Origin: Vermamoeba vermiformis
Taxonomy: Eukaryota
Assembly: GCA_045837725.1 (NCBI GenBank)
Contig: JBEWZL010000124.1
Location: forward strand, 496,001 to 560,000
Length of the DNA stretch: 64,000 bases
Reading direction: 5' to 3'
This document shows positions 1-64,000 of the stretch, piece by piece (the first letter of the stretch is position 1; the number at the start of each line of letters is the position of its first letter). The notes beneath the pieces were generated by a model, which did no database searches, had not been told where the DNA came from, and saw only the letters and a list, made by a program, of their open reading frames with translations. A program made the position numbers and the translations under genes.

Positions 1-194
1 GAGCGAATAAAAGAAATTGTGTGAACAGTAAAATTAGGTACCAAATACAAGATCCAACTTGACCACCAATGATGTAGAAAATCTTATGTACTATAAATTC
101 AGAAAATGATCTTCAATTTGTAAAATAAGTTTTCCTAGTTCATTAGTCTTTTTTTGTCAAAATGGTATTAAAGTTATTAATTTACTGACCGCAT

Positions 195-3041
195 TTACAA
201 CGGCAAAGAGTTGTTAGGCTTGTTGATATCAAATGAAACAAAGGCTTCAACAGCTTCGTACTCGGGCAAACCAAGCTGATCGTACAACTTGGCCGTGGCT
301 CTGTTACGTGCTTCAGCGCGCACCCAGAACTCGCGCTTGTCACCACCAGGGAACGGCGCGGTGTCTTTTTGAGATTGGTGCTTGAAGATTGCGAAGCCTG
401 CACGCGATTGGTCAGAATTTGAGAGGACAATAGAGGCGAGTAAGACTTACGCTTTTGTTCGAGTTCCTGAGGGCTCATAGGGATGGCCATTTCAATGTCC
501 TCAGGGTCCCATTCTTGCCAAGCACCGCGGTACAACCACAACTGGCAATCTTTGAACCATTCCTCGGTCTTAATGACGTGCAAGGCCTTCATGACAGCTT
601 GCAAGCAGACACGGTGAGTGCCGTGAGGATCGGACAAATCTCCGGCAGCGTAGATCTGGTGAGGCTTGACCTTGCGCAACAATTCAGCGACGATTCTGAC
701 GTCCTCTTCGCCCAAAGGCTTCTTCTTGACGGTACCAGTCTCGTAGAACGGCAATTCGCAGAAATGAATGTTTTCGGGTTGAACACCAGTGTAACGAGCG
801 GCGGATCTAGCTTCAGTAGAGCGGATCAACGACTTAATTTTGCGGATCTCAGCGCTGTCGACTTGACCAGCAGACTTGGTGTCCAAGAAATGTTCAACGC
901 CTTGTTCAATCTTTTGGAAGCCTTCAACATTGCCCATGTTGAACTGCTTGGCGAATTCAGTAGCGAAGTTAGCAAATCGGCGAACATCGTCGTCCCACAC
1001 AGCAATATCACCGCTAGTTTGGTAAGCAACGTGAACCTTGAATTAAAATGATTGGTCAGAAATCTCCGATTCAGATGCAGATCTGGTACTTACAATGTGG
1101 CCTTGTTCAACGAGACGGATCATAGTACCACCCATGCTAATAACGTCATCATCAGGGTGAGGACTGAAGATCAACACGCGCTTAGGGAAGATTTGGTTCT
1201 TGATGTTAGGGTTGACTTCAGGGTTGATGTGCTTGTAGCCCTCGAGCACGTAGTCAGTGGGAATACGAGTGGTCGTGCCGCCGAACTTGAGCTTGGGGAG
1301 CTGTTGACCGGAGTTAATAAACTCTTGGCTAGGCTTGCCTCCAGGCCAGCCGGTGATAGTGGACTTCAAGTAGCTGAACACTTTGACGTTCAACTTGTGC
1401 ACGGGGCCGTGTTTGTTCAACAAAGAGGTCAAATTAGCTTCAATGTAGTCGTCTTCAGTCAACTTCAACAAGGGCTTGTTCGTGTGCAAAGAGAGCCAAA
1501 TAACGGCACGACGCATCGTGCGCTCGTCGAAGTCTAACTGGTAGTTGCTACTGTTGCCGATCAACAACCAAGGTGACTTGATGCGGGTCAATTGTGTGGC
1601 GGCGGGCATGTCCAAGACCACTTGTGAGTTGGGGTGTTCTTGCAAAAAGCTGGCAGCTACATTGCGGTCAACTGGACCCTCAACAGCTTTCTTGACGATG
1701 TTAGCTGCGAGACACAAGACATTAGCACTGCGCTCTCGGTCCTACTATAATATCATATGCACCTACATTTGCCTTCAGAGAATGCCAGCATGAAGATCTT
1801 CTTGGCGGAGAGAATAGTGCCGACACCCATAGTAATGGCACGACGAGGAACAGCTTCCAAATTGAAGAACTACGTAACATAACGTGAGCTCATTGTAATT
1901 TAAGCTATTTAAAGGACTTACATCGCTAGCAGCATCCAAACGAGTAACTTTGTCGAGATACAACAAACGAGTAATGCTCTTGTTGCTCGATCCAGGCTCG
2001 TTGAAACCTAAAAAATGATTAGCTCGGTGCAATGATATATTAGAATACTCATTTAGCCTTACCGATGTGACCAGTCTTGCCAATACCAAGAATTTGAATG
2101 TCAATACCGCCGTACTTGACGATGTTTTGTTCGTATTCGAAGCAAAACTTTTCAACTTCCTTATCGGGCAAAGTACCGTCGGGAATGTGAATGTTCTCGC
2201 GGGGAATGTCGATGTGGTTGAACAAGTGCTCGTTCATGAATCTATAAAATATAATTATGAGACTCAATAATTCACACTAGGAACCGGATCTGGTAAACAT
2301 AACTCGAAGTAACAGTAATAGTAATATTAACTGCCAATTATTTGCAGATAGTTATTCAGCTACGCGATCCAGTAACGACTGAATTCTCGTAACATTTTTA
2401 ATTGCGCAACGGTTTGATTGCGAAAGCAAATTTAAGTATAAAGTTGTGGATACTGATTATATTAATATAATAAATTACCTGTGATAGGATTGGAGTTGAT
2501 CTGGCTTCATGGGGTAGTACTCATCCAAGTTGAAAGTGACAACCTTCTTGAAGCTCAATCCTTCCTCTTTGTGCATGCGAACGAGCTCAGCATAGACGGC
2601 TTAATATTATGCTCGTTAATATATTGACCCGCAATGCTAGTAGGAAGGTCAAAATGTCATTGGATCCCGAAATAATTTGCGTCTTTTCGACAATTAATCT
2701 TTATGGACTCATTAATCCTTGCAATTATCGTTAAATTTGTGCATTAAATTAATTGTGGCCAATTATTTAATTTAACAATTGAAGAGAGCATTTAATGGGA
2801 AAATATCGGGATTCAGGCTTGCTCGTTACATACCTGTAGGAGTTGAGCCAGTGGCAAGACCCAACACAACGTGAGGCTTAGTGGAGGTACGAATCAGATT
2901 CGCAATCTCCGTGGCGACGTATTTGCTCGCATCGGCAGCAAAAGTGAAAATGTGAGTAGTGATTCTCTCCTTTTGACGCAACTCGCCAGGTACGTTTACA
3001 ACGCCATTAGCCTCCAAAGTGATGTTAGGGTATTCGGACAT
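195..3041 (-). CDS. nagB: Glucosamine-6-phosphate deaminase fused to C-terminal PIG-L/LmbE deacetylase-like domain (long NagB form), multi-exon
   Basis: Spliced exons give [42 protein letters not shown] and AITMGVGTI (NagB), then FSPHPDDDVISMGGT and DLSDPHGTHRVC (PIG-L), ending AIFKHQSQKD...EAVEAF..LPL*. Confidence 0.93.
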
Positions 3042-3647
3042 TTTATCTTGCTGTTGCGTGGTCGTGCGATCGAGCAAACAAAAATAATGAGATCGCAACG
3101 GAAAATCAGTATTACTTGAAAAAAATGTCGCAACAACAAGAGGAGCCCGAGAAAGACTCGATTGAATATATTCGCAATAATCAATGTCGTGCAATTTATG
3201 AACGTGCAACAGTTTGTATGCAACAACAAGACACATCCGAAGAATGTCGGAGGGCTGGAGATGAATTGTTTGTTTGCATCGGTAAAATTAAGTACGTATT
3301 TTATGAAGCATGATCCCAAATATTTGAGCTTTTGAAAATGAGTTCAGCTCGGGATCTGGTTTGATCACGCGTATTTACGCATTCTATTCAAACAGATTCC
3401 CTTCTTCATACAAAAATCTAGAAAATTGTCGCAACAAATACAATATACAGAGCAATATTAGTTTAGCGCGTGCAGATACGCTTTCACCTTGCTATTTAGC
3501 AACTGAAGCTCTACGAAATGCCTATTTATCAGAGGTTACGCGAGTTAAAGAAGATTATTCTACAGAAAGGATCCCTCTCAAACTACGATCGGATTTCCGG
3601 CAAGACAAATAAAGCGGATGTGGTTAAAAAACGTTGCTACTACTACA

Positions 3648-4941
3648 CTACAAATACATAATATTCAGCAACAATAGCCACACCATGGAGCCAACGACAG
3701 CTACTGTTAATGACGATGCACCACTGCCATAGACGTTCGGACTCAAGGTAACAAATGGTACTGAAATTACCGAGTCAGGATTGGTATTACTTGCAGGGGT
3801 CAATGGCTTGGGCGAACTAACTGGCGTTTGCTGCTCACTAGGAGTCGCGGGCTCTACTTGTGCAGGAGGCATCATGTCCACTCCAACAATTTGGTTGAAA
3901 CTGAAGGCTGTGTCTGCGCGCACGATGAACTTGCCAGTCACGTTGACATTACTATAACGGGCAATGGAGCCAATGCCTCGTGTGCCACTGAACATGAACT
4001 CTGCAGCACTGCCAGTCTCGCCCGTGGTAATGTCAAAGTGTTTCAATCCAGCGCGTGCGTAAGACCCTGAAGCCAGTACCCAACGAAGCTCTGCACACAG
4101 GTCAACATCCTTGTCCGTAGTATAGGATAGCATATAGCACTTACGCGCATAGTGGTACATGACATAGGTCTGTTGTGCGTTCCATACGATAACGATCTGG
4201 AATGTGTTGAGGGGATCCACACTGGGTGTTCTCGAGTACTTGGACACACGCCACCAAGTACAAGAAATGACAAACTCGCCTGTGAATGTCTTCTCGGACC
4301 CGTCTCCAAGCCCAGTGCGTGGATACAACGTTCGTACCTCTTCAGTGGCACGGTTGACAATGGTTGCATCGGCCGTTGCTCCGAACCAGATCTTGTTACT
4401 TTCATTCGGTATAGCCGTGGTTGTATCGACGTCTATACCATAGTTATTATATATCCTGACACCCGAAAGAAAATGCGCGCATGTATTACCTGCCCAGAAT
4501 GCAGCAATGAGAGGCAGCGGCGATGAATTGTTGAGCAACGAGTAACTCGTGCCAGTTGGAAAATAGCTGGTAAAACTGGCCAAACCATTCGAAGTGAAGA
4601 ATATAGTATTGTAGTTGACATCAAAGAATCTATATCTGTTAGTGTCTTGTTAGATTTGTTTGTGACTTACCTCAGGTTGACTCCAAAATAAAAGCTAACA
4701 CCAGCATCATCAGTGTCCATTAAATTGGTAAAATTGAAATCTCCGGTACCATATGGATAGAATTGTGTCGTAGGATACCCTATTGCATTGGTACAACTAT
4801 CAAAATGTCAGTTTATGTGACTCGAGGGGATGTGGTGGCGTACTTACATCGCTTGATTGTATGAGCAAACTTGAGTCGCGTTGCATATGTAGTCCGCGTT
4901 ACATGGTTGTTGTGCTCGAACAAAACTTGAGATAGAAGCAT
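3648..4941 (-). CDS. NIDO-domain cell-surface protein with Pro/Ser/Thr stalk and hydrophobic (GPI-like) C-terminus; 5' end uncertain
   Basis: Spliced FYPYG..DD..RFFDVNYNTIFFTSNGLASF, LIAAFW, NTFQIVI, TYVMYHY and SNVNVTGKF match the NIDO pattern; tail LTVAVVGSMVWLLLLNIMYL. Confidence 0.75.
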
Positions 4942-5441
4942 TAGTGAACCGGAAATAGGCTTGAAATTCAATAGTTTAGCATTGCTAAAAAATATTAGAT
5001 ATTATAACAACATGATGTTAATTGATACGAATGCCTCCTATTAAATATTATTTAAATTAACCGATTTGTGTCCGTGTTCGTTAAAACAATTTGTTGTGTT
5101 CGATCCACGGCCGCGGAAATCTTGATTCTGAAGATGAATATTGCATTTAGCCTACCTTGAATATATTACGCATGATAAAATAATTTGAATGAATCTCCAC
5201 TGAAGTGTCATTTTCGAAACTAAATTGTTTTCTGAAGTTGAAAATTTAACAAACAGCACGGTACGGCTTTATTTCATGAATACCGCAGCTGTGGTAATGC
5301 TAGTAAAAGCAAGCCTGTCAATGACCCGCAAATCTTGACGTAGATTATTCCCGCGGCTAAAAATAACTAACAATTCTGAAATTAATCTCTTACCTCGTTC
5401 AACTGAAGCACAACCATGGACAATTAAACTGCAAGTTAGAT

Positions 5442-7435
5442 ATGGCGCTATTTCAGAAAGGTTTTCAAAACTACTTACAAGACGAAGCGTACGCGGATGT
5501 ACATATCACCATCAACGGCGACAAGACGTACAAAGCACATCGTATAATATTAAGTTACCATTCGGAGTATTTTCTTGAACAGTTTAAGATTAAAGAACAA
5601 GAAATACTGGCTCAATATGCCAATCCAAAACCATCTGGAAAAATGACGAACAAAAATCGGAAAAAAATGCAGAGCAGCCTGTAAATATTAAGAAGCCTAT
5701 ATTAGTTGGCCTCATCGAATTAGACCTGCAGTTAGACGAGGTCATGAGCAAGCATTTTCCAATTGCCTTGAAATACATGTACGGCGATGATATTGACTTA
5801 ACTCCTGTAAGTACATATAGGAGATATATTATTATTGAATATATCTATCAAATTCCATTGAATTTGAACCAGATCTAAACTGACTGACAACTGACAGGAA
5901 CTTGCAATTCCTTTGTTCGCTGTAGCCGCGAAGTTAAAAATTCAATCACTCAAAGAAAAGGTCGACAGCTATTTAAATTCTACTATTACACGAGACACAG
6001 CGTTAATAGTGCTGAAGGTAAATACTACTAATGAATTCCAAATGGATCTCATATTCTAACCTTCGCATTACTTAGCAAGCAATAGAACTCACTTTAACTG
6101 ATGTTCTTGATCGCTGTGTATATGTTATCGCGAGAAATTTCCAACAATTAATCGACGAGCAGAAGTTGGATGTGAACTGGTTGCCTTATCACATCTTTTT
6201 AGCCTTTTTAAAGCACGGCAGTTTGTGCGTGACGACTGAATTCACTATTTATAAGGTCATTAGGTAAAATAATTATATTATTCAGACGTTAAGCTCGTAC
6301 TAATATTTTTTAGGGATTATCTTCTGTTTGAAGATCGGCACAAACAGTTCACTGAAAGTCAAAAGCACGATCTGTTCGAGACCGTTCGATTGCCTTATTT
6401 GGCATTCAACGAGCTCGAAACTGTCGTGAAAGAACGATTAGTGCCGGAAGAACTATTGGCCGAAGCAGTCATGTTCAGATTAAGTACGATAACGTACAGT
6501 TAGTGTTCAGTGAGAGATATTAATTTCCTTATTTAGGTATGTACGAGAATCCCAATCGCGTGTCCAAGTCAGAAGAATTGCCCACAAGACTGACTGAGCG
6601 TGCACAAATGGGGCGTGTGTTTGAGTACTCGTCGGACTTTGACGAGAACGGCGTGATTCATTATTTGGGCACAGGAGGGCGTAAAAATGAATGGAAAAAT
6701 CCCGCGCTGACTGGTATGAAGCTTTGCAGAAATAATTTTGGAAACTCAATCCATTAACCGACCGTACTTCAGGTGCTGTGAAAGTTACCGCATCATCGAT
6801 TGAAAAAGGCAAGGAGATTTATATCGTGGATAAGACGCCTAAAGAAGTGTGGACAAAAGAAATTCCGTCGTCGTGGTTTGCAATCGATTTAAGGTACGCA
6901 AAGTGACACGTGTCAAGTGACCATTTCTAACCGCTTTACATCATCTCAGAAAAGGCAAGTCATTGTTGCCCACTTATTATACACTGAGGCACGGTGCCAA
7001 CTCTAAGATGGACTGTCTCCGCTCGTGGGTCCTGCAAGGCTCTGATGACGGCAGCACGTGGGAAGTACTGTCGCGACATCAAAACGATCAGTCTTTCAAC
7101 AGTGGATTTGCGACTAAGACGTTTAAAATCGATACTACGAACATCAATAAGCCTTATAGAATGTTCAGAATATTGCAGACTGGTCATAACTCAGGGTAAG
7201 TAAAAATCGTTACGCGGCGGCTGGATCTGACCCTTCTTGTCAAAGAATGAACAACTTCTTAGCGATATCGGGCATTGAGTTCTACGGTGACCTATATGAA
7301 AGCGTTGATAAGAAGAGACCTGCAACGATTCAATTAGGCCCTTCAGCCGCCTTACCAACGACAATTTCGAACATTATAAGTGCTTCGACTGTACCTCCTG
7401 CTGTAACCGTGATATCGTCTAGCGTCAAAAAATAA
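5442..7435 (+). CDS. BTB/POZ-BACK protein with C-terminal F5/8 type C (discoidin, HECTD1-like) domain, multi-exon; apparent frameshift in an A-run near 5640
   Basis: YADVHITI..YKAHRIILSYHSEYF (BTB); BACK-like exons; DFDENGVIHYLGT, WKNPA, YYTLRHG, LRSWVLQGSDDGSTW and ISGIEFYG. Confidence 0.88.
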
Positions 7436-7573
7436 CGCATAGCAAGCTTGTATATTAATAAATCATGTATTATATATTTTTAAAAGCAGCTAACGGCGTT
7501 CTTTGAAGCACGTGACTTGCAATTTTATGATTCGAAAATTGAAGTTGTTACTCACTTAGATTAAGCTGCCATC

Positions 7574-8960
7574 ATGGAAAAGAATGATAGTAATACTCAC
7601 AATGATAGTTACGAAGATAAGGAAAAGAGTGAAGCGCCAGTCGATACACAATATGAAATGATAAAATACAAAAATCAGTATGCTATTGAAACTTGGTACG
7701 AGAGCATCAAACAGTACACTTATAAGACGGAGTTCTTGGAATTATCACAAGAAGAATGTAGAGCAATTGTTAACTGGTATAATGACCACATCCGAGCCGC
7801 TAAGTTAAAAAAAGAAATTGTTGACAATGAAAGCGATCAGAAAATACTAGAAAAATTAAAAGAGAGGATAGATGATAAAATTAAAGCATTGGAAGCAAGT
7901 AAGCATCGATGCCAATTTTTAAATAATTATTTTTACTAAACTTGAATTTTTAGAGGATGGATTCTTTTTCAAACTATCAACACGCAGTCCAAAAGACTCT
8001 ATAATGGCAAGTAATAAGCTGCGCGATATAATGGCAGAACAACTGAAGCTACATCCACCAAAAAATGAAAACGATGAAGTAGTGCTGTATTTAGACTGCA
8101 TGATTCGAGCTTTCCGAGTGCAAAGTGCCGATGAGGTACGTCAACACTATGATTTATTTGTATTCTAACCTCTCGATCTCAAGGTAATCGAGTTTCTAAT
8201 CAAGAGTGAGCGCGTGTACACGGATCTGGACAGATGGCTTTCTTATCCTGATAAACTAGCGCCAATCAATTTGATATTCAGAGAATACGACAAAAATATT
8301 AGATCACATATGGAGTAAGTAGTTGCAAGGGCATCAATAACGATCTTACTTGTTGCTTTCAGGTTTCGTGGATTCGTTCATAAAAAGAAACTAACAGCGG
8401 TGTCACAATATTATGACACGGTATATTATGAAGACCTCGTTAAGAATAAGGCAAGTGCTCTATAATTATGCATATTGAAGATGTAACTAACGATTGGTAG
8501 GACCAAGTACAACAGCGGATCCAGCATTACTTCGCGACCACTATTTGTCCGCTAATTGCAATGGACAATTATGTCATTGATTTTGTAGTATACGACCACG
8601 ATGATAATAATGGTCTCATATCATATGATGACCAAATAGTCACAGACAATATCATAGTCATCGAGTTAAATCCGTGGGCTAAAACTACAGGTAAAGACAC
8701 CTTGATACGCGTTCTAATTATTTGTCTAACAGTATTGAATAGGAGCATCAATGTTTTCATGGTACGAACAGAGCGATGTGAGGATATTGAACGGCGAGGC
8801 ACCGTTTGAGTTACGCATTCGCACGGAGCCAATTCCGAATGTGTTGAAAGAACTCTTCCCTGACATTCAACAATTGATTAACGAGGCTGAAGAAAAGAGC
8901 GGTGTCAAAGCTAAGCACAGCGACAAGAAGAAGGACAAAAAAGATTGTCTTGTCATGTAA
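7574..8960 (+). CDS. CDC123/D123-like (R2K clade) ATP-grasp protein with polybasic-CaaX C-terminus, multi-exon
   Basis: Spliced motifs IETWY, FFKLSTRSPKD, SERVYTDL, EFRGFVHKKKLTAVSQYY, YVIDF and VIELNPW; ends KKKDKKDCLVM*. Confidence 0.82.
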
Positions 8961-9147
8961 AGGTAACTGTAACTACATTCAACTCACCCTAGTACTAACA
9001 CTTTTTTGGGTAGTAATAAAGTGTATTGTAGTACTCATTCATTTTATACTTCACCACGAGTACAACATCTGATTTGGTATGGTGCTTCGATCCGTGGCAA
9101 GGAACTGGTAGTCGAAGTAAGACTTAAATGTTTATTTCAATCCTCTC

Positions 9148-10793
9148 TTACAAGATCTGCAACAAAACAAGCACAAAGACTAAGAGCATCACGCTAGTGA
9201 TAGATACCGCACTGGAAGAGATGCGAGTGGATGGCGAAGATGACGGAGAGTTAGGTCGTAGGAACTGGATCCGCTTGGTGCATCAACTGATGGCTGGTAC
9301 TGGTACACTTGCGCAGGCATTTGGTTGCCCAACAACTCCCAAATATACGATGTTAGAGTGATCTCATTGATGCCGTCTAGTTGTTTGCCAGAGGAACAAA
9401 ATCCACGCGTGACAGATTGACACATCTCAGCTTTGATTCGATCTTCATTCGGCCACGGCCACAAGGGCGTCGTCGTCAAAGCCTCGTAATTACTATCTCC
9501 GTAGCGAGATCCGTCGGTTCCATAGCGATACACAACATTCGCTCCAACATCACCGCCGTCGAAACCAGATCCCTTCAAGAACGATCCGTCTTCAATGCGC
9601 ACGATGTATTTGAGTGCAACAGGCGAGCTCTTAGTCGGGTCAGTAGTAGTCACACCGACAGTTGCAGTTTGTTGATTGAAGTCGCTTTCACCAGATCCAA
9701 ATACATTGACGTAACTCGGCGTGAACTTCGAATTGATGCCGTATCGACCAGCGCGATAAGCAAGGATATTACGAACTTCTCCTGAAGTGATTGAATCGTC
9801 TGGAGCCACTCTGACGCCATCAGCAGTAGCATTGAATGCCGTCAGACTTTGATACAATATGTTGGAGCCCATGCGCGCAATATTAAAGCCAGTGTCAGAG
9901 GAGCTGAATGCAATGCTGTTGATGACTGTGAACGTCGGGTCCAAGATATTGTCTGGCTCGAGGTAGAAGCCTGCGTCAGGCGCATTGACGGAGATACATC
10001 CGAGCCACTTGTTTCGACCGTTGTACCAATTGACGTCAGCAGTGTGCTGGGCTGCTGCGAAGTCCGCGTAAGGCTCTGCACCTGGTGCTAAGACGCGGTC
10101 AACGACAACCACGTTCTCAATGGAACAGTCGTGCGAGTCATAGACGGTGAAGCCGACATTAGGATTGCCACTGCCCATGCACTCGTTGACGACGTCACAT
10201 CCATCGCCACGCACTACAACACGGCGCCACACATTGTGATTGGCGCGGTAATTCCCAGAAATGACTCGTCGATTCGTGCCCCAGATCCAGCAATCTTCAA
10301 CCAAGTTGTATTGATTGTCGTCTTGATGGTCATTCGTGCCAATCCAAAAACTGCCGTTGAAGCCACAGTCTTTCACCGTGCAATAATCACAGTTGTAGAT
10401 CTCACTGTTGCCAAGAAACGTGATGCCTTGGACTACGATATGCGTGTCCTTTCTCGTTGAACGACCGATGAAGAGCCCCCCGTCAACGAATACAGAGCCA
10501 GGGTGTTGTGCACGAACGACTGTCGGCGCTGCTTGCGTTCCTGAAGGAGGTTGAGCGGATGCAGTGCCATCCCACGTAATCAAGCCCGTGCCCGCTGCTT
10601 CGGAGTAAGTTCCGTCCATCAATAACAATTCGTCGCCACCAGTCATCGAGCCAAATGCTTTTTCGAAGGATTTCCAAGGCGAAGAAGATGATTGACCGTT
10701 ATTGTTGTCAGATCCCGTTGGCGAGATGTAATAGGTGGTGCCGCCCAAGGCTGAGTAAGTAACCAACGCCAATAGAAATAATATTTTAATCAT
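9148..10793 (-). CDS. Secreted right-handed parallel beta-helix (pectate-lyase-like) protein, intronless, probable GPI tail after a frameshift near 9260
   Basis: Signal peptide MIKILFLLALVTYSALG; TYYISPTGSDNNNGQSSSSPWKS..GGDELLLMDGTY; a shifted frame gives ...SSSAVSITSVMLLVFVLVLLQIL* ending at 9148. Confidence 0.8.
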
Positions 10794-11945
10794 GACTCGA
10801 ACAATTGTGGCGTTCAATGTCAATTTTAAGTGAAAATGAATCAAATCAATGTCAAAAGTCCTGTCGTATGCAACAATTCAAAAGAGGACTTTTTCAAAGT
10901 CCAGATTCTCTTTTAGTATCCTAATATATGCTGCAAACTGATCTAGCATACAATATTACAAATTTCCATCAATGAAATAACTTAAATTCGCCTCGTTAAC
11001 GTCAGTAACCGAATCTTACGAAAATCAAATCTTCAGCATTTTCCGTTGTTTTAAGGTGCTACTAACAATGAAAAACAACGTCGAGTGGCTAATAATATTT
11101 AACATAGCCCTTCTGAATTTGCCAAGGGTGACCGCAGATCCGATCGTAACTTGACTTCAACAAAGTATTCGATGAACCGTACTTTCAATGGCTCGCTGGT
11201 GGTGGTTGGCCAATACGTACGTCGACAATAATATTGTTATTATGTTGTTAAATGGTCATTATTTTATTGCCTGCAGATTAATATATTAACTGACAAAATT
11301 TTTTTGGTATTTTTTCCGGGAACAAAAACCCGTTTCAGCAATTCCTGGCGCTACTCCAGTCGCCATGGATACGTTGACTAAGGCACTAGTGTTATCATAC
11401 ACTCAATGGACTGGCTTCAAACAGATTTTAGGGGGCATGTGCAACACGACGGATCTGGTCGGAGTTTGTACCCGCATAGTTGGCCACATGTTGTTCGATG
11501 GAACGTGCTTTCATATGACCGCAGATGACATCGCTCATCAGCTAGTGTAGCGTACACAACAATTGTACGGTGGTCCAATCGATCGAACGAAAACGGCATG
11601 TGTAACTTGTTGCCAACATTGTCGGCAAATGTGACGCATCGGGTACAAGCCGCTACTTCATTGATAGTTTACAATAATAGATTTCGGAGAGCATATCAAG
11701 TGGCTAAATGATTGTACGACGCGTTACTGAAGATTGAGTGATCGCATTGGTGCTGAGTCGTACTCAACCGGAATTAAGGTAGCAGAAGAATTTTCGGGGA
11801 TGTTTTTTTTTTTTTTTACCCGGGTTGGGTGGTCAGCCCCTACCCGGCACTATAAACGCCACAGTTTGGTGGTTTGTAGTTGAGTTGAATAATTGACAAG
11901 GACCGCGAGAGCGATTTCCGTCACGAAAGGGCTCCGTTTCCTCTA

Positions 11946-11997
11946 TCACGTGGTTGCTGTCAAATACTGCAAAGTTCATCACGTGGTTTTGCACGTG
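11946..11997. promoter_or_regulatory. Cluster of three CACGTGGTT E-box motifs upstream of a small ORF
   Basis: CACGTG at 11947, 11980 and 11992, each followed by GTT; TATAAA at 11851. Confidence 0.45.
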
Positions 11998-12088
11998 GTT
12001 TTTCTGTCCGCTGGAATACGCACCCTTTAAAATTTTCTTTTTTTCCAATTCCAACAGTAAGAACAAACAATTCAAAGAAGAACTAGCA

Positions 12089-12199
12089 ATGCCAGAGTGG
12101 GACGATATTTCGACAGTTCAAAGCTCCGAAAGTGGTTTTGCTCCTCCAATCATAAATCCCGACGACATCAACTTCCCTGTGTTTACTTTGCCAAACTAG
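12089..12199 (+). CDS. Putative 36-aa acidic micropeptide MPEWDDISTVQSSESGFAPPIINPDDINFPVFTLPN
   Basis: A/C-rich leader (aacaaacaattcaaagaagaactagcaATG), upstream E-boxes and a downstream AATAAA; no homology recognised. Confidence 0.3.
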   Translation: MPEWDDISTVQSSESGFAPPIINPDDINFPVFTLPN

Positions 12200-12837
12200 A
12201 TGCAGTACGTTTGCACTACGCGCAACAAAGAAAGTAAATCTCGTGGCCTTACGAATACTTAGATTTTTTCGTTGTACTGAGCAAATAAACTGCCCCGTTT
12301 ACGGATTGTGTATCCATTCATTAGTTAGATATCAATCTCATTCATCATTCATATCAAGAAGGCGTGACGAACGTCATTATTGAGTACAATTTATTTGTCC
12401 GTACGCCCAATTTAATCGCTCTCTCTCTTAATAAGCTAACAAAGGTTACCGTGAGCTCGTGGCAAATAAAAAATATTAAATTGTGAAATTTCCAAACTCT
12501 AAAGGCGAATAGTCAATTTTTTTAAATGCCACTAGTTTATCGCAAATAGTGTCATATTATTTATTAATATCAGGAAAATAGTATTTTGAAATCAGATCTG
12601 GATCTCTTTTGAGAACGAAAAACCTTATTATTTTCTTGTTGTGCCCTTCTTCTTTCGCAAATGGAGAGCGGCCTGGTTGATTGCCGTGATTGTAATTGTG
12701 CCTATTGCAATGGCAGCGGCAACTCCTTGGCGATTGTGTTTGGACGTACAAGTCAATACAACGACGTGCTAACTTGACATAAACGTGATTCTTTTTCGTC
12801 CTTATGAAATATGACTGAAGGTTGAATGTTTATTAAT

Positions 12838-15800
12838 TTACACGAGGTCGTCGAATCTGGTGTGCGTGTCAAACTTCACATCAGGATGATCGAGTTGGAA
12901 CTGCGCGCGAGCTTGTAATACAAAGTCACGTGACTCGCTGATCACTTTCTTCAAAAATGCGTTGACCCATACTTGATCCAGCTTAACATTGTTGTGCGAC
13001 AAGAAGTTCAAGAACTGCATGAGTAGTCCCAAGTCACCGTTTAGGTCCATCTTCATCGCCCAGTCGAGCACAGTCTGATGCTCTAATTGATACACAAAGT
13101 TGAAGCAGCCACGCGTCTTGACATGGTTCATCGCTTCTTTGACAAGTGACTGTTTGAGATCGATTGGTAACTGTGCCCATCGTGCTCTAAAGTCGTGTGA
13201 CGAGGCCAAGTACTCGTGATTTGTCACGAGAGCCTTCGCTATTAGAGGCCATTTTTCTATATCACAGTACGTTAGATGCGTCCTACTTAACAAATAATAG
13301 CCTTACCTTGGCGCGGCAGTTGATTGAACACAATGTCCAAGTGCTCTTTGTCACCGACTTCAATCAAACAAATCAAGCACAGTGAGTACGAGTCTTGGTT
13401 TGTAAACTTGTCAATCACGTCAGTAATTACGCGTCTGAACCTTTCGTGGCCTAATTTGACCAACCCCTGCAAAGCAAAGTTAGCGTGAAAAGTTTGAACT
13501 TTATGATGACTTACGAGTGAGGCCAAGTAACTCGCAGATCGTGAGTATTTGAACAATAGACTCTCATCTTGTTGTTCGACATGTCGCACGAGCAATGTGA
13601 CCATTTCTTTGGGCACGTGTTTGTCTGACAACAAAAATTCACGCGTGAAGTCCACCACTGTGTCACGGGGCAATTTTCCAGCCTGAACGAGCATCGTCAT
13701 TTTCTCTGTCATAAATCATTAGTACCCGACACCAACTATACATAATATTAATATGACTGATGAGCTCTCTGAATGCTTACTGGCAAAATGTGCGTCAACA
13801 GATGAACTCAAGTGAGCAAAAACGTCTTCTTGAATAGCTTTCAAATCGTCCTCTAGTGTCTCGTCGACAAAGCCATTGTCCAGCACGAATAATAAGAACT
13901 TTAAATAAGGCGATCTAATGCGTTGCTTCAAAATATCTTCGTGCACCAATCGTCGGATCAGATCCGTTTCCTCTTTCAACGGGAACTGACGTGCAGCTAT
14001 AACGATCGCATTGGCTGTACCATTCAATAGCTGTTCTGCTGCATATGACATTTCGTCGATTGTCTGGGCCATGGGCAAGATTGTTTTTTCCAAGAATTCT
14101 AAAGTCTCTTTTGGGCGCAAATAAGCCAAAGTTTGCAACGCATTGCCGAGCCAATGACCATTGTTCTCCATATCTGAAGCATCTTTAAGATTGTTTTTGA
14201 CAGTTGTAAGGAGTTCATCGGCCCAAGGAGCAAAAACGGTCGGATCCAGCTTCGTGAATAGTTTTTCCATGAAAAATCCACTTTGTTGCGCGTTATCTTC
14301 GAGCATCTTATTAATATTGTTCATAATAAGGCTGAGCATCTCTTTTCTCTTATGAATTATTCCGATTAAGCTCTTAGCGCCAGTCGACGATGGATTTTCT
14401 AGCAGCAGATCTTGGATCAAACCTTCATCAAAATCATGTTCTAATATTAGACTTAATACTGATGCATTAGGGGTCTCTCTTGCGCATTTCTTCAAGGTGG
14501 TTAATATCTCTGGATGCGCAGGAATATTTTCCTTAATTTCTTTCAGCAACTCTTCGTCGATCTTGTGCTCGTCGTTTGAAATTTGACTTAATTTGTCCGC
14601 AATCTTTTCTACGATAGATCCATCTAGTATACAATCATTAATATAATTAATAAGGCTATCAATCATAACGCTGTACGAAAGAATAATTTTCGAAAATCCA
14701 ACTTACATTTCTTTTCTTTAATCAAATGAATTCGTTCGCCACGTGGTTTCAAATGAGGTCTCAAATGTTTCGCGGAATAATAACAGTCAATTTGCTGCTC
14801 AATATTAGACTCGGAGTGCCCATCAGTAGCTTGATGATACAGCTCTTGATAGGCTTCGTGTAATGAGCGAGGGAAGAATGATGAAATTCCCTCTGATTCC
14901 ACCGCTATAATGCAATAAAATAATGAATATTTTAAATTAAAATAATAGTTGATTCGGATCTGACCTTGAGTATCGAGTTTTTTCTCGGGAATCATTGGCG
15001 GAGCAGTCGATTCCATATAATCATTCCATGCCTCATCAGCAACCCAACAGAAGTTTGACGATGCTATAAATAACCATTAGACCTATTTTAGAAAATAATA
15101 AAGTATTTCATACCTCGAGGAGTAATAATGCCAACTAAATCAGGAATTGAATAGCCATCACTGCTAAGCACTGCCATACTAAAGCTAAATACTGTAGCGC
15201 ATTTTGATCGAATTTTCTTCAGTACGAATCCTAGACAAGACCGTTACAAAACACATCCGCAACTAAAAATGACTTACCAGCCGAAGAAGAGTTCCACACG
15301 AATGTTATATACAAAGGAACGTCATTTTCTCTGACTGAAGAAGCAGTTTTGAGGATCAAATTAAATTTGGCGGCAATCGTAAGTGCCACCGGAAGCGCTG
15401 ATGTATCGGCTGCAATTAAACAAGTAATTGGCCATTTGAAGACCTACATAGTCATTAATATCATATATAATACTAAAGAATGTACTTACCGTCATGAAAT
15501 CGATAAATCGACGCGTTGTAACAGCTGCATCCGGCATACCAAAATTGTAAAGCCAATAAGGATGAATAAATACTCCGTCATCGTGTGTCGTGCCTATAAT
15601 CGAGTAATATTAGAATAAATCGGCAATTAATGTTCTAACACGTACCTAACATAATTGCATTGTGATCGTACAACACGGTCGCTTTGACTCCCGAGAGTGT
15701 TTCTTCATCACTGGATTCATCTTGATCGTCTTCATTGTTCTCATTAGACTCATCCTCTGTAGTGCCTTGCGTCCAAGTAGTACCATGCATGATTGCGTTC

Positions 15801-18217
15801 AGTTGAGTGCGAAGTTGATGGAACACATCCGACTCTTTGAATTTGTCCGCAATCTCAGATGCCTCGCCAATTAATCCTAGAATACATCGTTAGAATATAA
15901 TAGTGCCAAAGATAATATAACTTACCATTAGTAGCATATAATGTGGCCAAAGAGTACTGGTAGTCAACGTTGTTCGGATCTAACTCCGTTGCTTTCTTGA
16001 AATGAGTTTCGCTCTCAAAGAACTTTCCTTGCTTAAATTTGCATTTTCCAGTTGAATTCTCAATCTTACTGATGAACTTTGTGTTGTTGACGTTGCTGCT
16101 CTTAAGCAGTTGTTGGATCTTGTCCAGCTGGTGGTCACGGATGTCGCTCAATGCCTCGGCGTGAAGAGTTTCTTCCATGGCACAATACACTTCATATTGC
16201 AAGAAGAGGGCCTCTACATCATTAGGATGTTTGTCCAAGTACCGACAGACGAGATGATTGGCCCACTATGACGCGTCAATTAGCTATGTCACTATGACAG
16301 GTGTCAAAAATCATTTCAAAATTACCTCGTATTCTTTCTGCCCGTGCGATTTACGGGCTTCTTTAAGCATCAATTCTTCGCTAATATCGATGGTCTAGAT
16401 AATAATAAGTTTTATGATCATAACTATTTTGTCCTCTTACCTCGTACGAGATTGGCTGATTTCTGAAACGAGTTCTACGGCACAACTCGTCGCGTATTAA
16501 TAACAAACTATGCTCGCCCTCTATCGAAATAATAAATTAAAACGATTTCGCAATAAAAATCAAACAGCGTACTGAAGTTCAAAGCCTTGCTCAGCATCTC
16601 TTCGAAGTCTGGATCTGCTACCGATTCTAGGAAGCAAATAATTAGATAACTCTATATATAATGATGTAATGTTAGTTCGTTTAGTGCCTACTTTGTATGG
16701 TTGTGTCTTGAAGTAATTTTACCGCTTGGTTGACGTTCTCATCCACGGACAAGTTGCTGTCAAATGGAATTTCGTGGTAGAATGAAATTAATCCGATAAT
16801 GTCCGGAGATATCGGCGGATAACTGAACTGCAGATTAGACGTGCTGACTTGATGCGCCCACCAGATCTGATTGGGATTTCTGTTTTGCATCATTCGCGCG
16901 TATTCTGACATAGTGCTAGCATTATAGCATACAAATAGGCCTGTTTCATTCTCGGATTCTTCAGTCATTTCAACAACTACAAAATTAATTAATTTAATAA
17001 TTTTTTAAATTTATATTTTCTTTTACCTTCGGTGATGTTGAGTGCCGCTGAAATAATTTTAGCAAAGATTAAGTTTGTATTTGAAGGATGAGCTGCATAA
17101 TAAATCTTCTTAATACTGTCGCTCAAGTTATTTTTAGTCCACAAACTCTTCACTTTCAAAATCGACTGGGCCAATAACTCTAATGACTTTGTACGATCAT
17201 ATAATACCGGGAAATATCCGCCTTCCTGCGAATTCACTTCGAGCAATAAAGACGCGTTGAGAATGTAATTCCACACGCGAATTGAAGCGTTTTCAATGGT
17301 GTCTTGGATCGGGTACAACGAACGAGCGCGTTGCACAAATCCTTCTAACTGCGGAATTAATTGTTCGGCGTCAGATCCGAATGATTTCAATCGTTTTAAG
17401 ACCGCTGAAGCTTGCTGCAATAATCCCGCGTGGATGCTGTCAAAGCCCCACATGTACGTGATGATGGCACTGCGCTGACATACTTGCGGATATTTGGCGC
17501 ATAGTTCAGCGACCTCCTTGTGGTATCCAAAGCCTTCAAAGGCGCAAATTAACTCGCTCATAATCCCTGGAAAATCACGTATTAAATAATCGATTTTTAC
17601 TAAATTTGGAAATGGACTTACGTTCCGAATTGTCAGATTCAAAAGCTCGTAATAAATATGGCATAGCCACCCAGTCGAGATGAACGTCAATAAGTTGATA
17701 ACCGATCTAAAGCAGGATTAATGTCTGGATCAAATCCGGAAAATTTAAATTCAATGAACTTACCTCAAACAGCTCTTCAGTAGTATAGCCATTTAAGCGT
17801 AAAAATTGCTCTATGCCTTCTTGCAAGTTGGGAGCCAAAAAATAAGTCTTGGCAAGCTCATTTATTAGCCGCAAGTAAGTCGCTAAATCCTGTCCTGATA
17901 ATTGTCGGCAAGCCGGATACTGGAAAGCCTTCGGAAAAATAATATTAATATATGGTGATAATATTACTAAGAGTAAGTTTCAAAACCACGCAAACGTCAT
18001 CCAGAAATTAATTTTCAGATCCGAAAAGCCTTTCGGAATTTGATTCTCACATGCAACTACGTAGTAGTCATATTTAATTTGTTCTATAAATATCTTTGTA
18101 AGCCAGGTTAAGTATAGGCCAGTGTTGAGTCGGATGGAAACCACAAAAAAAACAGCAATTTGAGCTTACCTTCCGCAAACGCAAATATTTTGCGTGCAAG
18201 CTCTCGTTGTCCTCCAT
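12838..18217 (-). CDS. Large multi-exon protein: two TPR + alpha/beta modules followed by a HEAT/ARM-like helical region; may be two genes
   Basis: Exons linked by GT-AG sites from MEDNESLHAKYLRLRK; TPR-like FESETHFKKATELDPNNVDYQYSLATLY; modules ending SPDIIGLI and IPDLVGII; Leu-rich helical ORFs 12838-14666. Confidence 0.55.
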
Positions 18218-18377
18218 AGTGTTTAAAATACTAATTGCGACTTTTTTTGGCGCTCACACAAAAATCTCTTCAAATTCTGATCTCGCGTAGTTTTCAGCGT
18301 TTTCACACGGATAAACACGCCGCTCAGCAAATTGCCGAATATATACAAGCATCTATCTAAACCTCGCTACAGAAGTA

Positions 18378-19363
18378 ATGGCGTTCACAAGCTCGATCCG
18401 TGGATCTTTGCTAACAAAAGTCGTGATGCACCCACGGATGAAAGAGACAAATCTAGCGAAAGAACGTATGTTATAATATAAGCAAATATTTCTCATCTTT
18501 GGCTTCTATCGCCTGCAAAAGAATATTCTAATTAATTGCAATTATTTATTTATTTAATTTGAATAATAATGATAAACCTCGCAATTGTGGTGTTCCGAAT
18601 ATCGTATAAATATCATATTAAGCTTCTATTGCTAATTTTACCTCAGTCAATGCAACGATCCATTTCCAAGAAGATCTGGATGTGGACATCAAATTCAAAG
18701 AGTTTGGTTGCATCTACGTAACGCAAAAACAACTTGCCAATACTAACAAGAAATTAATGGACCAAGTTATCGAGAGCTTTGAGCCCTTGCGCTTGTACGA
18801 GAAACCTTTCATCTTCGCCACTTGTCACGACGTGCACACATTATCAGCGCTACAGATGGCAGCCATTGGGTATGTGATCGATAGTAGGTCTCGGCTATAC
18901 TAACAATATATGCTTAGTTTGAATATAACACTGGTGCCTATTGAGAATGATAACGCAGTAGCAGCCTACTTGCATCAGTTGGTAAAGATCCGAGAAATCG
19001 CTTATACAAATGCTTTAAATTATTAATATCATATCTATATAGATGAAAAAGACTGGCACTAAGAAGATGAAGACCAAAGTTTGGAACCCTGAAAATACTC
19101 AAGATCGCATCCACAAACTGACCGACACCGTTACACGAATAGATCCGATGCTGAAAATAGCAACGAGTCTCGCAAAGAGCGTAACATTCAAATACAATAG
19201 TAAGTAGTTATTTTTATATCACTCCATGACAAAAACTAATGCCGCGTCGTCAGCGATGCACAACTTGGCCAACGCTGACTTGCCAGATCTGAAAACAAAG
19301 CTGATCGAACAAAAACAACTGCCTGAAGTCATTCACACCTTCTTCAACGCACCTCTAAAGTAA
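18378..19363 (+). CDS. FAAP24: FAAP24-like protein (inactive ERCC4-fold + HhH2), 5 exons, copy A
   Basis: Spliced product KVVMHPRMKETNLAKEL..FQEDLDVD..GCIYVTQKQL..LSALQ..LNITLVPIENDNAVAAYLHQL..KYNTMHNLANADLPDL..IHTFFNAPLK aligns by eye end-to-end with FAAP24 as recalled (CILYVTEADL, GMVLLPV, SIQQLSNA, IHAFF). Confidence 0.68.
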
Positions 19364-20066
19364 GAATGAAAGGTGGCGACACTGAAGTCAGTCTCGACAC
19401 TGAAGCCAAACGAGCACCACCGATCCAAGCAGCTTATTGACAGCCGGGCGTGTTATTGACAACTGTGTTTGATGGCGCAAGCGCTGTCACTTCACTGGGC
19501 AAGCACTCGAAGGCTGAAACGATCCTTTTTATCTGGGGACATCGCTCCAAACTAATGTCTCGCACCAGTGAACTCCGCATCTCCCCGTCATGGCTTTAAT
19601 CGTGTTCTAATTGTTTGGCACGAATACCTAACGTGGGCTCTACGTTATAAAGGGTGTTGAATATGCTAGCGTACTCAAGCGCATTGTTGTATAGCCTCGG
19701 ATGTGATACCGAAGTACCCAACAAGGCAGGCAGTACCCCGCAAGGCTCGCCGCTCGGACAAGACTGTCAGTCGCTGGACACAAAACAGTATTAACTTATG
19801 TCAGTGCACGTACAACAAAGTTCAAAATTTTTAAATCTGATATAATATGTTAACGAACTTACATACTTTAAATAATAATAATAACTGGTTACAACATTTC
19901 CTAGTTTTAAGACTATATTGTCCAACTGCGTAACTGCGTAAGAACTGGTAAAATTTGGCCGAAAAAATTTCGTGCCGACAAAATTATTGGGATGCCAAAA
20001 AAAGAATGCTTTCGAAATTTTTTCTTTCAAACTCACATTTTCCATACATAAACACAACACTTCAAG

Positions 20067-20253
20067 ATGGGCCCTGGAATAAGCTCTCCAAGCAAGCAAC
20101 CTCAGGTCTCTGGCACCACTAACCAACTTCTATGCATACGATGACGAGCTTACCAAGGAGTCCCCCGAAACTAACACTCTGCCTACCACTCTAGACCCCG
20201 GAACTTCCAGCACTGGGCCTACCACTGTAGATTCCGGTGCCTCCTCACCTTGA
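20067..20253 (+). CDS. Putative Ser/Thr/Pro-rich micropeptide, copy A (about 61 aa if one extra C near 20124 is removed)
   Basis: Same leader (cataaacacaacacttcaagATG) and same end (GASSP*) as the intact ORF 27149-27292; internal PTT(L/V)D(P/S)G repeats. Confidence 0.4.
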
Positions 20254-20786
20254 GTCAGATGTAACATTAGTAGATGCTTGTATAAGGCTTGACGCCAATT
20301 TTGTAATTGTACTCTCAAATAAAAGGACTTTGCACGAGTACATTCGCGAAACTAATTTGTAACGGACCATCGAAAATGTTCAAACTCGCTGTATTTTGCA
20401 TTCCGTAGCGTTCTCAAGAAGCATATGGTGTCTGCTCGGGTTCTATCGCAAGAAACTCGAATGGAAAAAATAATTTGGCCATACGGAAAGGAAAAACTAC
20501 TGATTCCATCTGGATGGAAACCAATTGTACTTCTAAGGTCGGATAATTTGCGTCACGACTCTGGTACACACTTGCCCGGAGGATTTTAGACCTTAACCAA
20601 CAACTTGTACTACTGTCGTGTTTTAGAAATGAAATTTAGCTAAATACGGTGAAACTATTGGTTGACTATTTTTAGAATGGGCCAATCACATTTTACCGCC
20701 GCGGAGCAACGAATACCGCACGCCGCGTGCAAAAAAAGGCACGGGTTTTCCGTCATTCATTTAATTTTGCAAGCACAAGCACAGCA

Positions 20787-20945
20787 ATGAGCGACACACC
20801 GAAATTTAACGGAATGCATTTGGAGCCTGTTGGACCTGGCCAGGGCTACCAACCGACTGGCGAGTTTGTCTATTATCTTGGCACGTTCCTGTGGGTAGAA
20901 AATGATAATGGCAGGGACAAGCCTCTACTCTCCTTCGATTGCTAG
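20787..20945 (+). CDS. Putative 52-aa micropeptide, copy A (MSDTPKFNG...PTGEFVYYLGTFLWVENDNGRDKPLLSFDC)
   Basis: Frame preserved relative to 27964-28122, with synonymous and conservative changes and in-frame indels. Confidence 0.55.
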   Translation: MSDTPKFNGMHLEPVGPGQGYQPTGEFVYYLGTFLWVENDNGRDKPLLSFDC

Positions 20946-21441
20946 TTACAACCGGAGTTGGGTATCGAGGAACAATTTAGTTCATCAAAAGCCGTACGTG
21001 TGGTATTGGCTGAGCCAAATCAATATGCTATCTGTATTAGTGTGCTATTATATTAATGTGACTTTAATAAATATACGTATTCATTCAAATGGATTTTAAG
21101 TTTTCCTTTTCCTTCGTTGGCTCATCGATGTAGATTAAGCCCACTTCGTCCATACTTCGCGGGCACCTCCTTCTTGCCAAGATTATATCAATATATCCTA
21201 AACGTACGTCTGTTAATCATTCGGAATCACCAGTTGGATTAAAACTAATGATAGAAGATGACTTGGTTCCGTTCACTTGGCAGATGATTCTCTCAGAGCA
21301 ATTAGCTAATTTCGCGAAGACTATATATTCTTTGAAAGGATATAAGATGATATTTACCTCCGGGGAATGCCAGTTGACCTTTAGGGGTTGTGTTTGGGTT
21401 TTTTGTGTTGGTGGGTTTTTTTTTAAGACAGGCGACAGACT

Positions 21442-23449
21442 TTATATTATCAATGAAGTACAAAGAGCCAGCAAGATGCATAAGTTGGGCAGTAAGCCAA
21501 GGGAGGCCAAAGAAGCACGTTGCATCAACGAAGGAGCCTGTGCAGTGGGATTGCTTCCTAAGGGGGAGAAACCACCGCCGGAAGGACTGGCCGAACTGGT
21601 GGGACCAACGGAACCAGTTGGACTTGAGGAGCCAGTTGGACTTGAGGAACCGGGACCAGCGACAGGAGGCACGTACCAGCCACCAGGAGGAGCTGCTGCG
21701 TATTGATAGGCCCCCAGATCCGGTGTAGACGGGCGAGGCAATCCTTCGAGATCAAATGCTGCAACATCGCGGGTGTCAATGCCCGCTCCAATGGCCGGTG
21801 AGTTGGCTTGCAAGTGGAAGTTGTACGAGGACCGGTCTACGAACAGAGGATCCTGAGTGACCGCTGCCTGATCCCACGACGGAGCATCTTGACCGTACCA
21901 CAAGTTATTCTGGTAGTCAGCACCGCTCGGAGGTTGTTGTGAATCTCCAAGCAAAACAAACGGACCGAATGAAGGGTCCTGTGAGATGATATTGTTGTGG
22001 AAAACAATGCGTGCATTGGGATAAGGAGCGAAGTACACAGCGGCAGTGAAACCGCACGTAGATGCTAGGAAACCGCTGTCGACCACCGTGTTTGAGTAGA
22101 TATAGATGGTTGTCTCAACGCCGGTCGTCCACCCGACGAATATTTGAAGGCCTGTTTGACCAGAGCAGCCTTCAGGTCCTTCAGGTCCCAGACCAGCATT
22201 GTAGATCAAGTTGTTGTAAATGTAGTTCTTGTTTCCTGTCATGTACGGGCCTGCTAATATACCAGCACCACGTTGATTGATGATCACGTTGTCATGAATG
22301 TAGTTCTCCTCGAAATAGCCTGAATTGGTGCCTTCGCTGTAGAAGTTGACAGCGCAGTAGACGTAATTGTCGTGGAAGTAGTTCCAGGCAACCACCTTGT
22401 TGTACTCTGTGGGCAGACGGGGACTTGATTCTTGTCGTTCCGATTGAAAGTAAAGCACGTGCTCCAGCTTGGACACGGTAGCGGCATTTGTCTGAGCTGT
22501 GTGCAGCAATTCGTTTCCGGCGGCTGTCAAGTTGTTTCCGGAGCCTGCAATGATTCCGGATTGACTGGCGTCGTAGACCTTCTTGCACTCGAATCTGTTG
22601 CCAATAACTCGCCATCCGTCGTACATGGGAATTCCAGTCTCTATTGTACCTACAATGTTGAGCTTTGCCATGGTCCAGTACTTTGTGCTTCCGATGCCAC
22701 TGACGAAAGTTCTTACTGCGCGGCAGTCATCCGAACCAATACTAACGGTCGCTCCTGGGTATCCAATTAAAGCCGAAGACAACCGGTACGCTCCTGTAGT
22801 ATATCCTATTAGTGTCAAGTATATTTCGTAATGCTGGTAAGGAGTACTCACCGTCGACCTGGGTATCAATGCAACCGTCGAGCACTTGCTGGGTAGCGGT
22901 AACACCATCAAGCGCGTAAACAATATCACCCTTTTGCATCTTGTTGAACGCTCCATTGTAAGCAGAGTTGATAATAGTGCGGAACGGACTTGTCCAGGAA
23001 CCTCGTCCATCTCCATCGGTGCCCGATGGGCTGACGAAAATGATTGCGCCAGTGTCTCGGACATAGAAGGGAAGGTCGTTGGAAGTTTGACCGTCGACCA
23101 CGACATGAATCGTCTGGTCTCCTAGCGGAGTCGTTCCGGCAATCTGGAATGCAATCATCTGCATGCCGTGAGAGGCGTAAAGGTTAGCTGGCTCGGTTGC
23201 GTCGCTCCAAGTGTAGACAACTGGTGCTTCGACCCCTCCGCAATACACTTTACTAGTGCCTTGCGAGGAACCAAGGTATTTTCCCCAAATCGTGACGATG
23301 GCTCCGTGCGTACCAGCTGGCTGCCCTTGAGAGGTATCTGAATTCCCAGAGCGCGGACCATCCGCCAAGTCTGAAAAAAAGAGGATGGGGGATTGCGCAG
23401 CCACGAGTTGTACTACAAAGACGAAAATTAAAGCGGTTTTGGTGTTCAT
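21442..23449 (-). CDS. Secreted IPT/TIG + parallel beta-helix protein with choice-of-anchor-Q-like motif and GPI-like tail; one intron (~22808-22851)
   Basis: Signal peptide; PILFFSDLADGP..GAIVTIWGKYLG; IYNNLIYN/IYSNTV repeats; DPLFVD..NFHLQANSPAIGAG..DLEGLPRP..PDLGAYQY; Ser/Pro stalk and hydrophobic end. Confidence 0.85.
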
Positions 23450-24868
23450 AGTAGAGTATACGTAAAGAAATGGATATAAAAAGAATTTTTAAATTTTACG
23501 TTCTTGTTATTTTCTGGATTTAAACTTTTTTACCGGCTATTTACGGCTCGTGTTTACTTTTTATGGCAACTAAAGCGGGGCGAATTTACAATTCGAACCA
23601 GCGGAGGTCAAAAAGGCAACTAAAGCGGACTTGAATCGGCCGCAGATCTGCGGAGCCTATTATTAATTTGTACTGGCTCTCAAGCCTCTGTAGGCAGTGT
23701 AGTTTGAAGGAATAGAGTACTATCTGCCGGTAAAAGTCGGCTGTAGCTGTAGCGGCCATTACCGATCGATAAATTGGCTGCAGTCTCAAAATTGAATCTG
23801 AATAGATGTCGCCTCATCTCAATGTAGTCCGACGACCCGTTTACGACTCAGGGCCCTGCCAAGTCAGTGTGCCTTTGTACTTTTGCATGCCACGCGATCT
23901 CGATGGCGATCGATAGTTTCTTGAGCCAATTGAGTTCGGGCTCTTATTTCAACAAGTCATATAATTTACCATTAGGGATGAACTAGTCACACGGCGAGGC
24001 AAGACACCTAAAAATAGAACGACGTTCGGAGTTTGCTGCCAGTGAAATCTCTCGAAGGAAGGACTCAAAACTCGCAGCAGACAGTGCACTCTTGAGCATT
24101 TTGACAGCAACATCAATTCCGTGCCAAGTGCCCAAGAACACGTCGAAAAAAGGCCCTCCCGATCTTCGCCGTCGTTATAGGCTATTTCCCTTTGAAACGG
24201 ACTCCCCTTGCGCTTGATAGAGTGGCAAAGTCGAGGAGCTGCATTGAAACGTGTTAACATCGAGGATCATCCGTGCACAACACAACAGTTGTTGTGGGGA
24301 GTGTTGCAGTGGGAGTGGCTGGGATTGCAAGGACACGTAAATTTAAAGCGAAGAATGTTCGAGTGAATATTACCGTGATCATTGAGGCTGTTGATGTTCG
24401 CTCTCGATCAGCGCGCGTACAATCGCCACGTGACGCTAATGCTCGGTGAATAAAACCAAGTCGACATTACTCGATTCACAGGCTCATATATCGCAGATGA
24501 ATGACTTGTGTATTTACCTTCCAACACGCGTAGCGTAGTGGTGTTTCGCCGTGGAGATTTTGGGCGTCAATACGTCAACGCACCTTTCTTGGTGAATATG
24601 AATTATTCGTGATGCAATAAAAAAAAAGGGCTATATCGAGTAGCAACTATAGATAGGTGTACATTAATTACTGGTACATAACTAAGCTTGCACGAATTTT
24701 TGAAAAATTGAATTAAAAACTATTAAGCTTAATTACCAGCAATGTTAGGCTGCATCAAAGCATATGAAACACCTCCTTATTTTTGCTATAAAAAATCTCT
24801 TTGTAAGCCAGGTTAAGTACTTGTCAGTGTTGAGTCGTGGATGGACAAAAAACTTCTATTAGAGCTTA

Positions 24869-24917
24869 CCTTCCGCAAACGCAAATATTTTGCGTGCAAG
24901 CTCTCGTTGTCCTCCAT
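24869..24917 (-). pseudogene. Orphan duplicate of exon 1 (MEDNESLHAKYLRLRK) of the 12838-18217 gene
   Basis: Identical exon and GTAAG donor, but similarity ends ~80 nt further on and no downstream exons follow. Confidence 0.55.
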
Positions 24918-25090
24918 AGTGTTTAAAATGTTAATTGACGTTTTTTTTGGCGCTCACACAAAAATCTCTTCAAATTCTGATCTCGCGTAGTTTTCGGCGT
25001 TTTCACACCGATCAACACCGCTCAGCAATCAAATTGCCGAATATATGCAAGCATCTTGAAATTTGTTAACTTGTAGGTAAATAAGAAGTA

Positions 25091-26069
25091 ATGGCGTTCA
25101 CAAGCTCGATCCGTGGATCTTTGCTGACAAAAGTCGTGATGCACCCAAGAATGAAAGAGACAAATCTAGCGAAAGAACGTATGTTATAATATAAACTTAA
25201 TTTTCTTATTTTTGGCTTCTATCGCCTGCAAAAGAATATTCTAGCAATTATTTATTTTTTTAATTTGAATAATATTGATAAACCTCACAATTAGTGGTTT
25301 TCCTAATATCGTGTAAATAACATATTATCGTCTATTGCTAATTTTACCTTAGTCAATGCAACGATCCATTTCCAAGAAGATCTGGATGTCGACATCAAAT
25401 TCAAAGAGTTTGGCTGCATCACGTGACGCAAAAACAACTTGCCAATACTAACAAGAAATTAATGGACCAAGTTATTGAAAGCTTTGAGCCCTTGCGCTTG
25501 TACGAAAAACCTTTCATCTTTGCCACTTGTCACGACGTGCTCACTTTATCAGCGCTACAGATGGCAGCTATTGGGTATGTGATCGATAGTAGGTCTCGGC
25601 TATACTAATAATATATGCTTAGTTTGAATATAACGCTTGTGCCTATTGAGAACGATAACGCAGTAGCAGCCTACTTGCATCAGTTGGTAAGATCCGAGAA
25701 ATCACCTACACGAATAGCTAGCTAGCTTTTGAATTAATATCCTATATATAGATGAAAAAGACTGGTATTAAGAAGATGAAGACCAAAGTTTGGAACCCTG
25801 AAAATACTCAAGATCGCATCCACAAACTGACCGACACCGTTACACGAATAGATCCGATGCTGAAAATAGCAACGAGTCTCGCAAAGAGCGTAACGTTCAA
25901 ATACAATAGTGAGTCTTTTTATTATCACTCCATGACAAAAACTCATGCCGCGTCGTCAGCGATGCACAACTTGGCCAATGCTGACTTGCCAGATCTGAAA
26001 ACAAAGCTGATCGAACAAAAACAACTGCCTGAAGTCATTCACACTTTCTTCAACGCACCACTGAAGTAA
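25091..26069 (+). CDS. FAAP24: FAAP24-like protein, copy B; 1-nt deletion near 25420 (pseudogene or sequencing error)
   Basis: Exons near-identical to copy A with mostly synonymous changes; TGC ATC TAC GTA in A versus TGC ATC -AC GTG in B. Confidence 0.62.
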
Positions 26070-27148
26070 GAATGAAGAACTGAATCATTAGTCACGGCGC
26101 GTGACACTGAAGTCAGTCTCGAGAAGCCAAACGAGCCACCGAGCTGCTTATTGACAGCGGGCGTAGTACTGACAACTATGTTTGATGGCGCAAGCGCTGT
26201 CACTTCACTGGGCAAGCACGCGAAGGCTGAAACGATCCTTTATATCTGGGGACATCGTGACTGCCTGCCTCGTTGGGTACTTCAGCGTCAAAATCCAAGG
26301 CTATACAACAGCGCCCTCGAGTATATTAGCATATTCAACACCTTTATCGTAGAGCTACGGCCAAAGAATTAGAACACGATTAAAGCCATGCCGGGGAGAT
26401 GCGGAGTTCACTGCGAGAGATTAGTTTTGGAGCGAAGAAGACAAGACTGTCAGTCACTGGACACAAAACAGCAATATCGTATGTCATTGCAAGTACAACA
26501 AAGTTCAAAATTTTTAAATCAACGAACTTGCATACTAAATAACTGGTTCACGAGACATTCCTAGTTTTTTCTGGGCTATATTTGTCCAACTGCGTAACTG
26601 CGTAAAAACTAGTAAAATTGATGATAGGATGTAATACCATGCCAAAACACAAACTTTCCGTGGAGGCTCTTTGGCTGGGTAGATCCACGCGGATCACATC
26701 CGCGGGTCTCTTTTTAGCGGTTGAAGAGCAGACTGTACGCATTTGATGGCGAAACCTCGGTCAAGCTTGTAGGTCAACCACACTTACGCAATTACATCAT
26801 CTGTAACGTTGTAACGAGCTTATCCAGATTGAAGCCCAAATCGTTCGAAAGCACAATTGACTGCTGCCGTTTGCAGGAGGCAGAAGAATATACATTAGAC
26901 TAGATAGGGCACGGCAAGGAGCCTCGATTTGCGACTAGCGACCGATGCCCCTTCCATTTTTGGATACAGACTATTACCCGATTGGTCAGCACTATTTTAA
27001 GAGCGGCCAATTGAACCAATAGGCACCTCCCTAAAGAAATTTCTACAAGTACGAATTCTTGTCTGGAAAAAATTTGGCCGAATTTGATCGCGAAAGAATT
27101 TTTTTCTTTCAAACTCACATTTTCCGCACATAAACACAACACTTCAAG

Positions 27149-27292
27149 ATGGGAGGCACATCAAGCAAGACTCAAGTTTTTGGCGTCACTAACATATTCT
27201 ACGCAAACGATGACGACCTTACCAAGAAGGTCGACCCCGGAACTTCCAACACTCTGCCTACCACTTTAGATCCCGGTGCCTCCTCACCTTGA
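27149..27292 (+). CDS. Putative 47-aa micropeptide with N-myristoylation-like start (MGGTSSKTQVFGVTNIFYANDDDLTKKVDPGTSNTLPTTLDPGASSP)
   Basis: Intact ORF, A/C-rich leader, MGxxxS motif, paralogue at 20067. Confidence 0.45.
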   Translation: MGGTSSKTQVFGVTNIFYANDDDLTKKVDPGTSNTLPTTLDPGASSP

Positions 27293-27963
27293 GTCAGATG
27301 TAACATTAGTAGATGCTTGTATAAGGCATGACGTCAATATTGTAATTGTACTCTCAAATAAAATGACTTTGCACAAGTACATCCGCGCAACTAATTTGTA
27401 ACGGGACTACCGAAAATGTTCAAACTCGCTGTATTTTGCATTCCGTAGCGTTCTCAAGAAGCATATGGTGCTCAGGTTCTGCATTTTGTTCAAGTACAAT
27501 CTAACGTGCTTGAATGGACAGTTTATACGACGACATTTGGCTTCGGAATAGACCGGATCTCTGGTTATAGACGTGTCGCACAGAGGCTGGGTGTATCGCA
27601 AGAACTCAACGACGAACGGAAAAACTACTGGTTCCATCTGGATGGAAACCAAATGAAGTGTACTTCTTAGGTCGGATATGTTGCGTCACGACTCTAGTAC
27701 AAAACTTGCCCAGGAGGATTTTTGACCTTAACCACCAACTCCATTGCGTGCTTTAGAAATAAAATTTAACTAAATACTGTGAAACTATTGGCCGACGAAT
27801 GGACCAATCACATTTTAATGACCTAGTCACAAATAAATACGCAGCGGAGCAAAAACCCAGTACAAATCCAGAAAATACCAAGAACGTAAAATTTAAAAAC
27901 GTCATTCATTTTAAATTTGGAAGCACACGCACAAGAACAAGCACAAGCACAACAACAACAACA

Positions 27964-28122
27964 ATGAACTCACCGACACCCGGAATGCGTATAGTGGATG
28001 TTGAACCTGGCCAGAACTACCAACCCAAGCCGACTGGCGAGTTTATCAATTTCCTCGGCACCATCTTGTGGGTAGAAAAGGATGATGGCAAGGACCTGCC
28101 TCTACTCTCCTTCGATTGCTAG
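27964..28122 (+). CDS. Putative 52-aa micropeptide, copy B (MNSPTPG...PTGEFINFLGTILWVEKDDGKDLPLLSFDC)
   Basis: Leader acaacaacaacaATG; codon-level conservation with 20787-20945. Confidence 0.55.
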   Translation: MNSPTPGMRIVDVEPGQNYQPKPTGEFINFLGTILWVEKDDGKDLPLLSFDC

Positions 28123-28443
28123 TTACAACCGGACTTGGGCATCGACAAACCCATCTACTTCATCAAATGACTCCCTACTTGTGGTTTTGGCTGAGCCAAA
28201 TCAATATGCTATCTGTATTAGTGTGACGTTAGTAAATATGTATTCATTCAAATGGATGTTAAGTTTTCCGTTTCGTTCGTTGGCTCGTCGATTCAGATTA
28301 GCCGCTTCGTCATTAAACAGAAATTACTTTACGCATAGGCAAGGATACTAAGGCATGAACAGTTAACTCTTCGGAGAGAAATGTCGAAATGAAGGCTGTA
28401 CATATTAACGACAATAAACTTGTAAAACTCGGCTTTATGTTCT

Positions 28444-31400
28444 TCACCACTTAATTACTCTCTTTACATGGGACAATTCCTCGTCATACTCTTCTTGAGT
28501 TATAACTTGTTGTTCGAAAGTACTTCTTGACCCCAAAATTGATCCACCAATCCAAGCTGCGCGTCTTTCCGCCTGAATAATTTCGATCTTGGTCTTCGGT
28601 GCAAGTGCTTCCAGCTCTTTATGCAGGCGCTGAACCATACCTTTGAATCTAGTATTACCACCTACCAAGACGATGTTGCTGTAAAGTTCGCTTCGGATGG
28701 TCGGGTCACACTTTTGAATTGCTTTGTGGATCATCTGATGCATGCCAGGTATACTCGTTTTTCCGTTCAGGTGACGAAGCAAAGATGGTTTAAATAATGT
28801 CTCGGTGCATTGAAATCGAGCTGAGCTGATATAGATGATTGAACCATCTGGCATTTGGTGCGTCTCTTGTCTTATCGCTTGTCAGCTCTGTTTCATCAAT
28901 TGCCACTCGACCAAGCTTCTCTTTGATGTCATTTGCAGTATTAGGGTCGGCGTTAGGAATCAATACTGACAAATAGAATGCCACATCAATGCCACCAAGT
29001 TCGTAGACTCCAACAGCGTGAGAAATGCCATAGCCTTCGTAGATTGGTACTACTCGTGTGTAACTGTAGCCAGATTCCAAACAAGACCTGTACGACGACC
29101 AGTAGTGATCAGGGACAAGGCTGCTGTTGAAGTGAGGTGCAAAGCTGGGACATTGAAACCTCGTAACATGAGCCCAAGTAGTGTCTCTTTGTCTGCTTGT
29201 GATGTATCATGCGCGACAGCAAGCAAGACTGGGTACTTAGAAAGCCATTCGTTCACGTCAACTTCAATGCAAAGATCTTTCTGGAAGATGTCCCTCAACA
29301 TCATCTCAAAATCGTTTTGATTCGTCACCTTGCCATCTACCATGGAACGTCTCAATAACTTGTATCTCGAGCTTTGAACTTCGCTGCCAATGTACAATTT
29401 CCGTAGATCATCTGCGGGTGTAGCAAATCCACGTTTAATCTCTCCAACAAGGGCAGGGAATTGAACAACCGGGTATGAATCTCCTACTGCTCCTACATTG
29501 ATTGTAGACGAGTTGAGTGTGATGACAATTGCTCTCACTGAGTCGGGATCGCGGTCATTGAACGCGACAGGATAAATCAACCCCTTCTTCGGGTTTTCAG
29601 GCTCCGGCTCTGGTTCTGGCTCAAGTTCTGGCTCGGGCTTGGGGTCTTGATTTATCTTGGTGCTTAATGGCTGCACCGCTTTCACTTCGGGCTTTGGAGA
29701 CGCTACTTTAATCTCGGGCTTTGAAGGCTCAGCTTTAAGTTCGGGCTTTGGAGGTGCGACTTTGATTTCAGACTTTGGAGGCTCTGCTTTGGTCTCGGGC
29801 TTTGGAGGTTCTACTTTTACTACAGACTTTGGAGACTCTGCTTTAATTTCAGGTTTTGAAGGCTCTACTCTGACTTCTAACTTCGGAGGCTCTGATTTGA
29901 TCTCGGGTTTCGAATATTCCGCTTTAAGTTCGGGCTTCGGAGGTGCGACTTTGATATCAGACTTCGTAGGCTCTGCTTTTGGTTCGGGCTTCGGACTCTC
30001 TGCTTTAATCTCGGGCTTTGCAGGCTCCGCTTTGAGCTGAGGTGAAGATTTGGAAGGCGTCAATTTGTGAATTTCATTTTTCAACTGCTCGTTCTCTTGT
30101 TTAAGTCTTTGGCCGTCTTTCTGAGCGGTATCGAGACCACTCTTTACTGTTAAAATGTCTTGTTCGTACTGCTTGTTAGTTTGACGCAACTTGTTCAATT
30201 CGTTGTTCAGTTTGAGAATCTCGGCTTGACCTTCTTTCTTGAGCCTCTCAATCTCTAGTTTCTTTTGTTCGTCCTCTCGTGTCTTTTGTTCAACGAGCTT
30301 TCTGAGATCCAATTCGACTTTTTTGCTGGTCTCTAACTGTTCTTTGACTTTGGCATCGTTTGTTTGCATCTGCTCGATAGTGCGTTTGAGCGTAGTGATC
30401 TCTTCGTCCTTTCGCTGAACTAGCTCTTGCTGCGCTTGTTCGTTCCTATTGCTCGCAACTAATGACTCCTTCAGCTTTGTCTCGCGGACCGACATCTGAC
30501 TGATCTCCTCTCTCAGCGTTGCAATCTCAGTGTCTCGTTGTTTGCATAGCTGCTCGCTCTCATGAATCGTGTTCTGTAGCTCTAGTTCGACGTGCGTGAA
30601 CGATTCTAATCTTTGTTTCATCTTCGTCTCGTTGTCTCGTAGCTGTCGTATGGCCTCCTTAAGCCTGGTAATCTGGCCATCTTTCTGCTCTGCCAATGAC
30701 TGTGACTCTCGCTCTTCTTTCTTTTTCAACTCTAGTTGCGTAGCCAACTGATCACAGCGAAGTTTAAGCGCCGCTGCTTCTTTCTGGACCGCTGCCAAGT
30801 CGTCGCCCTGCTTCACGTAGTCAGCACACAACGAGTCGTAATCCTTCGTTTGCTTGAGCCAATCGATCTTTTGTTGGGCGTTAGTGTAGTCGATCTTCAA
30901 ATTGTCTAGCTGCTCGTGCAACTGTTCGATGTAGGCGACGTGCCTTTTGACCTCTTCAGTCCGATCTTGGTTCAATCGCTCGAGTTGTTTTATCGTAGCT
31001 CGGTAGCTGTCGCACTCGGCGCGCAGTTGTTCCATAGGCCTTAGTTGTTCCGCTTGAGAGTACGAGACACTGTCATTGAGCGCGATCGTGGACTGAGCAA
31101 TTTGAGAAGTACTTCTGGGCTTGGCGACTGCGCTAGAAGCTGCACCCGCAGTGTTGTTGGTTCTACTCGCTAATGCATGCAATCTATTCACCTTATTGCG
31201 CAAGTTCTTAACTCTCTCTTGTAACGCCAAGCTTAATTTCTTCATTTCGTCAGCTCCAAGTAAGTCATCAGATCCCACCACCGAGGAATCAAACTTTGAC
31301 CCAAAGTTATTAACTTCAAAGCCTTCGTCAATCATCATGCTTTCGCCTTGGGGTGACTCGCTCTAAAATTTGAAGTGTCAAAATTGCGAATCCGAAATAT

Positions 31401-31618
31401 ATATAAATAATTGCAATAATTACATTTAGTGACGTCTGTGGAGTGGTTCGCCTGTTGATTTTATTAGTATCAATGTTTAAGTATTAAATAATAACGTACT
31501 TTTGAATTCGCACCATTGCTTTCTGAGTAACTAGTTGGATCAGCAGCAAAGAGGAGACGGCCAACGCCGTAATTCCCCAGTAGTAGATAAACTCCACTTC
31601 CATTCCAAAATGTATCAT
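28444..31618 (-). CDS. N-terminal TM helix - long coiled coil - 9-aa K/P/E repeats - divergent actin domain; two 5' introns; frameshifts near 29080 and 28860
   Basis: Upstream exons splice in frame (YYWGITALAVSSLLLIQLV..IQK/RTTPQTSLN/SESPQGESMM); actin motifs FPALVG, FNVPALH, TGRRTGLV, VVPIYEGY, DIKEKL, MPDG, ELYSNIVLVGGNT, AWIGGSILGS, ITQEEYDE. Confidence 0.85.
29672..30035 (-). repeat. Coding tandem repeat of about 13 x 27 bp (KPEIKAESP-like)
   Basis: KPEIKAESP/KPEPKAEPT/KSDIKVAPP/KPELKAEYS/KPEIKSEPP/.../KPEVKAVQP. Confidence 0.9.
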
Positions 31619-31916
31619 GGTTGTTATAAAAAGTGAACAAGGGTAAAAAGAATAGCTCCGAAGAAAAAAAAGCAGTTTTCTACCGAAAGAATTTGACCGA
31701 AGAAATCTGAAGAATTCTTTTCCGCTCAGGAGCAAAACCTTCAACGGCATTAATTAAAGCAATATATATGACATCAATAAAGGTAATTCTTGCCTCGAGT
31801 AGAGCAAGCAGCTTTGATTTAGACCAAAGTCGGAAAAACTTGCAAAGTGAAGTTCGTAGTGGCCCTAACTGACATTATTAGTTCGAATAAGATTTATATA
31901 ACACAAAAATACAAGA

Positions 31917-32675
31917 CTTAAGCAGTCATCTGAGCGCCGCTGTTGTCGTTCAAGTTGGCCAATTGCAACGCTGCGTTCTTGCCCTTGATGCCTTCAGGGT
32001 CATTCGGTTTCACGGCAAGCGGTCTGTCGTACAATTCAACGCCACCGGACGCCGAGAGATGACAGCAGCGGCAGCGCAGGCCTCAGGCTCTTCAGGGAGC
32101 ACTCCAAGACAGCACATCGTCCAGACAGACACGGAAAACCACAGCACCCAACTCTGGCGGCAGAAGCGATGAAAAAGAACTGGCGCCGGGACACGAAGGA
32201 GGACTTCCAGGGAGAGGGGAAAAGAAAGGAAGAAATGGGGAGGGAAAAGAGGATGGGAGGAAAGAATAGAGAGGAAGAAATATAGAGAGAGGAAAAACGG
32301 ACTTAAAGGCCGTGGGGGCTAGAAGGAAATAAGGAGGGTAAAAAAAAAAAGATAGAAAAAAAGTGAGGGAAGAGGGCGGAGAGGAGGTGAGGAGGAGAGG
32401 GGGAGGGAGGTAGGGGAGGAAGGGGGAAGAGGGATAGCGAGTTAAGAGGGGAGAGGGAGGGAGAAAGAGGAGGAAGGCCAGCGGAAAAGAAGGGAGAAAG
32501 GAGAACCGAAGAAAAACTTTAGGAGAGCTGGGGCTGGGCACCAGAGAGGAGTTGGAGAGGTGGGGAAAAGAAAAAAAAGAGGGGACGCCCCTGCTAAAGA
32601 GGGAAGGGAAAAAAGGGGGGAGGCCGCGGAGAAGGGAGGGAAAGAAAGGAGGGGAAGGGAAGAAGAGGGAAAGGA
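31917..32675. other. Partial duplicate of the 3' end of the TPR gene, decaying into a G/A-rich low-complexity tract; probable assembly or basecalling artefact
   Basis: 31917-~32150 matches 32720-~32960 with progressively more errors; ~32200-32675 is almost entirely purines. Confidence 0.75.
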
Positions 32676-32720
32676 TCTCGCGTAGAGTAAATAAAGAATT
32701 TTAACATAATTTACAAGCCT

Positions 32721-34937
32721 TTAAGCAGTCATCTGAGCGCCGCTGTTGTCGTTCAAGTTGGCCAGTTGCAACGCAGCGTTCTTGCCCTTGATGCCTTCGG
32801 GGTCATTCGGTTTCACGGCGAGCAGTCTGTCGTACAATTCAACGCCCCCGTTGTAATCGCCGAGACTGACTGACAGTTCAGCGGCAAAGCGCAGTGCCTC
32901 AGGCTCTTCAGGGAGCATCTCCAAGACACGCTTGAAGCACTTGAGTGACTCGGCCTTGCGACCAGTGTTATATAATACAAAAGCCTTGTTGAACCAAATC
33001 GTGTAGTCGTCTGATTGGAGCTCCAAGGCCTTATCGAACAACTTGATGGCCTCTTCAGTCTTGCCCAAATGGTTGAATGCTGAAGCTTTCGTGGCCCAGG
33101 CGTACTCGTAGTTCGGATTCATTGAAATGGCGTGATCAGCTGCTTCAATGGCCTCAGCGTACTGCGACATCTTGATCAACATGTCAGCCTTGTCAGTCCA
33201 CAACAAGTATGACTTGTCGCGTTCTCCTTGCAAGATCAACGCGTGCTCAATTGATTGCAAAGCTTCGGCGTATCGTTGCTAAAAAGATACCGTTAGAGAA
33301 TGTTACGCTTGCGTTATTAGTCTAAAGCTTACCATCTTCTTGAGAACTTTAGCTTGCAATTGCCAAGCAGCAATGCTCTTCTCGTTCAATTTCAACAACG
33401 AGGTCAAGGTCTCCACTGCTTGCTCATTTTGACGACTAATAAATTGTTAGCCTGGCGCTAATGATCATAGGCCATCGATACGTACTCCATAAATAAGCAT
33501 GCAGCCTTGTTCAACAACAGTTCTTCGTTCTTTGAAGCACTGGGTGACAACTCAAGTTCTTTGTTGTAGCACTCCAGGGCCTGTTTCCAGTGACCCAACG
33601 AGTAATGAGCCTTCGCCTTGCAAGCCCAAACCTCAGCACTGTTGGGATGAATAGCAATTGCGGCATCAAGAGCATTGATTGCCTCAGCGTAGCGACCAGC
33701 GTCATCTGTGAGACGCGTTATTTCCAGTCATTTTTTGACACTTTGACACGTGTCATAACGAACTTACTATGAACCATGGCAACAATATGCTGTGCCTTCC
33801 AGTCCTTGGGGTTGAGTTCCAACGAGCGGTTGAATGCCTTAAGTCCTGCTTCACCGTCATCGAGCATCAACAAACAGTAACCCAAGCCAAAGTGCGCTTG
33901 GGCACAGTCAGGATCTAATTCAGAGGCCTTGGCGTAACATTCCTTAGCCTCGCTATAGTTCTTCTTGTCCATGTACAGCGTGGCCATTGTGTTCCACGCG
34001 TCAAAGTTCTTTGGATTCAACTCGGTGGCACGTTTCAGTTCGAGCAACGCGCCTTCAATTTTTTTCTTTACATATGTCAGTACGTGGTATAAATGTAGTC
34101 AACGCCTTCTCTTAATTACCTGGTAAATGAACACGATGCCCTTATTTGTGTGAGCACGATCGTAGTACGGATCGAGTCTCAAAGCAGTCACCAAACAATC
34201 CAAAGCTTCGTCGTACTTCTTCATACGAATATACGCAGAGGCTAAAAACAATGTCAACTATCTGAATATTATTAAATAATTATTGTAATTCGTACCTTTG
34301 TTATTGTACGCGATCGGGGTTCTGGAGTCGGTTGCTATCGCCTTGTCAAAGCATTCAATAGCTTCTTCAAATCTCTTTTGCTCCAATAATTCGTTACCAA
34401 TAGATATCCAAGCCTCTATAAATAAAGAATGAGAATTAATTCAGTTAAAGCAATAAAGATCAGATGAGCTCAACGGTTGGATAAGATCTTACCGAAAGCA
34501 AGAGGACGAGGAGGGTCTTTTTTAAATGACTTGCTAGTCTCCTTTGCATTGGGGTCAGGGCTCGCGAAGAATGTCCGCTCTGAAATTGTGTAAGACTAAT
34601 TTTCAGCGTGGAATTGGGATCAGCAGTTAAATAGGAATTTAATATCAATGATTGGTAGAAGGGATAATTCCAAAAATGGTAGTGTGTATTGGCAAATTGA
34701 ATTTTTTTAATTTAGACAATTATAGTAAGCGGATCTTGATTTTATGATAAAACGATAAATCGTAAACTTACTCTGAACGGTTCCAAAAACCTTCTTTGAT
34801 CCACGAGACGACAATAAATTATTTGTTCTAGTCAATGGATTCTTTTGGACATTGTTTTGACCTCGCGAAACTATGCGTGTGCTGAGTCCATCTACAGCTT
34901 CGGGAACACGTTTTAAATTCTGATAGATGGCACGCAT
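32721..34937 (-). CDS. Multi-TPR protein with possible mitochondrial presequence, multi-exon
   Basis: Many TPRs (AWISIGNELLEQKRFEEAIECFDKAI, AWATKASAFNHLGKTEEAIKLFDKAL); the basic Ser/Arg-rich first exon splices to ..VQKRTFFAS.. (5' exon less certain). Confidence 0.82.
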
Positions 34938-35308
34938 ATTGACAACTAGGAGGCTAACTGTTAAGGTAAGTATTGACTTCTGTTGTTATCTAGATGATGC
35001 TGATCAATGAATAAATCGGAGAACAACCGAAACAAAAATTTGCCATGTGGATCTATCCCGTAAATCTCGCAGCGCAACCTAAAATTCCAGATTCCATTTA
35101 AAACCTTTGCGTTATTGCTTCCTTATGAAAATGTAGCTTGTTTTTTTATTTTTATAGTAATGTACAATTTTACGACAAACGCAGAGCGGATCGCAAATCT
35201 AAGTCTCAAATAGCCCTCGCATTAGAGACCAGATCTACGACTTAAATATGTTAAATAATTCTTCGCTTTTGCCCTATAGTTTAGGACACCTACTTCTACT
35301 ATTTACTC

Positions 35309-38300
35309 CTATTTACTATTCTTCATTCCCACCTTGGCAGGCGCTTTCTTCGGCGTGCCATTGGTCAGCGGCACGGGTGCCTTTTTCACTGAACCAGGAC
35401 TGCCGTTCGGACTTGCGCTACCACCGTTGAGAGGTGAAGGAACGAGCGAAGAAGTCTTCTTGTGCCCAGTCTTCGGTGAGCTGACTTTGGGTGGTGCACT
35501 CATGCGCTGCCCACTGCCAGTGCCATTGAGAACGGGAGGAGGAGGCATGTGATCGGGTGGGGGTGGCTCGACTGCAATAGGAGGTGGCGGGGGCGGAAGT
35601 GTCAGCGAAGGGGGTTGCAAGCCGCCGTCATCTGATTGGGCAGAACTCTCGTCAAGTTCGTCGATCGGATCAGCTTGATACTTCTCCGTGGGTGGCTCAT
35701 CAGAACTTGAATCATCGCGATCATTGAAACTTGATCGTCGGTTGATATCATCGCTCTTGCCAGAGTTACCGAGCGAGGCACGGTTGATCCTGAAATAAAC
35801 AAATCAGTTTGATTCTCGATATCAAGTTCGAAATTAAATTTCGATAACACTTTCAGACCGCGCCGTTTACAATTATGATGATACTTACTTAGGTCTCGCG
35901 GTCGATGCCTTCGATTTGACACTTGAGTTGGCAGATCCAGCATTGTTAACTGCATTAGCCCATTGTTCCCGTAACCTCTGATCTGCTTGTTCGAGAACAA
36001 AGCCGTCAGGTTGTGTGGCCAAGAACTCCTTGACTTGCTTCTGTTGGTCTTCTTCCATAGCTTTGAGCTCACGGTTCTGCTTGTCGAGAATCTCTTGGTT
36101 AGCCTTCTTGAACCGCTCTTCAATCTCGTGCTTGGCTTGATCTTGCTCCTTTTGGTAGGCCGTGACCTCATCTTGCGCTCGCTCTTGGGTCTTCAAAAGT
36201 GTCAAGAACTCTTCAGTGTTTTGCATGTGCAAGGTGACCTCGTCGTTGTGTTGGTTCTCCAACAACGAGAGCTCGTCCTTGTGTTGTGAGGACATGATCT
36301 CCACTTGAAGTCTGTGCAGTTCTTTCATCAAGATGTAACGTTCAGTGAACAGTTCAATAGTGAGATTGTGCATGCGCTCCTTGTGGTCAGCCATCAACTT
36401 GGCAGTGGCTTCTTCTTGTTCGCGCAACATCTTCTCTTGGTCAGCAATCATTTCTTGCTTGACAACTTCCTTCTGTGACAAGTGGTGCTTTTGCAACAAC
36501 TCCTCTTCTTCCTTCTGTTGCTTGGCTTGACGTTTTCGGAACTCGTCTTCAGCCTTGCGTTGCTCCTCGTTGAACTCGTTCTTCTTCTTGTTGACTTCGT
36601 TCTTGATTTCATTAGGAGGTCGCTTGTTCTTCTTGCCCTTGGTCTCGATGTCCTTGATCATCTTCAAGAAGGCCTTGAGCTGATTGGCCTTGTTCTTGGC
36701 AAACTCCTTCTGTTCAGCGCGTTGGTCAGCCTTCAACAATCTGTTCTGTTGTGCAGATTCCAATTGCTGTTGCTTGCCCAATTGACCGAACTGGAGCTGT
36801 TGTTCTTTGTTCAAATGCTGCACCAACATGCTTCGCTTTTGGACCCAAGTTTCGGACTCAAAAGCTTGTTGCTCGCTCTCAACTTGAGTCATGAACTCGT
36901 GCTTCTCCTTAAGTTGAGCGTGTTGCTTTTGGCTCAGCTGCTCGAAGTGCATCCAGTAGAGCTTTTGGTACTCCTTCTCGGCGTTTTGTTGGAACACGTG
37001 CTGTTGCTCGAGCTTCTTGACGCGCAAACCCAATTGGAACTTGAGGTCGGCTTGTTCGCCCAACTGCTGCAAGTTCTTGTTGAAGTCATTGCGCTCGTTC
37101 TTGAGGGTCTTCTCTTTGTTTGTCTTTTCCTTCTTCTCCAACTTCTTGAGCTCGGACTTTTGTTGCTCGTATTGTTCAGTGTACTTGGCCAGGGCTTCCT
37201 TTCGCTTGACTTTTTGTTGATCACGGAAATCTCCCAATTCGTTCTTTTGCTTCTGTTTAATGTCGTTCAGCAACTGACCTTCTTCCTTCTGAGAAGATCG
37301 CTTGTTCGAACGTCGATCGTTGCTCTGACTAGCAGTGAGGGTGTCAACATCAGTGGTGTGTTGCTTGACCATCCTCTGCAACTTCATGTTATTGTTACGA
37401 TCGTTGTTTTGAGTAGTCGACTCAGCCTTGGAGTCAAAAGTTTCAGCGTCCTTCTTGTTCGTTGTTTTCAAGCGGTCAAACTCGCGCTCGTGCAACTTTC
37501 GTTGCGTGGCCAATTCCTTCAAGTGCTGCTTGACGATGTCCTTGTTCATCATCTTTTCTTGTTGGATTTCCTGTTCGCGCTTGGTCATATTGTTAGGACG
37601 AAGTGTGGGACGCTCCTTAGGACGAGAAATAGGTTTCTTGGGAGTCATGTCACCAACACTGTCACCCTCAATAGCCTTCAAGATGTTCTTGTCTTCGTCG
37701 ATGTCATTGTTGATGAAGTTCTTCTTGGCGAAGGTAGGAGGTGGAGGAGGTGCCGCGTGAGTGGGCTTAGAAACTGACTGTTGACGCACGTGTGGTTTAG
37801 GCTCGTGCTTGGGTTCAACATGCTTCTCGGGCTTCTTTTCTTCGACGGGCTTTGGAATCTCGACAGGCTTCTCGGGTTTCTTTTCTTCATGCTTCTTGTC
37901 CTCACTAGTCTCCGAATCGATTTTTTGTTTCTCCGCAGCTGCACGGGCAGTCTCTTCAAAAGAACCACTGACACCGCTGTTCTCGGGACTTTCTTCCTTG
38001 TCATCATCCTTCTCCTAGTATCAATTGACGGTTATTTTCGTCCAGTTAGGTGACACAAGCTAGTGCACGAGAACTTACGCCTTCATCTGAAGATTCAATT
38101 GCCTTTTTAGCCTCAGCTTCTTGTTCTTCTTGTGCCACACGTGTTTTAGCAGCGCGAGCTTGACCGAGCAATTCCAAAAAGATGCCCTTGTCTTTGCAAG
38201 TAGCAACGAAAGGATGCTAAGAACATCGTTAATATACCTATATTAATCACGCCAATTAGCAGCATAAACTTACTGATAAAAGTTCAGTTGCGCTCTTACG

Positions 38301-39708
38301 TTTCTTCGGGTCTTTGTTCAAACATGTCTAAGCGGAGCTCGTTAGTAATCCACAAATTACAGGAAAGAACGACAATAGTACGTACTCTGACGAAATCATG
38401 GAAATTTTTAGACCACTTAGCAACGTTAGACAACTTAGGGGGATCTCGGATCGGGATTTGCATTAACGCTCTCATTGGATGTACTTCACTCAATGGAGGC
38501 TCTCGCTCGGCCAATTCGATCAACGTAATGCCCAACGACCAGATATCAACTCTATCGTCGTATGGGCTTTTACCGTTTCTGTTTGTGATAATCTCGGGTG
38601 CCATCCTGGATGGAAAATTATAAGAAAACTTGACAGCCAACTAGCTCGAACTGACAGTTACGTACCAATAAGGAGTACCAATCAACGTATTTCTACGTTC
38701 TCCTGCTGCACTCAAGATTGCTGATACACCGAAATCAACTGGAAAAAACAAATCGTCAAAATATACATCATTATACTAATTTAGATTATGCCGACGCCAA
38801 TTACTTAATTGCAACGATCATAATTGAAATAATAATTATTCGGGTATTTAATTTCCGATACGAGAAAAGCGAATTTATCGAACAGAATTCGTAAACTTAC
38901 CGAGCTTGATGTCTCCAGCTTCAGTCAATAAAATATTGGCGCCTTTAATATCACGGTGAATAATGCCGACGGAATGCAAATAAATTAATCCCTTCAACGT
39001 CTCTCGACAGATTAACGCAATCTGATCTTCAGTCAAGTCAATGTCCCAAACTAATTGCATTCAATTAATATATGTAAAATCAAATGATGTATTGCATTAC
39101 CTTGTCCAAAATCGGCTACAGAACCGCCACCACAGTATTCCATTGCAATCTGTAATTTAAAATTAATTCAATTTAAGAAGAGACAAATTATATACCAATT
39201 ATGAGATAGCATTATATACACGATAAAATAGGATGTTGATATTCTAAATATGGAAAAATAATGGTGATAACGTTGTGCGGGACAGAATTGGGGACAACTT
39301 GGGTGATCAAACCAACCACCAGCTTCAATGACCATCATATACTTACAAAAATCTCGTCGTCCTTTTTCCACGTTCCATAAAGCTTTACAACGTTCTCGTG
39401 GTCGCACTTTTTCAAAATCCCTAATTCAACAAATTCGCTGACTTCGTCGTCTTCCTCGGGTTTGATAATTTTTAATGCTATAATCTTTCCATCTGCTTTA
39501 TCTTTAGCCTATTTATCGAATTTTGGTTAATACAGAAGGTCATGGGAGAATAACGAACAATCTAAAATCTGCTTGCCTTGTAAACGCTTCCGAATGAACC
39601 AGAAGCAATTTCTTCTTCTAAAACATATAGTTCTTCAGCATCGCCACTATCCCATTGCCAGCTTTCTTCTAAGTTCTTTTCCGAAAGCCCCAACGGATTC
39701 GACGCCAT
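35309..39708 (-). CDS. Ste20-family (SLK/LOK/TAO-like) Ser/Thr kinase with long coiled coil and Pro-rich tail, multi-exon
   Basis: [83 protein letters not shown]-rich coiled coil 35890-37790. Confidence 0.93.
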
Positions 39709-40446
39709 AATTGTTTATTGGTTGAATTAATTAATTTAATCTGCTCTGCAATACGGTAATGACTCAAAAAATAAATAATTCGACTCTAATACATGAAGAG
39801 TGCTTGTTGCAGGCTGTGTAATAACTTGAAATAATTAGGCAATTTCGGTGGTTTTTTTCTCGCACGTTTATAAATTTTATTTGACTAAAAGGAACACACC
39901 CCGAACACCAATACGGACTTTACTACAATGATAAGGACCGAGAACGCGCATACGATGTGCTCATTTGGATAGTGCGTGCGAGGTTCTCTGATTCAGTGCT
40001 CGGATTGCAATTTACTGCGATCACATTCAGGTAAACTTCGTTTTAGTAGCATCAGAATAGCATTTTGTCTCGTGCTAAAATATTATATTATCGTAATTTT
40101 CTATTATTAAAGTTAATTGGCGAATCTGCTCGCACTGCTGTGATAGCCGCTAGTCACCCTTATGATCCGCCTCGTGGAGCGCTTATTATATTTTTAACTA
40201 ATAATGATGTGCTAGTTGTGGTATTTGTTCGGTATATTACGTGTATTCTAGCCACCCACGGATGTTCGCGAATTCTACCAGCCCGAAATTCAGATCCCGC
40301 GCTTTTTCGTTGTAACGGCTACTTTTATTTTTAATTTCGCTCCTTCGTTCCACGCACTTTTTCAACTGTTTCGCGCGTAGTCAGCAACAAACCTTCTTAA
40401 GTGTAGGGTTTTGCGCAATTGTATATAATTAACACAGCACACCAGC

Positions 40447-43400
40447 ATGCATTTCAAGTTATTGATCAATAATCAAGAAGCGAAACGCATCCCGTTCCCC
40501 AAAGGAACGCAATGCATTTTCGGAAGGTACCTACTAATATTCACGATAATAATACACGTGCTAAATTAAATGAATAGGAATATTCGATGCGATGTACGAA
40601 TCCACTTGCCATTCGTATCCAGAGAACACTGCAAAGTGACGATTGAAAAGAGCGGAAAGGTTCGTTACAGGATGAATTATAGATTATTTTACGCCATACT
40701 AAGCTTATTTAAAGGTTATGCTCTTTAATTTGAGCCAAACCAACTTCACTCTCGTAAACGGTCAAATTGTGCCTCCAGAGGGCTGGCGTTTGAAAGATTG
40801 GGACGTCATCTCCATTTGCGGCGCACACTTCTTGTTCTCCTTCGATTTTCCATACAGCCCAAAGGTACGCTGACCAGATTTCTATCGGCGAAATTCCGAT
40901 CTAACAATTATTGCCTTTCAGAAACAATCACCCACAACTACTGTGGCCAGAAATGTATCGCCCAGCGCAGCCAGCCGTAAAATCGACTTCGAGTCCGATC
41001 CAGCTGCAAAGGTTGCTGATGTTGAGAAACGAGCAGCAGATTCGGTCATTAAACCAGTCCTCGAAGTGCCCTCTTCTGCTCGTAAGGGAGGCTTACAACG
41101 ACAAAGCACTCTTCTTTTCGATGAAAAGAGTATCGAACCCGTCTTTAAGATGCCTCTTGCCCCGGCTTCAAGACCAAATCCATCAGTCGAGATCAGCCAA
41201 CCAGTACAAGACGTCGCCGTGAACACTAAGAGCGAGATCATTGCTCCAAGCACTGTCGAGGCCATCGTCCAAGCAGTGGAGGCCAAGCCCGAAGAAAATA
41301 TTGTCGAGACTTCAGAGCAACTTGCACGCGAAGAAGTCCCAGTCGTTGAAGAAACTGCTAAAGAAATCATCACAGGAGAGGCTATTGAAGAGCCTAAAGC
41401 CGCAGAAGAGCACATCAACACCGTTGTTGAAGAGAAAGAAATCGTTGCCGAAGCAGCTCAAGAAGAGGAGACTGCCAAGCCTATTGAAGAAGTCATTCAA
41501 GAAGAGAAGATTGAAGCCGCTCCCGTCGTTGAGAGCCGCGAAGAAACTGTCGCAGAGTCAGTGCCCGAGAGCATTCAATTGGACATTGTCAGAGAAGAAG
41601 AACAAGTCAGCGAGGCCGTTGAGTCTGCCCCCGTCGATGAGCTTGCTACTGAATCCGCCGAAGAAGTTGCTGCTAAGCCTTTGGCCGAGGAGGTTGCTAT
41701 CGCAGCTGACGAGACTAAGACTGAAGAAGTCATCGAGCAACTTACCCCTGTTGACGAGCCTGTCGTCGAACAAGTTCAAGAAATCACATCCGTCGAAACT
41801 AAAGAAGAGACCGTTATTGAACAAGGCTCAGAGGATATTCCTATTGTTGAAGAACAAGTTGCCAGCGAGCCTGTTGAAGAAGTCGTTGCCGAGTCCAAGA
41901 GCAGCGAAGAGGTTGTTGAACCTGCTGTCGAGACCGTAGAAACCGCGGTCGAAGAAGCTATTGAGACCATTCAAGAGCAAGTTGTTGAAGAGCCAGTTCA
42001 ACATGAAGTTGTCCAAGAGGTTGCTCAAGAACAAGTCGAAGAGGTCAAGGACGAAGTCGTTGAAACTGCCGTCGAGACCGTTGTCGAAGAGATCAAGCTT
42101 GAAGAGGTTGTCCAAGAGACCTCTCAATCTGTCGAGGAGGTCAAGGCCGAAGAGCCTGTTGCTCAAGAGGTTGAACAGCCCGAAGAGATCATTGAAGCTG
42201 CTCAAGTTGAAGCCTCTGAAGTCAAGACTGAAGAGCCTGAAGAGACAGAGCGAGTCGAAGAACAAATCGAAGAGGTCAAGCCCGTTGAAGAGACCGAACA
42301 AGTTATCGAATCAGTCGTCGAGCAAGTCGATACTGAAAAAGACTTTCCTGAACTTGTCAACGATATTGTTGAGACTGTCATCGAAGAAGTCGAGGAGCAA
42401 GTCTCCGCAGTTGAAGAGCCCGAGCAAGTTGTTGCCGAGTCCTCTGAAGTTATCGTCGAAGAACCTGTTCAAGAAGACAACGTCGAGCTTATTGAGGCCG
42501 CTGAAGAGACTTCTGTTATCGAACAAGAGACAACGGAGGTTGTCAATGAAGAGGCTGTCATTGAGACATCGTTCGTTGAAGAGAAGGTTGAAGAAGTTCC
42601 CGAGACTGAAGAGATCTCCCCTGTCGAGGAAGAGAAGGAAGTCATCGAACAAGTTCCTGTTGCCGAAGAGACCGAGACCAAGGAGACTGAAGTGGTTGAA
42701 GCTGCTCAAGAGACTTCTGACGTTTCTCTCGTGGAAGAGATTACTCGCGATGAGCCTGTCGCCGTTGAAGAACTCAAGCTCGCTGATGAAACTATTGTCG
42801 AAGAATCAAGCGAGAAGGTCGAGGCCATTGAGCAACAACCTGAGGTCGCTGACAAGATCGTCTCTGAGACTCAAGTCGAGGTCGAAGATGTCAAGACTGA
42901 AGAAGTGGCTCAAGACCAAGTCGTTGAAGAGTCTGCAGCCGAAGAGTCCTTCATTCATGAGGAAGTTATTGTTGAGGCTTCAATTGACGCTGAAGAAGCC
43001 ATCGTCGAGGACAACAAGATCGAAGAACAAGCTGAAGAGGCTGTCATTGAGTCTGTCGTTGAAGAGAGCGATGAGAAGGTCGAGGACGTTATCGAGTCCA
43101 TTGAGACTGTCATTGAGACTGTTGAACCCGAAGTCACCGAACAAGTCAACGAGAGCGTGATTGACGCTGTCGAGACCGAACAGGTCAACGAGTCTGTTGC
43201 CGAGCCTGAAGAGAAGGCCATTGAACAAATTGAAGAGGCCTTCATCGCTGAAGAAACTGTCGCTGATGAAGTCACTGACAAAGTCGACTATCTTGTCGAG
43301 ACCATCGAGGACGCTGTTGTTGAGCAAGAAACAACTGTCAACGAAGAGGTTGTTGAGCAAGAAGCGACTGAGACTGTCATCGAAGAGGCTGTCATTGAGA

Positions 43401-45077
43401 CTTCATTCGTTGAAGAAAAGACAGAAGAAACACTCGTCGAAGAAGTTGCTCCTGTTGAAGAGACCAAGGAGTTCGAAGTTGTTGAACCCGCTCAAGAGGT
43501 CGCTGAAGTTGGCGAGCCTGTCGCGGAGATTGTCGTCGAAGAGCCTCTTGAACAAGACCACGAAGAGGACGAAGCAATTGTTGAAGAGGACGTTCAAGTC
43601 GTCGAAGAGATTGCTGAGGAGAAGACTGAAGAGCCTGCTGAACAGCAATACGAAGTCACTGAGACTGACAATGTTGTTGAAGAGACATCTGTTGTTGAGG
43701 CCACCGAAGAAGTCGCTGAAACTAGCCAAGAAAAGGTCGTTGACGAAGAGGTCGTCGAGACTTCAGTGCACAACGAGAGCGTTGTTGAAGAGACCGAAGA
43801 AGTGACTCCTGTCGATGAATTGGCTCAGGATGAAGTCGTTGAAGAGATTAGTCTCGAAGAAGAGTTGGCTCTCGATGAGTTCGACATTTCATATGGCTAC
43901 GACCACATCGCTGATGACGATGAAGATGAAGAGGTCGATGACGCTGTTGTTGAAGAGCAGCAAGAAGCTGAAGAAGTCGTTGAGTCCACCATCGCAACTG
44001 AAGAAGTTCAAGAGACCGCTGTCGAGGCTGCCGAAGAGATCGCTGAAGAGCCTGAGACCGTTGAATCAACTGAACCCGTTGAAACTGTGGCTGAAGTCGG
44101 GGCTGCAGTTGAGCCTGTCGACGAGATCATTGAAGAGTCTGTCGTCGAAGAGGCTAAGGAAGACGTTGTTGCTCAAGAAGACGTCCTTGTGCAATCTGAA
44201 GAGCCCGTCGCTGAAGTCGCTGAAGAGTTAGTCGCTCCCGAACAAAGCGAAGTTGACTCTGAAGAAGTACATGCCAGCCAAGTTGCTGAAGAACAAACTG
44301 AAGTCGTGCAAGAGGCCATTGAAGAAATTGCACCCATTGATGAGCCTGAAGAAAAGGTTCAAGAAGTCGAGTCCGTTGAAGTTCCCGAAGAAAAGACTGA
44401 AGAACAAGTCCACGAGTCTATTGTTGACGCTGAAGTTGAACAACAATCCGAACAGCAAATTGAACCCGAGCACGTTGAAGAGAAGATCGAGACTGCTCCT
44501 GTTGAAGAAAAGACCGAACAAGTCGTCGCTCAAGAAGACGTCCGTTGTTGTTCAATCCGAAGAGACCATTGTTGAGGCTGCCTCTGAGCCCTCTGAACCT
44601 GTCGTTGTTGCCCCTGCCCACGAGACACCTGTCAAAGAAAAGCCCGAGTCACGCTCAGCCTCACCGTCCTCTGACTCCCGTTCAGCAGATGAGAGCTCCG
44701 AGCACGAACAAGACACTGACGAGACTAACACTGGTGCTCGTGACGAAGAGCCTGTTGAACAGCCGACTCGTGGCCGAGGCCGCAGAAAGGCAGCTGAGCC
44801 CTTGACACGTGTCAAAGTGTCAACGCGTGCCAAGCGTCAAGCTCAAAGCGAGAGCTTCGATAAAGAAGAGAATAAGGGCGATAGTATTGATGTGGATGAC
44901 AAAGAGAACGCGAGTGCGAATGTCATGGCTGGTCCGAGCGGATCTGCAATTTTCAACTTGGAAGAGCTCAAGTCATATCCTCGTAAAAGATTGCAACAAC
45001 TCTGTAAAAAACATAATATCAAGGCCAATTTGAAGACTGAAGAGCTGATCCAAGAGCTCTCGAAATTGACTTACTAA
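40447..45077 (+). CDS. Ki-67-type FHA domain + ~1200-aa Glu/Val-rich disordered region + C-terminal SAP-like motif; three 5' introns; frameshift near 44543
   Basis: Spliced N-terminus CIFGRNIRCDVRIHLPFVSREHCKV..LFNLSQTNFTLVNG..RLKDWDVISI joins ORF 40943 in frame; C-terminus LKSYPRKRLQQLCKKHNIKANLKTEELIQEL. Confidence 0.85.
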
Positions 45078-45181
45078 AAAAGGAAAAAGATAGAAATTTT
45101 ATGTTTTTTTTAATGAAAAAATTTTGTAATTAACTTGTAATATAAAACCATCGATTCGTATTAATATCAGTGCATATATTT

Positions 45182-46344
45182 ATCATCCACTAATAAACAT
45201 TTCGTCCCTGGAATCTATTTCTTTGAGCAACAAAGATCCGGTTTAATTGCCGTAATCCGTTCCTAGAACGAAAACGGTATTCAAACTAAATATGATTGAC
45301 GTAGAAAGTATATACATATTTATTGTAACAAATTAATCAATTTTCCGTAACGATCGATAGACATTGGTCTTATTAAAAAAATCGTACGAAAACTTGCCGA
45401 CGCAAGTGTACAAGAACGGATCCAAGTTCCATCCAAATAAGGCAATGCATATGAGCTTAGTAAATTCGCGTAGCATAGTCAAATAAATATTAGTTTTTGT
45501 TCCAAAGGGTTCTAAACCAACGTGGATGCCGATCACTTTCTTTCCAATAGTCTACAACGAAACAAATTAATATGAATACGCTTAATATACGATATATAGT
45601 AGTATAATATTATAATAATGGTATTTAATTAGCTGTTTGAGTGGAAAGTTACCTGTCCAGACAAGATCAGCCAAATGATCAGACCGAAAAGTACGGCCGA
45701 TTCTTGTCCATTTGAATATAGCCACCATATAGTCAATAACAATGCACTGTCTATAATATTGGCGAATAATCGTTCAAAAGTCGTTGCTTTTCTGACGCCG
45801 TATTTGACCTCTAACAATCGCAGATCGAGCAATTCCGGTGAAATGCCTGCTGAGGGCTTGTTTTCTATATTATTAGGCTCTTTAATATGGTTTCCATTCG
45901 TCTGATCTGATTTTTTCTGCGAAAATAATGCGTCGTGCTGTTGTACAAGTTTTTTGGGGGATGTGGCTGGACTGATCTCCAAAGGCAGTTGGGAAAGCGT
46001 CTAAAAATATTATAATTAATACCAATTAATATTATAATAGTATTGTATGACTAAAATCGAGTGCACTTAAATAATGGCGGGAATAAAAATATTTATCGTT
46101 ATTTTTGTTTAAGTTTTTTCGGATGTATGAACTTACTTTTGATCGTTTTTTAGCCTCAGGATGCTTTGCTAAATATTCAAATAATTTTTCGAGCTCTTTT
46201 TTCGTGTATTCATCTGCCTCCTTTTGATATTCTTTCGGCGAGATCTGCTCGCAATAGTGCGCGTTTTTGGTTGGGCCTAAATTAGACTATTAGTTCATAT
46301 TAATCTAAGTAATGACCATTATTCTTACTTTTTGTGTTGCTCAT
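45182..46344 (-). CDS. RDD-family membrane protein, multi-exon; ends approximate
   Basis: ATTFERLFANIIDSALL, GQTIGKKVIGIHV and MLREFTK, with hydrophobic segments. Confidence 0.65.
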
Positions 46345-46464
46345 GCTTTGGATCAAAAATTATTTGCCCGCCGAAATTGTCAGCTGTCAATGTAGTCGTT
46401 CAGTTGATCGTTGAAGATTAATCAATAGAGCACAATAAAGTAGGATAGACTTGCTGCGGATACA

Positions 46465-49066
46465 ATGGAAGAGCCTCAGACATATTCATGGTTCGCGAAT
46501 CTGCCAAACGAGGTATTAAAAATTAAAACAATTGTCAGCAACTTTACTTCATTTGAAAATCATGATACTGTTACTCAACAGTTAGTTCAATTTATAACTA
46601 TTTTACGAAGCTTCTTGCCTTCAATTTATCTGACTTGTTTCTCAATCTGTAATTTATTAATTTTTCTCTCCAGATTTTAATGGAAATCTTCGATTATCTC
46701 GGCAGATTACAAATAAACAGGTTAGTGCGCGTTAATAAACGCATTAATAGACTCGCACAATACGTTCTGGAGCATCGGAAGAAGATCCGACTTGTTGGCG
46801 ACAATTTGCGTGTCTTGGTATTGGCTCTTCCTTCTAAATATGGTAATAATAGGTACTACTGTGCTATGGATATACTAACTGGTGCTATGTACTCAGATAT
46901 AAGGCAGATTGAATGTAGCAGAAAGCCCATGCCTGCCGGCTACACAGATGTGGACATTTCTCGTACGAGAAAATGAACTTTGCCATCGCTGTACTAATAC
47001 TAAATATAACTTAATAGGAGCGGGCTTAGTGATCAATACTTTCTCCATGGAGGCACCCGTTACAAAAATCCATTCATTTCGTCTTCGGGAACAGCGAGAA
47101 CGGATGCAGTGTTTGCCGGTTAAAAATGGCGGGAAAGAGCGAAAGATTACGTTCATTGAATCTTCGAGCACTGAGCAACGATTCAGAGTCAAATTATACA
47201 CTATTTCCGTTATGGTAGGATTTATTTCGCATTTTATTATGCCTTTAAGGACATAATATTAGTATTGTTAGCATACTTATATAATATATTATTTTAAGGC
47301 GGATATGATATTGTTCATCGTGGATCCGGAAGAAATTGAGGAGTACTCGGAAGACATTCAAGAAATGATCTTTGGCTGTTGTTTTATGATGAGTGCTCGT
47401 AATATCCTCGTAGCTGTTGATTTGTCTAACTGTTCGGCAGTCAATTCGCCTAATTTGGCAAGCGGTAAGAGGAAATTTCGCGTCAAAATTCAAACCTTCA
47501 TTTTTTTGACTCATTTTTATTATTTTTAGTTTTCAATCAATCTAAGCAAAAAATATCCAAGTTACTCGACAAGGTTGTTGGCCAGTGCTACAAAATAATT
47601 CCGATAAATGTCCGAACCGGATGCAACATCGCCGTCTCGCCCGAACTTCCCAACTACGAATGGTTCCGCAACGGTTCACTGAAACAGCTCATCCTCGAAG
47701 ACCAATTGCGGACAAATTTTGACGAAATTTCGTATAGCAGACTTTGCAAGGCTCCGTTAAAACTGCAAATCAATAATATTCTACGAATTTACGGCATTGG
47801 AGTAATATTTGAAGCTCGTGTAACAAGTATGTTGGAGCTCTCTCTATATATAACTACAAGTATCATGTTGATCGATTAATGGATAATTCAGGTGGCACTT
47901 TGAAGCCAGGTACTACCGTTGAGATCCATCCACGAGGTCTCTCAGCTAAAGTGGAAAGTATCCAACATTGTCACGAGGATGTTACCGAAGCTAAGGCGGG
48001 CAAGTACTGCATTAAGGCGTATTACTAATACTATACTTCTACAAAAATTATAATTATTATCAAATACTTTATTCATGAAAGGCAGATCTGATTTGATTGT
48101 CTAATTCATTTTTTTCATGATCATTTTTGTTTTTATAATGTGTTATTGTTTCGCTAATTAGATTCATATAGGAGATGTTATTGCGTTTGCAGTGCACGGT
48201 ATACATATACGAAATGTGTTTCCAAGGTACTGCTATGTCGTAGAGCGTTTTGCGGCACCAAAATTCAGGTACTGCATTGCTTTTCGCGCCAAATTTGCCC
48301 TTACGAAGCCCGATCGATTTGCACAACATCACGAGTACACCATGTTCTACGGCTCATCTCGCATTCAATGCATCGTTTGGTGGATATTTCCCGGAGCCGA
48401 CGGAATATCTCACGATAAATCTGCGCGGCAGTTTAAAGTCAAAAAAGAACTCCCCAAAAAACCAGAGAAAAATGACCAGTCAACGAAGACACTGCATCAA
48501 GAATGGAGAGATTATACTAGCCAAGTCCATAGAGTTGCCGCAGAACATAAGAAATGTATGATGGAACAAGGCAAAGACTTTGAAAGACCGCCCAAACCAA
48601 AAATGAAAAAAGTGGAAGCAATAGTTTTTCCGCTGATGGCTTGCGAAATTCAGCCGTACAGGACAAATCAATTCGAAAAGAACTATTCTGGCAAACTAAT
48701 GATTGTCGAGAAAAAAGCAACCGAGAAAATCCCTGGTATAAGAAAAAAGAAAGTTTTAATTGTTGGCGTCGGACGCGTGGATTTCGTGATCAGGAAATCC
48801 GCCGAGACTATTGATTTTCCATCGACTATAGGTACGTTATACTTAGACCGGCACCTACTATCATCCCATACAATATTAATACTGTCATATAATTAGACTT
48901 TAAGAAACGGTCCCAAGAAGTGATAGACCAAGCTGAGCGACTTTTCAAACTGCCACGCGAACAGAACTCTTACGCAACGTTCTTAAATCACGTTAAAAAT
49001 GATAGTGGTGCCAAGAATTGCATTCAGCAGCGCGAGGGATGTTCAGAATGGAAGGCGCGTCATTGA
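46465..49066 (+). CDS. F-box fused to degenerate eEF1A/HBS1-like domains I-III (pseudo-GTPase), multi-exon; 3' end uncertain
   Basis: FANLPNE/ILMEIFDYL..LVRVNKRINRLA (F-box); ADMILFIVD, NILVAVD, IIPINVRTGCNI; PLKLQINNILRIYGIGVIFEARV..GTLKPG..AKVESIQHCHEDVTEAKAGDVIAFAV (domain II); FRAKF..VGVGRV (domain III). Confidence 0.8.
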
Positions 49067-49296
49067 ACAATTAAAAATTGTATTTCGAGCGGTTTTGCTT
49101 CTTCCTCGTCTTTTGTTCAATCGCTCATACGCGAACATAACTTTCTACCTGCCAAAAATTGATTATCGTTTTGCAAATGCAGGGACGGGATAATAAAAGA
49201 CGTTTACATCAAATACAATTTTATTTACTAATTTTACGCTGATTTGTCTATTAAGATACTTCTATCATATGATTCTATTATGACACGCAATGTATC

Positions 49297-49375
49297 GAGA
49301 ACAACAGTAGCTCAGCAATGCAGATCTGTCCTTGAATATTCGGACTTGAGATCTGCTGCGTCATTCATCGTTCTC
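49297..49375 (-). ncRNA. Eukaryotic type II SECIS element in the 3' UTR of the deiodinase-like gene
   Basis: Minus strand: GAGAACGAU/GUUGUUCUC helix I; AUGAC...UGAG core; GCAGCAGAUCU/AGAUCUGC(AU)UGC helix II; unpaired AA; GUCC/GGAC apical minihelix. Confidence 0.88.
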
Positions 49376-49571
49376 AAGCGACTGTACTAACCATACTAAT
49401 GTATAGTACGATTAATACGACAACATTCCTATTCAAATAGACTATGCCCAATTTAAGTCTCATAAGAATAAAAAATGTCGTCATGTCGCTAAACACACCA
49501 CGTGCCACTTCGAATCTTTGCAGAAATTTCTCGACCAATCAGCGTCATTCGTAACAAGCCGTCACGTGCTC

Positions 49572-50940
49572 TTAAGCGTGAGTAACGCCGTTCTTTTTGA
49601 ACTCGTCGAGCCACGCCACGACCTCGCTAAAGTGCATTGACTCGTCGCTCGGCATTGACTTGTACATGACTTTGCCGTTCAAAATAATGTAATAGCGCTC
49701 AGGCCAGGCTGCAAATACGCGCTCAAAGGTGTTCTCCATCAAATCCACGTACATTGGCAATTGATACTGCATGTCTTTTTGGAACAACTTGGCGAGTTCA
49801 GTGCGCTCTTCGAGGGTGCGGTGCTGACGCCAGCTGAACTTGTCACCGAGCGGCCATTCATCGTTAGCATGTGCCTGGCGAGTATAAGACTATGATATAT
49901 ATAACACATGGTCTATTAGCTTACCTCTCGGATATAAACTGTCATAAAGGTCGCGATGTCCTTGTGCTTTTCGCATCCGCTGTGGTGATTGGGCACACCA
50001 TAGCGCATGGGAGGTCAGCTATATGAGCCACCAATAAGCACTAATGGTCTATCTTTGGTCATAAAATCATATAATTTAACACGACCGCTGAAAAAGTTGA
50101 GAAAAGTTAGCAAGATGTGGCTGACGTTGAGAAATAATTACCCGTCGAATGTAGCAAGATCCATATCGGGTACTTGATCACCTTCCCAGAGGTCACCAGG
50201 TCTTGTAATGTCATATTTCATATAGATCGCGATTTCTTTCATTTTTCTAGTTCAGTGAATCAGATCGCATCTCCAAAAAATCTTTAGAATAGCGCTACTT
50301 ACTTAATTAACTCTACATCATCGCGATAAATAGCTCTAAGACCATGAAGAGCTTCAAGACCCTATTTAAAATGTATAAGTAAGCAAAACATCGTCGTTTT
50401 ACGGATTTGGGATCTGGTCTTTTTTACATAATAATAAATAATTATTAAATACATACGACTTCCAGATCTTGAACACCAAATTCTTTCAGTACACGACGTT
50501 GCTGATCGAGAATAACTTCTGTGTGATATGTAGCGTCGTATTTCAATCCGAGCTTCTTTTGGAATTCTGGGTCATGCCATAATTCAGCTTCACGCTTAAG
50601 CAACTAAAATAATATTCACATTAATATATTGAATTAAATTGAGGCTATTATTTAATTATTTTATTAAATCAGAATAAAGGCGGATCTCATAAGTAAATCG
50701 GTTGAAAAGTTAGATAATTTTCTTAGAGCTCGAAATATAATTAATACATACATCCAAGACAATGCTCTTAGGCAAAGCACGGCGATAGATGTTCCAACCG
50801 TCATCTTGAGGAAGAAGGTCCGATGCGCTACCGCAGCCACGAGAAGAAGAGTTGCAACAAGTGTCCTGTTGTTTGTTAGACACAGAGTTGCACTCACCCG
50901 CAGCGCAGCATTCGGCGCCTTGTGTGGTGTTGCACGACAT
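49572..50940 (-). CDS. Iodothyronine deiodinase-like selenoprotein (Sec TGA at 50015-50017), 6 exons
   Basis: RPLVLIGGSYS-U-PPM, VYIREAHANDEW, QHRTLEER and VDLMENTFERVFAAWPERYYII match the deiodinase family; the frame stays open through the TGA; SECIS lies ~200 nt after the stop. Confidence 0.92.
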
Positions 50941-51460
50941 TTTAGATAATATGTTGTTTTTAAAAATATGAAAACGCATTCTTCTGAAGACAGGGGATTC
51001 TTCGGTCCCATGGAGGCAATACGTTTCTGCGGGGCCGAAAATTTCCATTAATTTAAACCCTGCCTTGTACTTTTTTACACGGCCGTGACCTTGTAATAAT
51101 AAATTTAAACGAGAAACTAATTGCCTCCCCGCACGGTACTGAACGCACGCAATCATGATGTAAAGAGCAATAATCATTATTATTCGAATATCCTCCTCGC
51201 TGGAATAAAATGTCGTTTATTCAAGTTGAATTGTCCTGCCTAAGTGATCTCCACAAGTTGGCCAGGTTTGGAATTCCAGATCGTATAAGCTGATACGGAA
51301 TTGTACCTTTGTGGCAATTTTTTTGCGCAAAATCGAAACTACCTACTAATACCAGAATTCTACTGCTGTCAATCAGGCACGTGACGAGGGCCGATAAAAA
51401 AAGATTTTTTTTACTGTGTTTATTTCATTCCAACCTCAAACAAAACAACTACAAACCACA

Positions 51461-51892
51461 ATGGTAAGTATAAACTTACTAGCGAATTCTCTTAGCGATC
51501 GTAGCGAGACAAGCCTCGCTTTTAAATTAAATCCGGATTTACTCCACCATCTCTCCGTAACTTCAATTCCTAATTGATTTTATTAGGGTAACATTCCTGC
51601 CTTGAAAGCCGCTCTCGCTGATCCCTACAGCCACTCCAAGATTAAGGCTGCCTTCAACTCTTACGATCTTGATCGTAACGGTTACTTGACCCGTGCTGAA
51701 TTTGGTACTTTTGCTTGCAACTTGCTCACTATCCTCGAGACTAGCCCTCACGGTCCTGCGCTCAAGGCTGCTTTGGGCGTGAAGACCCCCACTGAATTCG
51801 CCAACCAAATGTTTGATGCCGCAGATTGGAACGGTGACAAGAAGATTTCCTTCTCCGAATTCGAGTCTCTTGTTAGCTCTCACCGCGTCTAA
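51461..51892 (+). CDS. Small two-EF-hand Ca2+-binding protein (ATG-only first exon; starts MGNIP)
   Basis: ATG|gtaag..tag|GGT; loops DLDRNGYLTRAE and DWNGDKKISFSE; internal repeat PALKAAL. Confidence 0.9.
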
Positions 51893-52396
51893 ATAAATTA
51901 GCCTAGTGCCTCGGCGCTGGATGCACTTTTAACGTAATTTACTTATTTTTTATTCTTGATTGCGTTTATTTATTCAAATGATTTGTCATGATAACTCGTG
52001 GATATTTATCATGACGAAGCTATTGGCCCAGATCAACACTCGGAAAATTGGGTGATTGGTTTTCATAGCGCGAAGTAAGCATTTGATTTTGTAATATTAC
52101 AATTCCTTTTCGATCATAATAAGCGTGCTTATTAGAACTATGCTAGGAACTGCTTTCTCTTAAATTCATTTGCGTTGCGAAGATTGATTAAATATTTGTT
52201 TTCTTCTCGATCCGATTGCCATTGCCTGTCATGTAATGAAAAAGGCCCGATTACAGAAGCAGTACGATTGCCAATCTTAAATTATTATGTACCCACTCAG
52301 GGATAACTTGATCTGACGATACGTACTTTGCTAACTTTTCTTTCCATGTTAGGAAATATTTTGCTACCATATCTCCTGTAAGCAGATAAAACATAT

Positions 52397-54696
52397 TTAA
52401 CCATTTGATTGTTTATTATGCTTAAGAATCTCTTCCACAAAGCGTATCCGTAGCTCAGATGCGTCGTTTTAGGAACTGCGAGACTAAAGCACTGAAAATA
52501 ATACCGGTGACTAATAAACGTGTTAATAACAATTGCAATATACTATTAAATTTTCATACTTTTAACGGCGAAGCTGAAATCTACTTTGATCATTAATAAC
52601 CGCAGAGGTTGATCAGTTTTTTCGAGGGTCTTGCTGAGCTTAGATAGCAAAGACTACGATAGTAATTAGTATATATATGAAGGATCAATATGATTAGTAA
52701 TATTACTTGGCAGTTGCGAGCAATTTCAGACTCCAAACCACGGATCGGCTCGTACAACGAAGCAGGTGAAAAGACCTGATCCGGTGAGAGTTCAACGGCC
52801 TTTTTAGCTTTCTTTGTTTGCGCCTGTTGCTTGGGAGAGCCGCCTACACTAGTTCTACGTCTTTGCTGTCGGTATTTTTGCGCTAGTTGTGCCGCTTCTT
52901 TCTCGAGTTGTTCGTGCTGCGCAATGATTTGTTTCGGATCCATTACAACGGCTTGTTCTTCGCTCTCTGAGGCACTATCTTCTGATACGTCTTCTTCGTC
53001 ATCGCTAAATAACTTCTTAGGAGCGATGATCATATCCTTAGCTGCCGTATTAAGTTTCATCAAGCTCGATTGCAATTTCCACTAAAAAATTAGGTTAGAT
53101 CCGTTCGTTTAAATTCTAAAGCTTCTTACTTTTTGTTTAACGATGGTCTTAATATGCTGCTTTTGGACCAAGTCTAAGAACGCGCCTAACCACATTGTAG
53201 CGATCATGTAAAGTCCGAATGTAATGAGCAGTACAGAGCAACGAGACTGGCAAGTTGAAAATAGCGCCGGACATGAGTGATGACACGAATAAGGTGATTA
53301 TAGCCATCGATAGGAACACTGCGACGATGGCAAGATAGACTTGGAAGAACGCGAATTGCTCGCCGTTATGGCACTACATTTTTAAATTAATTAGCTATTG
53401 TTTCTTATTGGCTATATTGACTTACTTTTAGACATTTTCTTATCTTATACCACGATATAATATTTTCAGGCGTATTCAATTTAAAATGATAAATATTTCT
53501 CTTGCCAGCCTGGTTCTTATGCGTAATTGAATTGAGCAAGTTCAGCAACTGCAGCCGTTGATTCAAATAGTAGAGCGAGTATGTATATTCAGAGACTATA
53601 GTCAACACGAATACTGAGGTTAATAGCGAGCCTAATAACGCCACAATATTCTTGTAAAAACTAGCTGCGATGGTCGAATGATCGTTAATAGCGGATCTGT
53701 CTCTGTAAAACGCAATACAGAATAGTATTGATGCTATGATAGGTAAGATCAGTAGCCGTCGTTTTTGTCGTTCAGATCTGCAATCGGAGTTAGTTCCAAA
53801 CCGGTTTCGTACGAAAATCGGATCCCTTACTTTTTCTCAATGCTATCAATGAGATTATTAACAACGTCCTTAGCAGTAACATCTTCAACATAGACGTCGT
53901 CTTTGAAACAGATCAATTTGTAGTCACTCAACTTTCTAAACAATTTTTTCTGAGTGGTCGCATCCGCTGTCCACGTAGCTTTCTACAATCGTATTGAAAA
54001 AGAGTCATATAACAAATATAAAACTTACTTGAGTGGCGTAGATGAATCCAGTCGTTAAATAAAGAATTGCAGGAGTCCAGAATGTAAACGAACTAAGCGA
54101 TGATGCGTTGTCGAAAAATGTCTCGAATACGCCTAATATGAGGTATAATGCCTATGAATAATATTAATACACAGTCATATGAATTATTTAAGGGTTTCTT
54201 ACAGTCAATAAGTAGCCACTAATAAATAAAAATTTGACGCTTTTGTTGAGCGTGTAGGATCTGAATGCGACCCAAGGAAAGACTAATGAAGCTAAATAAT
54301 GGTACCACACTGGCTTAAATATGCGAAATTGCGGTGTTATAATGAACTGTGCCCTATTAGAAAAGTCTTGTCAATTTCCCGCCCGAATATTTATTTTCGT
54401 ATTTAAAATTATTTAATACGTATGGTTGGCACATAATTAAAACAATATTATATTGGAAGTAATTATAATAAATTAATTTAGATTACCTCAGGTGTTTTGT
54501 CCGATCAATATAATCAAAATTTGATTTTAAGCCTTCATATAACTCAGCAAGCTGCTGGCCTGTATAATCTGCACCTTCGCGACGATATTCACTAGCAGTT
54601 AATATCTAGTAATTGATTATTAGAACCGGATGACGTTCGCAGCGCCAATATGCTGTTTCCTACCTTTTTATCGGCTTGTGTCTCGCGCAAAAATAT
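52397..54696 (-). CDS. Multi-pass membrane protein of unknown function, multi-exon; ends uncertain
   Basis: Chain of GT-AG exons with hydrophobic helices (LLILPIIASILFCIAF, IVALLGSLLTSVFVLTIV, YLAIVAVFLSMAIITLFV) and an acidic/coiled C-terminal part. Confidence 0.5.
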
Positions 54697-54991
54697 CTAA
54701 CACTACACCCATTATATTATATCATCTGTTGTCGTTATAATAATATAAAGAGGAACCACAGTGACGTTGATGGTGTTCACTGAAAATTCGTCGCTGTCAA
54801 TTTTGCGAGCACGTGATTACTGGGACTCTAACCTCATACGAACAAGAGAGAGAGAGAAATTTGACTAGTAATGCATATTCTCTGAATAATCTACGTAAAA
54901 ACGCAATCGCAGAGATTTCTAGACGTGCGTATGAGGCAGATAAAAGCAGATCAAGTTCGTCTGTCTTGTTATTATTATCAATACTCATCAA

Positions 54992-55557
54992 ATGTACACC
55001 ACTTCTTCGAACAACGCATGCAATTTTCCACCGGCGCCTTGCGGTTGTCCTGCTCATCCTCCAATGCATCCTCGCTCCATGCCCGGCATCTGTTCCGCCA
55101 CCTCCAATCCCAGGGTCACCGTTTAACTTCTCCTTCCAATTCGGACACCCTCCTAAGCCGACTTTTCCACCAATGCACCATGATCATTCTCAATCTGACT
55201 CCTCCTATGCCTCACTTTACACCTGGTCCTCAACATCCCATGCCTCCAATGCACTGCCCGCACATGCCTCCACCACCACACTGTCCACCCTCCATAATGA
55301 CAGTGCCTCCTTCTGGTCCCTGGCAGTACTATCAACACTTCAATCCGATGATGTTCGCCGCTCATCAGGCACACGTGTGTCCTTGTATTATCGCGCACAT
55401 TGCCTCAATGCCTCCTATGCCACCTGTACCTTCTCCTGGCACTCACGGCACCAGCACTAATGGCAATCACTGCTGTCAGCATTGTACTCACACGAACGAG
55501 CCTGAAGATCGTGAGGAAGAGAAGCCCGTACCTTCTCAGCCATTTGAATCTTGCTGA
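54992..55557 (+). CDS. Pro/His/Cys/Met-rich low-complexity protein, needing about two frameshift corrections
   Basis: Consecutive frames read MYTTSSNNACNFPPAPCGCPAHPPMH.., PPPPIPGSPFNF.. and PPMHCPHMPPPPHC..HCCQHCTH..FESC*. Confidence 0.45.
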
Positions 55558-55703
55558 GGGCTTTAAGCAGTCTAACGCCGATTAGTATTACCATTTAAAT
55601 AAAGAATTATTGTAAATATAAATTGTTTTTGTATTCCGACTATGTTACATCTGCTACGTTCAACAAATTTGTCTTCGTGGATGTAGAGTGTTCTTAATGG
55701 CCA

Positions 55704-57130
55704 TTATTTTTGTGGCTTAGTGCACACAAGAACGCCAACTGAAGGGAAAGCACTCGTCAGAACAAATACGTCTTTCTTTACCAGTCCGCCTTTGGCAGCC
55801 CATCCGGCAATTGTTTCTTCGGACCAAGCCCATCCTTCCGAGCTTCTGTATTTTGTATATATAGATTAGAAGCATTCTTATATAAGAATATTATATTAAT
55901 TTACCTAGCAGTCAAGTGCAAGTTGTAAATAGCGCGTTGTTTTTCGGATGCGCTCGTAACATTTCCATCGCCAAAAGCATCGATAACAACCAATTCTCCG
56001 CCCTCTTTAACGAGTTCTGAAGCTTTGAGGACAATTTTCTCTGCGATTTGAGCACTATCAAAATGATGTTTAGCTAAATGAACGGGGTATATATAAATTT
56101 TGAGATCTTACTTTTCAATTCGTAAATAGTTAGCAATGACTACGCGATCGTAAGTATGCTTAGGGATGTTATTGATTTCGAGGAAAGCTGCCTTCAAAGG
56201 TCTCGATCTGCTTCACGCCCATCTTCTCAGCAAATTTTCTGAAATTTACTAGCACCTGTGGGAAATCAACCGCCGAGACTCTAAAGATCTATTAATACTT
56301 TATAGTATACTAATAATATAATGGTAATTAACGTACTTTACGTCATCGCGGCCGTTTGCCATTGACAAGGACCAAATGCCGGATCCAGCACCAATATCGA
56401 TGATGTTCTTAGCTTGGGATAATTTGCTTGACGTCTCTTTGGCAGATCGTTCGAACATTAAGCCGAGGTAATGAGCGGCTGTTTTGTACGCTTCTTCGCG
56501 TACTGCAGATTCGCCTTCAAAAAATAAATTAAATTTTTGTTCTAATATTCGCCCTATACGTGATCAAATTATGATATTTTCGTATATTTACCTGAGAAAT
56601 TTGTTTCATAGCCAGTTCCAGTACGCAAGAACTTTTCAGTGGATCCGAAAACATCCACCAGCTGAAGGAAACTTCCAGGAGTTTTGGCACCACCTTCCTT
56701 CATGAAGGGGGCAGCAGTATAAGTACCTTTTTCCTTATCAAATAATATTAATTCAAAGGAAAGAAAGGCGTCGAGAATGCCGCGAAGGGATCGCTCATTA
56801 ACTCCACATTTTTCGACGATCTGCGCAATAGTCTTGGGTGACTCTTCACAAAGTTGGTCAAATACACCTAGAATACAATATAAATATTTGATCTTAATAT
56901 TTTAGCGACTGATTAATTATGAAAATTTTTTCAATTTTTGTAAGCTAATTTAGTTGCTTGAAATAGCATGCAGGCATTTTACCACAATAAACATAATATA
57001 CTATTATACTATTATTACTAAGTATGGAATTTATTAGTTTTAACAACGTACCAGTTCGTACAGCGGCGGTAAAGGCATTGCTGAGGCCTAAAGTCTGCCA
57101 CAACATGATGAATTTATTGTCGGTAGACAT
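55704..57130 (-). CDS. SAM-dependent O-methyltransferase with winged-helix dimerisation domain, multi-exon
   Basis: AAVRTGVFDQL..TIAQIVEKCGVNERSLRGILDA; IIDIGAGSGIWS; AVDFPQV; YDRVVIAN; VKEGGELVVID. Confidence 0.87.
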
Positions 57131-57533
57131 TATGAGTATGATTAGTGTTCGCAGGTGTGGTTGATTGCTGGTTGGCTTTGATTTCAATTGATTTTGTGCG
57201 CATCTATTTTTATGCCTTCCAAACCTTGGGGAAATTCGATCATATTCATCCCCAAAATTGAAAGATACTGTTCAACGAATTCTGTGAATATCTTTCGATG
57301 ATCTTCGCGTACTTACAGGCCTCTGAGTGTTCGAGATCCGCTCCGCACCGGATTGGGGAAATCTGTTGGAACAACGTTGACCAAAAATTTTGTACGCCGG
57401 TCGGAAAAGGTAGAAACAATTCTTCGCTGCGCATTTTTGTACCTTTAATGAAAGAATATTAATACCACAGCGCATACTACATTTTAAAAAGACCTTTGTC
57501 TTACCGCTTGATTCATTTTCGCTTATTTTGTTT

Positions 57534-57985
57534 ATGAATCAAGCACCAGAGGAGTACAGTTATAGTTTCGATGATTTCCCCGATGAAATAAAAATTGGCA
57601 TTCTTAAAGACCTCGATTTTGCCCTTAATCCAGGTAAGCCGATTTTATTTTGGTTAAAAAAAATCAAAATAATTATTTTAAATAGTTGTAAATAATGACA
57701 AAATAATAATATAAAATAATAGGCTCGTTTATTGCCCTTCAGCTCACTTCTAAAAGCATTGCGCATCTGTCCAAAACAGAGCGCGAGTTGCATGTGGCTT
57801 GGTTCGCGCAGTTCTCCGACAACGAGGCAAATGTTGATGATTACTACATACCTGGCCTATTTAAAAACTACTATAAATTGGCCAAAGACACATCTAGCAA
57901 AGGGCGCGACAAGTTGATGCATTGGCTCGATAAGCAGTACTTTCAACGCATGATGAAAACACTAGGCTTTGAAGACAAATACTAG
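57534..57985 (+). CDS. Small F-box-like protein, one intron
   Basis: SFDDFPDEIKIGILKDL../GSFIALQLTSKSI splices into ORF 57788-57985. Confidence 0.55.
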
Positions 57986-58120
57986 CGAGTTCTTATCAAA
58001 GCTATAGCGCGTGGTCGTGCATGGCGTTAGTGTAAGCAGATCCGTTGAATAAATTTTATTTGATTGCAAGCATTGATGGCTCGAGCCAAATAATTCAATA
58101 TAAGAATTATATGACCTAGT

Positions 58121-58945
58121 TTAGAACATAGTCATGACGACGCTAACTGCAATGCCAAGAGCGCCAACGATTGAAACAGCGTTGCTGCTCTTGGATGGAG
58201 CTTTGGTCGGGGTGGCAGTCGGACCGGCTTGAGGAACAGAGGTCATGGGAGCAGATTGAGGAGCTGCAACTGGAGCGCCAGCCATTGGAGCACCAGCAGG
58301 GCAGTTGATATCTTGGCGTAACCAAGTTCGGCATTGCCTCCACAGCCACCAGTAAGCTCAGTAGTGTTAGTAACATAGGTAGCGCAGTCGTCAAGTTTGG
58401 TGTTCTCCCAATGCACAACGGTTTGGCCAAGAGGGGTCTGATTATCAGTGCAGAAAGAGAGCAAAGTCATAGCGGGAGAGGGCGAGAGATTGACGCAGAC
58501 GTAAGGAAGAACTGCATTAAGAAAGATCAATTAACTACTGCTGTATATATATCTACTACTAATGGAAGCTAATCGCTGGAAAAGCTTGTAAAGATTTAAT
58601 GGTTACCGTGTAACGGATTTCTTTTCTTTGACTTACCTCCAACTTTGCGGGTGATATTGGTTCCAGTGCAGGCATTGTTATCGTAGGTGTTGAAAACAAC
58701 GAAAGTAGAAGGAATAGTTGCTGCAGTAGCGCCACAAGAAACAGTACGGAATTGGCTGGTTCCGATGGCTTCGCAAGTAACAGCAGTGCAGGTGTCCTAA
58801 GCAACTCATCAGCATCATATTTTCAATCATTACGACTACTTACGTTGAGCTCGCTGACAACACCAACGAGATCTGCATCATTGCAACCAGAAGCAGAGAA
58901 GATAGGGGGGGGGGGTTTGTCAAATGAGATGACACCACAAAGATA
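58121..58945 (-). CDS. Cys-rich surface protein with Pro/Ala/Thr stalk and GPI-like tail; frameshifted, 5' end uncertain
   Basis: DTCTAVTCEAIGTSQFRTVSCG..NACTG..FCTDN..DDCAT..GGCGG..CPAGAP..SNAVSIVGALGIAVSVVMTMF*. Confidence 0.55.
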
Positions 58946-59052
58946 TGATTTCGGCACCGCTTTGGAAACCTCCTGTCGTAAATCAAAAATCTTTTATACA
59001 GCAATTTTTTACAATTGATTATGTACACGCTTATGCCAATATCGAAGCTTAA

Positions 59053-62000
59053 TTAAGCTGAGTCATGCAACACACGGATCTTCTCCGACGCGGTGTCATC
59101 CAAGATGAAGACTTCACCAGTAGTTCCGTTCACTCTAACTCTCATGCCGTCTCTCAATATCTCCATGACGCCCTTGCATGCAACGACAGCAGGAATGTTC
59201 AGCTCGCGTGCTGTGATCGCTGCGTGTGTCAAGGCACCACCTTCTTGGGCAATAACTCCGCTGCTTTGTGAGAGCATCATGCAAAAAGCAGATGAAGTGG
59301 AATAGGTGACCAAGATATCTATAGGAATAGAATTTTAATCGATGTTATTTTTTTGACGTCGGATCCGTTTTAAACTCACCTCCTGGCTTGAACTTGTGTC
59401 GGTCAGTTTCGATGCTACGGATGACAGTAACTTTTCCTTCAACAATGCCCTTCGAGCCAGGAGCACCCACTAGCTTCTTATCGTTGATAATGCTCTCGAT
59501 GTTCTGGCTCTGCTCGTTGAACATCAGCTCCGCGATGATTGAAACAGCTTTGACGATTCGATGGGTGTGCTTAGGGAACCTAATAGACGTCAGAACACGT
59601 ATAAATTAGTGGGATAATATAACTTACCAATCAAGAGGAGGAATTTTAGGGCCAGATGGGGCAGGACCGAGATGTTGAGGCACATCCTGAAGATTGACCG
59701 TCTTGCGGTACAAAAGTCGTTCAGCAAAGAGCTTAGACAAGGCTTCGGTCTCTTCATTAGGGGCGTAAGTCTTATAAAGAAGTTCTAGCTCGGGCAAGTC
59801 AGCTTCAGTCGCCAATTCCTTATTTGGTAAAATGTTTCGATTGACCAAACGTTGACCGACCTCCAACATTGCATGGCGCAAGAGACCGATGCCCATCATA
59901 TCACCGTACATGGATCTTTCATCGCGCAGAGGATGCATGTATTGGGCTTCAGCGAGCAATTCATCGAAAAGAGCTCGATCTGAAATTGAATTTGTAAGCA
60001 TAAAATTCTTTTATAATTAAGTGGTTGCCACTTACCCTTTTCAGGAACGCGATTGCGGACTTCGTTGATTTCGCTTTGCGAAGGAGCAGTGGCAGGCAAC
60101 AGACCGGCGCCGTACAAATAAGTCTTTTTCAGGCCGTGTAACAAGAGCGCGGGCTGCTCGATCAAAGTTTGTTGTACGACATCATAGCCATTGGTCAATC
60201 TGTAGCCAGCTTGAATTTCATCTGAAGCATTACCATATTTAGCTACTGTCAAGGTACGCCAAAAAAAGTTTTAAATCCGCTTACATTTTTTGACGACTGG
60301 ACCGACTCCTGCACGAGATTTCAAGCTTTCGATGACTGCCGCGGGATTTTCGGACTGTTCGAGCAACAACAAGGCCTCGGGATCTTTCTGGAACGCCTCG
60401 AATATTTCTTCAGCAATGAATTCTTCGACACTGCAAAACAAGGTTAGATCTGCTATTCATGAACGCGGTTTCTATCAACGAACATACCCTGAGCCAATAG
60501 GCGCCGTGCCATGAATGATTGAAATGCCTGATTTGATATCCAAGCCCCAGTCGTACTTAATATGAGCCAAAAAGTCTTGGAGCGGCAACATGGCAGTGAA
60601 CGTGTAAATGTGATGCTTTTGAACCATGTAGCCAGCCTGCAATACTACCATTAGTAATCACATACAATATGTATTATAAAAGTGATCTTACGTTTTCATA
60701 GCAGTCCATGAGGTGAGCCCAAACTTCGTCATCCGAAAGTTTTGCACGCTCGACAGCAGCTGGATCCAAAAATCAGTATTGAGTTGAATAACAAGTATCT
60801 ATTAATCAATGCATACCGAGCTTGATGTTTCTGTTGTAACAGTTGCGCTTGTCTTCTTTGAGCCAGTAGTCCATGTCTTGGCGGCAGATCTTGTCTTTGA
60901 ACACATTTTCAGCGTTCTTGAATCGCTCTCTGATGGCAGGATGGAATCGTTGAATTAACTTGAAAAGGAGCTTGGGAGGAGGACCTTAATGGATGTTAAT
61001 ACGAGTTACTTATTGTTTATAGTTCGTAGAAATTACCTCGTGCATCAGCAGGAGCGCCGACGAATCGCATGCACATGTAAGTGAAGCCATTGACTTCTTT
61101 GTGCTCAACGTAATCTAGCATTGAACACGTGACTCGAGAGCTGCGTTGCATAGCGACCTTTTGATTGTTGGGATACACGTTGAAAAACATCTTCGACATG
61201 GCTTGAGGCATGTGCACGCCTTCCAAGGCCCATGCACCAGGACCAGGTGCCTTCCATTCTTTCAAGAACGAGAACTTTTGTTGCCAATTGTTCGTGGTGA
61301 TTGGTCGTGCTTGCAGTAAGAACAACTTGCCTTGTTTGTCGAATGCAAATTCAATATCTGGAGTAATAACCTTGATTAGTATACTTATACTTGTTGGTTC
61401 ATTTGGCGTACCTTGAGGGCACTCAAATGTGTTTTCGACTTTCAGCGCGAGTTGAGCGACGAGTTTGACGCGTTCATCGTTTAGTGAAACAGCGCTCTCG
61501 AGGTCTTTTGGCAAATGCTTAACATTCAATCCGCCGTTCTCAGTCTTATCAGCTGATCGAAATATCGTTAGAAAGGTGCCAGCCACGTTCAGATATTGTT
61601 TTCACTTACCACATGCAACAGATTGCTTGGCCAAGTTGATTTTTGTGCGACGGATCTCGAGTTTATCGTTCTTCGCGATGATAAATTGATCAGGCGAGAC
61701 TTCACCAGCTACGACCATCTCGCCTTGACCGAAGTAGCTTTCAATCATCATTTCGTCTGTAGGACCCATTGGATTGACCGTGAAAGCCACGCCGCTGACG
61801 TGCGAGTCAACCATTTCTTGAATGACAACTGCCATTTTAGGGAATGCAGCAGGAGAGCCATCAGCTTGTTTCTCCATTGATTTTTGATAAGTGATCACGT
61901 GAGGGGTCCACAACGAGGCCCAGACTTTCTTGATGGCTTCGGAGACTTCCGCTGATGACTTGATGTTCAAGTATGTGTCGAATTGACCAGCAAAGGCCTT

Positions 62001-62665
62001 GCCGTTTGAATCTTCTTGATTGCTGCTAGAGCGGACGGCTACACCAAGAGTGCCTTGTCGTTGTGCAAGAAACTCGTCAATGGCGCTAAGCAATGCCTCA
62101 GAAACTGGATGCGCAAGAATCCGAGCTTTGATATCTTCGCATTGCTGCGAGAAGTCTATTTGAGTGAAAAAGTTAGAAAGCTATTTATAATTGGTATAAA
62201 TTTCTTCTTTACATCAGAAAAATTTTTACGGTTCTGAGTTTGAAAAAAGCTAAATTTGTAAAGAAATTTGAAAGTACCTGTAGATCCGTTCTCGGCAGCG
62301 GCATTGTTCAACTCTTCGATCAACTCGTCTGCGCCACTGTTGCGGATATGCTCTTCGTATACCCGGGTTGTAACAACGAAGCCAGTCGGAACATCGAATC
62401 CGAGAGCTATCAGATTCGACAAGTTCAAGCCTTTGTTGCCCAACAGGCTCGCATCGACTTCAGCAGCCTCTTTGAGTGTAGGAAAGTTAGTAGCAACTGC
62501 ATCGATGCGTCGCTGAGGAAGTTTTGGGGTTCGAGCATTGTTGGTACTTCCTCGTCCAAACTTTGATAAGAAGAAGGCACTAACGCCGAGTCCAGCGACA
62601 GTAAGTACCTTCTTAATATCAGAGAGTGCGGGAGTGAGTTGAGGTAAGGTTGTATTAGCTTGCAT
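59053..62665 (-). CDS. Rifampin-phosphotransferase/PigC-architecture enzyme (PPDK-type ATP-grasp, helical substrate domain, C-terminal phospho-His swivel), multi-exon
   Basis: LGNKGLNL..VPTGFVVTT, VAVRSSSNQED..FAGQFDTYLN, MAVVIQEMV, SGVAFT, PQDIEFA..LFLLQARPIT; C-terminal GGALTHAAITARELNIPAVV..VRVNGTTGEV; no PEP-binding barrel. Confidence 0.9.
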
Positions 62666-63131
62666 TGGTGACGGTAAGTTGCGATCGGAATGATTGAAAA
62701 AAGATGTCGCAGTGAACGTGTATTTAAGGTCGCTTCGGGCATGTGATACGTTCACTGATTTCCTAGATTGACCGGGGTTTGACTTGATTTCAAAAAAATT
62801 GGGTAGATCCCCAAAAAATCCCCAAAAATCTTGGTTTGACCCCAAGCGAATTCTATGAAGCCCCAAAATGAAAAAGATAATTTTAGATATTATAAATTAT
62901 ATTATTAAGTTCCTAAGCTCGCTAATTTCTGTTTACCAGTTTTTGCCGTAGCGTGCTGCAATCTGCTCAGGTTCTTTTGTAGCTTCTCAATCAAAGAGTG
63001 AGAACGCAGACCCGCTCAATGTCTATAGATAACATCTTTTGACTATTCTGAATTAAACATTGGAGTTGTGTTCAACGTTGGGCATTGTAAATTGTGAATA
63101 ACAATTTGGTATCGTGAACAACAGCTTAATT

Positions 63132-64000
63132 ATGAGCGAGGAATTCACCCAGACATTAACATCATTTGTACTTGAATTAGTTCAAATCAAGTCCGTCAAT
63201 GGTCAAGACTTGGATGGCGAAACAGCTGTCGCAACTCGAATTCATAAAGAAGCAACGAAGTTGGGTTTAGAATCGCAGGTAATTATGAGAATAATTTATT
63301 TAAATAATATCGTCGTAACATAGTTGACTTCTAGAACTTTGAAATAAAAAAATAATATTGACTTATTAAATAAAAGCTCTTAGGCGTAGATCCTCACCGT
63401 CAAAACGTTGTAGTAACGGCTAATATAGACATTATTGTTAATGAATCGAGCTCTCTAGCCTCTCAAAATGAACCCATTGGTCTCATGTTGTTCGTTGGAC
63501 ACATGGATACCGTTGCCATTGGCGATGTAATTAAATTGGTATACCTCCTTATTTACGTTAATTAATATTATATTTTAGAAGTGGACCACGTCTCCTTATG
63601 GAGAAATTCGTGACGGTAAAATTTATGGGCGAGGAACGAGTGATAATAAGGTACAAAGTAACGGTCATGCAGATCTACTTTGCAATTTCTTACAAAGTCT
63701 TAGGCAGGCATCGTATGCGCATTATACGCACTATCTGAGCTACAAAACAGCGATGCACTCGATTTGAGGACGAACACAGGTGCACCAGCCGTTCAAAAAC
63801 GAGCAAAAGCCGTTCTTGCAGGCGTAGTCGATGAAGAAAGTGGAGCTCAGAGTATATTAGGATTGCATTACTTATTATCACATCACTTCGATCTCGTCAA
63901 GGGCTATGTAAGAACTTAATATGATACCCAAGCATCATCTACTAATTGAACACTAGGGTGCGATTTACACTTACCTGAATCAAACGGTGACGATCGGTCA
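63132..64000 (+). CDS. M20-family metallohydrolase (ArgE/DapE-like), truncated by window end
   Basis: LVQIKSVNG..ETAVA, FVGHMDTV, DGKIYGRGTSDNK/AG and VVDEESG. Confidence 0.88.

What the first reader, a model, noticed from the sequence alone, without database searches (positions are those of the whole stretch)
28444..31618. Membrane-anchored coiled-coil protein tipped with a degenerate actin domain
Seen: a hydrophobic N-terminal helix on two small upstream exons, ~400 aa of coiled coil, a K/P/E repeat linker and a complete but divergent actin fold. The phosphate loops are altered (DNGSG to TLNSST; DSGDG to ESGYS) and the actin part has no introns. Inference: an actin retrocopy was captured and is displayed at a distance from a membrane, as a tethered nucleator, a cap, or a decoy for actin-binding proteins and toxins. 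It differs from Arp1-10 and from filamin-actin fusions.
Basis: partly seen in the sequence, partly recalled or inferred. Interest (0 to 1): 0.7.

Follow-up and report, generated by a model that had tools for sequence, protein, structure and literature searches.

The report
Membrane-anchored coiled-coil protein ending in pseudo-actin
This is a real gene of a small amoeba-type family whose protein is anchored in a membrane by its first helix, extends a long coiled-coil stalk and a springy linker, and ends in a complete actin fold that has lost the ATP-binding loops; the copy in this window carries two one-base frame breaks that its close relatives lack.

Summary
On the minus strand, 28444-31618 encodes a hydrophobic N-terminal helix, about 400 aa of heptad-rich helix, a 9-aa K/P/E repeat and a full actin fold (Pfam PF00022; model TM-score 0.89-0.91 to actin). 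Contigs of a coded run (X4) join the helix exon, a 28-nt micro-exon and the main exon through two GT-AG introns. A Vermamoeba vermiformis transcript protein (P0007, 796 aa) has the same helix, stalk and C-terminal actin in one complete ORF, so this is a conserved family, not a chance chimera. Both frameshifts exist in the window (29079/80 and 28871-4), but are absent from all three read-derived versions laid on it and from a 98% identical 955-aa protein (P0001). Whether they are assembly errors or a very recent private inactivation is open. The P1 loop has lost D11 and G13, which 29 and 30 of 30 divergent actin-likes keep, so ATP binding is probably lost in this lineage, but perhaps not in Vermamoeba. 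'Retrocopy' has no support. The most likely role is an ATP-independent actin-like head tethered to a membrane. That mechanism is inferred, not shown. Four full-text literature searches found no description of this architecture.

The parts
31500..31618 (-). Exon 1: start codon (ATG at 31618, or the in-frame ATG five codons on) and the hydrophobic signal-anchor helix. Its core of ten residues is identical in P0007.
   Evidence: KD19 peak 1.63; N-flank charge -2, C-flank charge +4; X4 contig reaches into it through the joint at 31499/31500
31452..31499 (-). Intron 1, 48 nt, GT..AG
   Evidence: joint 31450>31499 (cut +1); splice-site context
31424..31451 (-). Micro-exon 2, 28 nt. It encodes a polar linker and restores the frame.
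31363..31423 (-). Intron 2, 61 nt, GT..AG
   Evidence: joint 31362>31424
28444..31362 (-). Exon 3: the rest of the coding sequence up to the stop at 28444-28446, with no further intron
30064..31257 (-). Helical stalk with heptad periodicity (P0001 residues 28-425), broken by short low-confidence hinges
29569..30057 (-). Disordered K/P/E-rich linker. It holds the 27-nt (9-aa) tandem repeat at 29678-30033, followed by a P-E dipeptide run. Its length varies between versions (27-nt and 6-nt in-frame differences).
   Evidence: (table 4)
28447..29544 (-). Actin-fold domain with all four subdomains. The phosphate loops are degenerate and subdomain 4 is slightly shortened.
29079..29080 (-). Frame break 1: one base is missing in the window relative to all other versions. 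A stop follows at 29050-29052 in the shifted frame.
   Evidence: C put in behind 29079 or 29080 in both X1 variants and in X4
28871..28874 (-). Frame break 2: one extra base in the window relative to all other versions. It returns the reading to the original frame.
   Evidence: one letter left out at 28871 or 28874 in both X1 variants and in X4

Best explanation
This locus belongs to a small, conserved family of amoeba-type eukaryotes.

Shown:
- The gene is spliced from three exons.
- The protein starts with a hydrophobic helix and continues with about 400 aa of heptad-rich helix.
- In this lineage a 9-aa K/P/E repeat linker follows.
- The protein ends in a complete actin fold.
- The same order of parts occurs in a transcript of Vermamoeba vermiformis.
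- In the window's lineage the first phosphate loop has lost D11 and G13.

Inferred:
- The helix is a signal anchor with its short acidic N-terminus outside and its basic C-flank inside, so stalk and actin head face the cytosol.
- The stalk pairs two chains.
- The linker acts as a flexible, titin-PEVK-like spacer.
- The head no longer binds or hydrolyses ATP and cannot polymerise as a normal subunit, because its pointed-end loops, hydrophobic plug and lateral contacts are poorly kept, and subdomain 2 is deleted in the Vermamoeba protein.
- The head keeps the barbed-end groove better than its overall identity would predict.

The most likely working model is a membrane-to-actin tether. The head docks through the groove side, either on the pointed end or side of filaments, or on proteins that bind that groove.

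The two 1-nt frame breaks are private to this assembly's copy. They are either consensus errors or a very recent inactivation of one allele. Both readings stay open, with some lean towards error.
For: Gene model and expression:
- X4's contig joins the three exons through two GT-AG introns, and the frame stays open.
- P0001, a 955-aa protein from a read assembly, is 97% identical over 753 aligned residues and runs through both break sites.
- P0007 is marked as a complete ORF of a Trinity transcript and is named by the collection as Vermamoeba vermiformis.

Family:
- P0007 and P0001 align from the motif after the helix to the C-terminus.
- The helix core of ten residues is identical between the window model and P0007.
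- An AU test does not reject the two actin domains as one clade. p-AU is 0.706, and the constrained tree is 15.2 lnL better than the free quick search (25 rows, LG+G4).

Fold:
- pLDDT is 90-98 over most of residues 590-955.
- TM-score to actin is 0.89-0.91.

Topology: the N-flank charge is -2 (window) and -1 (P0007). The C-flank charge is +4 and +2.

Nucleotide site:
- 9 of 28 listed positions are kept in P0001.
- That is 0.32 against a minimum of 0.46 among 30 divergent actin-likes.
- D11 is kept in 29 of those 30 and G13 in 30 of 30.

Surfaces:
- The barbed-groove set is kept at 18/31 and 20/31.
- The pointed subdomain-2 set is kept at 2/16 and 1/16, the plug at 5/13 and 2/13, and the lateral set at 2/18 and 3/18.

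Frame breaks:
- Both are absent from both X1 variants (their depths add up to the full depth) and from X4.
- A second apparent 1-nt frame break in another gene of the window (about 44543) hints at indel errors in the assembly.
Against: - Binding to actin, dimerisation, membrane insertion and location are all untested.
- The contrast between barbed and pointed faces is generic. The 30 divergent actin-likes have medians of 0.55 and 0.25 for the same sets, so it may reflect fold constraints, not a kept binding site.
- The residue sets used for the interfaces and the nucleotide site are recalled from the actin literature, not taken from a call.
- P0007 keeps D11, G13, S14, K18, Q137 and H161. Loss of ATP binding is therefore not a family trait.
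- The KD peak of 1.63 is only just above the usual 1.6 mark.
- X4 is listed as 'RNA? (a guess)'. Its splicing is the only sign that it is RNA.
- The two RNA raw-read runs with the same species label as X1 gave 0 and 1 laid reads, which is no test of expression.
- The window differs from all laid versions by private substitutions as well (for example 28985, 30658, 30660, 30679). It is therefore a distinct haplotype or strain, and the frame breaks could be real.
- Neither break is a plain homopolymer-length error.
- Only two family members were found.
- The full tree of 58 rows was unresolved and did not pair the two proteins.
Confidence: 0.5

Rival explanations
1. The copy in the window is a recently inactivated allele or paralogue of the family. 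Both 1-nt indels are genuine, translation stops at 29050-29052, and about three quarters of the actin head is lost. Other copies in the population or genome stay intact.
For: - Both indels are in the window sequence.
- The window carries private substitutions against all laid versions, so it is a separate haplotype.
- The indels are not simple homopolymer-length changes.
- X1 shows at least two diverged variants of the locus at similar depth (about 311 and 324), so there is redundancy that could tolerate the loss of one copy.
Against: - The 137 codons downstream of the second break are identical in protein to P0001, so any decay would be very recent.
- Neither indel is seen in any of the three read-derived versions.
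- A second apparent frame break in an unrelated gene of the same window suggests assembly indel errors.
Confidence: 0.4
2. The head is an active filament nucleator. The stalk brings two actin-like heads together as a seed, as Arp2 and Arp3 do, and filaments grow from the membrane tether.
For: - The heptad-rich stalk could pair two chains.
- The fold is complete.
- The barbed-groove residues are kept better than the average position.
Against: - A seed must offer barbed-end or pointed-end contacts on both heads. The lateral contacts (2/18, 3/18) and the plug (5/13, 2/13) are poorly kept, and subdomain 2 is deleted in P0007.
- No ATP site remains in the window lineage.
- Nothing was tested.
Confidence: 0.15
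3. The hydrophobic helix is a cleaved signal peptide or a lumen-facing anchor, so stalk and actin head lie outside the cytosol and act as a surface or secreted decoy.
For: The helix is at the extreme N-terminus, as signal peptides are.
Against: - The charge distribution is negative before and positive after the helix in both family members. By the positive-inside rule this puts the C-terminal side in the cytosol.
- The ten-residue identity of the helix core across 37%-identical proteins is unusual for a cleaved signal peptide.
- No signal-peptide predictor was available.
Confidence: 0.05
4. The gene model is a chimera. The helix exons or the actin part belong to neighbouring genes, or to a decayed actin copy next to a coiled-coil gene.
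For:
- P0001 as predicted starts only at the internal Met-Met, without the helix.
Against: - One open frame links stalk, linker and the first 150 residues of actin in the window itself.
- X4's contig joins the helix exon to the main exon.
- P0007 holds all parts in one transcript ORF.
Confidence: 0.02

Closest known systems
[quoted passage not shown]
   Same: An amoebozoan protein of about 940 aa with a compact actin domain at the C-terminal end of a long extension. [quoted passage not shown]
   Different: Filactin's actin domain is described there as extremely homologous to conventional actin. The domain here is 38% identical, with a degenerate P1 loop. Pfam finds no filamin or other domain in the extension here. 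Filactin has no N-terminal membrane helix as far as I recall.
Primate POTE-actin chimeras
   Same: A helical region followed by a C-terminal actin domain in one protein. The nearest Atlas cluster is 'Actin/CCDC144C coiled-coil' at 0.89, which is a lead only. PMC3690210 notes that some primate actins also contain the POTE ankyrin domain, and its reference list holds Lee et al. 2006 on chimeric POTE-actin genes (passages).
   Different: By recall, POTE-actin arose by retroposition of a near-identical cytoplasmic actin into an ankyrin-repeat gene. Here there are no ankyrin repeats, the actin is old and divergent, there is a membrane helix, and the lineage is unrelated.
N-terminally anchored coiled-coil tethers of the ER (kinectin, ribosome-binding protein p180/RRBP1): recalled, not tested
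   Same: A short N-terminus, one membrane helix, then a large cytosolic part made of a tandem short repeat and/or a long coiled coil.
   Different: No sequence relationship was seen (Pfam finds only Actin). Those proteins end in coiled coil, not in an actin fold.
Interaptin and KASH/nesprin-type linkers (recalled)
   Same: A membrane anchor, a long rod and an actin-engaging head at the far end. This is what the protein most likely works like.
   Different: Those have a calponin-homology actin-binding domain at the N-terminus and the anchor at the C-terminus. Here the order is reversed and the head is itself an actin fold.
Arp11/Arp10 of dynactin and other orphan Arps (recalled)
   Same: Actin folds that do not polymerise on their own and sit at one end of a filament. 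Some have degenerate nucleotide sites.
   Different: They are stand-alone proteins of complexes. No orthology to any Arp was seen: the 60 PDB matches shown, of 149, are all conventional actins.

Membership tests
Actin superfamily, Pfam PF00022 | Profile match above the curated cut-off | tested here: met
   Window pieces score 61.8 and 144.1 bits against a cut-off of 27. The middle piece scores 23.4 on its own. P0007 scores 237.9 bits.
Actin superfamily, Pfam PF00022 | Complete four-subdomain actin fold | tested here: met
   The AlphaFold2 model of P0001 has pLDDT 90-98 over most of 590-955. Foldseek gives TM-score 0.89-0.91 and rmsd 1.8-3.0 A to actin chains. P0007 lacks most of subdomain 2.
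Conventional (polymerising, ATP-hydrolysing) actin | Intact phosphate-binding loops and catalytic residues (D11, G13, G15, K18, Q137, D154, H161; list recalled) | tested here: not met
   P0001 and the window have T, N, S, N, T, E and R at these positions. D11 is kept in 29 of 30 and G13 in 30 of 30 divergent actin-likes.
Conventional (polymerising, ATP-hydrolysing) actin | Kept D-loop, hydrophobic plug and lateral contacts (sets recalled) | tested here: not met
   2/16, 5/13 and 2/18 identical in P0001; 1/16, 2/13 and 3/18 in P0007. These are at the low end of 30 comparison rows.
Named Arp classes (Arp1-Arp11) | Closer to one Arp class than to actin | tested here: inconclusive
   The 60 matches shown, of 149 solved matches, are all actins. 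Arp scores were not displayed. The tree held only unnamed sequences.
Filactin | Filamin-type repeats in the N-terminal extension and a near-conventional actin domain | tested here: not met
   Pfam finds only Actin in the 770-aa ORF and in P0007. The actin domain is 38% identical to actin.
POTE-actin | Ankyrin repeats upstream of the helical region, and an actin part nearly identical to cytoplasmic actin | tested here: not met
   No ankyrin match. 38% identity to actin. The Atlas score of 0.89 is below its own 0.9 mark.
Processed retrocopy | Intron loss limited to the inserted part, a poly-A remnant, and target-site duplications | not tested
   The intron-free exon also covers stalk and linker. 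The parent gene's structure is unknown. Flanking marks were not searched.
Single-pass signal-anchor membrane protein (N-out, C-in) | One hydrophobic stretch of about 19 or more residues with more positive charge on the C-terminal flank | tested here: met
   KD19 is 1.63 (window) and 1.91 (P0007). Flank charges are -2/+4 and -1/+2. This is a prediction only. Insertion is not testable with these tools.

The most novel reading that the evidence does not exclude
Tubulinean amoebae have a so far undescribed class of cytoskeletal anchor. It is a membrane-inserted, dimeric coiled-coil stalk with an elastic K/P/E spring, and it presents two ATP-independent actin-fold heads. The heads seize or seed the pointed ends of actin filaments at an organelle or plasma membrane. 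The cell would thus use an actin fold itself, rather than an actin-binding domain, as the membrane attachment point.
Probability: 0.2. Interest if true: 0.8.

Novelty: new variant of a known kind. Interest (0 to 1): 0.6.

Why it matters
Actin folds fused to other modules are rare; filactin and POTE-actin are the known cases. I found no description of one hung on a membrane anchor through a stalk. Cells normally attach filaments to membranes through actin-binding domains or nucleators. A tethered, ATP-dead actin fold would be a different solution, and a natural tool for asking what an actin fold can do without nucleotide turnover. The family is small and amoeba-restricted so far, which limits its reach. 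One member comes from Vermamoeba, a common water-system amoeba.

Tried and rejected
- Whole-genome search: no genome is held for this window.
- Earlier scan notes: three look-ups gave nothing relevant.
- Word-indexed protein searches:
  - The N-half of the actin domain found only P0001 (1 hit among 575 candidates).
  - The P0007+P0001 profile found only P0007 among the 8000 candidates scored; the coiled-coil words swamped the candidate list.
  - P0007 residues 1-200 found only itself among 1703 candidates.
  - The family may therefore be larger than seen. Lengths outside 423-1672 aa were not searched.
- The exhaustive HMMER search lists only the best 150 of 11277 hits. Members with weaker actin scores would be hidden.
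- Metagenome contig scans: 40 and 476 pattern matches, none confirmed by tblastn.
- Complex prediction of the P0001 head with a conventional actin (P0017 residues 1-375): score 0.00 in both runs, controls not run, no verdict either way.
- Tree of 58 actin-like rows: unresolved (1 of 55 inner branches starred), and the two family members were not paired. The AU test on that set did not finish in three runs. It was redone on 25 of the 58 rows with a simpler model. I chose the 25 rows to span the first tree.
- RNA raw-read runs X22 and X24: 0 and 1 reads laid, which is no test.
- Synonymous versus non-synonymous count on the 40 substitutions shown, of 178 in all: 18 synonymous (one of them stop to stop) against 22 non-synonymous. 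They lie mostly in stalk and linker, with only one inside the actin domain (28985, synonymous). This is too partial to bear on selection on the head.
- SAP-like tail of the neighbouring acidic protein: no Pfam match.
- A 24-nt or 23-nt mini-intron at the frame breaks: rejected, because the homologous residues abut without a gap and the lengths do not give the needed shift.
Full report
**What is in the sequence**

The window is eukaryotic DNA with 38-50% G+C, long ORFs and short introns. No whole genome is held for it.

On the minus strand a 770-codon open frame (31362-29050) is followed by two further frames: 29206-28790 and 28881-28444. Pfam's Actin profile (PF00022) matches the three pieces in order:
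- positions 2-147, 61.8 bits;
- positions 147-189, 23.4 bits;
- positions 258-400, 144.1 bits.

The pieces abut without room for introns. The first switch is a missing base between 29079 and 29080. The second is an extra base at 28871-28874. The third frame is the same as the first, so the two shifts cancel. However, a stop at 29050-29052 follows the first shift.

**The upstream exons**

An ATG at 31618 opens a 119-nt exon that encodes a hydrophobic stretch. A 28-nt exon (31451-31424) restores the frame into the main exon at 31362.

Laying four coded public runs on 28200-32000 gave, in run X4, a contig with exactly these two joints. It skips 48 nt and 61 nt, and both skipped stretches read GT..AG on the gene strand. 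X4 is listed only as 'RNA? (a guess)'; the spliced contig is what shows that it holds cDNA.

The helix itself lies on the first of them only.

**The frameshifts**

Run X1 (DNA by guess, with the species label 'organism A') holds two variants of the locus at depths of about 311 and 324.
- At both break sites the two variants together make up the whole depth.
- Both carry the base that the window lacks, and lack the base that the window has extra.
- X4 does the same (table 4).
- A protein from a read assembly, P0001 (955 aa), is 97% identical to the window's long ORF over 753 residues and reads straight through both sites.
- Apart from these two single-base sites, every indel inside the coding sequence keeps the frame: 6 nt and 27 nt in the repeats, and a 33-nt skip at 30212-30246 in the stalk (X4 only, listed as a joint). 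All other listed indels lie in introns or downstream of the stop.

The breaks are therefore private to this assembly's copy. I cannot tell whether they are errors.

For a real mutation:
- The window has private substitutions against all laid versions, so it is a distinct haplotype.
- Neither break is a plain homopolymer-length change.

For an error, or at most a very recent event:
- The 137 codons after the second break give a protein identical to P0001.
- A second gene of the window shows an apparent 1-nt frame break at about 44543. There an E/V-rich ORF stops ten codons later, while the same composition continues in the next frame.

**A conserved family**

An exhaustive HMMER search of 1.84 billion representatives with P0001 returned mostly actins and tandem actins (the best 150 of 11277 are listed). 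It also returned P0007, a 796-aa protein with three matched stretches.

P0007 shares these features:
- It begins with a hydrophobic helix whose ten-residue core is identical to the window's exon 1.
- It has a conserved motif after the helix and several conserved blocks along about 350 aa of helix.
- It ends in an actin domain (Pfam 237.9 bits).
- It has no K/P/E repeat.

The collection marks P0007 as a complete ORF of a Trinity transcript and gives it a EukProt accession of Vermamoeba vermiformis. That species belongs to Amoebozoa, Tubulinea.

Overall identity to P0001 is 37%, so the fusion is old and is kept in expressed genes of two well-separated lineages.

The actin domains alone do not resolve in a tree of 58 rows. 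On 25 rows, the tree that holds the two together is 15.2 lnL better than the free quick search, and it is not rejected (p-AU 0.706). Long-branch attraction could contribute to that result.

Three word-indexed searches and two metagenome scans found no further members. Each has the limits listed under Tried and rejected.

**The parts**

AlphaFold2 on P0001 with a 51-row alignment gives:
- five long helices between residues 28 and 425 (pLDDT about 75-87), separated by short low-confidence hinges;
- no structure in 428-581 (pLDDT about 30);
- a confident actin domain (pLDDT 90-98 over most of 590-955, lower in subdomain 2).

A home-made heptad score exceeds the shuffled 95th percentile in 13 of 20 windows sampled between residues 21 and 401, and in 0 of 25 from 421 on.

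The linker is a 27-nt tandem repeat of 13.2 copies. Its length differs between versions. Its composition recalls titin's PEVK spring; that comparison is recalled, not tested.

Foldseek places the head on G-actin chains with TM-score 0.89-0.91. By sequence, the 60 solved matches shown, of 149, are all conventional actins, the best at 229 bits.

**What the head can and cannot do**

I aligned the heads to a conventional actin taken from the session's hits, P0008 residues 131-505. I then scored residue sets that I recalled from the actin literature.

| Residue set | P0001 | P0007 |
|---|---|---|
| Nucleotide-site positions | 9/28 | 14/28 |
| Groove between subdomains 1 and 3 | 18/31 | 20/31 |
| D-loop set | 2/16 | 1/16 |
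| Hydrophobic plug | 5/13 | 2/13 |
| Lateral contacts | 2/18 | 3/18 |

Overall identity to actin is 141 of 375 positions (38%) for P0001 and 138 of 375 (37%) for P0007. P0007 has lost most of subdomain 2.

A control with 30 divergent actin-like proteins changes the weight of this result.
- The contrast between groove and pointed face is generic, with medians of 0.55 and 0.25. It is therefore weak evidence for a kept binding site.
- P0001's groove still ranks above 21 of the 30, although its overall identity is the lowest of all.
- What is truly unusual is the nucleotide site of P0001. It scores 0.32, below the minimum of 0.46. D11 and G13 are replaced, although 29 and 30 of the 30 keep them.
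- P0007 keeps D11, G13, S14, K18, Q137 and H161.

Loss of ATP binding is therefore well supported for the window's lineage, but it is not a family trait.

**Topology**

Both family members have a short acidic N-flank (charge -2 and -1) and a basic C-flank (+4 and +2) around the helix. By the positive-inside rule this puts stalk and head in the cytosol, which is where an actin fold would be expected to act.

The strict conservation of the helix core suggests that it does more than span a membrane, for example pairing with another helix. This is inference.

**How it most likely works**

Putting the parts together, the most likely model has three elements:
- a signal-anchored, probably dimeric stalk;
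- a flexible spacer;
- an actin-fold head, held away from a membrane, that does not cycle nucleotide and lacks normal polymerisation surfaces.

The best-supported role is a tether. It would engage the actin system through the groove side of the head, either on filament pointed ends or sides, or on groove-binding proteins.

The rivals are as follows. A nucleating seed made of two heads is possible but disfavoured by the weak lateral and plug surfaces. A lumenal or secreted decoy is disfavoured by the charge pattern. A chimeric gene model is contradicted.

A complex prediction of the head with conventional actin gave no verdict and is not used either way.

**Comparison with what is known**

- Primate POTE-actin joins ankyrin and helical regions to an actin (passages of PMC3690210). 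The Atlas hit to this cluster scores 0.89 and is a lead only.
- By architecture, the anchor-stalk part resembles kinectin and p180-type ER proteins. By logic, the whole resembles interaptin or nesprin-type linkers with the order of parts reversed. Both comparisons are recalled, not tested.
- Four full-text searches listed no paper that describes a membrane-anchored coiled-coil protein ending in an actin fold. I read only listings and abstracts, plus passages of the two papers named above. Supplements were not consulted.

**Retrocopy**

Nothing supports it.
- The intron-free exon spans stalk, linker and head alike.
- The genome has many long intron-free ORFs.
- The fusion predates the split of two lineages that are 37% identical.

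**Verdict**

This is a new domain architecture within the known kind 'actin-fold fusion proteins'. It is expressed and conserved in at least two amoeba-type lineages. Its function is unknown but testable. The status of the window's own copy, intact or just broken, needs raw reads of its isolate.

Noticed in passing
window 31918-32082 (-) and 32721-33278 (-): The last ~40 codons and the stop of the TPR-repeat ORF (Pfam TPR_1 and related) occur twice, about 800 nt apart, on either side of a CT-rich low-complexity tract (32092-32700). X4's contigs cover 31883-32000. The downstream copy may therefore be the transcribed 3' end, or part of a duplicated terminal exon.
   Followed up: no
window 44537-44546 (+), within 40874-45077: A 1233-codon acidic E/V-rich ORF runs into a stop ten codons after about 44543, while the same composition continues in the next frame to 45077. 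This is an apparent 1-nt frame break with no room for an intron. It is the second such break in this window, so it bears on the assembly's indel error rate. The tail has no Pfam hit.
   Followed up: partly
window 9189-10877 (-) and 21442-23488 (-): Two similar large ORFs with hydrophobic N-termini that look like secreted proteins. The main bodies have no Pfam family. The N-terminal piece of the second gives a weak IPT/TIG match below the cut-off (19.8 against 20.9 bits). The second is split over two overlapping frames (overlap 22742-23121), so it holds an intron or another frame break.
   Followed up: no
window 3648-4649 (-): An ORF with a nidogen-like NIDO domain (66.4 bits). It ends in a hydrophobic tail.
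   Followed up: no
window 61017-62896 (-) and 182-1741 (-): A gene with a PPDK_N domain (pyruvate phosphate dikinase, AMP/ATP-binding) lies in pieces, with 158.3 and 37.9 bits. A gene with a PIG-L deacetylase domain also lies in pieces, with 29.5 and 31.0 bits. In each, the pieces are separated by in-frame stops where short introns are likely.
   Followed up: no
window 30212-30246 and 29725 region: The stalk and the K/P/E linker vary in length between versions by in-frame steps. X4 skips 33 nt at 30212-30246 and leaves out 27 nt at 29725. One X1 variant leaves out 6 nt at 29619. P0001 lacks one 9-aa repeat unit.
   Followed up: partly

Follow-up and report, generated by a model that had tools for sequence, protein, structure and literature searches.

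The segment 46465..49066 on the plus strand of the window (the whole 64,000-nucleotide stretch of Vermamoeba vermiformis DNA that was analyzed) is a real spliced gene of the amoeba type, in which an F-box is joined to a diverged copy of eEF1A without the GTP-binding motifs. We regard it as reasonably probable that the product is an F-box protein, a presumptive substrate receptor of an SCF (Skp1-cullin-F-box) ubiquitin ligase, with the diverged eEF1A copy as its recognition module. As judged from the alignments, a small family has conserved this domain combination, which is apparently undescribed so far. The substrates of an SCF ligase are determined by its F-box protein, and eEF1A, the translation factor of highest abundance, interacts as a hub with many partners. 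The conserved union of an F-box with an eEF1A body that would not bind GTP suggests a direct, unstudied line between a cullin ligase and translation in free-living amoebae, and it would offer a clean natural case in which a translational GTPase has become a fixed module for binding.

Gene Structure and Splicing

The coding sequence was modeled from the GT/GC..AG splice sites and the reading frames. The model was checked by a tblastn search of P0001 against the window and by end-to-end alignment to two homologues with the same fusion, namely P0001, a metagenome protein of 623 residues, and P0002, encoded by a complete ORF in a Trinity transcript of Vermamoeba vermiformis (43% identity to the window protein). 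The gene consists of nine exons, all on the plus strand like every feature given below (46465-46512, 46674-46852, 46904-46962, 47018-47214, 47299-47464, 47530-47826, 47892-47999, 48172-48831, and 48897-49066), with the ATG at 46465 and the TGA stop codon at 49064-49066. These limits match exactly those given by an earlier, sequence-only reading of the DNA. The product has 627 residues, or 644 if a 51-nucleotide intron is kept in. It aligns with P0001 over 627 columns with 50.1% identity (599 bits), and seven of the eight junctions are free of gaps in this alignment, the eighth being located in a variable loop. The full-length alignment with the two homologues also bears out the earlier view that a single product carries an F-box and, after it, all three domains of the eEF1A type.

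The intron borders are GT..AG in seven of the eight cases and GC..AG in one, namely intron 7 (48000-48171), which is located inside domain II and has a GCAAGT donor at 48000. Intron 1 (46513-46673, 161 nucleotides, phase 0) splits the F-box between LPNE and IL. The optional intron of 51 nucleotides (46853..46903, GTACTA...TACTAAC...AAG) is in frame and free of stop codons; splicing it out gives a better fit to P0001, a 17-residue gap disappearing from the alignment, and its letters suggest that it may also be retained. Intron 8 (48832..48896, 65 nucleotides) is spliced out in a 220-nucleotide contig from the public run X1, the RNA nature of which is a guess, where 48745-48828 is joined to 48894-49029 (GT..AG, with the cut at +3). 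This contig is nearly identical to the window gene, differing in four letters, of which two are synonymous by codon reading and two are not. From three RNA-seq runs labelled with this species, 0, 4, and 3 partial reads were obtained, all at 49321-49387, outside the gene, and they do not bear on its expression.

In the tblastn search, exon blocks were recovered from 46653 on, in order and on the plus strand. Exon 1 (16 codons) has no match of its own and sits in a read-through segment, and the short exon 46904-46962 is also without a match to the P0001 query. No second copy of the gene was found in the window with this query. The helices of the F-box and the first strand of the G-domain, RVLVLALPSKYGNN, share one exon and one open frame (46653-46976), and the fusion is therefore independent of splicing. 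A scan of 8 kb around the gene against Rfam, with E up to 0.1, returned a single snoRNA match, below the threshold, and no tRNA was detected there by ARAGORN.

The F-Box

The F-box extends over 46486..46760 (residues 8-45, SWFANLPNE / ILMEIF...RLAQ) and is thus divided by intron 1. It was scanned against Pfam as the exon 2 piece only, from which the LPNE start is absent, and this piece scores 16.6 bits for F-box and 16.9 bits for F-box-like, below the cut-offs of 20.5 and 24.3, respectively. We attribute these low values to the location of the LP motif in exon 1. Among the five N-terminally complete homologues scanned, P0002 clears both cut-offs (24.1 vs 20.5 and 25.6 vs 24.3), as does the Balamuthia protein P0143 (29.4 and 27.7 bits), and the remaining three, P0001, P0157, and P0161, stay below them with 18-21 bits (E of 3e-4 to 3.5e-3). 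Residues 16-75 of the window protein share 65% identity with P0020, an F-box piece. In the AlphaFold model of P0001, the F-box part is predicted with moderate confidence (block mean pLDDT of 69-74) to form helices at residues 16-24, 28-34, and 39-51.

The F-box is among the best-conserved parts of the family, with W9, L13, P14, N15, E16, L18, D23, L25, and others invariant, and it is present in every member for which the N-terminus is available. Among the non-family proteins in the hit set, the family F-box profile detected none with an F-box. A metagenome scan seeded by a four-sequence alignment yielded four further loci with an F-box exon, and L001-L003 among them have EF-like coding sequence after it on the same strand. 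All genomic loci examined agree in the exon boundary at which the F-box frame opens, and the LP start is missing from this frame. The exon break of L002 falls at the same place of the F-box as in the window gene, and in L001 and L004 the frame opens in an acceptor-like manner just before ILIEV, the upstream exon not being located.

Descent from eEF1A

In a sequence comparison with the PDB, P0001 matches yeast eEF1A with an E-value of 7.9e-19, HBS1L with 1.2e-5, and eRF3 with 3.2e-4. With the family profile, the E-value is 6e-40 for the canonical eEF1A P0183, and no HBS1-like protein does better than 1.5e-22. The sequence-only reading had proposed a comparison with HBS1, eRF3, and eEF1A, and its outcome, in sequence as well as in structure (see below), is descent from eEF1A. 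An Hbs1/Ski7-like origin is rejected on the score ranking, in which eEF1A is far ahead of HBS1L and eRF3, and so is a CysN-like origin. The window protein itself gives 65-75 bits against eEF1A-like proteins, the E-values referring to the set of 151 proteins only, and its identity to EF1A-like proteins is 18-21%.

The AlphaFold model of P0001 (pLDDT 79.3, pTM 0.78) finds its best Foldseek matches in eEF1A/aEF1A structures, with an E-value of 1.4e-24. The target-normalized TM-scores are 0.66-0.76 for the GTP-form or ribosome-bound EF1A/EF-Tu structures vs 0.38-0.45 for the GDP forms listed. It is possible that the closed, GTP-like arrangement of the model is just a habit of AlphaFold. Both the three-domain fold and the homology of the eEF1A/EF-Tu GTPases are thus found with P0001 and the family profile, and P0001 and the window protein agree in 50% of their residues over the full length. 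The ESM Atlas returned generic EF-Tu-family clusters only, with scores of 0.78-0.79, below its evidence level.

Loss of the GTP-Binding Motifs

The motifs G1 to G5 are all replaced. According to both pattern search and alignment, the window protein has no [AG]xxxxGK[ST], no DxxGH, and no NKxD at the G4 place, in agreement with the earlier observation that the P-loop, DxxG, and NKMD are lost. The aligned G1, G3, and G4 motifs are absent in the window protein and equally in P0001, P0157, P0161, P0002, and P0182. P0002 does contain a match to [AG]xxxxGK[ST] at residue 125, found by pattern search only, but this is located in the turn between beta2 and beta3 and not after beta1.

The place of the former strand beta1 and the P-loop (46806..46850, LRVLVLALPSKYGNN) shares its exon with the F-box helices and has no GxxxxGK[ST], and the P0001 model has a beta strand at the equivalent place. 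A second MAFFT run placed this region otherwise, the P-loop being absent in both runs. The degenerate switch I/G2 and G3 segment (47092..47184) is composed of QRERMQCLPV (47092-47121), the counterpart of G2, and then ITFIESSSTEQRF. The DxxGH motif is lost here, the G3 place reading IESSS in the window protein vs IDAPGH in the canonical eEF1A P0183. At the G4 place (47407..47433), VDLSN is found vs VNKMD of canonical eEF1A, in alignments that include that of P0001 to 1f60. The stretch RAGLVI, which had been taken for the counterpart of RGITI, is instead assigned by the alignment and the secondary structure of the model to helix alpha1 after the former P-loop. The eEF1A-specific stretch around Ser53 has no counterpart in the alignment, as the sequence-only reading had cautioned, and in the P0001 model the equivalent region is a short one, predicted with low confidence (pLDDT below 50 at residues 75-88 and 106-116).

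Domains II and III and Family-Specific Additions

The linker between domains I and II carries a family-specific motif, LEDQLRTNFDE (47694..47726), most positions of which are invariant in the four full-length members. Domain II, a beta barrel of the EF-Tu type encoded by three exons (47751..48272), is assigned on the basis of the alignment to yeast eEF1A and of Pfam. The GTP_EFTU_D2 score is 18.7 bits on a 35-residue exon piece, below the gathering cut-off, and 27-36 bits in the orthologues, and the GIG and PGD motifs are partly retained. Four of the seven exon pieces submitted to Pfam gave no match at all, and two exon pieces compared with the PDB gave chance-level matches only.

Domain III, the C-terminal barrel of eEF1A (48273..48830), ends with IVGVGRVD, which aligns with TVAVGVIK of eEF1A. 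It contains an insert of about 70 residues (48390-48605), for which the P0001 model predicts helices (residues 454-471 and 474-489 of P0001). The protein ends with a family-specific helical extension of about 55 residues (48897..49063, FKKRSQEV...LFKLP.EQ...), which is conserved in P0001, P0002, P0161, and P0013, corresponds to helices 561-622 in the P0001 model, and matches no Pfam family. The insert and the tail had both gone unmentioned in the sequence-only reading.

Conservation and Related Proteins

The same architecture is also found on short intron-free contigs, and the named members of the family come only from the free-living amoebae Vermamoeba and Balamuthia. Among the 627 positions, 185 are invariant in the four full-length members; 113 of these occur in at most one of ten EF1A-like proteins, and 33 in at least six of the ten. 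With this many invariant positions, most of them specific to the family, the gene is therefore under selection. The family members are 42-59% identical to each other, compared to more than 65% for the eEF1A hits among themselves, and synonymous sites are saturated between the window gene and its relatives other than the X1 contig. A metagenome scan with the largest exon of the window gene found no relative among 185 pattern matches, and a word-indexed search with residues 1-330 of the Balamuthia protein returned only itself among 1937 candidates.

Canonical eEF1A and aEF1A (1f60, 5lzs, 3wxm) share with the window protein the three-domain fold and some motifs of domains II and III, and they are its best matches in both sequence and structure. 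Unlike them, the window protein lacks the P-loop, DxxGH, NKxD, and the Ser53-bearing helices, and adds the N-terminal F-box, the domain III insert, and the C-terminal helical tail. Physarum (P0042) and Ceratiomyxa (P0118) have divergent EF1A-like proteins that resemble the window protein as further EF1A copies of amoeboid protists whose catalytic motifs are eroded. These two still have a P-loop of the GxxxxGK[ST] type, with NKMD or HMDD at G4, and, in contrast to the window family, contain no F-box according to the family profile.

A parallel outside Vermamoeba is the distant protein P0143 of Balamuthia mandrillaris (KAL6049269.1, annotated as a hypothetical protein), in which the F-box is followed by GTP_EFTU, D2, and D3. 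It has in common with the window family the F-box motifs W-F-x-x-L-P and Q/I-N-x-L-x-x-V-N as well as an insert at the same place of domain III. However, the identity is only 23-25%, the C-terminal tail is missing, and the EF1A part is less decayed, with GxxxxGKT kept, DxxGH replaced by NVPGH, and NKxD by NQME. Its matches to the sequences of known structures are 7e-64 for aEF1A, 1.7e-60 for eEF1A, 4.7e-50 for HBS1L, and 4.8e-35 for eRF3. In an unconstrained quick tree P0143 is not the sister of the window family, but the test does not reject a single clade of the two (p-AU 0.62), and the tree with this constraint is better by 5.0 lnL units. The ancestor was probably an F-box fused to a working EF1A-like GTPase, the G motifs having decayed further in the Vermamoeba-like lineage; the Balamuthia protein has an intact P-loop, with NxxG and NQxE for DxxG and NKxD.

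The Hbs1/eRF3/Ski7 branch offers an analogy, since in these proteins an eEF1A-like body is connected by its N-terminal extension with other machines, and Ski7 is described as a non-hydrolysing relative. The matches to this branch are far weaker, though, and the window protein has no HBS1_N, its extension being an F-box. It resembles the "F-box only" class in having a protein-binding module directly after an N-terminal F-box, with the difference that the module here is a pseudo-GTPase derived from EF1A. Full-text searches of the literature returned no such architecture, in line with the earlier statement that no described F-box-eEF1A fusion is known; unnamed database entries with it do exist.

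Proposed Function and Alternatives

From the F-box motif, recruitment to the SCF complex can reasonably be inferred. The F-box would bind Skp1 and thereby place the EF1A-like body before the E2 enzyme, the body serving as a fixed, nucleotide-independent binding platform. Its ligand would be a new or altered one and not simply a copy of the eEF1A partners, with components of the translation machinery as the obvious candidates. The family-specific character of 113 of the 185 invariant positions points to such a new binding function rather than to mimicry.

We consider it rather unlikely that the protein is a nucleotide-independent mimic of eEF1A in a GTP-like shape, which either takes the SCF ligase to the docking sites of eEF1A (the ribosomal factor site, the tRNA-shaped rescue and termination factors, eEF1B) or traps attackers of eEF1A by the same mimicry. 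If it were, this would constitute a route of translation-surveillance or translation-control ubiquitylation peculiar to amoebae.

A special case of the substrate-receptor reading, in which the pseudo-eEF1A has kept the docking places of eEF1A (the ribosomal factor-binding site, tRNA-shaped partners like Pelota and eRF1, aminoacyl-tRNA, or eEF1B) and brings the SCF ligase there, appears unlikely. It would be consistent with the retention of the three domains, with the target-normalized TM-scores of 0.72-0.76 that the predicted model reaches for 3wxm, 3vmf, 9bdp, 5lzs, and 5lzw, with the partly kept GIG and PGD of domain II, and with the 33 invariant positions common to at least six of the ten EF1A-like proteins. 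However, the larger share of the invariant residues is family-specific, the ribosome-contacting face of the eEF1A G-domain (P-loop and switch regions) is replaced, and the GTP-like conformation is a prediction.

It is quite unlikely that the F-box builds no ligase at all and either holds the pseudo-eEF1A on Skp1 within some non-SCF complex or only destabilizes the protein, in which case the body would be the functional part, a scaffold or regulator with its level set by the F-box. Some F-box proteins work outside SCF complexes, and the F-box scores are modest, but the high conservation of the F-box and its occurrence in every member with an available N-terminus argue against such a role.

The bait idea of the sequence-only reading, according to which the eEF1A-like body mimics eEF1A and catches eEF1A-binding proteins or pathogen effectors for ubiquitylation, finds no support in the present analysis, and we regard its effector version as improbable. 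An identity to EF1A-like proteins of about 20% and the disappearance of the Ser53 region both speak against it, and the protein does not resemble the natural effector target, because the nucleotide pocket and the switch regions are gone. Moreover, mimicry would predict the opposite of what the conserved residues show, most of them being specific to the family. In favor of the idea are the restriction of the named members to free-living amoebae, the fast divergence of the family, and reviews that name eEF1A as a target of some bacterial effectors, with amoebae as their natural hosts.

Finally, a pseudogene or an artefact, i.e., a dead eEF1A copy or two misjoined neighboring genes, is hardly credible and is already contradicted: although no RNA reads from the source organism fall on the gene and single exon pieces are weak or matchless, the F-box and the start of the G-domain are in one exon, the frame is open through nine exons, the architecture recurs on the Trinity transcript and the intron-free contigs, 185 positions are invariant, and a spliced contig is seen.

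The system offers a tractable entry, being a single gene with a clear domain split and with the LP motif as the obvious site for a control mutant. In the databases, the unnamed entries of this architecture carry the labels "EF-1alpha" (JGI) and "hypothetical protein" (Balamuthia), which hide the F-box-eEF1A combination.

Gene Model and Its Support

The gene lies on the + strand in a region with a G+C content of about 37–41% and short introns, where the stop-to-stop frames form a chain of open pieces. Joining these at GT..AG boundaries yields a single ORF across 46465–49066, whose start and stop coincide with the limits proposed in the sequence-only reading. Splice sites and reading frame place the exons, all on the + strand, at 46465–46512, 46674–46852, 46904–46962, 47018–47214, 47299–47464, 47530–47826, 47892–47999, 48172–48831, and 48897–49066. 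Intron 7 (48000–48171, +) is of the GC..AG type with the donor GCAAGT, the sole non-GT donor among the eight introns, and it was chosen because no GT donor at 48000 preserves the frame; the metagenome locus L001 likewise has an exon boundary at this protein position. The 51-nt segment 46853–46903 is bounded by a GT donor and an AG acceptor and contains a TACTAAC box, yet it is in frame and stop-free; its removal gives a product of 627 aa and its retention one of 644 aa.

Three lines of sequence evidence support the joined model. The largest exon, searched against longer proteins, found a sole relative among 274 candidates, the 623-aa homologue P0001 (E 2.6e-42). The spliced product aligns with P0001 end to end at 50.1% identity over 627 columns (599 bits), without gaps at seven of the eight junctions; the eighth falls within a variable loop, where taking out the 51-nt intron eliminates a gap of 17 aa. 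Finally, tblastn with P0001 hits successive exon blocks on the + strand, starting at 46653, but skips the short exon 46904–46962; exon 1 has no match of its own. The same search found no second copy of the gene in the window. In the public run X1, whose RNA nature is a guess, intron 48832–48896 is spliced out in a 220-nt contig with 4 differing letters, and a 163-nt contig corresponds to the exon stretch 47301–47463. Three RNA-seq runs bearing the same species label contained no reads from this organism and so count neither for nor against the model.

The linkage of the F-box to the EF1A-like part is settled without appeal to splicing, the F-box helices and the first G-domain strand both lying in exon 2 within the single open frame 46653–46976. 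Among the relatives, the P0002 ORF is complete and lies on a Vermamoeba vermiformis Trinity transcript, and the 1872-nt ORF of P0001 nearly fills its 2046-nt contig, which must therefore be intron-free, so that the two parts share one transcript in these relatives. Separate transcripts for the two parts, the outcome by which the fusion had been proposed to fail, are thus contradicted.

The F-Box

The N-terminus reads SWFANLPNE, interrupted by intron 1, and continues with ILMEIFDYLGRLQINRLVRVNKRINRLAQ. Exon 2 alone scores 16.6–16.9 bits for the Pfam F-box and F-box-like profiles, under the cut-offs of 20.5 and 24.3 bits, respectively, because profile positions 1–7 fall in exon 1. Both cut-offs are passed by P0002 (24.1 and 25.6 bits) and by the Balamuthia mandrillaris protein P0143 (29.4 and 27.7 bits). 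The homologues P0001 and P0157 each match F-box-like at 20.7 bits (E 3.6e-4) and F-box_4 at 21.1 and 21.0 bits, the F-box profile itself giving no hit at E up to 1 and up to 0.1, respectively; P0161 reaches 17.7 bits for F-box (E 3.5e-3) and 18.9 bits for F-box-like (E 1.3e-3), and P0152, which begins inside the F-box, matches neither. In the metagenome locus L002, an exon boundary coincides with the position of intron 1; in both L001 and L004, the open frame begins right before IL, as it would at an acceptor. With a profile of the family N-terminus, the motif was found in no hit-set protein outside the family, among them the divergent Physarum and Ceratiomyxa EF1A-like proteins.

Descent and Fold of the EF1A-like Body

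Against the PDB, P0001 matches yeast eEF1A best (E 7.9e-19, residues 136–416 against 86–369), followed by archaeal aEF1A (3e-14), SelB (4e-9), CysN (2e-6), HBS1L (1.2e-5), and eRF3 (3e-4). The family profile likewise ranks a canonical eEF1A (P0183, E 6e-40) above HBS1-like proteins, for which E is no better than 1.5e-22. Judged by these matches, the body descends from eEF1A rather than from Hbs1, eRF3, or Ski7.

An AlphaFold2 model of P0001, calculated from an alignment of 56 sequences (mean pLDDT 79.3, pTM 0.78), shows from N- to C-terminus the F-box helices, a six-stranded α/β G-domain remnant, two β-barrels, and a helical extension (561–622), with a helical hairpin (454–489) inserted in the second barrel. 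The proposed union of an F-box with all three eEF1A-like domains agrees with this model. Foldseek places eEF1A and aEF1A structures on top (E down to 1.4e-24), so the eEF1A-like identity put forward earlier agrees with the best match by both sequence and structure. The target-normalised TM scores are 0.66–0.76 for GTP-form or ribosome-bound factors vs 0.38–0.45 for the GDP forms listed, which is only a hint that the modelled conformation may be GTP-like.

Loss of the G Motifs

In an alignment of the window protein and four full-length relatives with canonical eEF1A, none of the five carries GxxxxGK[ST] downstream of the first strand; at the P-loop position the window protein has LVLALPSKYGNN, and a second alignment run put this loop elsewhere, likewise without a P-loop. 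The G3 motif IDAPGH is replaced by IESSS, IEPPI, LLAPN, IRPPN, and ITASN, G4 (NKMD) by DLSN, DLSN, DMRN, DLHC, and DMRN, and G5 (SGW) by NVR, NVQ, NIK, NIK, and NIK. A regex check agrees, with a single chance match in the β2–β3 turn of P0002. The sequence-only reading had therefore been correct on the P-loop, DxxG, and NKMD, the last becoming DLSN, but its conversion of RGITI to RAGLVI does not hold: RAGLVI belongs to helix α1, and the counterpart of RGITI is QRERMQCLPV. Its caveat that the Ser53 target peptide is unrecognisable stands, the eEF1A-specific Ser53 segment having no counterpart and the P0001 model being short and of low confidence there.

Conservation and Distribution

The window protein, P0001, P0161, and P0002 are 44–55% identical in pairs (42–59% with the 546-aa homologue P0182 added), and 185 of 627 positions are invariant among these four full-length members. 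Of these, 113 are found in at most one of ten EF1A-like proteins and 33 in at least six. The family-specific invariant positions are concentrated in the F-box, in the strand of the former P-loop (RVLVL.LPS.Y), in IFG..MMS.RN and the Q.RTNFD linker, in the domain III stretch DRF.QH..Y...YG..R...I.WW.F, and in the tail LF.LP.EQ. Such a pattern marks a protein that has taken on a new, constrained function, not a decaying copy or an eEF1A mimic.

In an exhaustive search, P0001 matched 991 proteins with E of 1e-3 or below; for 127 of these E did not exceed 1e-10, and for 14 it did not exceed 1e-30. The second hit, P0002 (618 aa, E 3e-181), shares 42.9% identity with the window protein across 641 columns. 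Named sources are limited to V. vermiformis (P0002 plus a more divergent protein, P0013) and B. mandrillaris (P0143, KAL6049269.1), the rest being metagenome or run assemblies. V. vermiformis has at least two family transcripts, P0002 and the divergent 400-aa P0013, whose N-terminus is missing. Four metagenome loci contain further members at about 50–60% identity: in L001–L003 the F-box exon precedes EF-like coding sequence of the same orientation, and for L004 the match is to an F-box exon only. Exon breaks in L001 fall at the protein positions of introns 5 and 7. The four loci, P0013, and P0182 represent several lineages or paralogues, 40–60% identical.

P0143 consists of an F-box and a much less decayed EF1A (GTP_EFTU 86.8 bits, aEF1A E 7e-64). 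Its P-loop is intact, with NVPGH and NQME replacing DxxGH and NKxD, whereas the window family has no P-loop. A free quick tree of 38 rows, built from EF parts only, groups the window family as a clade with SH-aLRT 100; its stem is long, and P0143 does not come out as sister to it. The best tree uniting the two lies 5.0 log-likelihood units above the free quick tree (AU p 0.62), compatible with a single ancient fusion, with long branches in play. Several EF1A-like proteins, P0072 and P0126 among them, share the altered P-loop start (GP not GH) of P0143; the family profile detected no F-box in them.

The F-box and eEF1A-like parts are each of a known kind; their combination and the conserved additions are apparently new. 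Database labels read "EF-1alpha" or "hypothetical", and in the literature covered by full-text search no account of an F-box–eEF1A-like fusion turned up, as had been supposed.

Proposed Function

Beyond the architecture, eEF1A descent, nucleotide-motif loss, and conservation demonstrated for the window gene, general knowledge of F-box proteins suggests a function: the N-terminus would probably bind Skp1, and the C-terminal body would select what the SCF ligase ubiquitylates. A narrower version, in which the body still docks at eEF1A sites on the translation machinery, is attractive but draws on the retained fold and a predicted conformation, and we regard it as rather unlikely. Somewhat less probable still is a non-SCF role of the F-box, a motif conserved in the family. 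The earlier proposal of an effector decoy, with the eEF1A-like body as bait, has the evidence against it: the window protein is only 18–21% identical to EF1A-like proteins, the Ser53 region and nucleotide pocket are lost, and the conservation is mostly family-specific; we consider it improbable. An artefact of the gene model, set against the three lines of support, is hardly credible. Selection of SCF targets by the EF1A-like body is thus the reading we prefer.

Neighboring Features

Downstream, an iodothyronine-deiodinase-like gene has its last exon at 49572–49889 (−), which matches Pfam T4_deiodinase at E 9e-17 over profile positions 141–235 of 237; the exon with the Sec or Cys codon would be upstream. 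In the presumed 3′ UTR of this gene, a hairpin at 49310–49385 (−) looks SECIS-like: its MFE is −40.2 kcal/mol (z −4.0; none of 200 shuffles equalled it), its internal loop has AUGA on one side (5′) and GA on the other (3′), and its apical loop is A-rich. Rfam gave no SECIS match there at E up to 0.1. Run X1 has a depth of 14.4 over 49228–49600, and a few reads of runs X4 and X5 match 49321–49387 partially.

Other open frames of the window, at 3648–4649, 29050–31362, 182–1741, 32721–33278, and 61017–62896 (all −), contain NIDO (E 4e-18), actin, PIG-L, TPR repeats, and PPDK_N-type pieces of a dikinase; of actin, the N-terminal part (E 6e-17) is present, behind an unmatched region of ~600 aa. The NIDO, actin, PIG-L, TPR, and deiodinase-like genes do not speak against an amoebozoan origin. 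Several long open frames, e.g., 40874–44575 (1233 aa), matched no Pfam family.
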